Origin: Patescibacteria group bacterium
GTDB taxonomy: Bacteria; Patescibacteriota; Patescibacteriia; 2-01-FULL-39-33
Assembly: GCA_041645075.1 (NCBI GenBank)
Contig: JBAZQS010000001.1
Coordinates: 9,147 to 73,146 of the forward strand
Length of the DNA stretch: 64,000 nt
Reading direction: 5' to 3'
Below the pieces are notes generated by a model. That model had not been told where the DNA came from and did no database searches. It worked only from the letters and a program-made list of their open reading frames with translations. Positions 1 to 64,000 of this stretch are shown here, one piece after another. The position numbers were made by a program, and so were the translations under genes. The first letter of the stretch is position 1, and each line of letters starts with the position of its first letter.

Positions 1-22
1 GCGCGTCTAAGATTAAAAATAT

Positions 23-96
23 GGATCGGTAGCTCAATTGGTTAGAGCGCTGCCCTGTCACGGCAGAGGTCGCGGGTTCAAGTCCCGTCCGGTCCG
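23..96 (+). tRNA. tRNA-Asp (anticodon GTC)
   Basis: Read by eye. Acceptor ggatcgg/ccggtcc (one G-U pair), D-arm gctc...gagc, anticodon stem ctgcc/ggcag with loop ctGTCac, T-arm gcggg-ttcaagt-cccgt, discriminator g. CCA is not encoded. Confidence 0.85.
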
Positions 97-103
97 CGGA
101 CTT

Positions 104-140
104 AAAACAAAAACAGGATTTTAATCCTGTTTTTGTTTTA
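104..140 (+). terminator. Rho-independent terminator after tRNA-Asp
   Basis: Hairpin aaaacaaaaacagga-ttttaa-tcctgtttttgtttt followed by a T-run. Confidence 0.6.
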
Positions 141-305
141 TAATCTGCTGTGCAGATTGGGACTTGAACGGGCAGAAGCGAGACAAATTTTGCGCTGGAT
201 TTTGCCAGCGCAAAATACTGGCGAGCGTAGACAAATGCGACCATAGGAGCATTTGGCTACGCCCAGGGCGAAGAAGCTTGAGCGGAAGCGAGAGCGATGA
301 GAAAT

Positions 306-360
306 GTCCCGTCCGGTCCGAATTCACGAAAACAGAGTTTGATCTCTGTTTTTTGTTTTA
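306..360 (+). repeat. Direct repeat of the tRNA-Asp 3' end (15 nt, 306-320) plus a terminator-like hairpin resembling the one at 104-140
   Basis: gtcccgtccggtccg at 82-96 is identical at 306-320. The hairpin gaaaacagag-tttgat-ctctgttttttgtttta at 328-360 parallels the one at 104-140. Confidence 0.7.
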
Positions 361-422
361 TTTTAAGGTGTATCGGTTGTATTATTCGTATCAATATGAT
401 ACGATTAAGTAGTATAAATGAT

Positions 423-1490
423 ATGAACAAAAGTATGGCCAAAGTAGATAAAAAACAACAAACAATCATTAATCTCATATTGGATGGGGCTGTTTTGTCA
501 TCTTCAAAAATACACCAAAAGATGACAAAAGCAGGAGAAGATGTCTCTCTAATAACAGTCAAAAGAATTTTAACTCAGATGGTTAATGCTGGCCTGCTGG
601 ATAAAAGCGGCGCTGGACGCACGACTATTTATGCGGTAGGCATTAAAGGAAGAATATTATCTGACGTTAAAGCTAAAGAATATTGCAGCGTTGAGCCGGA
701 TAAGCGCACAGGATTAAAAGGACATAATTTTGGATTATTTAAAAATATTCCGGAAGATATTTTCAGTCAGGAAGAATTAAAAATTTTAAATGAAGCCACC
801 GCTCGATACCATCAACGAACTAAAGATTTATCCTCGGTTATTGAAAAAAAGGAATTAGAGCGTTTGATTATTGAGTTGTCTTGGAAATCGTCCAAAATCG
901 AAGGGAATACCTATACCTTGCTTGATACAGAAAAATTGATTTTAGAGAATAAGGAAGCGCCCGGGCACGACCCAAAAGAAGCGCGGATGATTTTAAACCA
1001 TAAAGAGGCCTTTAATTATGTCCGTGAACACGCCGATAAATTTAAAACTTTGACTCGTAAAAATTTAGAAGAGCTGCACTCGATTTTAGTTAAAGGTTTG
1101 AGTGTGGAATTGGGACTGCGAAAAAGGCCGGTGGGTGTTTTGGGTTCGATTTATCGACCACTTGATAATGCCCAGCAAATTTTTGAAGCCGTGGAAGCTT
1201 TAGGCGGGGCGATAATAAAAATGACGGATCCCTATGCCAAGGCGTTAATTGCTATTTTAGGCCTGAGCTATATTCAACCGTTTGAGGATGGCAATAAAAG
1301 AACATCGCGTCTTTTGGCTAACGCCACGCTTTTGGCGTATGGCTGTGCTCCTCTTTCATACCGCAGTGTTGATGAAAACGATTATCGTGAAGCGATTTTG
1401 GTTTTTTATGAGCTCAATTCCGTTATGCCGTTTAAGAAAATATTCATTTCGCAGTATGAATTTGCGGCTAATAATTATGCGGTGAAATAG
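423..1490 (+). CDS. Fic/Doc family protein with N-terminal winged-HTH; degenerate catalytic motif (QPFEDGNKRTSR in place of HPFx[DE]GNGRxxR)
   Basis: ORF 297..1490. The N-terminal extension overlaps the tRNA repeat and hairpin, so the start is more likely M at 396, 423 or 435. Inhibitory-helix-type motif SSKIEGN is present; the Fic core motif lacks the His and has GNKR. Confidence 0.75.
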   Translation: MNKSMAKVDKKQQTIINLILDGAVLSSSKIHQKMTKAGEDVSLITVKRILTQMVNAGLLDKSGAGRTTIYAVGIKGRILSDVKAKEYCSVEPDKRTGLKGHNFGLFKNIPEDIFSQEELKILNEATARYHQRTKDLSSVIEKKELERLIIELSWKSSKIEGNTYTLLDTEKLILENKEAPGHDPKEARMILNHKEAFNYVREHADKFKTLTRKNLEELHSILVKGLSVELGLRKRPVGVLGSIYRPLDNAQQIFEAVEALGGAIIKMTDPYAKALIAILGLSYIQPFEDGNKRTSRLLANATLLAYGCAPLSYRSVDENDYREAILVFYELNSVMPFKKIFISQYEFAANNYAVK

Positions 1491-1511
1491 CGGGTTTTTT
1501 GATATAAAAAG

Positions 1512-1538
1512 AACCAGAAATGAGATTTTCTGGTTCCA
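1512..1538. terminator. Bidirectional terminator hairpin between convergent genes
   Basis: aaccagaaa-tgagatt-ttctggtt flanked by a T-run and an A-run. Confidence 0.55.
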
Positions 1539-1554
1539 GGTAGAAAGGATAAAA

Positions 1555-1788
1555 TTAGATTTGATAATCTGCCTTATCATCTTTCATCCAGCCGATTGGG
1601 ATTTTGTTCCAAATGCGTTCATGAAAATAGTACAAAACAATTTTTGTGAAAATTTCTACCAGACCAATCGTGAGGGCGAGTTTTACGCGGCCGGTGACAA
1701 AAAATGAAATTACCATAGTGTCTAAGGTGCCGGTCAGCCGCCAAGATATGGCTTTGACAATGCTCCGCCAATGTCTTTCTTTGATCAT
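1555..1788 (-). CDS. Small membrane protein, DUF2061-like
   Basis: 77 aa with two hydrophobic helices and motifs SWRLTGT...YYFHERIW typical of DUF2061. Recalled family; not searched. Confidence 0.55.
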   Translation of the reverse strand: MIKERHWRSIVKAISWRLTGTLDTMVISFFVTGRVKLALTIGLVEIFTKIVLYYFHERIWNKIPIGWMKDDKADYQI

Positions 1789-1967
1789 CGCGTCTAAATC
1801 CTCTCTATTGGGAATTATTATACTTACTTGTTTGTCAGTATTTGACCATAAGATAGCACGCCGGTATGCTTTTGTAAAGAAGTGAATTTAAGCCATGGCT
1901 TAAAATAAAAATCCCCCGTCCCAATGTCACATGGGGGCGGGGGTGATTTGTTTAAATGAAGTCCTTT

Positions 1968-2789
1968 TTAGGGCTTAGCCGATGAAAGGGGACCGGAAGT
2001 TTCGTCTTGGATTGAGAGCGCTGGCTTTGGCCCAAAGTCCATAAATTGGTCGGTATCGCCTATCGCCCAATCTTTGGTCGAAATCTGATAGTTGCCTTCC
2101 TCAAGTATTTTTATGGTTTGGTCAATCTGATTAAAGTCAATTTGCATTGCCGCTGATAATCTATCATTTAATTCTTTAACCCTATTGCCAACCGCCTCGG
2201 GAGTCAGTTGGCGCATTTGCGTTTCATCATAGAAGTTGAGCAGGGTCTGGTTTTTTTCCGTGAGCCCTTTTTTAATGGCCGAGCTCCTGGCGACAATCTC
2301 TTTAAGATAATACCTGCGGTTTACGGTTCTAAGGCAGGCCGGGTCGCTTGGGGGCCGGCCGGCTTTTCTCATTTCCGCGTAGGCCTTTATCTCAAATGAT
2401 TCGTTGTGGCGCCATTGCTCGAGCCGGGTTTCGTTGTTTTGAAAATTGATTCGGTTCTGGCGCAACTCGTCAGCAATATTTTTAAGACCGGGTGGTAAAT
2501 TATTAATCGGTGATATTTCAATACCATAACCTGATTCAATGCCCTGGCCTAAATCATTAGGTAGGGGAATATAATTGGCGGAGGTGATTTTGGCGTGTTG
2601 GCCCCAGAATTTTTTCGGCCTAAAGTGCTGCCAGGTGGCCAAGCTGGCGGTGGCGATCAGGGCGATTATCGTTATGGTCATCTTGATGGAAGTTCTCGAC
2701 GGCAACTGCGGTTCCGGTGGCGATGTTACCGGTAACCCCTCGCACATGGCCGGCGGTGGCGGCGGTTCCTCACCATTTAACTGTTTCAT
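1968..2789 (-). CDS. Mosaic-family membrane/secreted protein D (Pro-rich N-terminus, TM, KFWG motif shared with the 4989..6263 protein)
   Basis: 273-aa ORF. N-terminal EEPPPPP...TM...RPKKFWGQHAKITS parallels PKCKFWGKQAASAT in the 4989..6263 protein. Alternative start at M near 2683. Confidence 0.6.
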   Translation of the reverse strand: MKQLNGEEPPPPPAMCEGLPVTSPPEPQLPSRTSIKMTITIIALIATASLATWQHFRPKKFWGQHAKITSANYIPLPNDLGQGIESGYGIEISPINNLPPGLKNIADELRQNRINFQNNETRLEQWRHNESFEIKAYAEMRKAGRPPSDPACLRTVNRRYYLKEIVARSSAIKKGLTEKNQTLLNFYDETQMRQLTPEAVGNRVKELNDRLSAAMQIDFNQIDQTIKILEEGNYQISTKDWAIGDTDQFMDFGPKPALSIQDETSGPLSSAKP

Positions 2790-2924
2790 TGGCTTTCTCC
2801 CTTTTTAATTTGTTTCAAATGGCAACTATTATTTAGGTTTTTAAGGTGCTGATTATTAGTTTATATATATAACAAAAAAGATTTTTTGTCAAATTCAGAT
2901 TTTATTTATTTTAGCAAAAAATTT

Positions 2925-2952
2925 CCCCGCGCGCTTTTATGAGTTTGCGGGG
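2925..2952. terminator. Terminator hairpin downstream of gene 2997..3815
   Basis: ccccgcgcgc-ttttatgagttt-gcgggg. Confidence 0.5.
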
Positions 2953-2996
2953 AAATAGATTATTTTTGCCGGCAGATTTTATTGTTGCCGGCCCGG

Positions 2997-3815
2997 TCAT
3001 TCTTTGGCCGCTATTTTTCCTCGGAGTTTGTCCAAAATCGGTTGAAGAGCAATTTTTAGCTTCTCCCGCTCTTCCTGGCTCATTTGGAAAAATTCTGATT
3101 TGGTTCGGTTTAAAAGAGCGTTGTTTGGAATTGGCAATCCCAGAACGCGATAGTAAATTCCCTGCGGTTCGGGCCGTTCCAAGTCAAACCAAGAGACCAG
3201 ATTATTTTTATCCAACATCGCGGGAAAAGTATTGGCTGGCGGCGTCATTGGTTCCTGGGAAAGAATATCAATTGTCCTTGCCAGTTCGCTGATTAGAAAT
3301 TGTTTTTTCTTGTCTACCGGTGGATTGATGGCGACAGGAACTGGCGTGGATAATGGGTCCGGTTGAGTGGCGACGGTTTTTTTAGGAGCGGGAGTTGGAG
3401 TTGGAGCGGCGAATATTTTTGCCGCCGGTTCCGTTGATTGAGGCGGCCTAAAAAAATCAACTTGGGGCGCTTTGTTTTCTTGAAAGCCGTAGTTATTGCT
3501 TGAGCCGTTCCAGTTATAGCCGTTCCAGCCCTCGCCATAGCCGGTTCTATTTCGGGAAATTTTGACGATGGCTTCAGTGGCCAAATCTCTGGCTTCGGGG
3601 TCTTTAATGGTGGCGGCCGAGAGAATGCCAGCGGTTTCATCTAAATGGCCGCCATAGCGCATCGCCACCTGGCCGGAATCCACTCGGCCGGCCGGGTCGC
3701 CATACTTCAATGTTTCGGCCGGAGAATGAAACCGGCTCGCGCTGGTCTGAAATTGGTTGTCTGTTTGGGCGCAGGCAGCCAAAAAAAACAAGCCGACAAA
3801 CACCGAGAATTTCAT
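2997..3815 (-). CDS. Lipoprotein, mosaic family member A (C-terminal ~110-aa domain shared with the 4228..4785 ORF)
   Basis: Signal peptide with lipobox FFLAAC. P/T-rich linker. C-terminal region QFLISELARTIDILSQEPM...EFFQMSQEEREKLKIALQP is near-identical to the 4228..4785 ORF. Confidence 0.7.
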   Translation of the reverse strand: MKFSVFVGLFFLAACAQTDNQFQTSASRFHSPAETLKYGDPAGRVDSGQVAMRYGGHLDETAGILSAATIKDPEARDLATEAIVKISRNRTGYGEGWNGYNWNGSSNNYGFQENKAPQVDFFRPPQSTEPAAKIFAAPTPTPAPKKTVATQPDPLSTPVPVAINPPVDKKKQFLISELARTIDILSQEPMTPPANTFPAMLDKNNLVSWFDLERPEPQGIYYRVLGLPIPNNALLNRTKSEFFQMSQEEREKLKIALQPILDKLRGKIAAKE

Positions 3816-3971
3816 TTTTGGATACCTCCATTTTTCAAATAAATAGATTTCTTGCCTCTTGGTTAATTTTATTAAGGTGCTGACTGATGATTGTTAACTT
3901 AATTTTATTATAGTTATAGAAATTTGTAAATGGTTTTGAGGTATATGTTTTGGTGTATAAATAAAAAAATC

Positions 3972-4002
3972 CCCCGTAAAGTTTTTAGTGAACTTTACGG
4001 GG
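3972..4002. terminator. Conserved terminator hairpin (copy 1)
   Basis: ccccgtaaagtt-tttagtg-aactttacgggg. A near-identical copy lies at 4925..4956. Confidence 0.6.
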
Positions 4003-4033
4003 TATTTATTGGCGTAGTTTTGATTTGCCTGCT

Positions 4034-4785
4034 CTATTCGCTGGGCGTCTCAATAACCTCATCATCAACGGCCGGAGGAGCGGGAGCAGGTATAATTAGG
4101 CGGGTGCAGGTCTTTCGGCGCTTTCTTGGGGCTTCCAAAGCGGCCGACGGTTTTAAGACGATTGACCGCTCTGTTGTAATACTCCTCTTTGGCGTCTTCT
4201 TCATCGCGCATCTGGCGTAACCCGCCGTTAATGTCGCTTTTCCCACTCTTCGCATATCTTGCGTAACCCGTCGTTAAGTTGCTTTTTCCACTCTTCGTGA
4301 GCGGTTAAGCGTTTTTCTGCCAGCGATTTTTTTGGCAGTTGCTGTTGTAAATTTTTCAAAACCGGCTGGAGGGCAATTTTCAGTTTCTCCCGCTCTTCCT
4401 GGCTCATTTGGAAAAATTCTGATTTGGTGCGACTAAGCAAGGACTGATTTTGAATCGGCAGGCCCAGAACGCGGTAGTAAATTCCCTGCGGTTCGGGCCG
4501 TTCCAAGTCAAACCAAGAGACCAGCTTATTTTTATCCAACATCGCGGGAAAGGCATTGGGCGGCGGCACCATTGGTTCTTGGGAAAGAATATCAATGGTT
4601 CTTGCCAGTTCGTTGATTAGAAATTGCGTCTGCTTTTCCGAGAGATGGCCAATCGCAGTAGTCGTGGTTGTGGTTAAAGTCGCTTTTTTTGCGGCTGATT
4701 TTTTTTGTTGAGCCAAGGCATTGGCGCTAAACAAAAAAATGATAACTAAAAACATCACAACTTGTCTCATTTTAATTTCCTCCAC
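4034..4785 (-). pseudogene. Mosaic family member B, frame-disrupted (signal peptide + shared domain X + Y-tail)
   Basis: ORFs 4228..4785 and 4034..4255 are the same gene in different frames. A 46-bp tandem duplication (4215-4260 / 4261-~4300) and a 2-nt deletion near 4085 relative to paralog C break the frame. The conceptual repaired C-terminus matches ...YYGKAIKRLKTVGRFGSPKK...PAPPTVDDEVIEAPSE of 4989..6263. Confidence 0.6.
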
Positions 4786-4924
4786 CTTTTCAAATTTTTT
4801 TAATGCCGAGTTTATGTTTTATTAAGGTGCCAATTTATTATTTATAGGATATAACAAAAAATAGCTTATGTCAAACCAAGTTTGCGCGCGTGCCTAAAAC
4901 AGAGATATTTTTAGTAAAAAAAGT

Positions 4925-4956
4925 CCCCGTAAAGTTCTTGGTGAACTTTACGGGGG
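4925..4956. terminator. Conserved terminator hairpin (copy 2)
   Basis: ccccgtaaagtt-cttggtg-aactttacggggg. Confidence 0.6.
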
Positions 4957-4988
4957 TATTTGTTGGCGTGGCTCTGATTCCGTCTGCT

Positions 4989-6263
4989 TTATTCGCTGGG
5001 CGCCTCAATAACTTCGTCATCAACGGTCGGAGGAGCGGGAGGAGCAGGCACATTGGGCGGGTACAGGTCTTTCAGCGCCTTTTTGGGGCTACCGAAACGG
5101 CCAACGGTTTTAAGGCGTTTGATTGCCTTGCCGTAATACTCCTGTTTAGCCTTTGTTTCTTCGCGCCTCTGACGTAACGCGCCGTCAAGTTCCTTTTCCC
5201 ATTTTTCGTGAGCGATTAAGCGTTTTTCATGATCAGTCAACTGGCTCTCGATTGGCTTGAGCCGTTCGTTGAGTTGCGCGGGTTGGACGGCGGTCCTGGT
5301 TTTGTCCAGGTTATTCCTCTTGGCGGCTAACTCCTCCTTTAGGTTGCCGTCATGCAGAGCTTTTTCGGCCTCGTCCTCGGTCTTGCCATCGGCGATGAGC
5401 TCGACCTTGTCACGAGCATCCAACCCCGCTTTTACCCGTTTGACTTCCGCCCTCACTTGTTTGACTTCCGTCGCCAGTCCATCAAGCGTAATTATTGTCG
5501 TGATGGTGGTGCCGGCGGAAGCAGTGGTCGCACCCTTTTTCTGTGAGGCGGTGACCAACCCGGTCTTCTTGTCCTTGGCTGGCGTTTCCGATTTGGCAGC
5601 GAGCGAAGCTGAGGTTTGAGCGGCCATAACGGCGGTGGCGAGCTTGGCCGGGAGTTCGGCGATTTCCTTCTGGATATCGCCTTGACCCATAGCAATGTCG
5701 ATGAGCTGTTCGACCTGCTCCTTCCTCAAAGGGATGCCGTTTTCCATCATGGACTTACCTAATCCCTGGATGGCCTCGACGATGTCCTTGTTCGCGTTCG
5801 TCGTGGTCGCATGAGCGGTCGTTGTGGCCGTCGCGGAGGCGGCCTGTTTGCCCCAGAATTTGCATTTCGGCCAGGTAAAGTACCCATAGAGAAAACCGGC
5901 GATGGCGACCAGGACGATCATCGTCCAGACGATTTTGCCGAAAGTTCGTGGCGCCGGTGCCGGTTGCGGCGATGGCCGAAACTCAACTCGTGCCGACCGG
6001 GGCCGCCCAAGGGATGGCGCCGGTTGTGCCGTCGATTGCGGTGGCAACTCTTCTTGTGGCGGCGGCACTGCGTGCGACCGACCGGTCTGCGGCGGCGCCT
6101 CGTCTAAAGGCGGCAGCCGAATCTCCTCGTCCAAGGGCGGTTGAGGATTCGGGTTCGGTCCCTGGTCCTCGTGTTCCGGCGGCAGAGTCGGCTGGAGCGA
6201 TTCGGGCGGTGGCGGTTGATTGGCCCGCGGCCGCGATTGATTTTCCCTCTTTGGCTTTGGCAT
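4989..6263 (-). CDS. Mosaic family member C: Pro-rich cytoplasmic N-terminus, single TM, T/A-rich spacer, coiled-coil, conserved Y-tail
   Basis: 424-aa ORF. Architecture: PPPP/PQP low-complexity N-terminus, TM IVWTMIVLVAIAGFLYGYF, ATATTTAHATTT, long charged coiled-coil region. The C-terminus is shared with pseudogene B. Confidence 0.65.
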   Translation of the reverse strand: MPKPKRENQSRPRANQPPPPESLQPTLPPEHEDQGPNPNPQPPLDEEIRLPPLDEAPPQTGRSHAVPPPQEELPPQSTAQPAPSLGRPRSARVEFRPSPQPAPAPRTFGKIVWTMIVLVAIAGFLYGYFTWPKCKFWGKQAASATATTTAHATTTNANKDIVEAIQGLGKSMMENGIPLRKEQVEQLIDIAMGQGDIQKEIAELPAKLATAVMAAQTSASLAAKSETPAKDKKTGLVTASQKKGATTASAGTTITTIITLDGLATEVKQVRAEVKRVKAGLDARDKVELIADGKTEDEAEKALHDGNLKEELAAKRNNLDKTRTAVQPAQLNERLKPIESQLTDHEKRLIAHEKWEKELDGALRQRREETKAKQEYYGKAIKRLKTVGRFGSPKKALKDLYPPNVPAPPAPPTVDDEVIEAPSE

Positions 6264-6436
6264 AATTATGCCCTCCTTTTTCCTTTCAAATTTTAAAATT
6301 GGTTTTAAAGGTTCGGTTTTTTGACTCTTTTTATATGACTAAGGTCCTTTGTTATCGGACTTATCATTGTATCATATAATCATAATTTTGTCAATAGATT
6401 TAATGAGAGTTAATGAATTTTTTGTTTATTTTATTA

Positions 6437-6466
6437 AAAAAACCGCTAAATTTAGCGTTTTTTTAT
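6437..6466. terminator. Bidirectional terminator downstream of rplT
   Basis: aaaaaaaccgctaaatttagcgttttttt palindrome with flanking A-run and T-run. Confidence 0.55.
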
Positions 6467-6495
6467 CAAGAATTATTCAGGAATTATTGAGAAAT

Positions 6496-6840
6496 TTACT
6501 TAATTTTTTCTATTATTTTAGCAAAAATAATTGGTTGTTTCTGGGCGATTTCGGCTAAGACCTTTCGGTCTAATTCTATCTTGGCCTTCTTTAAACCGCC
6601 GATAAATTTACTATAAGAAAGGCCGTGTTCCCTGACCGCGGCATTAAGCTGGATTTGCCATAATTGTCTGGCCGTTCTTTTTTTTGTCCGGCGGTCTCGG
6701 TAAGCATAAACGCCGGCCTTGGTAACGGCGGTCTTGGCTAATTTGATTAATTTTTTTCGGCCCCATTTATAACCCTTGGCTTGTTTTAAGATATTCCGGC
6801 GGTTTTTGGCATGGGTCATTCCTCGTTTTACTCTCGGCAT
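6496..6840 (-). CDS. rplT: 50S ribosomal protein L20
   Basis: 114 aa, MPRVKRGMTHAKNRRNILKQAKGY... a canonical L20 N-terminus. Confidence 0.92.
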   Translation of the reverse strand: MPRVKRGMTHAKNRRNILKQAKGYKWGRKKLIKLAKTAVTKAGVYAYRDRRTKKRTARQLWQIQLNAAVREHGLSYSKFIGGLKKAKIELDRKVLAEIAQKQPIIFAKIIEKIK

Positions 6841-6910
6841 ATTTTTTAAATCTTTAAATTATTATATTGTTTATATTATTAAACCACTAGACCCGATGGA
6901 TATTTATATA

Positions 6911-7087
6911 ATTTTCAATTTTAGAATTTTGAATTTTGAAATAATGATTTAATGTCATCGCGAGCGAAGCCCGAGCGTCAGGAGGGCGAAGCGTGGCGAT
7001 TTTATTGCAGTTAGATTGCTTCGTCGCCGATTACGGCTTCTCGCAATGACAATTTCAAAATTATTTCAAAATTCAAAATTTTTAATT
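6911..7087. repeat. Long imperfect inverted repeat / nested hairpin element (~175 bp) in the rpmI-rplT spacer
   Basis: Left arm ttttgaattttgaaataatgatttaatgtcatcgcgagcgaagcc and right arm ggcttctcgcaatgacaatttcaaaattatttcaaaattcaaaa are reverse complements. The GC-rich core has its own inner hairpin (ggcgaagc...gcttcgtcgcc). Confidence 0.6.
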
Positions 7088-7279
7088 ATAAGGCATTGAT
7101 TGTCTGATGGTTTTTCGGTCTGACTTGGCGATTTGGACGTCGCGCCTTTTATGGCGCTTGGTCTTGCCCGACTCGCGGGCGTTAAAATGGTCTTGGCCGG
7201 CCATTCTTTTTATTATTTTTTTCTTTTTGGTTATTTTGAATCTTTTAGCAACCGCTTGCCGGGTTTTTATTTTTGGCAT
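7082..7279 (-). CDS. rpmI: 50S ribosomal protein L35
   Basis: 65 aa, MPKIKTRQAVAKRFKITKKKKIIKR... Confidence 0.9.
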   Translation of the reverse strand: MPKIKTRQAVAKRFKITKKKKIIKRMAGQDHFNARESGKTKRHKRRDVQIAKSDRKTIRQSMPYN

Positions 7280-7299
7280 GTTTTTAATTTATAAGTTTA

Positions 7300-7360
7300 T
7301 AAGTTACTAAGTTTATAAGTTTTTTCCCCTTAGCGACTCACCAACTTATAAACTTAGTAA
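7300..7360. repeat. Perfect 20-bp inverted repeat hairpin between infC and rpmI
   Basis: agttactaagtttataagtt ... aacttataaacttagtaact with a 20-nt loop. Possible intercistronic regulatory or processing structure. Confidence 0.55.
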
Positions 7361-7367
7361 CTGAATT

Positions 7368-7925
7368 TTAATAGGAAATAATCGCGGAAAATTTATTGCC
7401 CAATTGTTTTAATTCCTGCTCTATTTTTAAAATTTTATTTTCTGATTTTATCTGGATTTCATTGATGGTCCGGCGAATGGTTTCCCGGGCCAAATCCGCA
7501 TGCTGGTTTTCCCGGCCTCTTAATTGGATTTCTATTTTAACCTTGTCGCCGCCTTTTAAAAATTTAATCGCTTGCTCAATCCTAAATGCCATATCATGCT
7601 GGCCGATTCTGGTTGAGAGCTTAATGGTTTTTATTTCAATGGTTTTTTGCTTGGCTTTGGCTTTTCTTTCCATTTTTTCGCGCTGATATTTGAAACTGCC
7701 GTAATTCATAAATTTGGCGATTGGCGTTTCCGCTTTGGGCGAAACCTCAACCAAGTCCAAGCCCCTGGCCTGCGCTTCGGCCAAGGCCCGCTCTTTGGGC
7801 ATTGGGCCGAGATTTTGGCCGTTTTCATCAATAATAATCAGCTCGCGGGTAAAAATTTTTTCATTGATTCGGAATTCTTTGAAAGATTCTTTTTGGAAAT
7901 TTTTTCCTTTGAAGGATTTTCTCAT
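7368..7925 (-). CDS. infC: Translation initiation factor IF-3
   Basis: 185 aa. IF-3 N- and C-domain sequence (ELIIIDENGQNLG...LVEVSP...KFMNYGSFKYQ). Operon order infC-rpmI-rplT. Confidence 0.9.
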   Translation of the reverse strand: MRKSFKGKNFQKESFKEFRINEKIFTRELIIIDENGQNLGPMPKERALAEAQARGLDLVEVSPKAETPIAKFMNYGSFKYQREKMERKAKAKQKTIEIKTIKLSTRIGQHDMAFRIEQAIKFLKGGDKVKIEIQLRGRENQHADLARETIRRTINEIQIKSENKILKIEQELKQLGNKFSAIISY

Positions 7926-8004
7926 TAAAATTGTTTATTTAATTTATTCATCTATATTATTTAATTATACTACAGGCCATTAGCGATTAGCCATAGGCCA
8001 TTAG

Positions 8005-8381
8005 TGGAGATGAGGAGGGTGAACTCCTGTCTAGAAGCCAGACATAAATCAGGATACAAGTTTAGCTCTTTTTTTAAACCAAGGCCTCAAAAAAGAGCAA
8101 AATGGTCTTGGTTGTTCTTGGTAATTTTAAATGATAATTTCCAAGAAAAATTATCACCGAGCCCGATATATGACACCGCTTCTTGCTTATCAGGCCATCA
8201 GCAAGACGATGGCTGTTAAACCTTGTTAGGCAACAGCAGGGGCTAAAGCCAATCCGCGGAAAGCGAATTTTACTTTAGTCAATAAGTTTTTTGCACTTAT
8301 GTTTTGATAATTAGTTTGCGAGCAATTATCAATCTCGCCTTGCTAATTTATGGCTTAGCTTCTATCGAAACAGACATCCCC
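8005..8381 (-). ncRNA. ssrA: tmRNA (SsrA)
   Basis: On the minus strand the 5' end GGGGATGTCTGTTTCGATAG resembles the E. coli tmRNA 5' end (GGGGCUGAUUCUGGAUUCGAC). The 3' end AGGAG-TTCACC-CTCCT-CATCTCCA forms a T-arm plus acceptor pairing with the 5' GGGGATG. A GCA resume-like codon sits at nt 88-90, as in E. coli. It opens a frame ...FAFRGLALAPAVA-TAA. Immediately downstream of and co-oriented with smpB. Confidence 0.75.
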
Positions 8382-8399
8382 GAATTGAAAATTTATCGT

Positions 8400-8855
8400 T
8401 TATCTTTTCAATGACCTTCGTATTTCCCTGTCCGCTTCTCTCTTTTTAATACTTTCCCGCTTATCAATTTTGGTTTTGCCTTTGGCTAAGGCGATATCAA
8501 CCTTGATTAATCCCTTTATAGTATATACGGCAGTGGGTATAATTGTCAACCCCTTTTGTTTGCTTTTGCCGATCAAGGAATTAATTTCTTTCTTGCGCAA
8601 AAGCAATTTTTTTTGGCGCTCCGGCTGATAATTGGCTTGGACATTTTGCGCCGGCTTATAGCGGGCAATATGGCAATTGACCAGCCAAAGCTCGCTCTGG
8701 CCGTCAATAATGACATAGCTGCCCTTCAAGCTGATTTGCCCGCCCTTGACCGATTTAACTTCCGGCCCGGTTAAAACAATTCCGGCTTGGTATGTTTCAA
8801 TAACTTCATAATTAAAAAGCCCCTCCTTGTTTTGGTTGATGATTTTTTTTGACAT
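8400..8855 (-). CDS. smpB: SsrA-binding protein SmpB
   Basis: 151 aa, ...YEVIETYQAGIVLTGPEVKS...GLTIIPTAVY... typical SmpB. Confidence 0.9.
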   Translation of the reverse strand: MSKKIINQNKEGLFNYEVIETYQAGIVLTGPEVKSVKGGQISLKGSYVIIDGQSELWLVNCHIARYKPAQNVQANYQPERQKKLLLRKKEINSLIGKSKQKGLTIIPTAVYTIKGLIKVDIALAKGKTKIDKRESIKKREADREIRRSLKR

Positions 8856-8927
8856 AGCATTAATATTCTTCCTCTTGACCTCGGCTTATAACTACGGTAT
8901 AATTTAATTAAATTAATATTTATATCC

Positions 8928-9986
8928 GTGGCGGCTCAAAGCAATCAGAAAAACATTACCATTAATATTTCTTCGTTAACCTTGATGAAGGTCTTGTTTA
9001 TCATTGCCTTGGTCGGACTGCTGTTTTATATTAAAAGCGTTTTATTAATAATTTTTGTGGCTTTGATTTTGGCGTCGGCGCTTGACCCGTGGGTGGATTG
9101 GCTGCAAAAACATAAAATTCCCCGATCCTTTAGCATTCTTCTGATTTATTTGGTTTTACTGTCGGTTATCGGCGGCATTATTTATTTAATCATACCACCA
9201 ATAGTCAAGGAAGTGAACCAGTTAACCGCCGACTTTCCGGTCTATTGGCAAAATATAATTAAGACCTTTGCCGATTTTCAAAATTATTCCGACAGTCACG
9301 GCTGGTCAGCCAATATTCAGAGTTCTTTAAAAGTCCTGCAAACCAATATCGGCGGAGTAGCGGGCGATGTTTTTAGCACTATATTTTCTTTCTTTGGCGG
9401 CGTCATTTCATTTCTTATTATTTTAGTGATCACTTTTTATCTCACCGTAGAAGAAAAATCCCTAAAACGACTAATTCGTTCGCTCGTGCCCGTAAAGTAT
9501 CAGCCCTATTTTACCCACTTGGTTAATCGGATACAAGAGAAAATCGGCCAATGGTTGCGCGGCCAGCTAATACTTTCTTTGATAATTTTTGTGGTTGTTT
9601 TTTTGGGGTTGACGATTTTGGGCGTAAAATATGCTTTGGTCTTGGCCTTGTTTGCCGGTATTACTGAATTGATTCCTTATCTGGGGCCGACCATTGGCGC
9701 CATTCCGGCGGTTTTTATCGCTTTCACTCAATCACCCATGCTCGCTCTTTTTGTGATTTTACTTTATATTTTAGTTCAATTTTTGGAAAATCATATTATC
9801 GTGCCCAAAGTCATGCAGAAAGCGGTCGGACTTAATCCGGTGGTGGTAATCGTGGCCATGCTGATTGGCGCTAAATTGGCCGGTATCTTGGGCGTGATTT
9901 TAGCCGTGCCCGTGACCACGGCCCTGGGCGTTATTTTGAGCGACTTTATTGAAATAAAACAGGAAGAGGGGGATATAGAAGTATAA
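8928..9986 (+). CDS. AI-2E family transporter (PerM/UPF0118) membrane protein
   Basis: 352 aa, multiple TM helices, motif GITELIPYLGPTIGAIP characteristic of the family. Confidence 0.8.
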   Translation: MAAQSNQKNITINISSLTLMKVLFIIALVGLLFYIKSVLLIIFVALILASALDPWVDWLQKHKIPRSFSILLIYLVLLSVIGGIIYLIIPPIVKEVNQLTADFPVYWQNIIKTFADFQNYSDSHGWSANIQSSLKVLQTNIGGVAGDVFSTIFSFFGGVISFLIILVITFYLTVEEKSLKRLIRSLVPVKYQPYFTHLVNRIQEKIGQWLRGQLILSLIIFVVVFLGLTILGVKYALVLALFAGITELIPYLGPTIGAIPAVFIAFTQSPMLALFVILLYILVQFLENHIIVPKVMQKAVGLNPVVVIVAMLIGAKLAGILGVILAVPVTTALGVILSDFIEIKQEEGDIEV

Positions 9987-10073
9987 TAGAAGTATAAATG
10001 TTAAAATTTACATATATATAATAAATAAATTTTTGACGGGTTTGGAAAAACCCTCAAAATAAAGGACAAAGAA

Positions 10074-10625
10074 ATGGTTTACAAAAAAAGTCGACAACAA
10101 ATGTCAGAAATGATTGATGATGACCAAGAGGCCAAAGATTTCGGTTCTCGGGGCGGCCATAAGGGCGGGAAATTAGGCCGGGTTATTATTACTCTCGTGG
10201 TAATAATAATTATTGTGGTTGGGGGTTGGTATTTGCTGGGTAGATACACCAACATTAGTTTGCCGGGTCTTGGCGGCCAGGCCTCTAATGATTGGCAAGC
10301 GGTATTTTTATCCAATGGCCAAGTTTATTTCGGGAAAATTAAAGCTGCTTCAAAGAAGCAAGTCGTCTTGGCCGACATCTATTACCTTCAAGTAGTAGAG
10401 GTGCCTCTGCAAACAACTCAAACAGGCGCGGGCGAGGCGCCTAAAACCCAACAGGAATTAAAGCTGATCAAATTGGGCAATGAACTGCACGGGCCGGTTG
10501 ATGAAATGATTATCAATCCCGACCATGTATTGCTCACCGAAAGATTAAAAAATGATTCCCGCGTCGTTCAGGCCATAAACAACTATTTGGCCGAGCAAAA
10601 GAAGGCGGCCGCGCCAAAGAAATAG
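10074..10625 (+). CDS. Hypothetical single-pass membrane protein
   Basis: 183 aa. Charged N-terminus, one TM (VIITLVVIIIIVVGGWYLL), soluble C-domain. A strong terminator follows at 10645-10690. Confidence 0.6.
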   Translation: MVYKKSRQQMSEMIDDDQEAKDFGSRGGHKGGKLGRVIITLVVIIIIVVGGWYLLGRYTNISLPGLGGQASNDWQAVFLSNGQVYFGKIKAASKKQVVLADIYYLQVVEVPLQTTQTGAGEAPKTQQELKLIKLGNELHGPVDEMIINPDHVLLTERLKNDSRVVQAINNYLAEQKKAAAPKK

Positions 10626-10644
10626 GTTAATCGTTTTTTTACCA

Positions 10645-10690
10645 ATCCCGACCCGCCCCCCACTTTATTAAAGTGGGGGGCGGGGTTTTT
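10645..10690 (+). terminator. Rho-independent terminator
   Basis: ccgacccgccccccactttattaaagtggggggcggggttttt. Confidence 0.7.
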
Positions 10691-10730
10691 GGTTATGGGC
10701 GCAATGGTGCGGGATGAATTATTTTATGAT

Positions 10731-10927
10731 ATAATTTCATTGAGCTGGTTACAAAACTATATTTCTCTAAATTTGTCCTTTTCGGCTGCGACTGCGTCGG
10801 GCTGGCGCAAAAAGATTTTCACCGTAGCCGCTGCTACGGCTCAAATCTTTTTCCTGGCCCTCCTTGTCTCGCTCAAAAAGTCCTAAATTTATAGATAAAA
10901 TAGTTTTGTAACCAGCTCATTATAAAT
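10731..10927 (+). repeat. IR-flanked ~197-bp element (20-bp perfect terminal inverted repeats); candidate structured sRNA (6S-like) or MITE
   Basis: atagttttgtaaccagctca at 10741-10760 (as reverse complement) and at 10899-10918. A TATAAT-like box at 10728-10733 lies just upstream. The GC-rich structured interior has a local hairpin ccgtagc-cgct-gctacgg. Confidence 0.45.
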
Positions 10928-10937
10928 ATCGTCTAAA

Positions 10938-11996
10938 ATGGAAGAGAAAAAAATCAGAAAAAAGTCATTAGCGAAGATTGGGAGCGATAAAATAGCTAAA
11001 AGGCAGACGGAAAAGACAGCGGCGGACAAATTAGCTGAAGGAAACGAGCTTTTCTTGGGCAATGGTTTTGGTTACTTAACTTTAAACTCGGCGACGAAAG
11101 GAACTTCATTTAGCGTGAGCTATTTAACGGGTGTGGCTCGCCAGGGAAGGCTCAAGGCCTTTAAGGTGGGCGATGATTGGCTTACGACAAGAGAATGGTT
11201 TGTTGAATTTCAAAAAACCATAAAAGAAAAAGTGGAAAATGAAATTTTAAGCGATGGCTGGGTCGTTGATTCGGGCCGCGCCTTTGAAAATCAATGGGTT
11301 AAACTTTCTCCAAAGAAAAAAAGAATTAAATTTAATTTTAAATTGCCGGTAAAATATTCTTTGGCGGCGGTTTTGTTAGTGGCAATCATCGGCAATAGCG
11401 CCATCTTTACTAAAAGCCAGCCGGATAGAGCGTATAATTTTTTAATTCGCGCCGGTAAAATATCGGACCGCAGATTTATGGTGGCTAATAATTTTTTAAC
11501 TATCACCAACTTGGTTTATGGGTTTCCCTTAAAAGCCGGAATCTCGGCGCAGTTAAAATATTTTTCATTTCTAAATGGCTTTAGCGGGGGAGTATTATAT
11601 TCTTTAAATAACTTTAATCACTCTATTTTAAAAGGCGGCGATTATACGGTGTCGGAAGTCAGACGGGTGGGTCTGGCTTTGGCTTATGCCGGCCGATTAG
11701 CCGGTAATTTAAAATTTTCCGATGAAAAAATAACCGGGTCTTGGCATAATTTTGTCCAGAACGGCCGCTGGTCACGCCAGATGGCTCTTCAATGGGAAAA
11801 AATCGCCGGTTTCAATATGGCTGGGATATTTTCTAGGGGCAGGGTCGCCGGGGCGAGCGCTTCATTTAATAATGATGGCGCCGACGTTAAAAATTATAAA
11901 AATTCGTTATCAAAGGTTTTTTCCCATTGGGCGGTCGGCCAAATTGATAATATTCAGAAAATTCTTGAACAGGTAAAAAACTTATTAGATAAATAA
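10938..11996 (+). CDS. Hypothetical protein with N-terminal excisionase/MerR-type HTH, TM segment and C-terminal domain
   Basis: 352 aa. HTH-like YLTLNSATKG...LTTREWFVEFQ. TM AAVLLVAIIGNSAIF. Confidence 0.6.
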   Translation: MEEKKIRKKSLAKIGSDKIAKRQTEKTAADKLAEGNELFLGNGFGYLTLNSATKGTSFSVSYLTGVARQGRLKAFKVGDDWLTTREWFVEFQKTIKEKVENEILSDGWVVDSGRAFENQWVKLSPKKKRIKFNFKLPVKYSLAAVLLVAIIGNSAIFTKSQPDRAYNFLIRAGKISDRRFMVANNFLTITNLVYGFPLKAGISAQLKYFSFLNGFSGGVLYSLNNFNHSILKGGDYTVSEVRRVGLALAYAGRLAGNLKFSDEKITGSWHNFVQNGRWSRQMALQWEKIAGFNMAGIFSRGRVAGASASFNNDGADVKNYKNSLSKVFSHWAVGQIDNIQKILEQVKNLLDK

Positions 11997-12135
11997 GGCC
12001 GTTAAATCAGCTGTCTTTGGCTTATTGCCAAAATTGAATTTTTCGGATAAGATTTACCCTGTGGAATGGCTATGCCAAAATTTTTGCCACAGCAAAAATT
12101 TTATTCCACAGGGTGAAGGCACTAATTTTTTTATT

Positions 12136-13536
12136 ATGGCGCCGGAAAAAAACGATTTAATGCCGAAAATTATTTCTCTCTGCAAGCGAAGGGGGATAAT
12201 TTTTCAATCGTCGGAAATTTATGGCGGCTTGGCCAACACCTGGGATTATGGCCCGGTCGGCGTGGAATTGAAAAATAATATAAAAAAGGCCTGGTGGAAA
12301 TATTTTGTCCAGGCGCGGGAAGACATGGTCGGCCTAGACGCGGCGATTTTTATGAATCCGGAGGTCTGGAAGGCCTCGGGCCATATAGACGGATTTTCTG
12401 ACGCCCTGATTGATTGCAAAGAATGCCAAGCCAGATTCAGAGCCGACCAATTAATTGAAGAAATATTGAATATGAGAGTTGATGGCAAGACGGTTGAAGA
12501 GCTGAATTCGATTATTGGGGAAAATAAATTAACCTGCCCGGCTTGCGGCGCTAAAAATTTTACCGAAGCCCGCCGTTTTAATTTGATGTTTAAAACATAT
12601 CAGGGCGTGATTGAAGATGACTCGTCAATAATTTATTTACGGCCGGAGACGGCGCAAGGCATCTTTGTGAATTTTAAAAATGTTTTGGCGTCAAGCCGAA
12701 AGAAACTGCCTTTTGGCATCGCGCAAATCGGCAAGTCATTCAGAAACGAGATTACGCCCGGCAACTTTATCTTCCGCACCCGCGAGTTTGAACAGATGGA
12801 AATAGAATATTTTATCAATCCGAAAAGCGATTGGGAGGAAAAGTTTAAAGAACTTCAGGAATTGATGTGGGGATTTTATATGGCCTACGGCGTGAAGGAA
12901 GAAAATTTAAAATGGCGCCAGCATGGCCAAAATGAATTGTCGCATTATTCAAAAATGACTTTTGACCTTGATTATAATTTTCCTTTCGGCTGGAAAGAAT
13001 TGGACGGCATTGCTTATCGCGCGGATTTTGATTTAGCCCAGCACCAAAAGCATTCAGGCGAGGATATGTCATATTTTGACCCGGAAACAAAGGAAAATTT
13101 TATTCCCCATTGTCTTGAGCCGACTTTCGGCGTTGATCGGAATGCGCTGGTTTTTTTATTGGACGCGTATCAAGAAGAGGAAGCGCCGACCGCCGACGGC
13201 GAGATGGAAACGCGAGTGGTTTTAAAATTACATCAAGACATCGCCCCGATTAAAATTGCGGTTTTGCCTTTATCAAAGAAAGATGACTTATCACAACTCT
13301 CCAAAGAGGTCTGGAAGAAATTATCGCCGCATTGGCAAACTGAATATGATGAGACGCAAAGCATCGGCAAAAGATATCGCCGGCAAGATGAGATTGGCAC
13401 GCCTTATTGCGTCACGGTTGATTTTGAAAGTTTGGCCGATAAGGCCGTCACCATCCGAGACCGAGACACCATGAAGCAGGATAGGGTGAAAATAGATGAA
13501 TTGGTCGGTTATTTTAAAGGTAAGTTTGGTTGCTAA
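12136..13536 (+). CDS. glyQS: Glycine--tRNA ligase (alpha2 dimeric type)
   Basis: The ORF is annotated from 12025, but the conserved N-terminus starts at MAPEKND...LCKRRGIIFQSSEIYGGLANTWDYGPVG (ATG at 12136). Class II motifs and a C-terminal anticodon-binding domain are present. Confidence 0.88.
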   Translation: MAPEKNDLMPKIISLCKRRGIIFQSSEIYGGLANTWDYGPVGVELKNNIKKAWWKYFVQAREDMVGLDAAIFMNPEVWKASGHIDGFSDALIDCKECQARFRADQLIEEILNMRVDGKTVEELNSIIGENKLTCPACGAKNFTEARRFNLMFKTYQGVIEDDSSIIYLRPETAQGIFVNFKNVLASSRKKLPFGIAQIGKSFRNEITPGNFIFRTREFEQMEIEYFINPKSDWEEKFKELQELMWGFYMAYGVKEENLKWRQHGQNELSHYSKMTFDLDYNFPFGWKELDGIAYRADFDLAQHQKHSGEDMSYFDPETKENFIPHCLEPTFGVDRNALVFLLDAYQEEEAPTADGEMETRVVLKLHQDIAPIKIAVLPLSKKDDLSQLSKEVWKKLSPHWQTEYDETQSIGKRYRRQDEIGTPYCVTVDFESLADKAVTIRDRDTMKQDRVKIDELVGYFKGKFGC

Positions 13537-13551
13537 AATTGAAAATTATTT

Positions 13552-14817
13552 ATGTATACTAAAATAATTTTAAAAAATAATGTTCGCTTAATTCTGGCGC
13601 CCCTAAAAGAATCCAAAGCCGTGACGCTTTTGGTCTTATTTAAAGTGGGCTCGCGCCATGAGGGCGCCAAAAACAGCGGCATTTCCCATTTTATAGAGCA
13701 TATGATGTTTAAAGGCACCAAGAAAAGGCCCAATACTTTAGCCATTTCCAAAGAGCTTGACGGCGTGGGCGCGGAATTCAATGCGTTTACCGGCAAGGAT
13801 TACACCGGCTATTATATCAAAGCCGATTCTCGGCATTTGGGCCTGGCGGTTGAGGTTTTGTCGGACATGCTTTTAAATTCTAAATTTGACCATAAGGAAG
13901 TGGAAAGAGAAAAGGGCGTTATTATTGAAGAAATAAATATGTACGAGGATAATCCTTTAATGTATGTTGACGATTTATTGGAACAGCTTATGTTCAAAAA
14001 TGAGCCGCTGGGGCGCTCCATCGCCGGCACTCGCGAAACCGTGAGGAATTTGGATAATGAAAAATTAATCGCTTATCGCGATAAATTTTATCAAGGAGCC
14101 AATATTGTCATTGGCTTAGTGGGTAATTTTAAGCAAAATAATGTTCGGGAAATTGAGCGAAGTTTTAAATTTAAAAAAAGCGAGGGCAAGAATAAATTTA
14201 AGCCGGTCGCGCTCAACCAAATAAAACCACAAATTAAATTAAAATATAAGGAAACCGAGCAGACGCAAATCGCCTTGGGATTTTTCGCCTATCCTTATAA
14301 TGACCCGCGCCTTTACGCTTTGCAGATATTATCGGTAATTTTGGGCGGCAATATGAGCTCGCGGCTATTTTTAAAGATTAGGGAAAGGCATGGTTTGGCT
14401 TATTTTATCCGTTCCGGCCTGAGCATTTATGAAGATACCGGCGGACTGATTATTCAATCCGGCCTGGATAAAACCCGACTGGACAAGGCCCTGTCTCTGA
14501 TTTTGGCCGAACTGAAAAAAATAAAAAACGGCGTGAGCTTAGCTGAATTAAAGCGAGCCCAGGAATATTTGGCGGGGAAAATAATTCTTGATTTGGAAGA
14601 CACCTCCCATTTGTGCCAATGGTACGGCCAGCAAGAGCTATTGACAGATAAGATTTTGACGCCCGAGGAAAAAATTAATAAGATAATGGCAGTGACCGGA
14701 AATGAGGTGGAAAAAGCCGCTCAAGAAGTGATTGATTTTAAAAAAGCCAATTTAGCGATTATCGGGCCATTTAAGGACGAGAAACGATTTAATGAAATAT
14801 TGAGGAAAATGGCATAA
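13552..14817 (+). CDS. M16 family zinc peptidase (insulinase-like)
   Basis: HxxEH zinc motif HFIEHMMFKGT near the N-terminus; 421 aa. Confidence 0.85.
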   Translation: MYTKIILKNNVRLILAPLKESKAVTLLVLFKVGSRHEGAKNSGISHFIEHMMFKGTKKRPNTLAISKELDGVGAEFNAFTGKDYTGYYIKADSRHLGLAVEVLSDMLLNSKFDHKEVEREKGVIIEEINMYEDNPLMYVDDLLEQLMFKNEPLGRSIAGTRETVRNLDNEKLIAYRDKFYQGANIVIGLVGNFKQNNVREIERSFKFKKSEGKNKFKPVALNQIKPQIKLKYKETEQTQIALGFFAYPYNDPRLYALQILSVILGGNMSSRLFLKIRERHGLAYFIRSGLSIYEDTGGLIIQSGLDKTRLDKALSLILAELKKIKNGVSLAELKRAQEYLAGKIILDLEDTSHLCQWYGQQELLTDKILTPEEKINKIMAVTGNEVEKAAQEVIDFKKANLAIIGPFKDEKRFNEILRKMA

Positions 14818-14835
14818 TAATAATTTTATAATTTT

Positions 14836-16143
14836 ATGAGAATAGGGATTGATTGCCGCACAATTTTAAACCCCGGCGCCGGCGAACAGGCGGGCGTGGG
14901 CCATTACACTTATTATTTAGTGAAGACCTTATTGGCGATTGATAGGGCTAATACTTATGTTTTGTTTTTTGACAGCCGGTTTAAAAAGGCAAAAGAATTT
15001 GCGGCCGGTAATGTGGAAATAAAATTTTTCCCCTTTTACCAATATAAAAAATATTTGCCGGTTTTTTATTCGCAAATGTTAGTGAGCGCTGTTTTGGAAA
15101 GAGAAAAACTTGATTTATTCCATTCGCCCGCCAATGTGCTGCCGCTTTTTTACCGCAAGCCGGCCGTCATTACCATTCACGATTTGGCCATTTATAAGTA
15201 TCCGCGGTTTTTCCCTCAGAAATTTTTAAATCGCCAGACGCTTTCCACAAAGGTCTTGGTGCCGCGTTCATTGGAAAGAGCGGCGAAAATAATCGCCGTT
15301 TCTAAAAATACCAAAACCGATATTATAGAAGAATTCGGCATTGCCGAGGAAAGAATAGAGGTAATTTATGAAGGCGTCATTAACCAGGACAACGAACGGC
15401 TCAACCAGATTGATTTTGAAAAAATAAAAAATAAATTCGGCATTAAAGATAAATATCTTCTTTTTTTGGGGACGATAGAGCCGAGAAAAAATATCATCGG
15501 CTTAATCAAGGCCTTCAGGGATTTGTCTCTGACTTATGATTCGCCGGCCAAAGATTATCAGTTAATAATCGCTGGTGCTCACGGCTGGAAAGTTAAGCCG
15601 GTATATGAAGCGATTGCCAATGCCAACGCGAGCATCATGGGCGAACAAAAGCATTTAAGAAACGGCCGAGAGCGCCGAAGCGGTTTGGATTTGAGAGGCG
15701 AGGCCAGAATTAAAAAAGAAGGAGAGAGAAGGCAGGGCCGGGAACGGCGCCGGGGCATGCCGATAAAACACATTGGTTATGTTTCTCGTTTGGAAAAGAT
15801 TATGTTATTGCGACACGCGACCTGTTTTGTCTTTCCCAGCTTATACGAGGGATTTGGCTTGCCGGTTTTGGAAGCCATGGACTTGGGCACGCCGGTCATT
15901 ACTTCAAATTTAAGTTCTTTGCCGGAAATTGTCGGCGAAAAAGGAGCGCTGATGGTAAATCCCAATAAGGAATCAGAATTAATTGACGCCTTGCAGCAAA
16001 TTTTAACCGATGTCGGCTTGAGAGAGGTTTTAAGTGTTAGCGGCAAAAACCAAGCCAAAGAATTCACTTGGAAAAAATGCGCGGAAAAAACATTGGCTGT
16101 TTATCAATCAGTGATTGATAAAGCGGTTCATAAAACTATATAG
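14836..16143 (+). CDS. Glycosyltransferase family 4 (GT-B) with an Arg/Glu-rich low-complexity insertion
   Basis: C-terminal EGFGLPVLEAM motif. Insertion GEQKHLRNGRERRSGLDLRGEARIKKEGERRQGRERRRG between the two Rossmann halves. Confidence 0.8.
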   Translation: MRIGIDCRTILNPGAGEQAGVGHYTYYLVKTLLAIDRANTYVLFFDSRFKKAKEFAAGNVEIKFFPFYQYKKYLPVFYSQMLVSAVLEREKLDLFHSPANVLPLFYRKPAVITIHDLAIYKYPRFFPQKFLNRQTLSTKVLVPRSLERAAKIIAVSKNTKTDIIEEFGIAEERIEVIYEGVINQDNERLNQIDFEKIKNKFGIKDKYLLFLGTIEPRKNIIGLIKAFRDLSLTYDSPAKDYQLIIAGAHGWKVKPVYEAIANANASIMGEQKHLRNGRERRSGLDLRGEARIKKEGERRQGRERRRGMPIKHIGYVSRLEKIMLLRHATCFVFPSLYEGFGLPVLEAMDLGTPVITSNLSSLPEIVGEKGALMVNPNKESELIDALQQILTDVGLREVLSVSGKNQAKEFTWKKCAEKTLAVYQSVIDKAVHKTI

Positions 16144-16188
16144 GGATGATTTTAAAAATTACCCCCCACTATAATCATAGTGGGGGGT

Positions 16189-16689
16189 TTAAAATAAAGC
16201 AATCAGCCAGAAAATAATTATAAATGTTATGACTTGCATTAAGACGCCCCATCTTAAGGGAATGTCTTTTTTTATTTTATTAAGCCAGAGATAATGGATT
16301 TTAGAATGCAGGTCAAAAAACCATTTTAAAAATTTGAATTTTCCCACCATATAAATTCCCACCAAAGCATCGGGCAGAATGCCGCCGATAATCGCCCAAG
16401 TCACACTATCGCTGTCGGCGAACTCAAATGTCCTGAATAAATAAAGCAAAAAGCCGATTAGAGCCAACGCGTCAATAATGCCGTATAAGGCCAAAATTCT
16501 AATTCCCTTTTTTTCTCGGGGAATTAAGTTAAAACGGAAGCCGAAAAATTTTTTGCCGAGTTTTTGGTCGCCGTGAGGAATGATATCCAAAATAAAATGA
16601 GAAATTAGGCCGAGGACAAAGGCCAGTGGGACGCTGGCCACTTTTTTGCCGATAAGCGTGGCCGCGGCCGCATGAACGGTGATGAACAT
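16189..16689 (-). CDS. Membrane-bound metal-dependent hydrolase-like protein (YdjM/DUF457-like)
   Basis: The ORF track extends to 16842, but the likely start is MFITVH... (M52 of the track ORF). His/Asp-rich motifs ISHFILDIIPHGD; several TM helices. Confidence 0.55.
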   Translation of the reverse strand: MFITVHAAAATLIGKKVASVPLAFVLGLISHFILDIIPHGDQKLGKKFFGFRFNLIPREKKGIRILALYGIIDALALIGFLLYLFRTFEFADSDSVTWAIIGGILPDALVGIYMVGKFKFLKWFFDLHSKIHYLWLNKIKKDIPLRWGVLMQVITFIIIFWLIALF

Positions 16690-17052
16690 GGTTTTATAGA
16701 TTTTTATTTTGAGATTCCGCCGAATACCTCGCGGTAATCCGCGAGGATGAGGCGGAAGTCTATGATTTAATCTGTGAGCTTTTGCCGATTCGCCAACAGG
16801 CGAAAAAGGCAAAAGCGAACACTGATCAAAAGAGGATTCCAAAGGGGCGCCCCCTTTGGTCGGTGGGCGGGAATCTAAATACCCCGCCCACCGAAGCCTA
16901 CTTTATAATTTAAAAATCAATCAGGAACAGTATTAATTTTATCATAGTTGATTGGTTAAGGCAATGAGATTGAATTAAGGCGCGAATATTGAGGATTTTT
17001 TCGAGCGAAAAACAAGCGATTCGCCATTTTTATTATCTTATGGAGTGTGGTT

Positions 17053-18657
17053 TCATAATGTGATGTCCATAGGGGCGGTAACTGCAATCTCGGTTGCATC
17101 AGCCGCCGCCGGCTTATGGCTATTCATCAACAACTTATAGGTGTAACTATCCAGCAATGCGTTCCAGCAGGCCTCAATGATGTTTTCGTGGACCCCCATC
17201 GTTGTCCAAGTTTTACTGCCATCAGTGAAATCGACCAGCACTCTCACTTTAGCGGCCGTCCCTCTGACGGCATCAATAATCCGAACCTTAAAGTCGATCA
17301 ATTTTACTAATTCAAGGTCAGGATAGATTTTGCGCAATTTACGTCGCAACACCTCATCCAGGGCATTGACCGGACCATCACCAGCGGCATTATGCCATTG
17401 GTCTTCGCCCGCCACTTTCATTTTAAGATTAGCTTCAGTTTGGATCGGCTGATTTTCCCACTTATTAATAGTAATCCGTAGCCCGACAAACTCGAAAAAT
17501 TTTGGTAATTGACCCAGTTCTCGAAGAACAAAAAGGAGAAAAGAAGCGTCAGCGGCGCCAAAATTCGCCCCCATGTCAACTAGCTCCTGATGGCGAGCCG
17601 CGATGGCAGTCAATTTATCATCAGGAATATCAATTCCCAGGTGTTTAGCTTTGGCGGTAATATTTGCCCGACCAGATTGATCGGTTACTCCTCCTCGCAT
17701 ACGATTGCCGATCAACTCGGGGTTAGCATGAAAATAGCTGCCTGGATCACGTTCTAGCCCGGACTCATGCATACCGGCCTCGGTATAAAAAGCCGAATCG
17801 CCAACCCAGGGTTTCTTGGGATCCGGAGTAATATTAAGGGCATCGCAAACCAGCAGGTAAACTCGCGTCAGTCGCTTAAGTTGGTTGGGGTTAAAACTCT
17901 TGTTGCCATAATTAAAGCAAATATTGGGGATGAAGGTGGTTAAGTCCATATTGCCCGTGCGTTCGCCAACACCGCCGATTGTCCCTTGGATATGACACAC
18001 CCCCTCACTGAAAGCGGCTTCGGCGTTAGCCAAAGCTAAACCTCGATCATTGTGGGTGTGAATTCCCAATTTTTTAATAGGAATTAATTCCTTAACGTTA
18101 GTAATCGTCTGAATAATCTTTTGCGGTGTCATTTTCCCGTTAGTGTCGCATAAAACGATCCAGTGAGCCCCTGATGTTAGGGCGGCTTCTAAGGCCTGGA
18201 GGGCATAATCACGGTCATCTTCCCAAAATGCCTGGAAAAAGTGTTCGGCATCAAAGATAACCTCTAAGTCAGCATTGGCAAGAGTAGTAATAGAATCTCT
18301 GATTAACTGCAGATTTTGCTCGGGGGTTTTGCGCAGGGAAATTTCCGCGTCACGTTTTCGGGATTTACCAACTAATACGGCTACCGGTACTTTCAGGCCT
18401 AAAATTGCCTTCACGTCATTAGGATGAGTTCGGCCAAATGCCGATACCTTAGCTTTTAAATTAAGATCAAGCGCCTTGGTAATTCTTAACCTCGCCGCCT
18501 CATTAGCCGTGGCGAATCCAAGTTCTAAATAAGAAACCCCTAAAGAGTCAATCGCTTGGATGGCCTGAATGATTTCCTGGCGATTAGCGGCTTCCACATT
18601 TTCCCCTTGGATGCCATCACGAAACGTCGTATCAAGAATTGATAATTTTAAATTCAT
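17053..18657 (-). CDS. 2-isopropylmalate synthase / citramalate synthase family protein (LeuA/CimA-like)
   Basis: 534 aa. N-terminal TIM-barrel DRE-TIM motifs (DTTFRDGIQ, HTHNDRGLALANAEAA) and a C-terminal LeuA-dimer-like regulatory domain. Confidence 0.8.
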   Translation of the reverse strand: MNLKLSILDTTFRDGIQGENVEAANRQEIIQAIQAIDSLGVSYLELGFATANEAARLRITKALDLNLKAKVSAFGRTHPNDVKAILGLKVPVAVLVGKSRKRDAEISLRKTPEQNLQLIRDSITTLANADLEVIFDAEHFFQAFWEDDRDYALQALEAALTSGAHWIVLCDTNGKMTPQKIIQTITNVKELIPIKKLGIHTHNDRGLALANAEAAFSEGVCHIQGTIGGVGERTGNMDLTTFIPNICFNYGNKSFNPNQLKRLTRVYLLVCDALNITPDPKKPWVGDSAFYTEAGMHESGLERDPGSYFHANPELIGNRMRGGVTDQSGRANITAKAKHLGIDIPDDKLTAIAARHQELVDMGANFGAADASFLLFVLRELGQLPKFFEFVGLRITINKWENQPIQTEANLKMKVAGEDQWHNAAGDGPVNALDEVLRRKLRKIYPDLELVKLIDFKVRIIDAVRGTAAKVRVLVDFTDGSKTWTTMGVHENIIEACWNALLDSYTYKLLMNSHKPAAADATEIAVTAPMDITL

Positions 18658-18727
18658 AACTAATTTAGATGATTTAACCCGTAGGTTGTTTTTCTTTCTG
18701 CGCCCGCCAGGCCGATAATATTTTTTA

Positions 18728-18811
18728 TGCCGAAGGAGAGAATCGAACTCTCATGACCGTAAGGCCACACGATTTTGAGTCGTGCGCGTCTACCAATTCC
18801 GCCACTTCGGC
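18728..18811 (-). tRNA. tRNA-Leu (anticodon CAA)
   Basis: Minus-strand sequence GCCGAAG-TG-GCGGAATTGGTAGACGC-GCACGA-CTCAAAA-TCGTG-long variable arm-AGAGTTCGATTCTCT-CCTTCGGC-A. Confidence 0.85.
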
Positions 18812-18823
18812 TTATTAATTTTA

Positions 18824-18896
18824 GTAGCAGGGGCGGGAGTTGAACCCGCGACCAATGGCTTATGAGTCCACTGCTCTACCACTGAGCTACCCTGCC
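18824..18896 (-). tRNA. tRNA-Met (anticodon CAT; elongator-type, could be tRNA-Ile2 if lysidinylated), copy 1
   Basis: GGCAGGG-TA-GCTC-AGTGGTA-GAGC-A-GTGGA-CTCATAA-GCCAT-TGGTC-GCGGG-TTCAACT-CCCGC-CCCTGCT-A. It lacks the three G-C pairs of initiator tRNA. Confidence 0.8.
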
Positions 18897-19020
18897 GCAT
18901 TATCACTAAAACACAAAAGCACAGAAAACACAGAAAGCACAAAAACGTAGACCAGATAGTTGTTTCTATGTTTTTGTGTTTTTGTGCTTTAGTGCTTTTG
19001 TGATTTCTGTTGCGGGGGCC
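18897..19020. repeat. Imperfect hairpin / repeat block (cacaaaagcacagaaa motifs) upstream of tRNA-Met copy 1
   Basis: aaaacacaaaagcacagaaaacacagaaagcacaaaaac ... gtttttgtgtttttgtgctttagtgcttttgtg are approximately reverse-complementary. The block is ~75% identical to 21076-21185. Confidence 0.6.
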
Positions 19021-19029
19021 GGATTCGAA

Positions 19030-19102
19030 CCGGCGACCTGCGGGTTATGGGCCCGCCGAGCTGCCAACTGCTCTACCCCGCGTCATTTTTAAACTTTTAT
19101 TA
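19030..19102 (-). tRNA. Initiator tRNA-fMet (anticodon CAT)
   Basis: CGCGGGG-TA-GAGC-AGTTGGCA-GCTC-G-GCGGG-CCCATAA-CCCGC-AGGTC-GCCGG-TTCGAAT-CCGGC-CCCCGCA-A. C1-A72 mismatch and GGG/CCC anticodon stem as in E. coli tRNAfMet. Confidence 0.85.
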
Positions 19103-19385
19103 TTTTAGCATAGAATTGCCGCTTTGGCAAGAAACGGTCACAAAAACAAAAAAACACAAAAGCACAAAAAAACATGGAAACAGGAAAATGAAAATTACAG
19201 AAAAAATAAAGTATTAATTAAATTAATTTTTTTGTTTTAATATTTTCGTGTTCCAATGTTTTGATTTTATTTTAAAATAGAGGTATAATTTAAAGTAGTT
19301 TATCGTCGATTTGAATTATTATTTCCTATAACTATCAGCTTCAGTAAATAATTAATTTAAACATTTAATTACTTATTTATTAACC

Positions 19386-20954
19386 ATGGATAAAAAAATA
19401 AAATTAAAAACTCTATCTGGCCAAAAAATTGCTATCGGTTTTTTGCTGTTTGCTTCCGCCTTCTCACTTCTTGGTACTGCCGTGATGATGGCCATAGCTC
19501 CTAATCCCGTCATTGTTAGTTTTATTTCTCTTATTGACCCTAATAAAGCCACTATTTGGCGTGTCGGTGATACCGTGCAAATCAAATGGAACGCCTCTGC
19601 TGAAGTAAGGTATGTAGCCATGACTTGGACGAAGATTAATAATACGACCAACCGTATTGCCGGTTGGATTACTCCGCCCATGACCGGAGTAGTCAACACA
19701 GGCTCATATTCTTGGAAAATACCCTCAGTAGAACCCAATGGATATCGCTGGAATAATTCGCTTAATAAATATGACAATCCCGTGACCTTAAAAATGGAAT
19801 CCGGTTCCGATTATATTATTCAAATTTTTAATCATGACGGTCTTGATCATACCAGCGATCCCACGGGTAATACTGGAGCCCTGCTTCCATTTGTGGGGAG
19901 TGATTACTTTAATATAATAGCAGATAAAAGCTTTTTAGATTGTCCAATCAGTTATAAGCTGATATTGGTTTCCCAAGCCCATGTTGGCAATTTTAAAGAT
20001 GGTTCGGTTAGCAGTCCATTTAATACTTTAGATGAGGCCAAGGCGGCCGCTCAGGCGGATAGTAAATTAACCAGCGCCGCGCCCGGGTATTGCATTTTTT
20101 TGAATGGAGGAGAAGTGTTTACTAATTTTACTTCTCATAAATATGAAAATGATGCTAAAAGCAAATATGCTTTCGTCTGGGATTTAAACAAGCCCTTGGT
20201 TATGAGCAGTTATGGCACGGGTAAGGCGATTATCAGACAAAAGGATACGTCTATGCCGCCCTCGGCCCTTCTTATCGTCGGTCCGGATACCAAAACCTAT
20301 AATACTGAAGTTAAAATTCAGAAACTTCAATTTGAAAAATGGCAGGCACGGGTTATTTCCATTCGGTATCGTTCCAACGTTAAAATTGTAAATAATGTTA
20401 TTGATAGCGTCGGTACCAAATTTTTAGGGGATGAGGGTACCTCTGGTAATGGTGATAGCGATAGAATTTATGGTGATGGCATAATTTATCCCAAGGATTC
20501 AGATAATCTTATTTTTGACGGTAATATTATGACAAATATGATTAATAATACCAATGGCTCAGACAATAAGTATGATGATGTCCACGCTTTTTATTTGACT
20601 CGAGTTAGTAATGTTACCATTTCAAATAATACTATCAAAAATACCAGTGGCTCGGCCATAAAACCGAGTAAGGGCAGTAGTGATATCAGAATTTTAAATA
20701 ATATCCTAAGTTATGTCGCTCCCTATGTTGGTCAGGGCAGTTATGATCAATTGGGTTTTATTCGCTTGGATGGCGATAGTGGTTGTCCTAGTAACATTAC
20801 CGCTCAAAACAATATTTTTAATTATCCTTATTGTACTGGTTCTAGTTGCTCCGGTAATAAAAAAGCGCAACTTTGTTCCCAGGTTCATTGTAGCGGCTCA
20901 TGTAGTAGTAATATTAATTGGGTTAATAATACAGTGAACCTAAACTGGCAATAG
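19386..20954 (+). CDS. Secreted right-handed parallel beta-helix (pectin-lyase-fold) protein; paralog of the C-terminal domain of the 4092-aa giant protein
   Basis: Signal peptide. C-terminal ~330 aa align with the end of ORF 39303..51581 (GYCI(F/L)L(N/K)GG(E/D)(V/T)FT(N/T)FTSH, KWQARVI, DGNxxTN, NNTIKNTSG/NNTITNISG, YPYCTGSSCS). Confidence 0.75.
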   Translation: MDKKIKLKTLSGQKIAIGFLLFASAFSLLGTAVMMAIAPNPVIVSFISLIDPNKATIWRVGDTVQIKWNASAEVRYVAMTWTKINNTTNRIAGWITPPMTGVVNTGSYSWKIPSVEPNGYRWNNSLNKYDNPVTLKMESGSDYIIQIFNHDGLDHTSDPTGNTGALLPFVGSDYFNIIADKSFLDCPISYKLILVSQAHVGNFKDGSVSSPFNTLDEAKAAAQADSKLTSAAPGYCIFLNGGEVFTNFTSHKYENDAKSKYAFVWDLNKPLVMSSYGTGKAIIRQKDTSMPPSALLIVGPDTKTYNTEVKIQKLQFEKWQARVISIRYRSNVKIVNNVIDSVGTKFLGDEGTSGNGDSDRIYGDGIIYPKDSDNLIFDGNIMTNMINNTNGSDNKYDDVHAFYLTRVSNVTISNNTIKNTSGSAIKPSKGSSDIRILNNILSYVAPYVGQGSYDQLGFIRLDGDSGCPSNITAQNNIFNYPYCTGSSCSGNKKAQLCSQVHCSGSCSSNINWVNNTVNLNWQ

Positions 20955-21003
20955 AATTTGAACATAAAAATACTCCAGATTAAATCCGGAGTATTTTTAT
21001 TTG

Positions 21004-21075
21004 TAGCAGGGGGCGGAGTTGAACCGCCGACCAATGGCTTATGAGTCCACTGCTCTACCACTGAGCTACCCTGCC
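21004..21075 (-). tRNA. tRNA-Met (anticodon CAT), copy 2
   Basis: Same as copy 1 except T-stem GGCGG/CCGCC. Followed by a block homologous to 18897-19020. Confidence 0.8.
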
Positions 21076-21190
21076 AGGATATCACTAAAACACAAAAACA
21101 CAGAAAGCACAAAAACGCAGATCAGATGGTTGTTTCTATGTTTTCGTGTTCCAATGTTTTCGTGCTTTCTGTGTTCCCGTGCTATAATAT
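21076..21190. repeat. Repeat block homologous to 18897-19020, containing a promoter-like cgtgttccaatgtttt...tataat also seen at 19238-19290
   Basis: atcactaaaacacaaaaacacagaaagcacaaaaacgcagatcagatggttgtttctatgttttcgtgttccaatgttttcgtgc. Confidence 0.6.
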
Positions 21191-21194
21191 ATTT

Positions 21195-21962
21195 ATGGGA
21201 CAAATAATTTCTGTCGTCAATCAAAAGGGCGGAGTCGGCAAGACCACCACCTCAATTAACCTCGCGGCTTATCTAAGTAAATTAGGTAAGTTTGTTTTGT
21301 TGGTGGACTTAGACCCGCAGAGCAACGCCACTTCCCATCTGGGCATTTCCCGCGAATTGGACCGGGGCGTTTATGAGGTTTTGACCGGCCCGTATTCTTT
21401 CAGGGATATTGTGGTGGACACCCAGCATGATTTTTACAAATTAGCGCCGTCCACTCAGTCCTTGGCTGGCGCCAATGTGGAATTTGTCAATTTGGACCGC
21501 CGCGAATTCCGTTTATATGATAATTTATTGGAAATAAGAAATGATTTTGATTATATCATTATTGATTGCCCGCCCTCTCTCGGCCTCTTGACTATCAATG
21601 GCTTAGTGGCGTCTGATAGAATATTAATACCGGTTCAAGCCGAATATTTTTCTTTGGAAGGGCTTGGCCAATTAATGTCTACGATTAATCTAATTCAGGA
21701 AAACGTCAAGCCCGAGCTTGATATTTTAGGCGTGGTTTTAACGATGTATGACCGCCGTTGTCGTTTAGCCAATGATGTCTTACAAGAAGTTTATCGTCAT
21801 TTCCCAAATAAAATTTTCCGCTCGGTTATTCCTAGAAATGTCCGCTTATCCGAGGCGCCGAGTTATGGCCAGACGATTTTAAATTATGACCCGAAGTCAA
21901 AAGGCGCCAAGGCGTATGAACGTTTAGCCAGAGAATTTGTCCAATATACCACTTCCCACTAA
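21195..21962 (+). CDS. parA: Chromosome partitioning ATPase ParA/Soj
   Basis: Start at MGQIISVVNQKGGVGKTTT (Walker A KGGVGKTT); the ORF track start at 21126 is an upstream extension. Confidence 0.9.
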   Translation: MGQIISVVNQKGGVGKTTTSINLAAYLSKLGKFVLLVDLDPQSNATSHLGISRELDRGVYEVLTGPYSFRDIVVDTQHDFYKLAPSTQSLAGANVEFVNLDRREFRLYDNLLEIRNDFDYIIIDCPPSLGLLTINGLVASDRILIPVQAEYFSLEGLGQLMSTINLIQENVKPELDILGVVLTMYDRRCRLANDVLQEVYRHFPNKIFRSVIPRNVRLSEAPSYGQTILNYDPKSKGAKAYERLAREFVQYTTSH

Positions 21963-21972
21963 CTTTAATTTT

Positions 21973-22896
21973 ATGCAAAAAATTTCCGGATTGGGCCGCG
22001 GTCTTGGCTCATTGATTCCCCATAAAAAAAGCTTGTCCCCAACCACGATTGGGGATAAGCTTGTCCCCAACCACGATTGGGGAATTGCGTCGGAAAATAA
22101 TAATGAATTTGCCTCTCTTGCCGATGGCCAGGAAAAAATTATTCCCTTGCCGGTTGATAAAATTTCGCCCAATCCCCATCAGCCTAGAAATAATTTTTCC
22201 GAAGAGAGTTTGCGGGAATTAATGGACTCAATCAAAGAGCATGGCATTATTCAGCCATTGATCGTTACCAAAGAAGGGGATGGTTGGCAATTAATCGCCG
22301 GTGAAAGAAGGTGGCGCGCGGCCAAGGCCTTAAAAATGGCAACCGTGCCGGCCATTATCCGCGATATGACCGAACAGAAAAAATTAGAAATTGCTTTGAT
22401 TGAAAATTTACAGCGCCAGGATTTAAATGCCTTAGAAACGGCGGCCGCCTATCGAAAATTAATTGACGAGTTTAATTTGACGCAGGAGCAATTGGCCAAG
22501 AGAATCGGCAAGAGCCGTCCGGCCGTGTCCAATACGATTCGTATTTTATCGGCGGCCGAAGAAGTAAAACAGGCAATTTTACAAGAAAAAATTACCGCCG
22601 GGCACGCGCGGGTCTTGGCCGGCTTGCCCAAAGAGGACCAACTGCTCTTGCTGCAAAAGATTATTGAGAGCACCATGAATGTCCGCGAGGCCGAGCGGGC
22701 CAGCCGAAATATCGTTATCCAAAAGCATATTCGCAATCTTCCGTTTTATCCGGATATTGAAGCGAAAAAGGATTTGCTCCAAGAGGTCTTGGCCACAAAA
22801 GTGGAAATAAAAAAATCCGGCGGCAGTGGCCAGATTATTATTAAATTTTATTCCGAGGAGGAATTGGAAAGTATTTTTAAGAAAATAGTTAATTAG
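21973..22896 (+). CDS. parB: Chromosome partitioning protein ParB (N-terminal region contains a 28-bp tandem direct repeat)
   Basis: MQKISGLGRGLGSLIP N-terminal motif. ParB box ...QPLIVTKEGDGWQLIAGERRWRAAKAL..., HTH. Tandem copies of aagcttgtccccaaccacgattgggg at 22029-22054 and 22057-22082. Confidence 0.88.
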   Translation: MQKISGLGRGLGSLIPHKKSLSPTTIGDKLVPNHDWGIASENNNEFASLADGQEKIIPLPVDKISPNPHQPRNNFSEESLRELMDSIKEHGIIQPLIVTKEGDGWQLIAGERRWRAAKALKMATVPAIIRDMTEQKKLEIALIENLQRQDLNALETAAAYRKLIDEFNLTQEQLAKRIGKSRPAVSNTIRILSAAEEVKQAILQEKITAGHARVLAGLPKEDQLLLLQKIIESTMNVREAERASRNIVIQKHIRNLPFYPDIEAKKDLLQEVLATKVEIKKSGGSGQIIIKFYSEEELESIFKKIVN

Positions 22897-22977
22897 TAAT
22901 TAGTAACTATTAACTAGTAACTGGTAATTTAATTTTTACTGATTACTGATTACTAATTACTAATTACTGATTACCGA
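22897..22977. repeat. Palindromic array of 7-bp repeats (ttactaa/ttactga) between convergent parB and rel
   Basis: taattagtaattagtaactattaactagtaactggtaa ... tactgattactgattactaattactaattactgattaccgatta; the two halves are reverse complements. Confidence 0.6.
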
Positions 22978-24438
22978 TTATTTCCTCATTTTATTTAACG
23001 CCGTCCTGATTTTGTTTTTAGCCATAGAGGTTTTGACATATTCCAGCCAATCCACGCTCGGCCCCCTGCGGTTTTTGTCGGTGATGATTTCCATGACATC
23101 GCCGCTTTTTAATTTATAATTTAAATTCACCATTTGGCCGTTGGCTCTGGCGCCCACATATTGATTGCCCAGAGAAGTATGGACATGGTAGGCGAAGTCA
23201 ATGGGTGTTGAGCCATCAGGCAAATCAAACACATCGCCTTTGGGGCTGAAGACAAAAATACGGTCCTGAAAAATTTCCATCTTTATGTCTCGTAAAAATT
23301 GCTCATTATCCCTGATTTGCTTTTGCCATTCTACTAATTCATTAATCCAGGGCAAATTTGGTTTGGCGATACTGCCATGTTCCTTATAATGCCAATGGGC
23401 GGCAATACCATATTCGGCTTCATCATGCATTTTGTCGGTCCTGATTTGAATTTCTATGATTTCGCCGTCATCGGCAAAGACCGTCGTATGGAGCGATTGA
23501 TAGCCGTTGGGTTTGGGCTGGGCAATATAATCTTTAATCTGGCCGGGCAATGGCTTATATAATTCATGGATAATACCCAAGACATAATAGCAATCACTGA
23601 CCGTCGGGACAACAATCCTTAAAGCGATTAAGTCATAGATTTTTGACAAATCCCGGTCGATCTCGGGCTTTAATAATTTTTTGTATAAACTGTAAATATG
23701 TTTGGTTCGCCCGTGCATAGATAATATTTTAATCGGGATATTTTCTGCCGCTAATTTTCTGCTGATTTCTTTTCTGGTTTTGTTGAGGTGTTTTTCTTTG
23801 CTTTTATATTTTTTCGGTAAAATTTGCCTGATCCAATCATACTCATTAGGATAAACATATTTAAAAGCAATATCTTCCAGTTCGCCTTTGATTTGGCCCA
23901 TGCCCAAGCGATCGGCGATGGACGCGTAAATTTCCAATGATTCGCGGGCAATGCGCAGTCGTTTGTCTGGGGGCAAGGCATCCAAGGTTTTTAAATTATG
24001 AAGACGGTCGGCGAATTTAATCAGCACCACCCTGATATCGTCGCTCATGGCCACAAACATTTTTCTTAAATTTTCCGCGTAACGTTCTATGCCGCGATAT
24101 TTTATTTTTCCTAATTTAGTAATGCCATTTACTAGCGTGGCCACTTCTTTGCCAAAATTTTTCTTTATTTCTTCAATCGGAAATTTGGTATCTTCTGGCA
24201 CATCATGAAGCAGGCCGGCAATAATTGTGGGTAAATCAAGACGGGTTTCGGCCAATTTTTGCGCCACGGCCAATGAATGGAGTATGTATGGTTCGCCCGA
24301 GGCGCGCCGTTGCCCGCGGTGCGCTTCCTCGGCAAAATCATAAGCCAATCTAACCATATCCAAATCATTTTCCGAATAGTTTTCTTTGATGGTTTGGATT
24401 AGTTTTTCCCATTCTTTTTGCGGCGTGGTCGGTTCCAT
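22978..24438 (-). CDS. rel: RelA/SpoT-family (p)ppGpp synthetase/hydrolase (HD + synthetase domains, short form)
   Basis: HD motif LHDVPEDT. Synthetase-domain residues (RxKxxxSxxxK-like), 486 aa; lacks the long C-terminal regulatory region. Confidence 0.85.
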   Translation of the reverse strand: MEPTTPQKEWEKLIQTIKENYSENDLDMVRLAYDFAEEAHRGQRRASGEPYILHSLAVAQKLAETRLDLPTIIAGLLHDVPEDTKFPIEEIKKNFGKEVATLVNGITKLGKIKYRGIERYAENLRKMFVAMSDDIRVVLIKFADRLHNLKTLDALPPDKRLRIARESLEIYASIADRLGMGQIKGELEDIAFKYVYPNEYDWIRQILPKKYKSKEKHLNKTRKEISRKLAAENIPIKILSMHGRTKHIYSLYKKLLKPEIDRDLSKIYDLIALRIVVPTVSDCYYVLGIIHELYKPLPGQIKDYIAQPKPNGYQSLHTTVFADDGEIIEIQIRTDKMHDEAEYGIAAHWHYKEHGSIAKPNLPWINELVEWQKQIRDNEQFLRDIKMEIFQDRIFVFSPKGDVFDLPDGSTPIDFAYHVHTSLGNQYVGARANGQMVNLNYKLKSGDVMEIITDKNRRGPSVDWLEYVKTSMAKNKIRTALNKMRK

Positions 24439-24524
24439 ATTTTGAGGGTATTATAGAATAGTTTGCATTTTAAATCAAAAAACGGGCAATTGGCCCGTTT
24501 TAGTAATTTTTTACGATTTACAAC

Positions 24525-26729
24525 CTAACCCCCGCATTCCTTATTACTGCATTTTATCCCTCCCTTTTTGTCTTCGGTCATGGGATAGCCGCAATCCGGA
24601 CATTTTTCGCCCGTGGGCTTGCCCCAAAAAGCAAAATCGCATTTGGGATATTGGTCGCAGCCGTAAAACATTCCCTTGCGGCTTCTCTTGCTTACCACCT
24701 TGCCGGTTTTGCATTTTGGGCAAGCCAAATTTAAATCCTCGGCCGCTTCTTTTTTAATGTATTTGCAATCGGGATATTTTGAACAGCCCTTGAACGAGCC
24801 ATATCGTCCTTGGCGCATTACCAAATTGGCGCCGCACTCCGGACATTTTTCTTCTAAAAGCACCGGCGCTTTTTTTTCTTCTATTTCACCGTTGCCATTT
24901 ATTTTTTTGGTATTTTTGCAGGCCGGATAATTTGAGCAAGCCAGGAATCTGCCGAAACGCCCCACTTTTATTATCATTTCACTGCCGCATTTTTCGCATT
25001 TTTCATTGGTTTTTTCTTCAGTGATTTCTTTTTTGCTTAATTCTTTTTCTTTGAGCATAAGATTTTTATTAAAAGGTTCATAAAATTCTTTTAGAATTTT
25101 TTGCCATTTTTGTTTGCCCTCGGCGATTTCATCCAAGTCATTTTCCATTTTGGCGGTAAAATTATAATCAACAATATTTGGAAAATGTTCCATTAAGAGG
25201 TCATTGACGATAAAGGCGATATCAGTCGGTTTGAGCCGTTTATTTTCCACTCTCTCGGCGTATCTCCGTTCAATAACCGTGGCAATGGTGGGCGCGTAAG
25301 TAGAGGGCCGGCCGATGCCCTTTTCTTCCAAAATTTTTACTATACCCGCGTCCGAATAACGCGCGGCCGGCTGGGTGAATTTTTGCATTGGATTTATTTT
25401 GAGGCATTTTATGGCCTCGTCTTTTTCCAGGGCCGGCAGAATTTCATCTTTAGTTGAAGAAGGATAAATTTTTAAAAAGCCGTCAAATTTTATGATTTGG
25501 CCGCTTATTTTGAAAGTGTATTTATCATCTTTGGTATTAATATCAACCGAAGTCGCGTCAAGACGCGCCGGACTCATTTGGCTCGCCACGGCTCTTTGCC
25601 AGATTAATTGATATAATTTAAATTGATTTCTATTTAATATTTTTTCCAGTTCTGGCGGAGTGCGGTGGGCCTCGGTCGGCCTAATGGCTTCGTGGGCTTC
25701 TTGCGCGCCCTTGCTTTTAGTTTTAAAATTTCTGGTTTCTAAATAATTATTGCCCATGGTGTTTTTGATATAATCAGCCGCTTCGCCGATAAATTTTTGC
25801 GACAAATTCAAGGAGTCGGTCCTCATATAAGTAATCAAACCAACCGAATCATCGCCACCCAGATCAATGCCTTCATAAAGCTGTTGGGCAAGCATCATGG
25901 TTTGTTTGGCGGAAAATCCCAAACGCCTATTTGCTTCCTGTTGAATAGTTGAGGTCGTAAATGGCGGCAAAGGATGGCGGCTAACCTCTTTTTTAATAAT
26001 GTCAGCCACATAATAATTCTGCTTGGCTAAAGTATATAAAAGATTATCCGCTTCTTTTTTTGATTTAATTTCCAATTTATCTAATGTTTTGCCGTCTATT
26101 TTTTGGAGCTTGGCCGTGAACTTTTCTTTTTGTTTTGTTTGAAAATCGCCAAGGATTTCCCAGTACTCTTCAATTTTAAAATTTTGGATTTCCCGCTCTT
26201 TTTCTACGATTAAGCGGACAACCACGGATTGGACGCGGCCGGCCGAAAGCCCGCGCGCCACCTTTTTCCATAATAGGGGCGAAAGCTTATAGCCGACCAG
26301 TCGGTCTAAGATTCTTCGGGCTTGCTGGGCGTCAACCAAATCAAGGTCAATCTGGCGGGGATTTTTCAGGGCCTCGTTAATCGCTTCTTTGGTGATTTCG
26401 TGGAAAGTTATTCTTTGGGTTTCGCCGATTGGCGTTTTGAAAATCTGCGCCAAATGCCAGGCAATGGCCTCGCCTTCCCGGTCTTCGTCAGTGGCAAAGT
26501 AAATTAAATCGGCCTTTTCCGCCAATTTTTTTAACTCGGTAACGCGCTTTTTTGCCCTGGTTGGTATTTCATAAGTTGGTTCAAAATTATGTTCAAAATC
26601 CACTCCCATTTTTTTTGTCGGCAAATCCCTGACATGGCCGAAAGACGACTCCACCTTGAAATCATTATTTAAAAATTTTGAAATTGTTTTGGCTTTGGTC
26701 GGGGATTCAACAATTACTAAGTTTTTCAT
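24525..26729 (-). CDS. topA: DNA topoisomerase I with C-terminal zinc-ribbon repeats
   Basis: MKNLVIVESPTKAKTISKFL... Toprim/TOP1A domains; multiple C-terminal CxxC...CxxC fingers. Confidence 0.92.
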   Translation of the reverse strand: MKNLVIVESPTKAKTISKFLNNDFKVESSFGHVRDLPTKKMGVDFEHNFEPTYEIPTRAKKRVTELKKLAEKADLIYFATDEDREGEAIAWHLAQIFKTPIGETQRITFHEITKEAINEALKNPRQIDLDLVDAQQARRILDRLVGYKLSPLLWKKVARGLSAGRVQSVVVRLIVEKEREIQNFKIEEYWEILGDFQTKQKEKFTAKLQKIDGKTLDKLEIKSKKEADNLLYTLAKQNYYVADIIKKEVSRHPLPPFTTSTIQQEANRRLGFSAKQTMMLAQQLYEGIDLGGDDSVGLITYMRTDSLNLSQKFIGEAADYIKNTMGNNYLETRNFKTKSKGAQEAHEAIRPTEAHRTPPELEKILNRNQFKLYQLIWQRAVASQMSPARLDATSVDINTKDDKYTFKISGQIIKFDGFLKIYPSSTKDEILPALEKDEAIKCLKINPMQKFTQPAARYSDAGIVKILEEKGIGRPSTYAPTIATVIERRYAERVENKRLKPTDIAFIVNDLLMEHFPNIVDYNFTAKMENDLDEIAEGKQKWQKILKEFYEPFNKNLMLKEKELSKKEITEEKTNEKCEKCGSEMIIKVGRFGRFLACSNYPACKNTKKINGNGEIEEKKAPVLLEEKCPECGANLVMRQGRYGSFKGCSKYPDCKYIKKEAAEDLNLACPKCKTGKVVSKRSRKGMFYGCDQYPKCDFAFWGKPTGEKCPDCGYPMTEDKKGGIKCSNKECGG

Positions 26730-26824
26730 AACTTAATTATTTAATATGCGATGCTAATATACGAATTCATTCTAATGATACTAATATTCGTATAATTCGC
26801 ATGCATTAGTATATTGGCATCGCG

Positions 26825-27922
26825 TTAATTCTTAATATAATTCTTCCCCCCCAAATCCTTTATCGCGTCCCTCATCTCTAAAATGGTGAGCGCGCTTGAG
26901 AGAGCATTAATTTTAAGTTTACTAAATTGGCTTATTTTGTCAATATGAATCGGCTCCTTGGACAATATTTTTAAAATAATTTCTTCCTCGGCGGTTTCGG
27001 CCCTGGCTTGATTTTCGCTTTCCGCTCCTATAATTTGTTTTAGATTTAATTCTTCTAAAATATCGTTAGCATTAATGACCAGCTTCGCGCCCTGCTTGAT
27101 TAAATTATTAGTGCCTTGGGAATTTTTATTATAAATACTGCCGGGCACGGCAAAGACCTCTCGATTTTGGTCCAGGGCATATTTGGCAGTTATCAACGAA
27201 CCCGAGCTTTCTTTGGCTTCTATGACCAAGGTTCCCAAAGACAGTCCGGAAATAATTCGGTTTCTTAAGGGAAAATTCTGTTTGGCCGGAATGGCGCCGA
27301 TGGGATATTCGGAAATAATGGCGCCGCCGTTTTCTATGATTTTTTTGGCCAAATACCGGTTGGTAGAGGGATAAATGCTTTGCCAATCGGCGCCCGAGCC
27401 AAGAATGGCGGTCGTGAGTCCGTTGTTTTCCAGACAGGCCTCGTGGGCGAGAGCGTCTATGCCCAAGGCCAAACCGGAAACAATAGTAATTTTTTGGCGC
27501 GATAAATCGGCCACGATTTCCGAGACGGCTTGTTTGCCATAAAGGGAAAATTTTCTCGTGCCCACCACGGCCAGGCAAAAATTTTGCAGGCCGTTTAAAG
27601 ACCCGTGATAATACAATAAGGCGGGCGGGTCAAAAATTTGTTTTAAGAGAGTCGGATAATCTTCATCAATAAATCGGCACGCCTTTAAATTTTCCTTTTC
27701 CAATTTTTCTAATTCCTGGTCCGGATTTATCTGGCTTCGGGCAATGATAATTTCATGAGCCAAATTTTCTTCAAAGCCCGCGTCCATTAAAGCCAGCAAA
27801 TCGGCGCGCCAGGCGCTTTCTAAGCCATGGAAACGTTTAATTAGTTTTTGAAAGCGAGTCGCGCCGATAAGGCGTATTTGTGAAAAGGCGAGCCAATATT
27901 TTAAATTACTGTTATTTACCAT
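26825..27922 (-). CDS. dprA: DNA processing protein DprA (Smf)
   Basis: 365 aa. Rossmann-like DprA core (GSxxGxD-type region AVVGTRKFSLYGKQ, ALGIDALAHEA) and a C-terminal wHTH. Confidence 0.85.
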   Translation of the reverse strand: MVNNSNLKYWLAFSQIRLIGATRFQKLIKRFHGLESAWRADLLALMDAGFEENLAHEIIIARSQINPDQELEKLEKENLKACRFIDEDYPTLLKQIFDPPALLYYHGSLNGLQNFCLAVVGTRKFSLYGKQAVSEIVADLSRQKITIVSGLALGIDALAHEACLENNGLTTAILGSGADWQSIYPSTNRYLAKKIIENGGAIISEYPIGAIPAKQNFPLRNRIISGLSLGTLVIEAKESSGSLITAKYALDQNREVFAVPGSIYNKNSQGTNNLIKQGAKLVINANDILEELNLKQIIGAESENQARAETAEEEIILKILSKEPIHIDKISQFSKLKINALSSALTILEMRDAIKDLGGKNYIKN

Positions 27923-27950
27923 AGCTTTAATTGTTTTTTATCGCATGATA

Positions 27951-27984
27951 TTGACAGAAAATTTTTGGTATGATAGTATCTCTT
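27951..27984 (+). promoter_or_regulatory. Sigma70-like promoter TTGACA-17-TAGTAT upstream of a 240-nt leader and two tRNA genes
   Basis: cattgacagaaaatttttggtatgatagtatc. Confidence 0.5.
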
Positions 27985-28225
27985 AAAGAATATAGCCGCT
28001 ATTTTTCTGTCTGATAGTTGACGAAAAAGTTGTTCCCCCTCCTGACGGCTTTTTTATCAGCAAGTTATGGTCCTTTCCTTTTGGACGGGGCTATAAGCTA
28101 TCGGACAGTAAAATAGCGACTATAATTGTTCTGAAAAATTAGTTTGGTTCCGGGGTAATGGAGGCAGGGACTGCAGTACGCAGTCATTCATTTAGAGATT
28201 TTTATCTCCCCCGTAACCCATGAGG

Positions 28226-28326
28226 GGTTGGTGTAGCTCGCTGGCAGAGCGGCGCAAAACCGTTGTCGGAGTATTTTGCTCCGTGTTATGCGAAGGTCAT
28301 TGGTTCGAATCCAATCACCAACCCCA
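28226..28326 (+). tRNA. Atypical tRNA-like gene (~100 nt, encoded CCA) with a 32-nt anticodon loop carrying an internal hairpin; His-like identity elements (G-1 paired with C73)
   Basis: Acceptor GTTGGTG/CACCAAC extended by G-1:C73. TA, D-arm GCTC-GCTGGCA-GAGC, T-arm ATTGG-TTCGAAT-CCAAT, CCA at 28324-28326. Anticodon stem CGCA/TGCG encloses aaaccgttgtCGGAGtattttgCTCCGtgtta instead of 7 nt. Possible intron-containing tRNA, expanded-loop tRNA or pseudogene. Confidence 0.5.
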
Positions 28327-28352
28327 AAATATTATAATCGGTCTTTTTAAGT

Positions 28353-28430
28353 CGGGGTGTAGCTCAGTCCGGTAGAGCACCCGCCTTGGGCGCGGGGGGT
28401 CGCAGGTTCAAATCCTCGCCACTCCGACCA
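28353..28430 (+). tRNA. tRNA-Pro (anticodon TGG), CCA encoded
   Basis: CGGGGTG-TA-GCTC-AGTCCGGTA-GAGC-A-CCCGC-CTTGGGC-GCGGG-GGGTC-GCAGG-TTCAAAT-CCT(C)GC-CACTCCG-A-CCA; one bulged C in the T-stem. Confidence 0.75.
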
Positions 28431-28432
28431 AA

Positions 28433-28999
28433 TTAATTAAATTTGTTCATCGCCCTTTCCAAGGAATCTTCAATTATAGCCGTCACCACGTTGGCGGCTT
28501 TTTTTATTGTTTCATTTGTTTCCATTTTTTTATCTTTGCCGATTTTTTCCAAGACATATTTTAAGGCGCCGATTTTTTCGGCCCTGGCGGTTTTGACGCC
28601 GATTTTTAGCCGGATGAAATCTTGAGTGCTCAGCGATTGAATAATTGACCTTATACCATTGTGTCCGCCCGCCGAAGAATTCTTTGCCAGGCGGATTTTC
28701 CCCAGAGGCAAATCAACATCATCGTGAACGATGATTATATCCGCAATTTTTATTTTAAAATAATTTTTTAATAAGGCCGCGGCCAGGCCCGATTCGTTCA
28801 TAAAAGTTTGCGGCTTGACTAAAATGATTTTTTCCCGGCCGATTTTGCCGATAGAAATTTCTGACTTTAATTTTTTATGCTCTTTAAAATTTTCAAATCC
28901 CAATTCATTCGCCATTTTTTCAATGGTTAAAAATCCCATATTATGCCAGGTGTTTTTGTATTGTTCGCCCGGATTGCCCAGACCTATAACTAATTTCAT
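28433..28999 (-). CDS. pth: Peptidyl-tRNA hydrolase
   Basis: MKLVIGLGNPGEQYKNTWHNMGF... canonical Pth. Confidence 0.9.
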   Translation of the reverse strand: MKLVIGLGNPGEQYKNTWHNMGFLTIEKMANELGFENFKEHKKLKSEISIGKIGREKIILVKPQTFMNESGLAAALLKNYFKIKIADIIIVHDDVDLPLGKIRLAKNSSAGGHNGIRSIIQSLSTQDFIRLKIGVKTARAEKIGALKYVLEKIGKDKKMETNETIKKAANVVTAIIEDSLERAMNKFN

Positions 29000-30360
29000 A
29001 TTTTTTTATCTTCTTTCCACCTTTTAACTTCTATCTGTATCGGCGTGCCGATAATATCAAACGTTTCTCTCAAATTATTCTGAATAAATCTGATATAAGA
29101 AAAATGCAGAATTTTCGGGTCATTGACAAAAATATCAAAGCGCGGGGGGTTGGTCCCACTCTGCTGGATTTTAAAAATATAAGGATTTTTAAGCCCTTGG
29201 CCGCGCGACGGCTTGTGTTTTTTAATTTGGCTTATTAGAAATTTTTGTAAGTCTTCATCGGAAATTCTGACTTGTCTTGATTTTTGGATTTCCAAAATCA
29301 AATCAAGGATTTTTTTGGTTCTCAAATCATCTTTGGCGGAAATAAATATGATTGGCGCCCACCACAAATAGGGAAGATTCCCGTGATAATAATCCATATA
29401 TTTATTGACGGTGTTAGTATCTTTTTCCGGTATCAAGTCCCATTTATTCACGGCGATAATCAGCGATTTTGAATTTTCTAAAATTTCTTGGGTAATTTTT
29501 TTGTCCTGCGTCTCTATTTTTTCCGGCGCTTCCACCACCAAGACCACCACATCCGCCCGCTTAATGGTAGAAATTGATTTGTCAACGGATTTTCGTTCTA
29601 AACTTCTTGGCTCAATTTTACCTTTTTTTCGCATTCCGGCCGTGTCAATCAAAAGAAACTTTTTATCCTTATATTCAAATTCCGTGTCATGCGATTCACG
29701 GGTGGTATGGGGGATATCGGTGACGATCACCCTTTCTTCGCCCAAAATAGAATTGAGCAGAGATGATTTGCCCACATTGGGTTTGCCCACGATGGCCACC
29801 TTAATCGCCTCTTCACCCTCTTTTTCTTTTTGTTGGCTGATTTTTTTCGGCAATTTTTTAATGATTAAATCCAAGAGGTCGCCGCAGCCCGAGCCGTTGG
29901 CCGCCGAAACCATTTGCGGCTCGCCCAAATTTAATTTGTAGATTTCCGCATCGGGATTTCGCCATTTTAAAGAATCGGCCTTATTGACCACCAAAATAAT
30001 TTTATTTTTTAAATGCTGTTTTATTAACTCGCGCGCTAATTCCTTATCGCTTCGCAGGACGCCCTCTTTAGCATCAATTATAAATAAAATTAAATTCGCA
30101 TTGGCAATCGCTTTACGCGCCTGCTTGACAATATTTTCTTCTATAATACCGGGATATTTTTTGTCTATATCAAGACCACCCGTATCAACTAAAATGAATT
30201 CGCGGTCGCGCCATTTTACATTATCAATATTTCGGTCGCGCGTGGTGCCGGAGACCATAGAAACAATCGCTTTGTTTTTTTCAATTAAGCGATTAAATAA
30301 AGTTGATTTGCCGACATTGGCTCGGCCGATAATGGCGACTTGCGCTAATTTTGTTTTCAT
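28996..30360 (-). CDS. der: Ribosome-associated GTPase Der/EngA (two tandem GTPase domains + KH-like)
   Basis: GRANVGKSTLFN and GKPNVGKSSLLN P-loops. Likely start at MKTKLAQVAIIG (30360); the ORF track extends to 30447. 4-nt overlap with pth. Confidence 0.88.
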   Translation of the reverse strand: MKTKLAQVAIIGRANVGKSTLFNRLIEKNKAIVSMVSGTTRDRNIDNVKWRDREFILVDTGGLDIDKKYPGIIEENIVKQARKAIANANLILFIIDAKEGVLRSDKELARELIKQHLKNKIILVVNKADSLKWRNPDAEIYKLNLGEPQMVSAANGSGCGDLLDLIIKKLPKKISQQKEKEGEEAIKVAIVGKPNVGKSSLLNSILGEERVIVTDIPHTTRESHDTEFEYKDKKFLLIDTAGMRKKGKIEPRSLERKSVDKSISTIKRADVVVLVVEAPEKIETQDKKITQEILENSKSLIIAVNKWDLIPEKDTNTVNKYMDYYHGNLPYLWWAPIIFISAKDDLRTKKILDLILEIQKSRQVRISDEDLQKFLISQIKKHKPSRGQGLKNPYIFKIQQSGTNPPRFDIFVNDPKILHFSYIRFIQNNLRETFDIIGTPIQIEVKRWKEDKKI

Positions 30361-30510
30361 ATTAGATATGATAGCGGAAAAATCGCTTATTGGCAATTTT
30401 GATAAATAAAAAAATTTGTCGCTTTTTTGATTTTTTAAATTTGACAATTATAAAATTAATTGTTATTATGATTAATAATCTTAGCTCATTGCTCATTAAG
30501 GAGGGCAACA

Positions 30511-30840
30511 ATGAATAACCGCAAAAGCATCGTCTGTATCTGGTTTGTCGAGCCGCTGGATAAAGACACCAATGCCGTTATCGGCCGGATGATTGACCCG
30601 TGCGATAACTTGGAAAATTATCTTGAGGCCGTGGAAGGCGCTGACGGGCAAAACCACAATTTGTGGCAATTGCCCAATTTTCAAATGGTCGGTTCGCTTA
30701 ATGCTAGCGCCAAAGGTCTTCGTTTACGTTTCAAAATTTGGGTCCGAGAGGGGAATGGCCAAATTCGCGAGTGGTTTAAATTGCGTCCGAAAGCCCAAAC
30801 TAAAAACGCCGGCGAAACACGGCCGGCGCCGGCAAATTAA
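30511..30840 (+). CDS. Hypothetical small protein
   Basis: 109 aa. Strong SD aaggaggg 7 nt upstream of ATG. Terminator hairpin ccggcttatcgcgcgataagccggctttttt at 30858-30888. Confidence 0.6.
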   Translation: MNNRKSIVCIWFVEPLDKDTNAVIGRMIDPCDNLENYLEAVEGADGQNHNLWQLPNFQMVGSLNASAKGLRLRFKIWVREGNGQIREWFKLRPKAQTKNAGETRPAPAN

Positions 30841-30923
30841 TTTTAAAAAAATATTCCGGCTTATCGCGCGATAAGCCGGCTTTTTTATTTAATGAGACGG
30901 TGTGGTATTGGCCGGAGGAATTA

Positions 30924-32495
30924 TTATTTTTGCCCCAAAATAATTACAAAATTTGCCGTGGAGATTAGGCCGGTTGGCGCCGCCACGGCTTCCGCCTCAT
31001 ATAATTTTTCCAATTCTCGGGCCGTGGCCGGATATTTGCCTTTAGCCAAATCGTAAATCACGGTTCGCGCGTATTCGTGATTATCGGCGTTGGCGGTTTG
31101 AATCACTTTTAAGCCCAGCGCTTCCAGCCGCGTTTTTTCCTGGTTGGCATAGCCGTTTATCCAAGTGCCGTTTCTGATTTCAATTTTCGCCGTTTCATCT
31201 TTAAAAGTTTTTTCTATTACCGGTAAAGTATTAATTGGTTTTTCCTCGGTGGTGGTCGCCGCTTTTTCCGTATTATTTTTTGTGGTTGAGGCAGAATTAT
31301 TATTTGCGGTTTTTGGCGGCGGACGTTGGCTGGCAATCGTGTTTTCCACTATGTCTTTGTAGAAAATATATTGCCAGACATTTTTTATATCCTCAAAATT
31401 TCCGGCCGTCGGCAAAAGCAAATAAGAACCGTTAATCATGGCGGAATAAAGCAGCGGCTTGGCGCCGTCAGTCAAGCTTTGGTGAATAATCGCCGCGCTA
31501 TCAACTTTTTTGGCAATATCCATTATTCGGAGCATTTCCCAGATTGCCAAATTGGTTTTAATGTGCTCATTATAAGCGGTCAGAAGATTATTTATTTTTT
31601 TCGGATTAACAAAGGTCTCAATGGTAAATATTTTTTCTTTCAGGGCCATGATAATTTTTTGCTGTCTTTTGGCGCGGGCGAAATCCGAGCCCTCCGAGCC
31701 CAGCGCGTGCCTTGACCGCGCGTATTTGAGCGCCAACTCGCCGTCCATATGTTGTATACCTTTCTTAATACTCAATTTTTCATAGCGGTTTTCAATGGGA
31801 TAAACATATTCTTTGCCGCGGATGGGATATTCATAATCCACCAGGTCGTTTTCTACCTCAATATCCACGCCGCCGAATTCGTCAATAATTTTTTCAAAGC
31901 CGTCAAAATCAACGACTATATAATAATGGATATCCGCGCCCAATAGTTTGCTTAATTCCCGCGCCAGCGCTTCGCCGCCCGCGCCCGTTTTTTTTTGTTC
32001 GGCGAAAGCGCTAATGGCATTTATTTTATAGCAGTTGCCGCCGCCCGCCTCGCAATACTGGGTGTCGCGTGGTATAGACATCATGGCCACCTGATTGGCG
32101 CTCGGCTTATAACTAGCTAAAATAATGGTATCGGCCAAGGTCCCGCCCTCGTGGTTTTTCCCGCCTTGGCCCATAATCAAGAAATTTACCCGGTCATCAT
32201 TTTCGCCGTCTAATTTTTTGTCTTGGCTGGCGATCAGCCGTCCCATCTGCTGGAATAAGTTTAATTTAGAAAGGTTTTTCACCAAGCTTTCGCCGCTGAA
32301 AATGACTGATGACGAGAAAACCAATAGAGAAATGATAATCACGACAATTAAGCCGACGACGATTTTTTTCCAGCCGCGCCTTGATTTTGGGCGCCCCGGC
32401 TCATTAAATTCCGGAACTTCCGGTTCGGGCAGAAAATTGACTTGCATTTTTGACATGATAACGAATATTATTGTTTTAATAATTTTTATGGGCAA
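30924..32495 (-). CDS. LytR-CpsA-Psr (LCP) family cell-envelope phosphotransferase with C-terminal extra domain
   Basis: N-terminal TM. LCP core (LIMGQGG...TLADTIILASY...MSIPRDT). The start may be at internal M (MSKMQ...). Confidence 0.8.
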   Translation of the reverse strand: MPIKIIKTIIFVIMSKMQVNFLPEPEVPEFNEPGRPKSRRGWKKIVVGLIVVIIISLLVFSSSVIFSGESLVKNLSKLNLFQQMGRLIASQDKKLDGENDDRVNFLIMGQGGKNHEGGTLADTIILASYKPSANQVAMMSIPRDTQYCEAGGGNCYKINAISAFAEQKKTGAGGEALARELSKLLGADIHYYIVVDFDGFEKIIDEFGGVDIEVENDLVDYEYPIRGKEYVYPIENRYEKLSIKKGIQHMDGELALKYARSRHALGSEGSDFARAKRQQKIIMALKEKIFTIETFVNPKKINNLLTAYNEHIKTNLAIWEMLRIMDIAKKVDSAAIIHQSLTDGAKPLLYSAMINGSYLLLPTAGNFEDIKNVWQYIFYKDIVENTIASQRPPPKTANNNSASTTKNNTEKAATTTEEKPINTLPVIEKTFKDETAKIEIRNGTWINGYANQEKTRLEALGLKVIQTANADNHEYARTVIYDLAKGKYPATARELEKLYEAEAVAAPTGLISTANFVIILGQK

Positions 32496-32645
32496 ATTTT
32501 AAAGCTAATATTTTATAGGCGGGGTATTTATCCCCCGCCCCATGACAACATTTTTTATTATAACTGATTACTTGCAATTTGCCAACATATTATGTTATAA
32601 ATAAACCTTGTAAAATTTTAATTTTGTGTTATAATCAATAACATA

Positions 32646-33272
32646 ATGTCTATGAGTAATCCGGAGAGCAATTTAGGCCTTGGTAATTACAATTCTCAAA
32701 AATCCCGCTTTGTTCGGACGAAAGAATTCGTCTGGGAAATGTTTAAGGTCGCGGTTGTTTCGCTGGCGATCATTCTCCCGGTTCGTTATTTTTTAATCCA
32801 GCCCTTTTATGTCAAGGGAGCGTCCATGGAGCCGAATTTTTATGATCATGAGTATTTGATCATTGATGAGATTGGTTATCGTTTTAATGAGCCCCAAAGA
32901 GGCGATATAGTGGTTTTTAAATATCCGAAAAATCCCAGGCAATATTTTATAAAAAGAGTTATCGGCCTGCCCGGGGAGCATATAAAAATAGAAAATGGCC
33001 GGATTTACCTATTGAAACCAGGCACTTCTTTTATCCCCTTGGCGGAAAATTATTTGGCGCCGGGCCTGGCGACCGACTTGCCGGCTCGCGGTTATGGCGA
33101 CATCACTTTGGGCGCCGACGAATATTTTTTATTGGGCGATAATCGGGGAGAAAGTTTGGATTCCAGGGTGTTCGGGCCGGTAAAAAGGAGTTTTATTATC
33201 GGCCGCACCTGGTTGCGTGGCTGGCCATTCACCCGGTTGACCATTTTTAATACGCCAAAGTATAACTTTTAA
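32646..33272 (+). CDS. lepB: Signal peptidase I
   Basis: S26 motifs GASMEPN (Ser), VIGLPGE, KRVIG (Lys box), GDNRGESLDSR. Confidence 0.88.
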   Translation: MSMSNPESNLGLGNYNSQKSRFVRTKEFVWEMFKVAVVSLAIILPVRYFLIQPFYVKGASMEPNFYDHEYLIIDEIGYRFNEPQRGDIVVFKYPKNPRQYFIKRVIGLPGEHIKIENGRIYLLKPGTSFIPLAENYLAPGLATDLPARGYGDITLGADEYFLLGDNRGESLDSRVFGPVKRSFIIGRTWLRGWPFTRLTIFNTPKYNF

Positions 33273-33298
33273 CCTTTAACTTTTTACTTTTAACTCTA

Positions 33299-34852
33299 AT
33301 GTCCAGACCAAAGAAAAACTACAACAATTATAATAAAGATAAAAAAGCGGCTAAAACCGAAAATAAGCCCGCTTCGACTTCGCCAAAGCGAGGCGAGCCG
33401 GAAAAACGAAGCCGGAAAAAAGAATTGTCTACCATCACGGGCATGAGAGATATTCTGCCCCAAGACCAGAAGTATTGGGAGGCCGTGAGAAATGTGGCCA
33501 AGGCCATGGCTTTGGCTTACGGCTATGACCAGATTGATACGCCCATTTTGGAATATACGGATTTATTTATTCGGGGCGTGGGCAAGCAGACCGATATCGT
33601 GGAAAAAGAGATGTTCAGCTTTATTGACCAAGGCGGCGATAATTTGTGCCTAAGGCCGGAAGCGACGGCGGCCGTAGTCAGGGCCTATATCCAGCACGGC
33701 ATGCTTAATCAGACGCAGCCGGTTAAGTTTTTTTACCTCGGCCCGATGTTTCGCCACGAAAAGCCGCAATCCGGCCGTTTCCGCCAGCTTTATCAATTTG
33801 GTTTTGAGGCCATTGGCGAGATTAATCCGGCTTTGGACGCCCAGCTTATATTAATGGGCTGGAACTGCCTGAATGAATTGGGCTTAGAGTCGTTAATTCA
33901 GGTCAACAGCATCGGCTGTCCCGAATGCCGCGAAAAATATAAGCAGGAATTGATAAAATATTACAAAAGCAAGAGTAAATTGCTTTGCGAGAATTGCAAA
34001 AAGCGTTTGGCGAAAAATCCTTTGCGCCTATTGGATTGCAAAGAGGACGGCTGCCGCCAATTGCGCGATGAAGCGCCGCAGATTTTGGATTTTTTGGACG
34101 AGGAATGCAAGGACCATTTTATGAAAGTCGTGGAATATTTGGACGAATTGGATTTGCCCTATGTTTTAAATCCGCATATTGTCCGGGGCTTGGATTATTA
34201 TACTAAAACCATTTTTGAATATTGGGCGGCTGACGATATTGAGGGCAAGAGCGCTTTGGGCGGTGGCGGCCGTTATGACGGCTTGGTGGAAACCCTGGGC
34301 GGACGGGAACAAATTCCGGCCTGCGGTTTGGCCATGGGCATGGACCGGATGGTGGCAAAATTAAGGGAAAAAGAAATTGCCGTGCCCAAGCCCTATAAGC
34401 CGGATATATTTATTGCCCAATTAGGCGAAGCCGCCAAAAAGAAAGCCCTGGTTTTGTATGAAAAATTGCGGAAAATAGAGGGATTGGCCCTGGCCCAGGC
34501 ATTTTATAAAGACAGTTTGAAAAGTCAGCTGGAATTGGCCAATAAATTGGAAGTCAAATTCACTCTGATTTTAGGCCAAAAAGAAATTGGCGACGGCACG
34601 ATTTTGTTCAGGGACATGGAAGGCGGGGTTCAAGAAGTTATTAATTTTAATAAAATAGAAGAAGAATTACAGGCCCGACTGGAAAAATATTATAAAAGTC
34701 GGACGACCATTCTAAGAGAAGCAGAAACAGAAGAATCAGAAAACACGGCAGAAACATTGCCTTTGCCAAAAAGAAGAAAGAGGCATCAAGACATTATTAG
34801 AGAAGAAGAGGAAGATGAAGGAGAAAGGTTGGAAAAAGAACCGGAAGAATAG
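33299..34852 (+). CDS. hisS: Histidine--tRNA ligase with Lys-rich N-terminal and Glu-rich C-terminal extensions
   Basis: Class II HisRS motifs (GMRDILP, CLRPEATAAVVRAY, GGGRYDGL). Appended low-complexity tails. Confidence 0.88.
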   Translation: MSRPKKNYNNYNKDKKAAKTENKPASTSPKRGEPEKRSRKKELSTITGMRDILPQDQKYWEAVRNVAKAMALAYGYDQIDTPILEYTDLFIRGVGKQTDIVEKEMFSFIDQGGDNLCLRPEATAAVVRAYIQHGMLNQTQPVKFFYLGPMFRHEKPQSGRFRQLYQFGFEAIGEINPALDAQLILMGWNCLNELGLESLIQVNSIGCPECREKYKQELIKYYKSKSKLLCENCKKRLAKNPLRLLDCKEDGCRQLRDEAPQILDFLDEECKDHFMKVVEYLDELDLPYVLNPHIVRGLDYYTKTIFEYWAADDIEGKSALGGGGRYDGLVETLGGREQIPACGLAMGMDRMVAKLREKEIAVPKPYKPDIFIAQLGEAAKKKALVLYEKLRKIEGLALAQAFYKDSLKSQLELANKLEVKFTLILGQKEIGDGTILFRDMEGGVQEVINFNKIEEELQARLEKYYKSRTTILREAETEESENTAETLPLPKRRKRHQDIIREEEEDEGERLEKEPEE

Positions 34853-34920
34853 TCGTGTTTGTCAATATTAATTTATTATAACGAGATGGCTATAAAGCCG
34901 TCTTAATTAAAGAAAGCGAG

Positions 34921-35166
34921 GTGAACCAAGTGGTAGAAGTAAAAAGAAAAAAGGGCGAGACCTTTGAGGCCTTAGTCAGGCGGTTTAGCAAAAAAATCCA
35001 GCAGAGCGGGCGATTAATCCAATCCAGAAAGATTAGGTATTATGAAGCGAAGAAAAATAAGACCGCCGTCAGAACCGCCGCGGCCCGTCGGCAAGAGATC
35101 AATGTAAAAAGGGACTATTTGAAAAAAATAGGCAAATTAGTGGAAGAACCGAGAAGTAATCGATAA
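34921..35166 (+). CDS. rpsU: 30S ribosomal protein S21 (GTG start)
   Basis: 81 aa, basic, ...ALVRRFSKKIQQSGRLIQSRKIRYYEAKKNKT... S21-like. Confidence 0.75.
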   Translation: MNQVVEVKRKKGETFEALVRRFSKKIQQSGRLIQSRKIRYYEAKKNKTAVRTAAARRQEINVKRDYLKKIGKLVEEPRSNR

Positions 35167-35201
35167 ATTTTTTAATTTCTCCCCCGAAAAATAAAAAAAT
35201 C

Positions 35202-35660
35202 ATGACCCTGCAGCCGCAAATTGAACAGGATTTTTTAAAGGCCCTTAAAAGAGGGGATAAATCCGTAGTGGACACGCTACGGATGCTTAAGGCCGCCGTC
35301 CAGAACAAAAAAATTGAAAAATTAATGGCCAAGGAAGCGGCCTTGCCTGATGAGGAAATGGTTGGCTTAATCAAATCGGAAATTAAAAAACGGCGGGACT
35401 CGATTGATTCATATCGGCAAGGCAACCGGAACGATTTGGCGGACAAGGAGGAAGCCGAAATAAAAATTTTAGAAAAATATCTGCCCGAGCCATTATCCGA
35501 AGATAAGTTAATTGAGATAATTAAAAATGTTATCGGTGAGTTGGGCGCGGCTGGTCCGGCTGATTTCGGCAAAGTAATGGGCGCGGTGGTGGCTCGGGTT
35601 AAGGGGCGGGCGGATGGACAGGTGGTAGCACGGTTGGTTAAAGAGGAACTTGGGAAATAA
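35202..35660 (+). CDS. GatB/YqeY domain-containing protein
   Basis: 152 aa; C-terminal ...DFGKVMGAVVARVKGRADGQVVARLVKEEL typical of YqeY. Confidence 0.8.
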   Translation: MTLQPQIEQDFLKALKRGDKSVVDTLRMLKAAVQNKKIEKLMAKEAALPDEEMVGLIKSEIKKRRDSIDSYRQGNRNDLADKEEAEIKILEKYLPEPLSEDKLIEIIKNVIGELGAAGPADFGKVMGAVVARVKGRADGQVVARLVKEELGK

Positions 35661-35701
35661 AATTAAAAATTAATCAATCTTTATAAAATAACTTAAAATC
35701 T

Positions 35702-38700
35702 ATGTTCAAGTCACGCCCTTCCCTCATGCAAAGGTCGTCCATCACCAAAATATTATTGGTTGTGTTTTTGGTGATTTTTTTGTTTTTAATTTTGCCGACC
35801 ACGACCTGGGCGCAAAACCTTGATCTTGGCTTGGAAAGCGCTCGGGGCATCGGCTTGGCCGAAACCCCGCTCAAGGTGATTATCGCTCGCATCATCCAGA
35901 TTGTTTTGGGTTTTTTGGGCATCTTGACCGTGATTTTGATTATGTACGCCGGCTTTATTTGGATGACGGCGGGCGGTGACGAAAAAAAAATTGAAACGGC
36001 GAAAAAAATACTTCGTGACGCCATCATCGGCCTGATTATAATTTTGGCCGCCTTTATCATCGTCTCCTTTATTTTGCGCGGCTGGGAGACGGGTGGCGGC
36101 GGCCCCGGCGGTCGCGGCCCCGGCGGCGGTCCTGATCTTTGGGGCCTGGGCCAGGATCCGGTGGAAAGCGTTTATCCGGCCAATAGACAAAGGGATGTGC
36201 CCATTAATACGATGATCGCGGTTACTTTTAAGGAGAAAATCAAGCCGAGCACCATCTGCCAAATAGCGGACACGGCGACCCGATGCAATGGCGAAGCCAT
36301 AAAAAGAGATGCAAGAAACAATCTTAATGTGGAGATTTGTAAATTAACCGCCGGTACAACGGCTTGCGAGACGACCGGTGAATTTAGGAAAGAAGATTTT
36401 GCCGCAACCAAGGTCTATAACAACGATGACTATACTTTCGTTTTCATTACTTATCAAAATGACAACAGGAAATATTTGGGCTTGGAAGACAAGCAGAATC
36501 GTGTTTTTCAGGTGACATTAAATCAAGGGATTATGAAAGCTGACGGCAGTGAGACCGTATTTAAAAATTCTACCAATCGGATGTATCGCTGGAGCTTTAC
36601 CACCAACGGCGAGCTGGATTTGGACCCGCCCGAAGTCCAGAGCACGAACGCGGTTTTAAATCCCGAGAGCATTGATAATGTGAGCGGGATTTGGCCCAGC
36701 CCGGATGAAAGGGCCGACACTTATGTATCGGCTGGCGTGGCGACGCGGACTCAATTGATGTTTACCGTCGGGTCGGGTAGCTTTAATCAGGAAATCGTCG
36801 CTTCCGCGACACCGCCCGCGCCCGTAAGCCCAAATACCACAAACGCCACCCTAAGCGGGACATATAGCGGCATAGGTGATGGCACAGTCACCGTGAATAT
36901 TATTGGCAATGCTGTTTCTGTTGCTTGGCCCGGTGTGACTCAACAGTATACCAGCGCTTATGATAGCGGTCTCAATGTAAATATCGGTCCTTATGGTTTA
37001 AATTTCAGATTAAATGAAGTGGTAGCAGGCAGTAATAGCTGGACTTTTAATGTTGTGGCGCCTAAAACCGGCGATCGGGTGCAATTTTTAGATGATAATA
37101 GAGTAATCAGAACATATACCATAGGCAGGGACACAATAGTTTCAGCCGTGGCCGTGAATGGTGATGGCGGAAGATTAAATACCCTAAAAAATATCGTGAC
37201 GAAAATTTTGACGGATTATGGCACGATTTTTCAACGTTGCGCCGTTGATCCAGATCTGTTGTGTCTGGAAACAAAAACCACCGGTTCAGCGACTAATCGC
37301 TATGCCGTAAAATTTTTAATCCAGAATACCACTGCTATTAGTACTGTGTTTAATGCGGCGGTTACGGCCGGTCAAAATATTTTGGAAAGAATAACGGTTA
37401 ATGGCATCAGAGACGCGTATCGCAATACCAAATTTCAGATTAATTTTAATGAGGCGGTGAATCCCTTGGTGATTGATAAAATTTTAGTTAAATATGATAA
37501 AGATTATAATGTCGCGAATGCCACTGAAGCCGCTAATACCGCCGAGACCTCAATCCTAAATACCGCCACCACAACAAAGATAAAATATAAGATTACTAAT
37601 AAATATCGCACCGTTGAATTAACCGGCAATATTGAATGCGGGGTGAATGCTTGCGGCGATAAAATTTATTGCTGGCCGGTAAATAATAAGATAGACACCA
37701 ATGAAGATGGCACTATAGATGTTCTTAATGATTTTGCTCACAAAGCCACTTATTATGAAGTAGAAACACCGGCGGCTAATTTAAAAAAATGCGGTACGGC
37801 TAATGAGGGCTGGTGCAGGACTTGGGGCGGGACTTGCGCCATAGATGGGCCATGCGGTAAAGCCGTGCCCAATGCTGCCAATCAAATAGTTTATTATCCC
37901 AAATCCATACCAACTTGCGTAGGCGATAATGATTCTTGGTGTGAAGGTAGTTGGGGCGGTACCTGTAATGCGGCCTTGGGCAATAAATGCACCAGAGTGG
38001 TCAGTGGAAATTTAGAAATTTATAAGCCCTCGGACAAACCCGAGGATTGGGGTATTTGCCCAACCGTTAATGCCGGTTGGTGTCTGGCTTGGGGCGGTTC
38101 CTGCCTGGCGAACGCGCCTTGTACCAAAATTTTAGCTTCAAACAAATTTTATTATCCTTCATTAGAAACGCCTTTTAGCAACGGCATGACGGACATGGCC
38201 TTAAATTCTTTTAACGGCAGTTTTAATTATTTTCAAGACCCGACTAATCAGAGATATTATGGCTTGGCCAATGGCCAGGAAAAAAACGCCTATATTTTAA
38301 ATTTAGCCAAGCCCTATTATAATCCCTTGGACCCGAGCGGCAGCGGTTTTGGCGATAATTTTCAGTGGAGTTTCTGGCTCTCGGATAAAATTGACTTGCA
38401 GCCGCCCCTTTTGATGAACATTGACCCGATAAAGGATAAGGAGGTAGATAATTTATTATATAAGCCCAAGCTTAATTTCAATAAGGTAATGAGTTACGGC
38501 ACTTTAAGGGCGGGCTGGCTTTATGGCCAAACCATAGAAGAAAGAAATAAGAGATATATTTTACTGACGCCGTTGAGAAACGGTTGGGCGGTCGGCTATA
38601 ACACTAATAGCAGTAATGATGTTGATCGCCGAGATGGCGAGCCCAAATATACCCACACTTTCGTTGAACATGACAGTCCGTTTTCCGTGCCCGCCAGTTA

Positions 38701-39193
38701 CGCGCCCTTGGCCGGCTCGGGCCTAGAATCCATTACCCAGAATTGCTTTTTGCCGGGTAGCGGGCCGAAAAATGCCGGTAGCGGCGCTTGCGTTTATCAA
38801 AATCAAAATAACCCGGAAGCCACGCTCACCACCGGCTGTGTCACCGATGCTGATATTGCTCTCGCGAATCGGGTAAAATTGCCCAATCCCGCTTCTTATG
38901 CCACGCTTTATTGCGATAGAGATGAAATTAACGGCGCTAAAAAATGCGGTCTTAATGATAACGGCACTAATAATCCCAAAGTATATTGTATGGCTTTTCA
39001 CGCGACTTCTACCAAGCCCGAAGTTAATGGCCGGTCGCAAAAAGGCAGCTGGGTTATCAGCCAAGACCATTCGGCTGTTCTATCCGATTTAACCGATGAT
39101 AATGAGAATATAGGTAAAACCGGCTGTTGTTTTGGCAAATGTTTTGATAATAATGGCACGCTTCTTAATTATAATGATGATATAGCCAAATAG
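35702..39193 (+). CDS. Giant surface protein 1 (1163 aa): signal peptide + helical-hairpin membrane anchor module, Gly-rich linker, Cys-rich tandem repeats
   Basis: The N-terminal ~125 aa are paralogous to the N-terminus of ORF 39303..51581 (YAGF(I/L)WMTAGGDEKKIETAKKI). Three tandem ~40-aa repeats C..N.GWC..WGG(T/S)C...C at DNA 37790-38160. A terminator hairpin at 39228-39252 follows. Confidence 0.8.
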   Translation: MFKSRPSLMQRSSITKILLVVFLVIFLFLILPTTTWAQNLDLGLESARGIGLAETPLKVIIARIIQIVLGFLGILTVILIMYAGFIWMTAGGDEKKIETAKKILRDAIIGLIIILAAFIIVSFILRGWETGGGGPGGRGPGGGPDLWGLGQDPVESVYPANRQRDVPINTMIAVTFKEKIKPSTICQIADTATRCNGEAIKRDARNNLNVEICKLTAGTTACETTGEFRKEDFAATKVYNNDDYTFVFITYQNDNRKYLGLEDKQNRVFQVTLNQGIMKADGSETVFKNSTNRMYRWSFTTNGELDLDPPEVQSTNAVLNPESIDNVSGIWPSPDERADTYVSAGVATRTQLMFTVGSGSFNQEIVASATPPAPVSPNTTNATLSGTYSGIGDGTVTVNIIGNAVSVAWPGVTQQYTSAYDSGLNVNIGPYGLNFRLNEVVAGSNSWTFNVVAPKTGDRVQFLDDNRVIRTYTIGRDTIVSAVAVNGDGGRLNTLKNIVTKILTDYGTIFQRCAVDPDLLCLETKTTGSATNRYAVKFLIQNTTAISTVFNAAVTAGQNILERITVNGIRDAYRNTKFQINFNEAVNPLVIDKILVKYDKDYNVANATEAANTAETSILNTATTTKIKYKITNKYRTVELTGNIECGVNACGDKIYCWPVNNKIDTNEDGTIDVLNDFAHKATYYEVETPAANLKKCGTANEGWCRTWGGTCAIDGPCGKAVPNAANQIVYYPKSIPTCVGDNDSWCEGSWGGTCNAALGNKCTRVVSGNLEIYKPSDKPEDWGICPTVNAGWCLAWGGSCLANAPCTKILASNKFYYPSLETPFSNGMTDMALNSFNGSFNYFQDPTNQRYYGLANGQEKNAYILNLAKPYYNPLDPSGSGFGDNFQWSFWLSDKIDLQPPLLMNIDPIKDKEVDNLLYKPKLNFNKVMSYGTLRAGWLYGQTIEERNKRYILLTPLRNGWAVGYNTNSSNDVDRRDGEPKYTHTFVEHDSPFSVPASYAPLAGSGLESITQNCFLPGSGPKNAGSGACVYQNQNNPEATLTTGCVTDADIALANRVKLPNPASYATLYCDRDEINGAKKCGLNDNGTNNPKVYCMAFHATSTKPEVNGRSQKGSWVISQDHSAVLSDLTDDNENIGKTGCCFGKCFDNNGTLLNYNDDIAK

Positions 39194-39227
39194 GCCATTA
39201 ATTAATATTCTAATAGTGTATTTAAAT

Positions 39228-39252
39228 ACCCTCTCCTCTATTGAGGAGAGGG
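39228..39252 (+). terminator. Terminator hairpin between the two giant genes
   Basis: ccctctcctc-tattg-aggagaggg, followed by SD-like gaggagg and the next ATG. Confidence 0.5.
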
Positions 39253-39302
39253 TAGGGTGAGGAGGATTAAATTTCCTATTCCCATAATTTTCTAAATTCA
39301 CG

Positions 39303-42300
39303 ATGACCGCGATTGTCAAAAAGAAAAAATTCATAGCGTTTGTCCTGATTTTGGTTTTGGCCGGAATTTTTATTCTATTCAATCCGATTTTGGCCCAAGA
39401 CCAATTCGGCTTAAACAGCGCCGCGGGCATCGGCTTGGCGCAAAATGACCTTAAAACCACCATTGTCAATATCGTCAGGATATTTTTGGGATTTTTGGGA
39501 TTGGTGGCCGTGATTTTGATTATTTACGCCGGCTTTTTGTGGATGACGGCGGGCGGTGACGAAAAAAAAATTGAAACGGCAAAAAAAATAATTTTAGGCG
39601 CGGTCATTGGCTTAATTATTATTCTGTCGGCGTTTGCCATTGTTTCTTTTGTTTTAACCAGGTTGGCGCCACCGCCGGCCGAGCCATGCGTGTCCGGGAC
39701 AATCGTTAGTTGCGGACCGCAGGGCTGCGGCAGTAAAATTTGCGTCAATGGGAGTTGGGGCGTTTGTAATATCAACACCTCCGCCTGCGACTTTATTCTT
39801 AATAACAAATTAAGCTACATAAAATATTTCCGCTCCGATAAAATACCGGCGGCCGGAAACACTTTTTCAAATTGGACCAGAAACATCAGTTATAATTTTA
39901 GCGGCGTGGTCGGCGTGCCAAAAATAGATGATTTGTCGGTCGGCGCTTACGCGCGAAATAGAGGCGGCTTCATAACCGATACGCGATTATATAAAGTGGA
40001 GGGCTTTGACGGCACAGTTTTTACCGACTACGGCCCATTTAATCCAAATCAAACCCCCAACGAAGAATTTGACACCCAAATTGCTTGGGACACTTCGGCT
40101 TTGAATTTGCAATCAGAATGGAAAATAAAAACTCATGTTGTGCCAAGCGGTATTGCCACGCCATTTGAGTCGCCGGCTATTAAAACAAAAATTAGAGCGC
40201 CCAACTGCTTCAACGGCATCCAGGACTCACAATCGCCTTATGGCGAAACCGGCATTGATTGCGGCGGCAACCCGGCCAGCCAATATTATTGCGGGGCGTG
40301 CGGGGGAGAAAGTTGCAGCAACGGCGGCGACAGCAGCCAATGTCTTGACGAAAATTGCGCCACCAGCGTCTGCCTGCCAATTAATTGCCTGTGCGCCCAA
40401 AATCCGATTATTGATTGGATTGAGCCCGATAATGGCGCGGCCGGGAATTATGTCACCATCGGCGGCCGCTATTTCGGCAATTTAAAGGGCGCGGTTTATT
40501 TTGGCAATACCCGGGCTAATTTGGAATTAAATCCCGAATGCAACAGCACTTGGACCAGCAACCAGATTATCGTGGAGGTGCCGGCCATCGCGCAAAACAC
40601 TTATCAGGTGACGGTCCAGACCCATCAGGATTTTGGCGGTTTAACCAGCAACAGCAAGGACTTCATTCTTAATAATATTGTCCGGCCCGGCCTTTGTAAT
40701 GTTTATAATTTGGATATTTATACGGATAGAAATGTAAAAATAAACGCCGGCTCGGCGAATCAAACAGGCCAGCTTATCGGCGCGAATTTTCCGACCACCG
40801 GCCTCAAAAATGTTGTCTGGAAATTTCTTCCCACCAACACCACCAGCACCGGTTCCAATTGGGCCATAGATAGAGCCCGCGACTTGGTGCCGGAGAACAA
40901 GAGGGGGATGACCAATTTAAATGTTTATAACGGCGCGCAGTATAGTAATCCGTTTAGATTTTTAGTCAGTCCGGGCGGGATCGGCGACCCCTGCGGTTTT
41001 GCCGATGATTCGCCCGGCATTTGTTCGGCGGCAGAGGTTTGCCAGACCGGCCTGGAATGTAATATTTTGGCTACTCCCACTAAGCCGGCTTGTACTTGCC
41101 AATCAGCCGCCAATTTTTGCAATAATAACGGCCAAGTGGAAGGCACGGAAGAGTGCGACGGCACGGCTTTTAAAGACAATAAAAATCAATGTTCAAATTA
41201 TCCCGGCTTTACCGGCGGCGCGCTATCCTGCAACCGACAATGCCGACCAGACACCTCGCAATGTGTCAGTGTTTCCACCACTAACATACCGGCGGGCATG
41301 GGTATATTCACTTGGTCGTTCAATACGATAATCAGCCCGCCCACGCCGTATAGTTGCGGCTATGACCAATATGGCGCCTGCAGTATAAGCGGCTGCGCCA
41401 CGGGCCAGAGATGCGAGGTTCAGGGCAATAGTGACGAATTTATTGAATTTTATAATCCGACTGGCTACACCGTTAATAATTTCGGCGCCTGGTTATTGGT
41501 TATCAATAAAACAAATACTTCTACCATCTCAAATTTTTTGCCGGCGGGCGCCAGCGCTTCAATTCCGGCCAGGGGCTTTTTTGTTTTGCCGCGAAGCGCT
41601 CAATTTGGCTTGCCGCCCGCTTACTCGGGAGCCGTAACCATTAAATTGGTGCGGTCAGCCAACACGGCTTATGATGATAAAATTACCTATGGCGGTCCCG
41701 GCAAATTGCCCTTAGCCATTGCCCCAACTTCTTTGGGCCGGAAAATTGACGGCCTTGAAAGTAGAAGCATATTTTCCGATCCCCTTGTTTTTACTGATTT
41801 TTCTGTTTTTGCCCGTTCCACTAAAGGCGTCTCTAACAGCGCGGAACCAGCCAAAACAGGCGCTCGTCTACTTATTAATGAAATTTCCGTGGGCATTGAC
41901 CCTTGCACTTGCCGGCCAGCCGCGCTCGCTACCTGCGCCAACGGCCTATTGGATGTGGGCGAGATTTGCGATCGGGTGGGCAATGAGGACGTATTCCAGC
42001 GCGGCACTGGCCTTTGCTCGGATTATAATATCGGCTCAACCGGCCGGTTATCCTGCCGGAATTGCCAGATTGATAAGAGCAGTTGCCAAGGTCCTTTAGT
42101 CGATATCACCCAAGCGGCCATTGGTATGTACACCTGGTCGTTTAATACGATTAGCCAATCGCCATTTCAACGGCCTTATGTGGTGGAGGACTGCAGTCGG
42201 ACAAGAAGTTGTGATGTCGGCGCTAAAATGGCCAGCCCCACCCCCTGGAGCGAAGAATGGAATCAAGTCAAGCACCCCAATTTATATATTCCTCAACCAT

Positions 42301-45300
42301 TGGCTTGCGTGGACGCGGTTATCTCGGCCAGGTTCAGCAATCGTATGAATCCAGCCACCATAAATAATAACACGGTTATTGTTTTAAAATGCGATAATAC
42401 TAACGGCAAAGATTGCCGGAAAGTTAGCGGCGCGGTTGAGGTATATAAAGATAATAACAATTTAGATTATGATATTTTTAAGTTTACGCCGACCGCTGAT
42501 TTGACGCCCAATGCCTGGTATAAAGTGGTTTTAAAGAGCGAAGAAATCAAGGATTATGTTGGTTTAAAATTGGATAATAAAACAACTTTATTAAGTTTAT
42601 CAGAGAGGTATTGCGCCGAAATTACTTATAACGGCGGGATTACCACGGACAAGGATTATTGCTGGAATTTCCAGACCAGGCCAAGTAACGTCAAATGTAA
42701 TCCGGGTTGCGTGGAATGTTCGCCCGACCCAGAGCGATTTCGTTATAGGTTTGAAGCCAAACCATTTAAGGCCAATTTGGACAGCGAGGACAATGTTTGC
42801 TTAATGCTTAATTCTTGGAATTATCTGTGGAATTGGAGCACTGATAAAAGCGATAAAATTTTTGTTTATAATTTGGCAAATCAACCGGTCGCCACGGGCA
42901 TTGCCTTAAAAGAAACGATTTATGATGCGCCCGATAAATTTGCCAAAGTTATTACCCAGTTAGAAGTTAATCCAAACAAAACCGATTATTGCCGCGCCTA
43001 TATTGATTTGACTAATTTGGTGGTGATTGAGGACCAGTCCTGCGACAAGGGCACGACTCAAAGCCCCAGCCCTTGGATTATGTCAGAAGACGCCTGTTTA
43101 AACGGTTTGATTTCGGCGCGCTTTAATTTGCCCGTAGCCGATGAGACGGTTAAATCCTCGGGGAATTTAATTGTGGAAAAATGCGGCGGCGTAAAAGACG
43201 AGGCGCTCGCGGGCGTAGGATGCGAGAGACAGTCAGTTAACTCGGCGCAGATACATATTTTCCCTTACAGCCATCTTCCGCTTAGTGAAAACTTAAGAAA
43301 CTTAATTTTTGAGCAAGGCCTTTCGCCCGCTTTTCCCGAGGGCTTTCTCATTAATCAAAGTGAGAATTTTAATCCCAACACCTGGTATCGGGTGATTCTT
43401 CTTGGTGGCGATAATGGCGTGCGGGCCTCAAAGATAATAACCTTAGCCGATGGCACAGAAAGTGATACCAACGAACCGCAGGGGAAACTCTTAACGCCCA
43501 ACCCCAATACCCGCACCGATTATAATCAAGATGGTGAAGATGATTATATCTGGCTATTTAAGACCGGCAGCCAAATCTGCGAGGTAGATTCAGTTGAAGT
43601 TGCGCCGGCCGATAAATTTATGAAATATACTTACGAAACCCAGGTTTATAATGCTTTTGCCCAGGCCGCGAATTGCAATGTGCTTAATTCCTGTAAATAC
43701 AATTGGCAGTGGCGTTCAGTTATAGAGCCAACCGACAACAGCAACTCGGGCGATAGTATTGCCACCATTAAAAACGAAAAGGATCAGCCGAGTATTTGCG
43801 TGGGCAAGGGCGGTGAGAAAATCGGGCCTACTTTGGTTGACCCAGTCCAACTCGCTTCCGCGGTAGCAGAAGGTGAGACCAATATTAAGGCCATAGAACC
43901 GGGGAAAGACCTCGTTCATCCAAATCAACCGGCTTATGGCGCGAAATGGGATTACGGCCATTTGCAAATCGGTTTTCCTAAGTTACGGATAACGGATTAT
44001 AAACCCAAAGGCAAGATATTATGCACTAATGAGAATATTAAAATTACTTTTAATGAGGATGTCAAAAGCAGTTCAATCCGCGTCACCAATCCAGCTTTAA
44101 GCGCTGATAATATTAAAGTGTATAAATGTGTGGGTGATGGGGTTTGTGTAAAAAAAGGATTAATCGGTTACTGGAATTTTGACGACGGAGATGCAAAAGA
44201 TTCTTCTGGAGCAGGCAATGATGGTATTAAGAAAAATGGGGTAGTTATATCTCCTTATGCAGAGAAAGGGATGGTTGCGATTTTTGACGGGGTGGATGAT
44301 TATATTGAAATACCAAATACAAATACTAGTCCATTAACTGATAAAATAACAGTTTCTGCATGGATATATTTTAATGATTCATCTTTTACAACTCAGCAAT
44401 GGGTGGTGAATCAAGGAAGAGATTATTATGGTTCTGGATGGGGAATATTGTTATATAATGGAGCATTGAGATTCAGTGTTAATACAAATAATGCAGATGA
44501 TGGAAGGGAAATTACTATCGCATCTCCGGTTTCTTCAAGAAGATGGTATTATGTTACGGCTGTTTATGATTCAATTAATGGGGCTAAACTTTATATTGAT
44601 GGTGTTGAGAAAGCAAATGCATCTGCGAAAGGCAAGATTGTCTATAAGTATAATGAAAAAATAACTTTTGGTGTAATGGCATTTTATTCTCCTACGTATT
44701 TCAAATTTAGCGGGATGCTTGATGATGTGAGAATTTATAATCGTGTTTTGAGTGACACCGAGATAAAGGAATTGGCAGGGTCAACGCAACAAAACGCAAC
44801 TTGCTACACTAATGATGATTGCCCCACCTCTCTTGATGATATGCCTTTGAATTTAAAGGTAAATTATCCGGCTTATGTTTACGGTTATTCTTCCGGTGTT
44901 TGGACGCCTGTTTGGACGCCGGAGCTTTCGAAAGAATTGGACTTATCTATTGTCAATGCGCTTGAGCCCAAGGCCAAATATCGAGTGGTGGTAAATGGCG
45001 GTCCGGCCGGCCCGATTGCCTGGAATACAAATCAATTGGGCGATTTGAATTATAATGTCGGCAATGGCCGCGGCGAAGAATGCGAACCCGGGCTCTATCC
45101 TTGGAAGGTTTTATCCGGCTCTTGCGAAAACGCCTTTTACGCGCTCCAGAAATGTGTTTTACCTTATTATTACAATTCGTGTCCCGATCCAGCCAATCCC
45201 AATGATTTAAAAAATTTAATCAAAGAATGCAACCGGGGTGAAGCTTATTGCGACCAAAATTGCCATAATACGGGTAACACCAATATTGCTTCCTGCGGCG

Positions 45301-48300
45301 ATGGCATTAAAGAGTCGTCGCTTGAAGAGTGCGATGATCGCAACACCATAAACGGCGACGGCTGCAGTAGTAATTGCCTTTTAGAGGGTTCGGATCAAAA
45401 ATATGGCTCTCTTTGCGGCAACCAAAGAATACAAACAGGCGAGAGTTGCGATGACGGCAACACCGCAAACGGCGACGGCTGTTCTGATAAATGCTTGCCA
45501 GAATCCGGCCGGCCAAACGGTTCACGGCCAAACGCGCCCATTTGTGGCAATGGCAAGATAGAAATCGGCGAGGATTGCGATGATGGCAATAAAGTTAATG
45601 ACGATGGTTGCAATTTCCGCTGTTTAAATGAGGGTTCAAGCGGTGGCGCCAGGTGCGGCAATAATGTGGTGGAAAAGGGCCAGCCCACTAGTTTCTCTTG
45701 GACTTTTGCAGTAGACCAAAGCGCTGAAACTTGCGTGCCAGTAGTATTTAATATTAGTAATTGTCCTAATGGCATTTGGGAGGCGGTGGTGGGCGTTAAC
45801 ACTACCATGAATTTAAATAATTTTGCGATTTGCGAGCATGATAATACAGTTTTTAATAATGTCGCTTTTGGCAATAGTTTATGGGGTAAGATTTTAGGCA
45901 AGATAAAATTAGTCGTAAATAAATTTACCAATAGAAAATCCGTCTTTGCCGGAGTTGGCGATCTTTGTGGTAATGGCTGGACGATTCGACCCAATGGTGA
46001 ATTTGATATTTTGGAATATAGCAGTACGGATAATCAGAAAATTTTTGATTTTATTAAAAAAGCGGATTGGGCTGGTGGTCATGAGTATAAAATTGTGGGA
46101 GATATAAACCGCAACGGCGGGTTTGATGAAGGAATTGACACCCAGGCCTCGGTAATAATGAGAACGCATGGCCGTTGTTGGATTGAAGGCGCAAAGATAA
46201 ACGTCTGGCCCATGGGCGAGGAAAAATATAATGATACTTTTTTCTGCTACGGCGAAAATTGCGGTAAGCGAACCGTAAGCTTATATGATGATGATATTTC
46301 CGCCGATTGGAACACTCTTTTTCCTTATTTGAAATATAATGATATTGCCGTTAGCGACCCCCTCAAACCGGGTAACCAGCATTTGTATCAGGCCTGGGCT
46401 TTAAGCACCAGTAGTGATTTATTGAAATCAAATATCGCATGGAGTATGAGCAATCCGAGTTATGTCAGTCAGCAGGATTTTAATTATTCTACCGGAGTTG
46501 GCGATGGCAATAGAAACAAATGGTTCACGGGCGGTAATGTGGGTGGCGACGGCTACATAACCGCCAAAGTCACCTCTGATTCTAATATAGACATCGGTAA
46601 AGCCACAGCCACGACCACAGTCAAAGTGTTTTTATGCGAAAATCCCTGGCCGTCGCCCGAGAATTTTCCTTATTATGATTCTGCTAATAATTGCAAGACC
46701 AATAGCGGTGGCTGTGTTAATACCAATTTTGAACTTTATTATTGCCGTGATAGCGGGGCGGCCGGACCAGATGGCGATTTGCCGGCGGTTTATGACCCGG
46801 TGGTTATCGGTTATAGCGCTCTTACCCCGGCCAGAAATGTCAACGATTTAATAAAAGAATTTATATTTACCAGGCAGTTTTCCCTAGCCGAAGCGACAAG
46901 AAATATCAAGCAGACGATTACGGGCGATAAGACCATTACCGATGTCGGAGATGGTAGAAACGGGTGTTATATTCAACCTGGCTACGCCGTGACATTTATC
47001 GAAAGTGATAGGTGTGATTTTGTTTATGAAATTAATTTTCCCAAATCAGGGGATTATTATTTGCTTTTAAAGACCGCCAACGACAATAACTCGCTTGAAA
47101 AAGCGGGTTTGGATATCAATCATGAAATGGACATCAGGGTAGATGGCGTGATTAAGGGGACAATTATCGCCAAAGCCAGCCTGCCAAATAATCCCCAGAC
47201 CAATATAGTCAAATTATCCAATATTTCGGCTGGGAAGCATGCCATAAAAATTGACTGGACAAATGATTTTTATTGTTCCGGTCCCGGTGGCGCTTCGTGC
47301 CCGTCCTGGACTCCTATAGATACGGTCACCGGTGAATATAAATATTTTGATTCTAATTTAAGAATTTACAGCCTGGCTTTGGCCGAGGGTTCAAATGACG
47401 ACGCCATTGGCGTCAGAGTCGTGGCTAACAGTAATCATTTTTCACCGCTATTTTGGTATCGGAAATATTTTGACCCAAATAATCAGGGCAGTCCCAGCGG
47501 CCTGCTCGCCAATGATTATCAGGGCGTCAGAGAGGGCCGGACGGTTTATGTCAATGCCGCCGATTTAAATGATAATAAGAAAGAGATTTATAGCAATGTG
47601 TACTTGCTTTCTTATAGCGCCGCTGCCGATGCCATTACCAAAGATATTTATAATGGCCTGCTGGCTAATTTTCATTTTAATGTACAAAATCCGTTTGGCG
47701 TCTGCAGCGCTGACGCCACCTATAAATGCTTGACCGACACCAACTGCCAGCAAGCCAATAAGGGCTATTGCTTATTAAATTACAGCCAAGGCGGTTTGCC
47801 CGACTTCGGCGTCTGCAGTGATGATGCCACCTATGAATGTTTGACTGACACCAATTGCCAAAAAGCCAACAAGGGCTATTGCTTGTCGGATAAAGCCAAG
47901 TTAACCCGAGACACCAAACGGCTGGCCGACTTGCAATTCATTAATTCACTTTTGGCTACTTATAATAATACCAAGAGATGCAATAACGACCATTCGCGCT
48001 TATGTGCCGGCGACTCCGGTTGCTATGGCGGCGGTTCTTGCGGCAACTATTATCCGAATTTATTAGCCGGTTCTTATATTGTCGGCCGAACCTTTAGCGC
48101 TTGGCCGTCTTGGCAGGCGACTTTGGGCAACACCATTGGCTCGGCTTTGCCCATTGACCCCCTAAACGGTTTTAAGGGCTGTGGCGACCAATATGACAAA
48201 ATCACCTGCTGGGATAATTTAAATAAATTAATGCGGTGTCCGGACGAGACGACGTATGTTTATACTTATTCCTCAACGGCGATAAACGGCAAAAGCGAAA

Positions 48301-51300
48301 CCAAGAACATATTTGCCCATCGGGAATATGCTCCGACGCCAGCCGCTTCCTGGCAGCCGGTTTGGAGCCAGGTTGAGTACATGAAGGATAATCCCGATCC
48401 ATTCAAAGATCCGTTTACGAATTTCAGCGTTGCCCAGATGTGCCAACCCACGCCGACTTGCGGCAATAACACAATTGAGGCGGGAGAAAATTGTTACAAT
48501 TGCTGGGCCGATGCCGGCTGTGGCAATAGCGCGCTAAATGCGGGCGAAAGCTGTCAACGAAGCGTTGTTGCCGGTGTAGAAAATTGGTCGTGCCGTTGTC
48601 CGGATAGCGACCGTATTCCCTATGCAAATGATAAAACCAAATTAATATCTGATGGATTTCCGGACGTGGCTTGCGGCGGTAAAGCGAGAGATAATTGTCC
48701 TTATGTTTTTAATCTTGATCAAACGGATAGCGATAGCGATGGCATTGGTAATGCTTGTGATAGCTGTCCGACAAGTGCCAATGTCGATCAAAAAGACAGC
48801 GATCGCGACGGCGTGGGCGATGCCTGTGATAATTGTGTCAGTAAATATAATTTGCGAGTAAATGGAAATCAGCCGAATTCTGATGGCGATAATTTTGGCG
48901 ATGCCTGTGATAATTGTTCGACCGTGGCCAATAATGATCAGACGGATGCCGACAGCGATGGCGTGGGTAATGTGTGCGACAACTGTCCGACCATTAAAAA
49001 TCAAAATCAAAATGATATTAATCGCAATGGCCGGGGCGACGCTTGCGAGGTTTATGTTGCGAGTTATTGCGGCAATAGCGTTGTGGAAAATATAAATACG
49101 GGCGGTTATGGCAGTGAGGTTTGCGATGAAGGAGCCGATAATGGCAAGCCCAATCGTTGCAACAGCACTTGCACCGGAATTTTTTCCACTTTCTGCGGCG
49201 ATGGCCAAATGGTAACTGGTGATAATGAACAGTGCGACTGCGGCATTGACCCGGCGCGTTTGCCCGTGGGACCGGCCTGTACGACTTCATGGCCGGCAGG
49301 AGCGGGCTCGCGTCCGACCTGGGATACAGTCAGTTTTACTACGATTAATGGCGTGCCGCCGGATTTGTATTCCACCGATCAAAAAACATTATGGTATTGC
49401 AGCGCCGGTTGCCAACAAACCCGCCAAGACAGCCGTTATTGCGGCGATAGCCGGGTTGATAGCTTAAACGGCGAGCAATGCGATTTAGGAGTACAAACCG
49501 GTCTGACAGACACCACCTATAATTATGACTATGGTACCTGCAATACTCAATGCCAGAGGACTTATTGCGGCGATGGCAAAAAACAGGACCCTAATGGCAT
49601 GGGCCGGGGCGGTCCAAATAATGACGGCAAAGAAGCGTGCGACGGCAGTGATTATGGTTCCGGTGGCCAGCCAATTGGTAAGACGTGCAATAATAATTGT
49701 CAAATTGTGGCAAACACCGTAAATGTAAATTTAGGCGTTTGTGGCGATGGCGTCAAACAAACACCGAATACCAGCGGACTCAATGAAACTTGCGATGAGG
49801 GGGCTTTAAACGGCCAACCTGGCCACTGCAATTCAACTTGTACCGGAGTTTTATTAGATCAATTTTTATATTATGGCCGTATTCATTTTGGAGAAATGTG
49901 TGATGGCACGGTTCATGCTTATTTAGCTACTTATAGCCCATTAATATTAGATAGCGGTTGGTTAAGTATGGCTTCAAAACTTGATAACGCCATGTTTTTG
50001 GTTAATCAAAAAAGCGATGATCCTTGCTCTAAGGGTTCGGATACCCCGGTGCCGGCAGGATATAATGTCGTGGGTGGCATTCATTTGGGCGACAAGGAAA
50101 GAGACGTGGCTTCGGACAATTCTTACTGCTCTTTTATTGCGGCTGTTGGTTATAACGGCACGGCTTGGAATACGGCCATGGGAACGGCCGGGACGAATTT
50201 AGAAGGACCTGGTTGGGTGAAAATCGCGGCTAAAGACGATTCTATTAAATTAGCTATGGTTTATGGGGTAAATCCCGAAAGTCCGCGCGCATCATGTCCG
50301 TCGGGCTATACCGAACAAGGGGCCATATTTGTTGGCTTAACGACTGTGACTGATAATCTGCCTCGGGCGTACATTGGTGGGACTTCCATAAGCAAGGGCT
50401 GGGTTTCTTTCTGTGTGAAAAATAATATTCCGGCGCAGACGAAATTCGAAGTGGGTCAAAGAGATGATTGCAGCATTGTCCAGGCAAATCGTTATTCTTG
50501 CCCGGCCGATTATAAAATGATTTTCGTGTCCACTTCGGGCAGTAGTAGTAATGATGGTTTAAGTGAAGCCGACCCCAGAGCCACCTTAGACCAAGCGCAA
50601 GCCGTGGTCGCGGCCAATCCTTCAGAGCCGGGTTATTGTATTTTATTAAAAGGCGGAGATACATTTACTACTTTTACCTCTCATGGTACAGCAGTTGAAA
50701 CGGGCGAAACTGATGTTAATTCGCATTATGCATTTTTGTGGAATATTAATAAGCCGTTGGTTATGAAGTCTTATGGCGCGCCAAACGCGATTTTACAGCA
50801 ACCATCTGCCCAGTCGGCAACTATGCCGCCCGCGGCCATTGCTATCGCGCGACCAGAATCAAGCCCGTTGACTAGCAAGGTTATTATTTCTAACCTAACT
50901 TTTAAAAATTGGCAGGCCCGGGTTATTTATATGTCTAGTGTGAGGAACGTGGAGATAAATAATAATATTATTGAAGGTGCGGGCACAAAACAATTAGGTG
51001 ATAATGGCGGAGTTTATGGAGATGGAGTTATCTACCCCGAAGATTCTAGTGGCATAGTTGTTGATGGCAATCAAATAACCGATTCACTTAATAGGACTGG
51101 TGATAAGTATGATGATATCCATGCGGTGTATATAAACAGATCTTCCAATATTGAAATAAAAAACAATACGATTACCAATATTTCTGGGCCGGCTCTCAAG
51201 ATGGTTAGAAACCAGACATCCGATATATCAATCCATGATAATACTCTGAATTATATTGGTCCTTATATCGGACAATCGGAAGTCCAATTTGGATTTGTGA

Positions 51301-51581
51301 GGTTGGCCGATAAGGGGGGCGGTTGTCCTACCGGCATAAGAATTTATAGTAATACATTTTGGTATCCGTATTGTACTGGCAGTTCTTGTTCTAATAAGCA
51401 GGTTAATCGCTGTTCGTCCGAGGGCTGTAGCAGTTTTTGCGGATCTAATGATACGCCGAATTCAAGCGGAACGTATGATAATGTAAATGGTAATTTTGGC
51501 GACAATCAGCCGACAGTATTATGGAAAAATGGCGTTTCTGGGGCGTGGGGTACAAATAATTTCAGAGGCGGATGGCAGTAA
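39303..51581 (+). CDS. Giant surface adhesin-like protein 2 (4092 aa): anchor module, Cys-rich regions, LamG/concanavalin-like lectin domain, Myxococcus-type Cys-rich repeats, thrombospondin type-3 Ca-binding repeats, C-terminal parallel beta-helix
   Basis: - Uninterrupted 12.3-kb ORF.
- LamG-like: GLIGYWNFDDGDAKDSSGAGNDG...FDGVDDYIEIP...VSAWIY...LDDVRIYNRVLSDTEIKEL.
- Myxo Cys repeat x3: CGDGIKESSLEECDDRNTINGDGCSSNCLLE.
- TSP3 repeats: DQTDSDSDGIGNACDSC, DQKDSDRDGVGDACDNC, DQTDADSDGVGNVCDNC.
- Beta-helix tail homologous to 19386..20954. Confidence 0.85.
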   Translation: MTAIVKKKKFIAFVLILVLAGIFILFNPILAQDQFGLNSAAGIGLAQNDLKTTIVNIVRIFLGFLGLVAVILIIYAGFLWMTAGGDEKKIETAKKIILGAVIGLIIILSAFAIVSFVLTRLAPPPAEPCVSGTIVSCGPQGCGSKICVNGSWGVCNINTSACDFILNNKLSYIKYFRSDKIPAAGNTFSNWTRNISYNFSGVVGVPKIDDLSVGAYARNRGGFITDTRLYKVEGFDGTVFTDYGPFNPNQTPNEEFDTQIAWDTSALNLQSEWKIKTHVVPSGIATPFESPAIKTKIRAPNCFNGIQDSQSPYGETGIDCGGNPASQYYCGACGGESCSNGGDSSQCLDENCATSVCLPINCLCAQNPIIDWIEPDNGAAGNYVTIGGRYFGNLKGAVYFGNTRANLELNPECNSTWTSNQIIVEVPAIAQNTYQVTVQTHQDFGGLTSNSKDFILNNIVRPGLCNVYNLDIYTDRNVKINAGSANQTGQLIGANFPTTGLKNVVWKFLPTNTTSTGSNWAIDRARDLVPENKRGMTNLNVYNGAQYSNPFRFLVSPGGIGDPCGFADDSPGICSAAEVCQTGLECNILATPTKPACTCQSAANFCNNNGQVEGTEECDGTAFKDNKNQCSNYPGFTGGALSCNRQCRPDTSQCVSVSTTNIPAGMGIFTWSFNTIISPPTPYSCGYDQYGACSISGCATGQRCEVQGNSDEFIEFYNPTGYTVNNFGAWLLVINKTNTSTISNFLPAGASASIPARGFFVLPRSAQFGLPPAYSGAVTIKLVRSANTAYDDKITYGGPGKLPLAIAPTSLGRKIDGLESRSIFSDPLVFTDFSVFARSTKGVSNSAEPAKTGARLLINEISVGIDPCTCRPAALATCANGLLDVGEICDRVGNEDVFQRGTGLCSDYNIGSTGRLSCRNCQIDKSSCQGPLVDITQAAIGMYTWSFNTISQSPFQRPYVVEDCSRTRSCDVGAKMASPTPWSEEWNQVKHPNLYIPQPLACVDAVISARFSNRMNPATINNNTVIVLKCDNTNGKDCRKVSGAVEVYKDNNNLDYDIFKFTPTADLTPNAWYKVVLKSEEIKDYVGLKLDNKTTLLSLSERYCAEITYNGGITTDKDYCWNFQTRPSNVKCNPGCVECSPDPERFRYRFEAKPFKANLDSEDNVCLMLNSWNYLWNWSTDKSDKIFVYNLANQPVATGIALKETIYDAPDKFAKVITQLEVNPNKTDYCRAYIDLTNLVVIEDQSCDKGTTQSPSPWIMSEDACLNGLISARFNLPVADETVKSSGNLIVEKCGGVKDEALAGVGCERQSVNSAQIHIFPYSHLPLSENLRNLIFEQGLSPAFPEGFLINQSENFNPNTWYRVILLGGDNGVRASKIITLADGTESDTNEPQGKLLTPNPNTRTDYNQDGEDDYIWLFKTGSQICEVDSVEVAPADKFMKYTYETQVYNAFAQAANCNVLNSCKYNWQWRSVIEPTDNSNSGDSIATIKNEKDQPSICVGKGGEKIGPTLVDPVQLASAVAEGETNIKAIEPGKDLVHPNQPAYGAKWDYGHLQIGFPKLRITDYKPKGKILCTNENIKITFNEDVKSSSIRVTNPALSADNIKVYKCVGDGVCVKKGLIGYWNFDDGDAKDSSGAGNDGIKKNGVVISPYAEKGMVAIFDGVDDYIEIPNTNTSPLTDKITVSAWIYFNDSSFTTQQWVVNQGRDYYGSGWGILLYNGALRFSVNTNNADDGREITIASPVSSRRWYYVTAVYDSINGAKLYIDGVEKANASAKGKIVYKYNEKITFGVMAFYSPTYFKFSGMLDDVRIYNRVLSDTEIKELAGSTQQNATCYTNDDCPTSLDDMPLNLKVNYPAYVYGYSSGVWTPVWTPELSKELDLSIVNALEPKAKYRVVVNGGPAGPIAWNTNQLGDLNYNVGNGRGEECEPGLYPWKVLSGSCENAFYALQKCVLPYYYNSCPDPANPNDLKNLIKECNRGEAYCDQNCHNTGNTNIASCGDGIKESSLEECDDRNTINGDGCSSNCLLEGSDQKYGSLCGNQRIQTGESCDDGNTANGDGCSDKCLPESGRPNGSRPNAPICGNGKIEIGEDCDDGNKVNDDGCNFRCLNEGSSGGARCGNNVVEKGQPTSFSWTFAVDQSAETCVPVVFNISNCPNGIWEAVVGVNTTMNLNNFAICEHDNTVFNNVAFGNSLWGKILGKIKLVVNKFTNRKSVFAGVGDLCGNGWTIRPNGEFDILEYSSTDNQKIFDFIKKADWAGGHEYKIVGDINRNGGFDEGIDTQASVIMRTHGRCWIEGAKINVWPMGEEKYNDTFFCYGENCGKRTVSLYDDDISADWNTLFPYLKYNDIAVSDPLKPGNQHLYQAWALSTSSDLLKSNIAWSMSNPSYVSQQDFNYSTGVGDGNRNKWFTGGNVGGDGYITAKVTSDSNIDIGKATATTTVKVFLCENPWPSPENFPYYDSANNCKTNSGGCVNTNFELYYCRDSGAAGPDGDLPAVYDPVVIGYSALTPARNVNDLIKEFIFTRQFSLAEATRNIKQTITGDKTITDVGDGRNGCYIQPGYAVTFIESDRCDFVYEINFPKSGDYYLLLKTANDNNSLEKAGLDINHEMDIRVDGVIKGTIIAKASLPNNPQTNIVKLSNISAGKHAIKIDWTNDFYCSGPGGASCPSWTPIDTVTGEYKYFDSNLRIYSLALAEGSNDDAIGVRVVANSNHFSPLFWYRKYFDPNNQGSPSGLLANDYQGVREGRTVYVNAADLNDNKKEIYSNVYLLSYSAAADAITKDIYNGLLANFHFNVQNPFGVCSADATYKCLTDTNCQQANKGYCLLNYSQGGLPDFGVCSDDATYECLTDTNCQKANKGYCLSDKAKLTRDTKRLADLQFINSLLATYNNTKRCNNDHSRLCAGDSGCYGGGSCGNYYPNLLAGSYIVGRTFSAWPSWQATLGNTIGSALPIDPLNGFKGCGDQYDKITCWDNLNKLMRCPDETTYVYTYSSTAINGKSETKNIFAHREYAPTPAASWQPVWSQVEYMKDNPDPFKDPFTNFSVAQMCQPTPTCGNNTIEAGENCYNCWADAGCGNSALNAGESCQRSVVAGVENWSCRCPDSDRIPYANDKTKLISDGFPDVACGGKARDNCPYVFNLDQTDSDSDGIGNACDSCPTSANVDQKDSDRDGVGDACDNCVSKYNLRVNGNQPNSDGDNFGDACDNCSTVANNDQTDADSDGVGNVCDNCPTIKNQNQNDINRNGRGDACEVYVASYCGNSVVENINTGGYGSEVCDEGADNGKPNRCNSTCTGIFSTFCGDGQMVTGDNEQCDCGIDPARLPVGPACTTSWPAGAGSRPTWDTVSFTTINGVPPDLYSTDQKTLWYCSAGCQQTRQDSRYCGDSRVDSLNGEQCDLGVQTGLTDTTYNYDYGTCNTQCQRTYCGDGKKQDPNGMGRGGPNNDGKEACDGSDYGSGGQPIGKTCNNNCQIVANTVNVNLGVCGDGVKQTPNTSGLNETCDEGALNGQPGHCNSTCTGVLLDQFLYYGRIHFGEMCDGTVHAYLATYSPLILDSGWLSMASKLDNAMFLVNQKSDDPCSKGSDTPVPAGYNVVGGIHLGDKERDVASDNSYCSFIAAVGYNGTAWNTAMGTAGTNLEGPGWVKIAAKDDSIKLAMVYGVNPESPRASCPSGYTEQGAIFVGLTTVTDNLPRAYIGGTSISKGWVSFCVKNNIPAQTKFEVGQRDDCSIVQANRYSCPADYKMIFVSTSGSSSNDGLSEADPRATLDQAQAVVAANPSEPGYCILLKGGDTFTTFTSHGTAVETGETDVNSHYAFLWNINKPLVMKSYGAPNAILQQPSAQSATMPPAAIAIARPESSPLTSKVIISNLTFKNWQARVIYMSSVRNVEINNNIIEGAGTKQLGDNGGVYGDGVIYPEDSSGIVVDGNQITDSLNRTGDKYDDIHAVYINRSSNIEIKNNTITNISGPALKMVRNQTSDISIHDNTLNYIGPYIGQSEVQFGFVRLADKGGGCPTGIRIYSNTFWYPYCTGSSCSNKQVNRCSSEGCSSFCGSNDTPNSSGTYDNVNGNFGDNQPTVLWKNGVSGAWGTNNFRGGWQ

Positions 51582-51622
51582 AAATTTTATTTTTGACAAA
51601 TTAAATAAAATAAATCAATAAT

Positions 51623-52333
51623 ATGTTTAATCAACAACAAGCTCAACAAAATTCAAATCCAGATTTAAGTTCATCCGGTAATGCCTTGCCCATTGAGCCG
51701 GCTTTGCCGCCCCAGCCGCCTACGCCGCCGCCTCAAGTAGAGGATATGTTTGCCGAAACCGATAAAGGTAATCCGCAAGTAATCAGGCCGCTCCAGCCAG
51801 GACAAGTCCAAAATATATTGCCCGATACTCAAGGCGAGGATATTTTTGGCGGCCGTTCAATTTGGCAAAATAAATTGTTAGTCGTTGTTTTAATGGCGGC
51901 GGGCGTATTGATTTTGGGTGGCGCGGGCTGGCTGACTTTTAGTTTTTTTGCCAAATCAGGAAAGCCCAATCAAAATATTAACAATAACAGCGCGGCGGCC
52001 AATATCAACAACGTCAATACGGCGAATGTAAATAATGTGAATAATAATGCCGACGCGACCAACAATGCCAATACCAATCAAGCGGCGATTCCCATTGACA
52101 GCGATAATGACGGTTTGACTGATGAAGAAGAAAGAAATCTGGGTACTGATCCGAATAATTTTGACAGCGATAATGACGGCTTGACCGATAGCGCCGAGGT
52201 AAAAATTTATAAGACCGACCCACTTAACCCGGATACGGACGGCGACGGCTATAAAGACGGCCCGGAAGTCAGCAGCGGTTATGATCCGACTAAATCGGGC
52301 GGGGCCAGATTATTTAATGTCCCAACGCAATAA
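51623..52333 (+). CDS. Membrane-anchored protein with EF-hand/TSP3-like Ca-binding DxDxDG loops
   Basis: 236 aa. Q/P-rich N-terminus, one TM, N-rich spacer, then IDSDNDGLTDEEE, DSDNDGLTDSAE, DTDGDGYKDGPE loops. Confidence 0.7.
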   Translation: MFNQQQAQQNSNPDLSSSGNALPIEPALPPQPPTPPPQVEDMFAETDKGNPQVIRPLQPGQVQNILPDTQGEDIFGGRSIWQNKLLVVVLMAAGVLILGGAGWLTFSFFAKSGKPNQNINNNSAAANINNVNTANVNNVNNNADATNNANTNQAAIPIDSDNDGLTDEEERNLGTDPNNFDSDNDGLTDSAEVKIYKTDPLNPDTDGDGYKDGPEVSSGYDPTKSGGARLFNVPTQ

Positions 52334-52366
52334 TTAAAAATCAAAATTAATTATTTAAATTATTAT

Positions 52367-53830
52367 ATGTTTAACTCAAACAATTCGCCCTCACCCATCA
52401 GTCAGCCGCCGGAAAATAAACCGCCGAGCCCAAACTTTTCCTTGAATAATAATCCGCCGGAACCGCTAAAGGACGAAGTTTATGTGATGCCGGAAAAATT
52501 CCATCCCCAGCCAGCCAAATCATCGGCCGGTAAGCCCTTGATTATCGCTTTGATTATTTTAATTTTAGTCGTGGCGGCCACGGCCACTTATTTTTTGTAT
52601 GATATGTGGCAAAAGAGCCAGAATGGTCTGGCGTTAGCCAATCAAAATCTTAATGTGAATAATAGTCAAAATCAGAATCAGAATGAAAACCAGAATGAAA
52701 ATGTAAACAGCGATATAAATAATAGTTTAAATAGTAATGCCGAAATAAATTTAAATGCCGAAACCAATACCGATATCAGCACCAGCACGCCGCCGGAAAA
52801 TATCGGCGTCTATACGGCCCAAATACCGCCTCAAATAAGCAGTGACAGCGACAATGACGGTTTGACTGACGCGGAGGAAGCCGTGGTCGGCAGTTCGCCG
52901 ATTGAACAGGACAGCGATAAAGACGGTTTTATTGACGGCCAGGAATTAGCCAAGGGCTATAGCCCGACCGCGCCAGCCGGCGACAACGGCAGATTGCCGG
53001 CGGCCAGTTTTATCGCCTCGCTTTCCACGAATTTTATCAAGGATAATTTTAAAATACTTTATCCCAAAAACTGGCAAGCAACGACAATCCCGGCCACCAA
53101 TCAGGTGGTGATTACCACCAATACAGGTGAGATTATAAAAATATCCGCGCGCGATAATAATGACCGTGTTTCCGCCGCTAATTGGTATTTGAATAATAAT
53201 CCGCAGGCCTCTTTAAGCCAATTAAAAAGCCTCACGGCCGGCGACTTAAGCGGCGTGTTTTCTCCCAATGGTTTAGCCGCCTATCTGGCCGATGCCGATA
53301 AAAATCGGTTTTATTCTTTTGAGTATATGATGGATGCCAACGCTCAATTCCGCTATCCCGCTTTATTTTTAATGGTTATTAAAAATTTTGCGCCGATTAT
53401 TGGCAGTGAGACAACCGCCAATTGGCAGGCCTTTAGCAATGAAGTCAATAATTACACCGTAAAATATCCTAAGGACTGGAAAACCGTGACGGACAATAGC
53501 AATGTCGTCGGCTTTGCGCCAATTACTATGGCTCTAGATTATCAATGGGCGATATTGGTGTTTGACGCGAGCCAGAAAACCAAGGAAGATATTATCAGGG
53601 AAATGGGCAGCCAGTTCGGCCAGTCCAGAACGGAAAATCGGGCGAATATAACCATGGGCAATATACCGGCCACCAAAGTAGCGGTCACCACGGCAACCAT
53701 TCCATCTTGGTATTTTGAATCCATTTTTATTGAAAAAAATAGTAAGATATATCAGATATCAAATGGCGCCATAAACAGCGATTTATTTGAGCCATTTTAC
53801 AGGAGTTTTCAATTCATAGCCAATAATTAG
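52367..53830 (+). CDS. Membrane-anchored protein with N-rich low-complexity spacer, two DxDxDG Ca-binding loops and a C-terminal globular domain
   Basis: 487 aa. P-rich N-terminus, TM (LIIALIILILVVAATATYFLY), NQN repeats, SDSDNDGLTDAEE, DSDKDGFIDGQE. Confidence 0.7.
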   Translation: MFNSNNSPSPISQPPENKPPSPNFSLNNNPPEPLKDEVYVMPEKFHPQPAKSSAGKPLIIALIILILVVAATATYFLYDMWQKSQNGLALANQNLNVNNSQNQNQNENQNENVNSDINNSLNSNAEINLNAETNTDISTSTPPENIGVYTAQIPPQISSDSDNDGLTDAEEAVVGSSPIEQDSDKDGFIDGQELAKGYSPTAPAGDNGRLPAASFIASLSTNFIKDNFKILYPKNWQATTIPATNQVVITTNTGEIIKISARDNNDRVSAANWYLNNNPQASLSQLKSLTAGDLSGVFSPNGLAAYLADADKNRFYSFEYMMDANAQFRYPALFLMVIKNFAPIIGSETTANWQAFSNEVNNYTVKYPKDWKTVTDNSNVVGFAPITMALDYQWAILVFDASQKTKEDIIREMGSQFGQSRTENRANITMGNIPATKVAVTTATIPSWYFESIFIEKNSKIYQISNGAINSDLFEPFYRSFQFIANN

Positions 53831-53844
53831 TTAATTCCCATTAG

Positions 53845-54300
53845 GTGTTAAATTTTGAACTAAATAAACAAGTTAGGGCTGACGTTGAAGAAAAATTTTT
53901 GAAAAAGGCGGTGGCGGTTTTTAATCAGGAAAGCGCGCTTAAGGGAAAATTTAATTTTTCTTTGGCTTTCATTGACGCAAAAAATATTAAAAAATTAAAC
54001 CAAGATTATCGCGGCAAAAGTCGGGTTACCGACGTCTTGAGTTTTGCCGAAGATAAAAACGATTTTATAGAGATGCCCTCGGCGGAAAAGTATTTAGGCG
54101 AGATTTTAATCTGCGTTTCTCAAGCGGAAAAACAGGCCAAGCAATTCAAGCAGCCCTTAAAAAAGGAAATTGCCCGTTTATTAATTCATGGCTTGGCTCA
54201 TTTAGTCGGTTATGAGCATGAAGGGGTGTCGCTGAAGAGGGCAGGGGAGATGAGGGCGCTTGAGGAGAGGGTGAGGGCGAGGATAAATTCTAAATTTTAA
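53845..54300 (+). CDS. ybeY: rRNA maturation endoribonuclease YbeY
   Basis: HGLAHLVGYEH zinc motif. Coordinates as in the ORF track; the start codon looks non-ATG. Confidence 0.85.
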   Translation: MLNFELNKQVRADVEEKFLKKAVAVFNQESALKGKFNFSLAFIDAKNIKKLNQDYRGKSRVTDVLSFAEDKNDFIEMPSAEKYLGEILICVSQAEKQAKQFKQPLKKEIARLLIHGLAHLVGYEHEGVSLKRAGEMRALEERVRARINSKF

Positions 54301-54404
54301 TGATGAACACATATTTTGTTCATTTACTGTTTTATTAACAGTTTGATAGTTGACTGATTTTTTATTATAATATAGGGGCGAGGTAATTTTTAATTTATAT
54401 TCCC

Positions 54405-55646
54405 ATGCCGAGAGATAATATCATAACCGGATTAGATGTTGGCTCAACCGCCATTAGGATTGTGGTTGGCCAAAAATCCAGAAACGATGAGCGTCTTCAT
54501 ATTGTGGGCGCGGTTGAGGCGCCGGCCCAAGGCATCAGCAAAGGAGTGGTTAATAGCGTGGAAGATGCCGTCTCCTCAATTTCTCTGGCTTTGGAAAAAA
54601 TTGAACGGATGGTGGGCCAGCCCGTTGACCATGCTTGGATTGGCATTTCCGGGAGCCACATTATCGCTCAAGAAAGCCGCGGCGTCGTGGCGGTTTCCAA
54701 GCCCGACGGCGAAATCAGAGCCGAAGACGTGGAGCGGGCGATCGGAGCGGCCCGCGCCGTTTCCATCCCGCCCAATTATGAGATAATCCATGTTATTCCC
54801 AAAAGTTTTACGGTTGATTCCCAAATCGGCATTAAAGACCCGATTGGCATGACCGGCATCCGTTTAGAAGTGGAGACGCAGATTATTCAGGGTTTAACCG
54901 CCCAAATTAAAAATTTAACCAAATGCATTTATCGCACGGGCTTGGATATTGATGACCTCGTCCTCTCGGTCTTGGCTTCGGCCGAAAGCGTTTTGACTAA
55001 TCGCCAGAAGGACTTGGGCGTGGTGGTCATGAATTTAGGCGGCGCCACCACCAGCTTATCGGTTTTTGAAGAGGGCGATGTCTTGCATACCGCGGTTTTG
55101 CCGGTTGGCTCTGAATATATTACCAACGACATCGCGATTGGTTTAAGGATATCTATTGAGACGGCGGAAAAAATTAAGGTCCGAGAGGGCAGCTGCGTCT
55201 TAAAGGATTTGAAAAAAAACGAGGAAATAAAATATTCGGAAGTTGGCGGCATTGAAGAGGGCAGTTTTTCTAAAAAACAAGTCGCTGAAATCATTGAAGC
55301 GCGGGTAGAGGAAATTATGGAAAAGGTGGATAAGGAATTGAAAAAAATTGGCAAATCGGGCATGCTTCCGGCGGGCGCGGTTTTGACCGGCGGCGGCGCC
55401 AAACTGTCCGGCCTCGTTGAAGCCGCTAAGACCTATTTGCGTCTGCCGGCCTCTCTCGGCTATCCGCAAGAGTTGGTTTCCAATTTAGACAAGGTGAGCG
55501 ATTTGTCATTTACCACCGCCATCGGCTTGGTCTTGTGGGGCAGCGAGTTGCAAAAAACGGCCAGCCATTTTCCATTTTCCCAATTTAAAACCGTTGATAA
55601 GGCCACCCACCAATTAAAAAAATGGTTTAAATCATTATTACCGTAA
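54405..55646 (+). CDS. ftsA: Cell division protein FtsA
   Basis: Actin-like ATPase, ITGLDVGSTAIRIVVG N-terminus, 413 aa. Confidence 0.9.
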   Translation: MPRDNIITGLDVGSTAIRIVVGQKSRNDERLHIVGAVEAPAQGISKGVVNSVEDAVSSISLALEKIERMVGQPVDHAWIGISGSHIIAQESRGVVAVSKPDGEIRAEDVERAIGAARAVSIPPNYEIIHVIPKSFTVDSQIGIKDPIGMTGIRLEVETQIIQGLTAQIKNLTKCIYRTGLDIDDLVLSVLASAESVLTNRQKDLGVVVMNLGGATTSLSVFEEGDVLHTAVLPVGSEYITNDIAIGLRISIETAEKIKVREGSCVLKDLKKNEEIKYSEVGGIEEGSFSKKQVAEIIEARVEEIMEKVDKELKKIGKSGMLPAGAVLTGGGAKLSGLVEAAKTYLRLPASLGYPQELVSNLDKVSDLSFTTAIGLVLWGSELQKTASHFPFSQFKTVDKATHQLKKWFKSLLP

Positions 55647-55659
55647 ATAAGGCAAAATG

Positions 55660-55770
55660 TAAAATGTAAATATCAAATATCAAAATGACAATGTAAAATT
55701 AAAAATTTTAAATTTTGAACTGTCATTTTCCATTTTGATTTTTACATTTTCAATTATTTATCATTAAAAT
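55660..55770. repeat. AT-rich long inverted repeat in the ftsA-ftsZ spacer
   Basis: atgtaaaatgtaaatatcaaatatcaaaatgacaatgtaaaatt ... tgtcattttccattttgatttttacattttcaat are roughly reverse-complementary. Confidence 0.45.
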
Positions 55771-55776
55771 AAAATT

Positions 55777-56973
55777 ATGCCCGAAATAAAACCGGAAATA
55801 GAAACATTTGCCAAAATAAAAGTCGTGGGAATCGGCGGATCTGGCTGCTCGGCGATCAATCGGATGATCGCGTCCAAGATTAAGGGGGTGGAATTTATTG
55901 CCATCAATACCGATGTGCAGGCGCTTCATCATAATGACGCGAAAATAAAATTACACATCGGCCAAGCTACGACCAAGGGTTTGGGCGCGGGCATGAATCC
56001 GGAAATTGGTTTCCAATCCGCCCAAGAAAACATCAATGACATTCGGGACTTGCTTAAGAATGCTGACATGGTTTTTATTACCTGTGGCATGGGCGGCGGC
56101 ACGGGCACGGGCGCGGCGCCGATCATCGCGGCCGTGGCTAAAGAGCTTGGGGCATTAGTGGTCGCGGTGGTGACCAAGCCGTTTTCTTTTGAGGGCGCGC
56201 AAAGAGCGGAAATCGCCGAACGCGGACATCGGGAACTGTGCGACCGGGTGGATACGATCATTACCATTCCCAATGATAAAATTTTACAGATAATAGACAA
56301 AAAAACCTCTCTATTGGACGCTTTTACGGTGGTGGACGATGTTTTGAGGCAGGGGGTTCAGGGCATTTCCGAACTAATTACCATACCCGGCTTGATTAAT
56401 GTGGATTTTGCCGATGTCAAGTCAATTATGAAGGATTCGGGCTCGGCTTTAATGGGTATTGGCGAGATGGGTGGCGACAATCGGGCCGTGGCGGCAGCCA
56501 AAAAGGCCATTTCCTCGCCCCTGCTGGATGTTTCCATTGACGGCGCTAAGGGCATTTTATTTACCATTACCGGCGGTTTGGGTTTGACTATGGATGAAGT
56601 CAATGAAGCCGCTAATGTGATTACGGAAAGCGCTGACGACAATGCCCGCATAATTTTTGGCGCGGTTATTGATGAAGGTTTAAAAGATAAAGTCAGAATC
56701 ACGGTCGTGGCCACCGGTTTTGGCGGCCAGGAAGCAGGCGCCAAGGCCTCGTTTGAGGAGCCGAAATATTCAATGAACAGATTGTTTTCCAAAAAAATTA
56801 TAGAGGATAAAATGGCTGACGGCAAAGGCCCCAATTTTAATAGATATCCTTCGGAGGTCTCCGACCGGGAGCCGTTTAGGCCGGCCATGATGCCCCAGTC
56901 CGCCAAACCCCGACAAACCGCCGAGGAAGAGGACTTGGAAATTCCGGCTTTCATCAGAAAGAAAATGAAATAG
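55777..56973 (+). CDS. ftsZ: Cell division protein FtsZ
   Basis: Tubulin signature [13 protein letters not shown]; 398 aa. Confidence 0.93.
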
Positions 56974-57180
56974 AAATTTATTTATCCACAAGAGCCATAA
57001 ATTTTTAAAAAATCCCATAAAATCCGCGCTTTGACACCTGTCTTGGGAGTGGTATAATTAATATTGCTGGCGGAGAGGTAGAGAAACAGATCTAGTAATT
57101 AATTTGGATTTTAAAATTCAAGTTTAAACCCCTAGGTCTTTTTTTATTACGAAATTTTAGGCGCCATTATCTAAAATCCT

Positions 57181-60100
57181 ATGGAACCAAATGTCATCAA
57201 GCAAGTCAGAAAAAGAGAGGGTGATATCGTTGATTTTAGCCAAGATAAAATTACCCAGGCCGTATATAAGGCGCTCAAAGCCGTGGGGCGTGATGATGAA
57301 GCCCTGTCCCTGGAATTATCAGATAAGGTGGTTCGCATTTTAAACAACAAATTTCACTATCGTTCAATTCCGGCCATTGAGGAAATCCAGGATATGGTGG
57401 AAGAGGTTTTAATCAAAGAGGATTTAGTCAAAGCGGCCAAGGCCTATATTATTTATCGGGAACAGCACAGCCGTTTGCGCGATTTGAAAAAATTAATTGA
57501 CTCGGATGATGTCATCAACGGCTATTTAAAACAATTGGACTGGCGGGTTAAGGAAAACGCCAATATGGCCTACTCTTTGCAGGGTTTGAATAACCATGTG
57601 GCGTCGGCGGTGAGTTCGCATTATTGGCTTAACCGGGTTTATCCGCCGGAAATCAGAGAAGCCCATGTGAGCGGCGCTATTCATCTTCATGATTTGCAAA
57701 TTTTGGCGGTTTATTGCTGCGGTTGGGATTTGCAGGCCTTGCTTCGGCTTGGCTTCGGCGGGGTGGAGGGCAAGATTCACAGCAAGCCGGCCAAGCATCT
57801 TCGCGTGGCTTTAAGCCAGATGGTTAATTTTTTCTATACTCTGCAGGGCGAAGCGGCCGGCGCCGAGGCTTTTGCTAATTTTGACACTCTTTTGGCGCCT
57901 TTTGTCCGCTATGACGGCTTAGGTGAAAAAGAAGTCAGGCAAGCCATGCAGGAATTTATTTTCGGCATGAATGTGCCGACTCGAGTAGGATTTCAGACCC
58001 CATTTACAAATTTAACTTTTGATTTGATCTGCCCGTCGATTATGGCCAATGAGGTCGTCATTATCGGCGGCTTGCCCCAGAAAGAGACCTACAAAGAATT
58101 CCAGCCGGAAATGGATATGATTAATCGGGCTTTTGCCGAGGTAATGATGGCCGGCGACGCCAATGGCCGGGTCTTTACTTTTCCCATCCCGACCTATAAT
58201 ATTTCAGTCGATTTTAATTGGGACAATAAAGTCCTTGACCCGATTTGGGAAATGACGGCCAAGTACGGGATTCCTTATTTCGCTAATTTTGTAAATAGCG
58301 ATATGAAGCCCGAGGATGCGAGGAGTATGTGCATTTCACCGAAAGAAGAAGTCCTGGTCCGCAATCGCGCCAATATAAAACGTTTAAGCTTCGGCCAGAT
58401 GGTGGATAAATATCGAAAGACCGAATTTGACCAAGACGGCTGGGCCGACTGCGATTTAAACAAGAATCTTGAACTGCTTTCCTTAAATCCCGAAACCGGT
58501 AAAATGGAATGGGCGAGGGCAAAAAGATTTCTTAAAGTGGAAGACAACCGGCAAATTCGGATTATCGCCGAAGACGGCAAGAGTTTCGAGGTTTCCTCAA
58601 AGCACATTGTCCCGGTTCTGACCGAAAACGGCATCATTAATAAATTCGCCAAAGATATTAAAAACGGCGATTATCTGCTTAACTTAAAAAAAGCCGATGA
58701 GATATTAAACACCGCCTATCAACATATTGATGATTTTGTTCTTAACGAAGATCTAGCGAAAATTTTGGGATTTTTTACGGCTGACGGCAATTACCTTTTT
58801 GAAAACAGAAAAAATATGAAGGCCTTGGGTCAGCCGAGAGGGATGCAATTTACTTTTAACGCGCAGACGAAAAAGGATTTGGCTGAAGTCAAGGAATTAA
58901 TAGAAAAAGTTTTTAAAACGGCGGTTAAAGAAAAAAAAGATCCGCGTTACAACAGTTATTATTTGTATATTTATAATACCGGCTTGGCGAGAAAATTATT
59001 TGACGCGGGATTTAAAAAATACGGCCATCTGCCCGATATTATTTTCAATTCGCCAATCGCGGTGATTGAGAGTTTTTTGGATTATCATTTTCGAGGCGAC
59101 GGACACGAAAAGAGAAAAGAAATTCATATTAATGATAAAGAATTAGCCCGCGACTTGGTGATTCTTTATTCGTTAATCGGTCGGCCTGTAACTTATCGGG
59201 AAAGAAAGAAAAGCCAAGTTGTTTACATTCAGCACCAAAAATCAAAAATAAATAAAAAAGGAATTTTAAGTAATCCCGTGATCGCCGAAAGAGTGCCCGG
59301 ATTTTTAGCCAAGTCCACTTATTTGGTCCCCGGTTTGAATAAATCAAGAATGGTCGGGTTCGACGCCTTGGACAAATATCAGGCGCAAACAAAATTCAGT
59401 TTAAGTATTAAAAACAGCGATTATTACATTGTTAGAGTGAAAAAAGTGGTTCAGAAAATTTTTACAAAAGCGCGCGCGTTTTTTGACGTGGAATTGGAAA
59501 CAAATCATCTTTTTGTTCATTCTTTGGGAGTGATTACTCATAATTGTTGCCGGCTTCGGCTCGACAACCGCGAACTGCGCAAGCGCGGCGGCGGCCTTTT
59601 CGCGGCCAACCCTCTCACCGGTTCTATCGGCGTGGTCACCATTAATATGTCGCGTATCGGCTATTTATCAAAAACCCGGGACGAATATTTTAACCGTTTG
59701 GGCCAGACCATGGATTTGGCCAAGCAAAGTTTGCAGTTAAAGCGGGAAATACTGGAAAGTTTTACCGAGCAGGGGCTTTATCCCTACAGTAAATATTATT
59801 TAAAAGATATTAAGGAGAGATTTGGCGAGTATTGGCGAAATCATTTTAATACCATTGGCCTTAATGGCATGAATGAGTCGTTGCTCAACTTTATGAAGCG
59901 GCCGCTTTCCACCAAAGAAGGGCAGGAATTTGCCCTGGAAGTGATGGATTTTATGCTTCAAAGATTGGGAAAATATCAGGAGGGCGACAATCAATTATAT
60001 AATTTAGAAGCCACGCCGGCCGAAGGCGCCACTTATCGTTTTGCCAAAAAAGATAAAGAATTGTATCCGGATATAATTGTGGCCAATGAGGAGGCCTACC

Positions 60101-60444
60101 AAGAAAGCGGCGCCGCGCCTTATTATACGAATTCCACGCATCTGCCCGTTAATTTTTCCACGGATATTTTTGAGGTTTTGGAAAAGCAGGATGTTTTACA
60201 GACAAAATATACGGGCGGCACGGTTGTCCACGGTTTCTTGGGCGAGCGGATGCCGGACGCCGAGAGCACGAAAAATTTAGTCAGAAAAATCGCGGAAAAT
60301 TTCCATTTGCCTTATTATACTTTGACGCCGACTTTTTCCATTTGTCCCAAGCACGGTTATCTGGCCGGCGAGCATAGATTCTGCCCGATTTGCGATGAAG
60401 AGATTGGTTATATCAGGGAGCAGGAAGAAAAATTGCCTCTTTAA
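57181..60444 (+). CDS. nrdD: Anaerobic ribonucleoside-triphosphate reductase NrdD (class III) containing an intein and lacking the glycyl-radical C-terminal peptide, which is on a separate ORF
   Basis: N-terminal ATP-cone. Class III RNR body. C-terminal Zn-ribbon-like CPKHGYLAGEHRFCPIC, then stop. Exteins flank the intein as ...EDARSM | CCRLRLDNREL. Confidence 0.85.
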   Translation: MEPNVIKQVRKREGDIVDFSQDKITQAVYKALKAVGRDDEALSLELSDKVVRILNNKFHYRSIPAIEEIQDMVEEVLIKEDLVKAAKAYIIYREQHSRLRDLKKLIDSDDVINGYLKQLDWRVKENANMAYSLQGLNNHVASAVSSHYWLNRVYPPEIREAHVSGAIHLHDLQILAVYCCGWDLQALLRLGFGGVEGKIHSKPAKHLRVALSQMVNFFYTLQGEAAGAEAFANFDTLLAPFVRYDGLGEKEVRQAMQEFIFGMNVPTRVGFQTPFTNLTFDLICPSIMANEVVIIGGLPQKETYKEFQPEMDMINRAFAEVMMAGDANGRVFTFPIPTYNISVDFNWDNKVLDPIWEMTAKYGIPYFANFVNSDMKPEDARSMCISPKEEVLVRNRANIKRLSFGQMVDKYRKTEFDQDGWADCDLNKNLELLSLNPETGKMEWARAKRFLKVEDNRQIRIIAEDGKSFEVSSKHIVPVLTENGIINKFAKDIKNGDYLLNLKKADEILNTAYQHIDDFVLNEDLAKILGFFTADGNYLFENRKNMKALGQPRGMQFTFNAQTKKDLAEVKELIEKVFKTAVKEKKDPRYNSYYLYIYNTGLARKLFDAGFKKYGHLPDIIFNSPIAVIESFLDYHFRGDGHEKRKEIHINDKELARDLVILYSLIGRPVTYRERKKSQVVYIQHQKSKINKKGILSNPVIAERVPGFLAKSTYLVPGLNKSRMVGFDALDKYQAQTKFSLSIKNSDYYIVRVKKVVQKIFTKARAFFDVELETNHLFVHSLGVITHNCCRLRLDNRELRKRGGGLFAANPLTGSIGVVTINMSRIGYLSKTRDEYFNRLGQTMDLAKQSLQLKREILESFTEQGLYPYSKYYLKDIKERFGEYWRNHFNTIGLNGMNESLLNFMKRPLSTKEGQEFALEVMDFMLQRLGKYQEGDNQLYNLEATPAEGATYRFAKKDKELYPDIIVANEEAYQESGAAPYYTNSTHLPVNFSTDIFEVLEKQDVLQTKYTGGTVVHGFLGERMPDAESTKNLVRKIAENFHLPYYTLTPTFSICPKHGYLAGEHRFCPICDEEIGYIREQEEKLPL
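58330..59544 (+). mobile_element. Intein (405 aa) with LAGLIDADG homing-endonuclease domain inside nrdD
   Basis: Starts at Cys (CISPKEEVL...) and ends ...SLGVITHN, followed by +1 Cys (CCRL). Internal LAKILGFFTADGNY and ESFLDYHFRGDGH LAGLIDADG-like blocks. Length is a multiple of three (1215 nt). Confidence 0.8.
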
Positions 60445-60477
60445 ATTCGTAATTTTTAATTCGTAATTATATATTTT

Positions 60478-60639
60478 ATGGAAGGTGAACAAACAAAATC
60501 GGAAAGACAGCCCTGCGAGGTTTATTCGCGGGTTGTCGGTTATCTCCGCCCGGTGGACCAATGGAATCCGGGCAAGCAGTCGGAATTTATAGACCGTAAG
60601 TCCTTTGCGGTTTGCGGTTGCGCGGCTGAGCCGTTATAA
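60478..60639 (+). CDS. Small ORF (53 aa) encoding the NrdD glycyl-radical C-terminal peptide (RVVGYL motif)
   Basis: MEGEQTKSERQPCEVYSRVVGYLRPVDQWNPGKQSEFIDRKSF... parallels the E. coli NrdD C-terminus ...TRRVCGYLGSPDARPFNAGKQEEVKRRV. It lies 32 nt downstream of the nrdD stop and in a different frame; it is below the ORF-track size cutoff. Confidence 0.7.
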   Translation: MEGEQTKSERQPCEVYSRVVGYLRPVDQWNPGKQSEFIDRKSFAVCGCAAEPL

Positions 60640-60646
60640 ATCCGTT

Positions 60647-61342
60647 ATGAAAATAGGCGGATTACAGCCGGTAACCCTACTGGATTATCCCCAGAAAGTG
60701 GCAGCGATAATATTCACCCTTGGTTGCGATATGCGCTGTCCTTTTTGTTATAATCCGAATTTGGTCTGGCCCGATTTAATCAAGAAAGCAAATTTGTTGC
60801 CGGAAACGGACTTGTTTTCTTTTTTAAAGCGCCGCCGGAAATATTTAGACGGCGTTTGCCTGACAGGCGGCGAGCCGCTGCTCCAGCCGGACCTGATTTC
60901 TTTTTTGGAGAAAATAAAAAAACTTGGTTATTCAGTTAAATTAGACACCAATGGCTTGAGGCCGGATATTTTGAAAAAATTAATGGCCGGCGGGTTGATT
61001 GATTACGCGGCCATGGACATCAAGGGCCCGTTAGAACAATATGAAAAATTCTGCGGCGTAAAAATAAACGGCGGTGAGATTAAAAAAAGTATCGGCCTGA
61101 TTATAAAGAGCGGTCTGGATTATGAATTTAGAAGCACTTTAGTCAAGGGATTGCATAAAAAATCTGATATTGTTAAGATGGCAAAGTTAATTAAAGGCGC
61201 CGGTAAATATTTTTTACAAAATTTTAATCCGCAAGCGGTTTTGGTGGGCGGAAAATTTAAGGGCGCAAGTTTTACGCAAAAAGAAATGGCGGAGTTTTGC
61301 CGCTTGGCGGGAAAATATGTCAATATGTGTAAAGTTAGGTAG
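60647..61342 (+). CDS. nrdG: Anaerobic ribonucleotide reductase activating protein NrdG (radical SAM)
   Basis: CxxxCxxC cluster GCDMRCPFCYNP. Likely start MKIGGLQPVTLLDYP (60647); the ORF track starts at 60605. Confidence 0.85.
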   Translation: MKIGGLQPVTLLDYPQKVAAIIFTLGCDMRCPFCYNPNLVWPDLIKKANLLPETDLFSFLKRRRKYLDGVCLTGGEPLLQPDLISFLEKIKKLGYSVKLDTNGLRPDILKKLMAGGLIDYAAMDIKGPLEQYEKFCGVKINGGEIKKSIGLIIKSGLDYEFRSTLVKGLHKKSDIVKMAKLIKGAGKYFLQNFNPQAVLVGGKFKGASFTQKEMAEFCRLAGKYVNMCKVR

Positions 61343-61362
61343 GATGGTGTTATAATTAATTT

Positions 61363-62473
61363 ATGAAAGAAATATTTTCACAAATCAAAGATTTACAAGG
61401 CAAAATCTCTGGAAGCTGGAGGTTGCTTTGACTTGGATAAATCGCAAAAAGAAATAAGCAAACTGGAACAGGAAATTTTCCAGCCGGATTTTTGGCAAGA
61501 GGCAAATCGGGCGAAAGCGATAAGCAAAAAATACGAGGATTTGAAAAAGGAATTTGACCAGTGGCGGATTTTAAAAAACGAAATTGATGATTTATCGGAA
61601 TTGGCGGAGGTAGCCGAAAATGATGAAAATTTGGCTAAGGAAATTAATGAAAAATTTACCAAAGCGGAAAAAAAGTTTTCCAAATTAGAATTTCAAGTTT
61701 TATTTTCCGGAGTCCACGATAAAAATAATGCTATTTTGTCTATTCACGCGGGCACGGGCGGGGTAGACGCGCAGGACTGGGCCGAGATACTTTTGCGAAT
61801 GTATTTAAGATTTTGCGAAATACACGGTTTTGAGGCGAGAGTGATTGATAAGAGCGCGGGCAGTGAAGCCGGCGTAAAAAGTGTCGTGGTAGAGGTTATT
61901 GGCCGCCATGCTTATGGTTGGCTTCGGTCGGAAAATGGCGTTCATCGCCTGGTGCGCATTTCGCCCTTTGACGCGGAAAAAATGAGACACACCTCCTTTG
62001 CTTTAGTGGAAGTGCTTCCTGAATTGGCCGAAGAGAAAGACCCGTCGGCGCCGGCAGGAATCGGACTTAAAGATTCGGATTTAAGAATCGAGGTCATGCG
62101 CGCGGGCGGCCACGGCGGCCAAAGCGTTAATACCACGGATTCAGCGGTGCGTATCACTCATATTCCCACGGGCATTGTCGTCAAGTGCCAGAATGAGCGG
62201 TCGCAACTGCAGAATAAAAATAACGCCTTTAAAATTTTAAAAGCCAAACTGCTTAAAATCAGCGAGGAAAAAGAAAGCGAAGAAATTAAAAAAATAAAAG
62301 GCGATTATCAGAAAGCCGAATGGGGCAATCAGGCGCGGTCTTATGTGATGCAACCGTATAAATTAGTCAAAGACCACCGCACTAATTACGAAACGCCGGA
62401 TATTGACCGCGTGCTTAACGGCGAAATTGATGATTTTGTGGAAAATTATTTGAGATATAAAATTGCAAAATAA
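61363..62473 (+). CDS. prfB: Peptide chain release factor 2 with programmed +1 ribosomal frameshift
   Basis: Frame 0 is MKEIFSQIKDLQGKISGSWRLL-TGA. The shift site ggagg-ttg-CTT-TGA-C at 61415-61432 continues in +1 as DLDKSQKE... The body has SPF (RISPFD) and GGQ (HGGQSVN) motifs. Confidence 0.85.
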
Positions 62474-62482
62474 TAATTAAAA

Positions 62483-64000
62483 ATGCAGTGGAGGGCATTG
62501 ATAAATTCCAAATCAAAAATATTTTTAATTTGTTTATTGGGTTTTATGGCCGGCGTGGCTATAAGTAATTTTTTTAAAATAGGCGATTTCATAATTTTTT
62601 GCCTGGTTTTATTCTTAATAATCTTGCTGATTATTTTTTGGCAAAATAAAAATTGGCGGCTCATAATTTTATGGGGCGTTTTTTTATTTTTGGGAATTTG
62701 GCGCTTTCAAATCGGACTGCCGGATTATAATGAGGCCGGCCAGATTTATCATTATAATAACCAGCCGCTTAAATTCTCCGGCATAATTGCCAATATTGAC
62801 GAAAGAATAAGCAATCAGAAATTAACCATCAAGGCGGAAAAACTGATTAATGGCCAAAAAATCAAGGGCAAGGTTTTGATTACCACCGGCCTATATCCCA
62901 AATATCATTATGGCGACCGATTAGAGATTGATTGCCAATTAAAAAAGCCGGAAAATTTTCAAGACTTTGATTACGAAAAATATCTGGCCCGATATGATAT
63001 TTATTCTATTTGCCGTTTTGCCAGAATTTCCCTCCTCCCCCTTACCAAGGGGGAGGTTGGGAGGGGGTTAAATAATGCGGCCATAAAATCCAACCGCGCT
63101 ATTTTAACCTTTAAAAATAAATTATTGGACGGTTTAAGCCAAGCCATAAACGAACCGCAGGCCTCTATTTTGCAGGCCATGATTTTGGGAAATCGCGGCG
63201 GAATTCCCCGGGAATTATTAGACAAATTTTCTAATAGCGGCATCAGCCACATCATTGCCATCTCGGGCATGAATATCACGATTATTGTTTTCTTATTTAT
63301 GCAGGTGTTAATCAACCTCGGCGTTATCAGGCAAAAAGCGTTCTGGCTGGCTTCGGCCGGCATTTTGATTTTTGTTTTAATGATCGGCGACCAGGCCTCG
63401 GCTTTGCGCGCCGCCATTATGGGCATCGTGGTTTTATACGCGCAAAAAATCGGGCGGCTGAATAATTCTTTAAACGCCGTTATTTTTGCCGCCTCGCTTA
63501 TGCTTTTGATTAATCCCAAATTATTATTGTCCGATGTCGGCTTCCAGCTTTCCTTTATGGCGATTTTGGGCTTGCTTTATCTGCCGCCGATTTTTGAAAA
63601 ATATTTTGCAAAAATTTCCGACCGCGGGCAAATCAAAACCATGGCCATCACCACCATCTCCGCCCAAATTATGACCCTGCCCCTAATTATTTTTTATTTC
63701 CATAAATTGTCTTTGGTCTCGGTTTTTACCAACGCGCTGATCTTGCCCCTGGTTCCGTTTTTGACTATCTGGGGCTTAACCAATGCCGCGGCCTCCCTTT
63801 TTTCTTTATGGCTCGGGCAAGTCATGGGATTTGTGAGCTGGCTGGGCGTTGGCTATATTCTCCGGATAGTTGAGTGGTCTTTAAAAATTCCCTTTGCTTA
63901 TCTGGAAAATTTTTATATTAATATATTGGCGCTGGCTGGATTATACGGCTTAATTTTTTGGTGGATTTTTAGATCAAGGGCGAATAATGTTATAATTAAA
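62483..64000 (+). CDS. comEC: ComEC/Rec2-family competence membrane protein (partial, continues past the window end)
   Basis: ATG at 62483, open to the window end. DUF4131-like N-terminus and competence domain (GISHIIAISGMNITII, ALRAAIMGIVV). Confidence 0.75.
   Translation, partial: MQWRALINSKSKIFLICLLGFMAGVAISNFFKIGDFIIFCLVLFLIILLIIFWQNKNWRLIILWGVFLFLGIWRFQIGLPDYNEAGQIYHYNNQPLKFSGIIANIDERISNQKLTIKAEKLINGQKIKGKVLITTGLYPKYHYGDRLEIDCQLKKPENFQDFDYEKYLARYDIYSICRFARISLLPLTKGEVGRGLNNAAIKSNRAILTFKNKLLDGLSQAINEPQASILQAMILGNRGGIPRELLDKFSNSGISHIIAISGMNITIIVFLFMQVLINLGVIRQKAFWLASAGILIFVLMIGDQASALRAAIMGIVVLYAQKIGRLNNSLNAVIFAASLMLLINPKLLLSDVGFQLSFMAILGLLYLPPIFEKYFAKISDRGQIKTMAITTISAQIMTLPLIIFYFHKLSLVSVFTNALILPLVPFLTIWGLTNAAASLFSLWLGQVMGFVSWLGVGYILRIVEWSLKIPFAYLENFYINILALAGLYGLIFWWIFRSRANNVIIK

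What the first reader, a model, noticed from the sequence alone, without database searches (positions are those of the whole stretch)
58330..59544. LAGLIDADG intein inserted at the SM|CC active-site motif of nrdD
- The 405-codon in-frame insertion begins with Cys (CISPKE...) and ends with HN followed by Cys, matching splice-junction rules. It carries two LAGLIDADG-like blocks.
- Excision joins ...EDARSM to CCRLRLDNREL, a conserved class III RNR motif, so the intein targets a catalytic-site codon as is typical.
Basis: partly seen in the sequence, partly recalled or inferred. Interest (0 to 1): 0.5.

Follow-up and report, generated by a model that had tools for sequence, protein, structure and literature searches.

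The report
Homing-endonuclease intein splitting NrdD's catalytic loop
The anaerobic ribonucleotide reductase gene of this Patescibacteria-like bacterium carries an ordinary self-splicing protein element (an intein with a LAGLIDADG homing endonuclease) inserted exactly inside the enzyme's catalytic Met-Cys-Cys-Arg loop; this is a correct call and a new example of a well-known kind of element.

Summary
nrdD (57181..60444, +) is a 1087-codon ORF with a 405-codon in-frame insert at exactly 58330..59544. The insert starts with Cys, ends with His-Asn and is followed by Cys-Cys.

- **Junction:** removing the insert gives a 682-aa protein. It is collinear, with no gap or extra residue, with many intein-less orthologs of 681-683 aa (80-87% identity) that read ...DMKPEDARSMCCRLRLDNREL....
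- **Intein identity:** the insert passes Pfam Intein_splicing (48.3 bits, cut-off 35.8). Its AlphaFold model (pLDDT 91.5) matches endonuclease-containing inteins (PhoVMA, TliVMA, PI-PfuI, PI-PkoII; Foldseek E down to 7.5e-24).
- **Endonuclease:** both LAGLIDADG motifs keep their acidic residue.
- **Site:** the insertion point is M|CCR, the class III finger-loop motif. Residue -1 is the conserved Met, +1 the first Cys and +2 the thiyl-radical Cys.
- **Distribution and selection:** related inteins sit at this site in other Patescibacteria and in some archaea. Against a ~93% identical relative, the intein shows dS like the extein and dN/dS of 0.02-0.14.

Verdict: a real, probably splicing-competent and possibly still mobile intein. 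It is a new member of a known kind, of modest interest.

A more unusual thing seen in passing: this NrdD is split. Its glycyl-radical motif lies on a separate 53-aa ORF (60478..60639).

The parts
57181..58329 (+). nrdD N-extein (383 codons): ATP-cone plus the first part of the class III RNR barrel, ending ...DMKPEDARSM. Met383 is the conserved Met of the MCCR finger-loop motif.
   Evidence: Pfam ATP-cone 69.8 bits and NRDD 577.5 bits; NCBIfam PRK08270 1010 bits. Collinear with intein-less orthologs.
58330..59544 (+). Intein, 405 codons (precursor residues 384-788): Hint splicing domain interrupted by a LAGLIDADG homing-endonuclease domain.
   Evidence: Pfam Intein_splicing 48.3 bits, above the 35.8 cut-off. 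AF2 pLDDT 91.5. Foldseek hits: PhoVMA 7qst E 7.5e-24, TliVMA, PI-PfuI 1dq3, PI-PkoII 2cw7. Absent from orthologs. GC 38.5% against 46.2% for the extein.
58330..58332 (+). Block A nucleophile Cys1 (TGC).
   Evidence: Sequence. Conserved as C[IL]xxxEE in all homologous inteins.
58594..58605 (+). Block B motif SSKH (T/S-x-x-H), intein residues 89-92.
   Evidence: The homologs have SEKH, STKH, TPNH, SLKH and TPEH at the same column.
58714..59229 (+). LAGLIDADG endonuclease core (intein residues ~129-300; boundaries approximate), two alpha-beta-beta-alpha-beta-beta-alpha halves in the model.
   Evidence: Secondary structure of the model. Foldseek I-DmoI E 3e-5, TMt 0.69. phmmer to PI-PkoII covers 138-401. 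Pfam LAGLIDADG_3 is 17.1 bits (below the 22.5 cut-off) here, but 40.5 and 42.7 bits in homologs P0004 and P0013. dN/dS 0.09 and 0.0.
58753..58794 (+). LAGLIDADG motif 1, LAKILGFFTADGNY. Asp152 is the putative metal-binding catalytic residue.
   Evidence: The ADGN sequence is kept in most of the homologs that cover this column; P0017 has AEGN and P0266 ANGN.
59065..59109 (+). LAGLIDADG motif 2, IESFLDYHFRGDGHE. Asp257 is the putative second catalytic residue.
   Evidence: GDG is conserved in the close homologs.
59230..59421 (+). Linker or extra region between the endonuclease core and the Hint C-lobe (intein residues ~301-364). It contains the only lower-confidence stretch of the model and may be a DNA-recognition region.
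   Evidence: pLDDT 63-75 at residues 301-320. One non-synonymous against 4 synonymous changes relative to L002. Its function is inferred only.
59479..59544 (+). Block F (FFDVELETNHLFV, with Asp386 and His393) and block G (SLGVITHN, with penultimate His404 and terminal Asn405).
   Evidence: NCBIfam intein_Cterm TIGR01443 scores 18.6 bits in the precursor, above the 15.6 cut-off. Conserved F[FY]D[IVL]EL...H[ST][LM]G in homologs.
59545..59550 (+). Cys+1 (TGT) and Cys+2 (TGC), the CC of the MCCR finger loop. Cys+1 is the splicing nucleophile. Cys+2 aligns with the thiyl-radical Cys (T4 Cys290, tmNrdD Cys330).
   Evidence: phmmer alignment to 4coi/4u3e. PMC4493059: SCCR aligns with MGCR, and C329A and C330A are both inactive. 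PMC9669993: the MCCR motif.
59545..60444 (+). nrdD C-extein (299 codons plus stop), ending after three Cys of the Zn site (...CPKHGYLAGEHRFCPICDEEIGYIREQEEKLPL*). It carries no glycyl-radical motif.
60478..60639 (+). Separate 53-aa ORF carrying the fourth Zn-site Cys and the glycyl-radical motif (QPCEVYSRVVGYLRPV). It is probably the trans-acting glycyl-radical chain that the spliced NrdD needs.
   Evidence: Pfam NRDD 39.6 bits, profile positions 530-562 of 562. NCBIfam PRK08270 positions 648-682 of 684. Conserved as a stand-alone ORF in L002, L003 and 291 protein clusters.
60647..61342 (+). nrdG, the radical-SAM activase of NrdD. The start is probably ATG 60647; the mechanical ORF begins at TTG 60605.
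   Evidence: NCBIfam NrdG2 TIGR02495 205.7 bits, matching from residue 17. The ortholog in L003 is 231 aa.

Best explanation
The insert is a class 1 intein with a nested LAGLIDADG homing endonuclease. It is inserted between Met383 and the first Cys of the Met-Cys-Cys-Arg finger loop of a class III (anaerobic) ribonucleotide reductase.

**Splicing (inferred).** nrdD is translated as a 1087-aa precursor that cannot be active, because the finger loop is interrupted. The two Hint lobes (intein residues ~1-128 and ~365-405) fold together and catalyse four steps:
1. An N-S acyl shift at Met383-Cys1.
2. Trans-thioesterification to Cys+1.
3. Cyclisation of Asn405, assisted by His404.
4. An S-N shift that restores a normal peptide bond.

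The product is a 682-aa NrdD chain with an intact MCCR loop. This chain then works with the separately encoded 53-aa glycyl-radical chain and with NrdG.

**Homing (inferred).** The released 405-aa intein is a monomeric two-motif LAGLIDADG endonuclease. It is expected to cut the intein-less nrdD allele at the sequence spanning ...AGT ATG|TGT TGC.... Repair from the intein-containing allele then copies the element into the cut allele.

**Shown here:** ORF continuity, the junction residues, domain and fold identity, precise absence from orthologs, presence at the same site in other lineages, and purifying selection.

**Not shown here:** splicing itself, endonuclease activity and homing.
For: - **Coordinates and junction residues:**
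- **Family membership:** Pfam Intein_splicing above threshold; NCBIfam intein_Cterm above threshold in the precursor.
- **Similarity to solved inteins:** phmmer hits to PI-PkoII, the Pab PolC intein and the TFIIB mini-inteins.
- **Fold:** AF2 pLDDT 91.5, pTM 0.90. The top Foldseek hits are all endonuclease-containing inteins, followed by mini-inteins and I-DmoI.
- **Empty site in orthologs:** intein-less orthologs of 681-683 aa at 80-87% identity are collinear across the junction, and so is the DNA of L003.
- **Same site elsewhere:** homologous inteins occupy the same M|CC site in Falkowbacteria, Gribaldobacteria, Parcubacteria, Micrarchaeota and Bathyarchaeota proteins, and in the representatives fetched from the exhaustive search.
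- **Selection:** against the ~93% identical relative L001/L002, the intein dS (0.27-0.42) equals the extein dS (0.29-0.40). dN/dS is 0.14 for residues 1-211 and 0.02 for residues 225-405, including 0.09 and 0.0 in the endonuclease core.
- **Catalytic role of the site:** PMC4493059 and PMC9669993.
- **Mechanism and conserved blocks:** PMC4031507.
Against: - No experimental or transcript/proteome evidence for splicing.
- Pfam LAGLIDADG_3 and LAGLIDADG_1 are below threshold in this copy (17.1 and 17.6 bits). NCBIfam intein_Nterm is also below threshold (16.6 bits against 24.5).
- Block B has Ser instead of the more common Thr.
- Purifying selection on the endonuclease core could reflect a structural role in folding or splicing rather than nuclease activity.
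- Equal dS in intein and extein points to vertical inheritance since the split from the L001/L002 lineage, so recent homing is not demonstrated.
Confidence: 0.9

Rival explanations
1. It is a splicing-competent intein whose endonuclease domain no longer cuts DNA. The domain would be retained because it is needed for folding or splicing, so the element is now inherited only vertically.
For: - dS of the intein equals that of the extein against L001/L002, consistent with co-inheritance rather than recent invasion.
- LAGLIDADG Pfam scores are below threshold in this copy.
- The intein family is small: 22 clusters at E <= 1e-30 among 1.84 billion representatives.
Against: - Both catalytic Asp residues are kept here, and the first-motif Asp in most homologs.
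- dN/dS in the endonuclease core is 0.0-0.09, as low as in the splicing lobes.
- The family occurs at the same site in distantly related hosts of both domains, and close relatives lack it. That patchy pattern is what homing produces.
- A site-a intein that has lost its endonuclease exists in a relative (P0110), so such domains can be deleted when no longer needed.
Confidence: 0.3
2. It is a native NrdD insertion domain, or a decayed non-splicing remnant, which would make nrdD a pseudogene or an enzyme with an extra domain.
For: None specific. One family member (P0269) does look decayed, with terminal Asn changed to Ser and a scrambled extein.
Against: - All class 1 splicing residues are present.
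- Pfam Intein_splicing is above threshold.
- The insert interrupts an invariant catalytic tetrapeptide whose two Cys are each essential.
- Orthologs at 87% identity lack it precisely.
- Strong purifying selection acts on both intein and exteins.
Confidence: 0.02
3. The intein also acts as a conditional (redox-gated) switch. Cys1 would form a disulfide with Cys+1 or Cys+2 under oxidising conditions and block splicing, so the oxygen-sensitive reductase would be matured only when the cell is reduced or anoxic.
For: - Three Cys are clustered at the junctions: Cys1, Cys+1 and Cys+2.
- The host enzyme is strictly anaerobic.
- Redox- and stress-responsive splicing is documented for other inteins, for example the mycobacterial DnaB intein (PMC6195587) and reviews PMC10663303 and PMC4031507.
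Against: - Nothing was tested directly here.
- Cys1/Cys+1 is the commonest nucleophile pair in inteins.
- The CC pair belongs to the host motif and is also present in intein-less orthologs, so it was not selected for the intein.
Confidence: 0.15

Closest known systems
PI-PfuI (Pfu RIR1-1 intein, PDB 1dq3) and other archaeal endonuclease-containing inteins (PhoVMA 7qst, TliVMA 7qss, PI-PkoII 2cw7)
   Same: The architecture is the same: Hint N-lobe, two-motif LAGLIDADG endonuclease, extra region, Hint C-lobe. Foldseek E-values are 7.5e-24 to 3e-21 and TM-scores 0.67-0.78. PI-PfuI also sits in a ribonucleotide reductase. phmmer aligns both LAGLIDADG motifs with PI-PkoII.
   Different: Sequence identity is only 16-19%. 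The host here is a class III (NrdD) enzyme, whereas PI-PfuI's RIR1 host is, as I recall it and did not check here, a class II RNR; the others sit in VMA or DNA polymerase. The host organism is a Patescibacteria-like bacterium rather than a hyperthermophilic archaeon. Nothing about this intein has been tested experimentally.
Reported intervening elements in nrdD: the T4 nrdD group I intron, putative inteins in nrdD of Clostridium phage c-st and Lactococcus phage 949 (PMC3653736), and fragmented nrdD of Jug phages (PMC12880540)
   Same: The host gene is the same, and so is the general pattern of homing elements interrupting RNR genes at conserved positions.
   Different: Those cases are in phages. 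Their insertion sites are not given in the passages read. tblastn with this intein and with the junction region found no phage nrdD interrupted at M|CC, so no relationship is shown.
Unannotated allelic inteins in public metagenome proteins (e.g. MBI5765769.1 Falkowbacteria; P0002 Gribaldobacteria; P0013 Micrarchaeota; P0262-P0268)
   Same: They belong to the same intein family (46-90% identity), sit at the same M|CC site and have the same domain order. The exact 1087-aa protein is already in JGI/IMG and ENA, unnamed.
   Different: The sources name them only 'ribonucleoside triphosphate reductase' or 'hypothetical protein', and most are contig-end fragments. Some hosts carry up to three further inteins at other NrdD sites. 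Two distant members (P0279, P0290) appear to be inserted one codon downstream, at C|CR.

Membership tests
Intein (class 1, Hint superfamily) | In-frame insertion in a conserved host protein that is precisely absent from orthologs | tested here: met
   A 405-codon insert. The spliced product is 682 aa, against 681-683 aa in the orthologs (80-87% identity), and reads their sequence across the junction without a gap or an extra residue. The intein-less DNA allele L003 is continuous.
Intein (class 1, Hint superfamily) | Cys/Ser at intein position 1 and Cys/Ser/Thr at +1 | tested here: met
   Cys1 (58330-58332) and Cys+1 (59545-59547).
Intein (class 1, Hint superfamily) | Block B T-x-x-H, block F Asp, block G penultimate His and terminal Asn | tested here: met
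   SSKH (Ser in place of Thr), FFD386VELETNH393, and H404-N405. These residues are conserved in the homologs, although two have Phe for the penultimate His. Residue roles follow PMC4031507.
Intein (class 1, Hint superfamily) | Curated profile match | tested here: met
   Pfam PF14890 Intein_splicing scores 48.3 bits against a 35.8 cut-off. TIGR01443 intein_Cterm scores 18.6 against 15.6 in the precursor, but TIGR01445 intein_Nterm scores 16.6 against 24.5 and is not met.
Intein (class 1, Hint superfamily) | Hint fold formed by N- and C-terminal lobes | tested here: met
   The AF2 model has pLDDT 91.5. Foldseek matches full inteins and mini-inteins (RadA, PolII, TFIIB, CDC21) at E 1e-8 to 1e-6 with rmsd 2.1-2.5 A.
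Intein (class 1, Hint superfamily) | Autocatalytic protein splicing | not testable with these tools
   This needs expression of the precursor and detection of the ligated exteins.
LAGLIDADG homing endonuclease (intein-encoded, monomeric two-motif type) | Two LAGLIDADG motifs, each ending in a conserved acidic residue | tested here: met
   LAKILGFFTAD152GNY and IESFLDYHFRGD257GHE, aligned with the PI-PkoII motifs. The first-motif Asp is kept in most of the homologs that cover the column (P0017 has Glu, P0266 Asn), and the GDG of the second motif is conserved in the close homologs.
LAGLIDADG homing endonuclease (intein-encoded, monomeric two-motif type) | Curated profile match | tested here: inconclusive
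   In the window copy PF14528 scores 17.1 bits (cut-off 22.5) and PF00961 scores 17.6 bits (cut-off 23.1). The homologous inteins P0004 and P0013 pass PF14528 with 40.5 and 42.7 bits.
LAGLIDADG homing endonuclease (intein-encoded, monomeric two-motif type) | Pseudo-dimeric alpha-beta-beta-alpha-beta-beta-alpha fold | tested here: met
   The secondary-structure order of residues 140-300 fits. Foldseek matches I-DmoI at E 3e-5 and TMt 0.66-0.69, as well as I-Tsp061I and WhiA.
LAGLIDADG homing endonuclease (intein-encoded, monomeric two-motif type) | Site-specific cleavage of the intein-less allele, and homing | not testable with these tools
   There is only indirect support: a presence/absence polymorphism among close relatives and the same site in distant hosts.
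Class III ribonucleotide reductase NrdD, double-cysteine (MCCR) subclass (the host) | NrdD profile match, ATP-cone, finger-loop MCCR motif, beta-A Cys, Zn-site cysteines | tested here: met
   NCBIfam PRK08270 scores 1010 bits (cut-off 548) and Pfam NRDD 577.5 bits. SMCCRL is restored after excision. CCGWDL is at residue 179. The motif definition comes from PMC9669993.
Class III ribonucleotide reductase NrdD, double-cysteine (MCCR) subclass (the host) | C-terminal glycyl-radical domain (RVxGY) on the same polypeptide | tested here: not met
   The large ORF stops before the motif. SRVVGY lies on a separate 53-aa ORF, 60478..60639. This split is lineage-wide.

The most novel reading that the evidence does not exclude
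The intein is more than a parasite. Because Cys1, Cys+1 and Cys+2 cluster at the splice junctions of an oxygen-sensitive enzyme, splicing may be reversibly blocked by a disulfide under oxidising conditions. In that case the catalytic finger loop of NrdD would be assembled only when the cell is anoxic or reduced, giving a post-translational oxygen switch on dNTP supply in a minimal-genome Patescibacteria cell. The long vertical co-inheritance and the very low dN/dS of the intein would then reflect host-level selection.
Probability: 0.12. Interest if true: 0.55.

Novelty: new member of a known kind. Interest (0 to 1): 0.3.

Why it matters
- **Annotation:** the 1087-aa ORF should be read as a 682-aa NrdD plus a 405-aa intein. 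Public relatives are named only 'ribonucleoside triphosphate reductase' or 'hypothetical protein', and they break assemblies at the intein.
- **Intein biology:** it adds a documented case of the rule that inteins sit in the most constrained catalytic motifs. Here the conserved Met, the disulfide-forming Cys and the thiyl-radical Cys are the -1, +1 and +2 residues.
- **Distribution:** an intein family is shared between Patescibacteria and DPANN or other archaea, groups in which inteins have scarcely been discussed.
- **Practical use:** it is a candidate Cys1/Cys+1 intein and a candidate LAGLIDADG nuclease with a predictable target.

It opens no long-standing question.

Tried and rejected
- **Phage origin.** tblastn of the intein against 50,697 phage records gave one weak hit (22% identity). 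tblastn of the junction region found seven phage nrdD genes, all uninterrupted at this site. No link to the phage nrdD inteins in the literature could be made.
- **Genome-collection scan.** The scan with the intein returned only two contig-end fragments of one MAG, because the pattern search reaches only close relatives. The exhaustive representative search was needed for the wider family.
- **Literature.** Searches for NrdD inteins, for inteins in the Candidate Phyla Radiation and for a split class III RNR found no description of this site, of this family or of the split.
- **Native insertion domain.** Considered and rejected (see rivals).
- **Register shift of the intein by one residue** (ISPK...HNC). 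Considered and rejected, because the chemistry needs Cys at position 1 and Asn at the end, and homologs align as C[IL]xxxEE.
- **Readthrough joining the large nrdD ORF to the small glycyl-radical ORF.** They are in the same frame, but this is judged unlikely: there are two in-frame TAA stops here and three in L003.
- **Rfam scan of the window.** It found no intron or other RNA element in nrdD.
Full report
**Observation**

The ORF 57181..60444 (+) encodes 1087 residues. The sequence reads ...GAG GAT GCG AGG AGT ATG | TGC ATT TCA CCG AAA GAA... at 58330 and ...ATT ACT CAT AAT | TGT TGC CGG CTT... at 59544/59545. The flagged segment is therefore exactly 1215 nt, or 405 codons, in frame and free of stops. 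It begins with Cys, ends with His-Asn and is followed by Cys-Cys. It occupies residues 384-788 of the precursor.

**The host gene**

The ORF matches:
- Pfam NRDD (577.5 bits, in two stretches on either side of the insert) and ATP-cone.
- NCBIfam PRK08270 'ribonucleoside triphosphate reductase' (1010 bits, cut-off 548).
- Solved class III RNRs: Prevotella copri 8p23, Thermotoga maritima 4coi/4u3e and T4 1h78.

The gene is followed by nrdG (NrdG2 TIGR02495, 205.7 bits) and preceded by ftsA and ftsZ. The same gene order is seen in an intein-less relative (L003). The exact 1087-aa protein is present, unnamed, in JGI/IMG and ENA. The representative of its 90% cluster is a partial Candidatus Falkowbacteria protein, so the window is most likely from a Patescibacteria (CPR) genome.

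**Extein junction**

Removing the 405 codons gives a 682-aa protein. A search with it returned thousands of NrdDs. The best are 681-683 aa and 80-87% identical over the full length. They read ...DMK(P/A)EDARSMCCRLRLDNRELRKRGGG... with no gap or extra residue at the junction. At the DNA level the intein-less allele L003 is continuous across ...AGTATG|TGTTGT....

**Is the insert an intein?**

- The insert alone passes Pfam Intein_splicing (48.3 bits against 35.8, E 1.3e-12).
- NCBIfam intein_Cterm passes in the precursor (18.6 against 15.6). intein_Nterm does not (16.6 against 24.5).
- The N-terminal 120-135 residues match the intein portions of the NCBIfam models for archaeal PolII large subunit and of Tes, and the solved PolII and TFIIB mini-inteins.
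- The conserved splicing residues (roles as in PMC4031507) are present: Cys1; block B SSKH, with Ser in the Thr position and the His present; block F FFD386VELETNH393; block G H404-N405; and Cys+1.
- An AlphaFold2 model built on an alignment of eleven family members is confident (mean pLDDT 91.5, pTM 0.90).
- Its best Foldseek matches in the PDB are all endonuclease-containing inteins: PhoVMA 7qst (E 7.5e-24), TliVMA 7qss, PI-PfuI 1dq3 (itself an RNR intein) and PI-PkoII 2cw7. PI-SceI follows, then many mini-inteins at rmsd 2.1-2.5 A, and then free LAGLIDADG enzymes such as I-DmoI.

**Endonuclease domain**

The two motifs LAKILGFFTAD152GNY and IESFLDYHFRGD257GHE align with the two LAGLIDADG motifs of PI-PkoII. 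Both keep the acidic residue, which by established knowledge of the family binds the catalytic metal. In this copy the Pfam LAGLIDADG models score below threshold (17.1 and 17.6 bits), but homologous inteins pass LAGLIDADG_3 with 40.5 and 42.7 bits. The model shows the expected alpha-beta-beta-alpha-beta-beta-alpha repeats between residues ~140 and ~300.

**What the insertion site is**

- phmmer aligns ...DARSMCCRL... with tmNrdD ...DAVASCCRL....
- Aurelius et al. [quoted passage not shown] They also show that C329A and C330A are each inactive.
- Burnim et al. (PMC9669993) define MGCR and MCCR as the two finger-loop motifs of class III RNRs. The Met is implicated in thiosulfuranyl-radical chemistry, and one of the two Cys in disulfide formation with the beta-A Cys.

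The intein therefore splits M|CCR. Residue -1 is the conserved Met, +1 (the splicing nucleophile) is the first Cys, and +2 is the Cys that aligns with the thiyl-radical Cys. 'Catalytic-site codon' is a fair description. The precursor cannot have an intact finger loop.

**Relatives of the intein**

- The word-indexed search found 19 relatives, nearly all contig-end fragments of NrdD from Falkowbacteria, Gribaldobacteria, the Parcubacteria group, Micrarchaeota and Bathyarchaeota. All are inserted at SM|C...N|CC.
- The exhaustive search of 1.84 billion representatives found 162 proteins at E <= 1e-3 but only 22 at E <= 1e-30, so the family is small.
- The 13 members fetched, which include all the full-length ones among the close hits, are NrdDs. 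Ten of them are interrupted at M|CC and one (P0269) is a decayed copy at that site.
- Two distant members (P0279, P0290; 28-30% identity) read ...SNC|CLDPE...SFN|CRM... and ...SQC|CLEAKE...SHN|CRL.... This looks like an insertion one codon downstream (C|CR). It cannot be settled without their intein-less orthologs.
- Some hosts carry two to four inteins (P0264, P0265, P0266, P0267). Across these hosts at least six NrdD sites are used, including one next to the beta-A Cys.

**Polymorphism and selection**

A MAG in the genome collection (CAYIRS01; loci L001 and L002) is ~93% identical in DNA to the window over ftsZ-nrdD-nrdG-prfB and has the same intein. Its assembly breaks inside the intein. 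It also has a second, 322-codon intein at VGFQ|C...GN|TPFTN, corresponding to window nt 57996/57997. The window lacks this one. That second intein is also in Buchananbacteria NrdDs of ~1003 aa, and as a 164-aa mini-intein in P0110.

Nei-Gojobori estimates, window against L001/L002:

| Region | dS | dN/dS |
|---|---|---|
| Exteins | 0.29-0.40 | 0.03-0.08 |
| Intein residues 1-211 | 0.42 | 0.14 |
| Intein residues 225-405 | 0.27 | 0.02 |
| Endonuclease core, residues 129-211 | 0.41 | 0.09 |
| Endonuclease core, residues 225-300 | 0.30 | 0.0 (12 synonymous, 0 non-synonymous changes) |

The intein has thus been co-inherited with the gene since these two lineages split. It is under purifying selection throughout, endonuclease core included. 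The intein is more AT-rich than its host gene (38.5% against 46.2% GC).

**Mechanism and confidence**

The best-supported reading is a class 1 intein that splices post-translationally to restore the MCCR loop and releases a LAGLIDADG endonuclease that targets the empty site.
- That the element is an intein of this architecture is shown as far as sequence, fold and comparative data can show it (confidence ~0.9 or higher).
- That it splices is inferred from intact catalytic residues and purifying selection on an essential-looking gene (~0.85).
- That the endonuclease is still active is plausible but untested (~0.6). The alternative is an inactive but structurally retained domain.
- A redox-gated splicing role is a speculative extension (~0.12). 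It is suggested only by the Cys cluster, the anaerobic host enzyme and precedent in other inteins (PMC6195587).

**Comparison with what is known**

Inteins in ribonucleotide reductases are long known (RNRdb curated about 80; PMC2795772). Putative inteins, introns and endonucleases in phage nrdD have also been reported (PMC3653736, PMC12880540). I found no paper describing this site, this family or inteins in CPR bacteria. My searches are limited to open-access text, however, and close relatives are already in public databases, merely unannotated. I therefore rate it a new member of a known kind, with modest interest.

**Seen in passing: a split NrdD**

The large nrdD ORF ends ...FCPICDEEIGYIREQEEKLPL* and contains no glycyl-radical motif. 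After a 33-nt AT-rich spacer comes a 53-aa ORF (60478..60639) that encodes MEGEQTKSERQPCEVYSRVVGYLRPVDQWNPGKQSEFIDRKSFAVCGCAAEPL.
- It matches the last 33 positions of Pfam NRDD (39.6 bits) and positions 648-682 of 684 in PRK08270.
- Unsplit NrdDs read CPxC-x5-CEVYSRVVGY in one chain (P0009).
- The split is conserved in L002 and L003.
- Stand-alone homologs of 43-78 aa form 291 clusters; those that carry a source name are labelled Patescibacteria, Parcubacteria or plain 'bacterium'.
- The fourth Cys of the Zn site appears to lie on the small chain, which would let the metal site bridge the two chains. This point is inference.
- No NCBIfam model is dedicated to the small ORF, and I found no paper on a split class III RNR.

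This is arguably more unusual than the intein and deserves its own evaluation.

Noticed in passing
window 60445..60639 (+): NrdD is split. The large ORF stops after three Zn-site Cys. The fourth Cys and the glycyl-radical motif (QPCEVYSRVVGYLRPV) are on a separate, same-frame 53-aa ORF (60478..60639), after a 33-nt spacer with two TAA stops. The small ORF ends in a conserved CGC pair. The split is conserved in L002, L003 and 291 clusters of 43-78-aa stand-alone proteins (the named ones are labelled Patescibacteria, Parcubacteria or plain 'bacterium'). No dedicated NCBIfam family and no paper were found.
   Followed up: partly
window 57996/57997 (between codons for VGFQ and TPFTN); L001 2636..3602: This is an empty site for a second NrdD intein. 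The ~93% identical relative (L001) and Buchananbacteria NrdDs of ~1003 aa (P0048, P0056, P0074 and others) carry a 322-codon LAGLIDADG-type intein, VGFQ|C...GN|TPFTN, here. P0110 carries a 164-aa mini version. The window lacks it.
   Followed up: partly
proteins P0279, P0290: Distant members of the same intein family in divergent NrdDs appear to be inserted one codon downstream (xC|CR instead of M|CCR). That would make the thiyl-radical Cys itself the +1 nucleophile. It is unresolved without intein-less orthologs.
   Followed up: no
proteins P0264-P0267: These NrdDs carry 2-4 inteins. Across these hosts at least six insertion sites are used, including one next to the beta-A active-site Cys (Y|C[VC]GWDL), TLQGE|, PLTG|SIGV and ATPAES|.
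   Followed up: no
protein P0017: A partial radical-SAM protein from a Methanomethyliaceae MAG runs directly into the endonuclease domain of this intein family (…SIDAL|DEDLAKILGYFTAEGNY…) without a Hint N-lobe. It is either an assembly chimera or a non-allelic insertion.
   Followed up: no
window 61363..62473 (+): prfB (RF2) has the classical programmed +1 frameshift. The ATG is at 61363, an SD-like GGAGG follows, and CTT TGA C lies at 61426-61432. The mechanical ORF list shows only the downstream frame, from TTG 61433.
   Followed up: partly
window 60605..60647 (+): The mechanical nrdG ORF starts at TTG 60605 and overlaps the small glycyl-radical ORF. The profile match begins at residue 17 and the ortholog is 231 aa, so ATG 60647 is the likelier start.
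   Followed up: partly
L001/L002 (CAYIRS010000059.1, CAYIRS010000001.1): The MAG is titled 'uncultured Gammaproteobacteria bacterium', yet it is ~93% identical in DNA to this window, whose nrdD clusters with a Falkowbacteria protein. The label is probably a mis-binning or mislabel. Its assembly breaks inside the intein.
   Followed up: no
window 39303..51581 (+): A giant 4092-aa ORF, preceded by an 1163-aa ORF (35702..39193). Not examined.
   Followed up: no
window 8002..8381 (-); 23..96, 18728..19082, 21004..21075, 28353..28426: A tmRNA (Rfam 120.4 bits) and six tRNA genes. No RNA family hit falls in or near nrdD.
   Followed up: no
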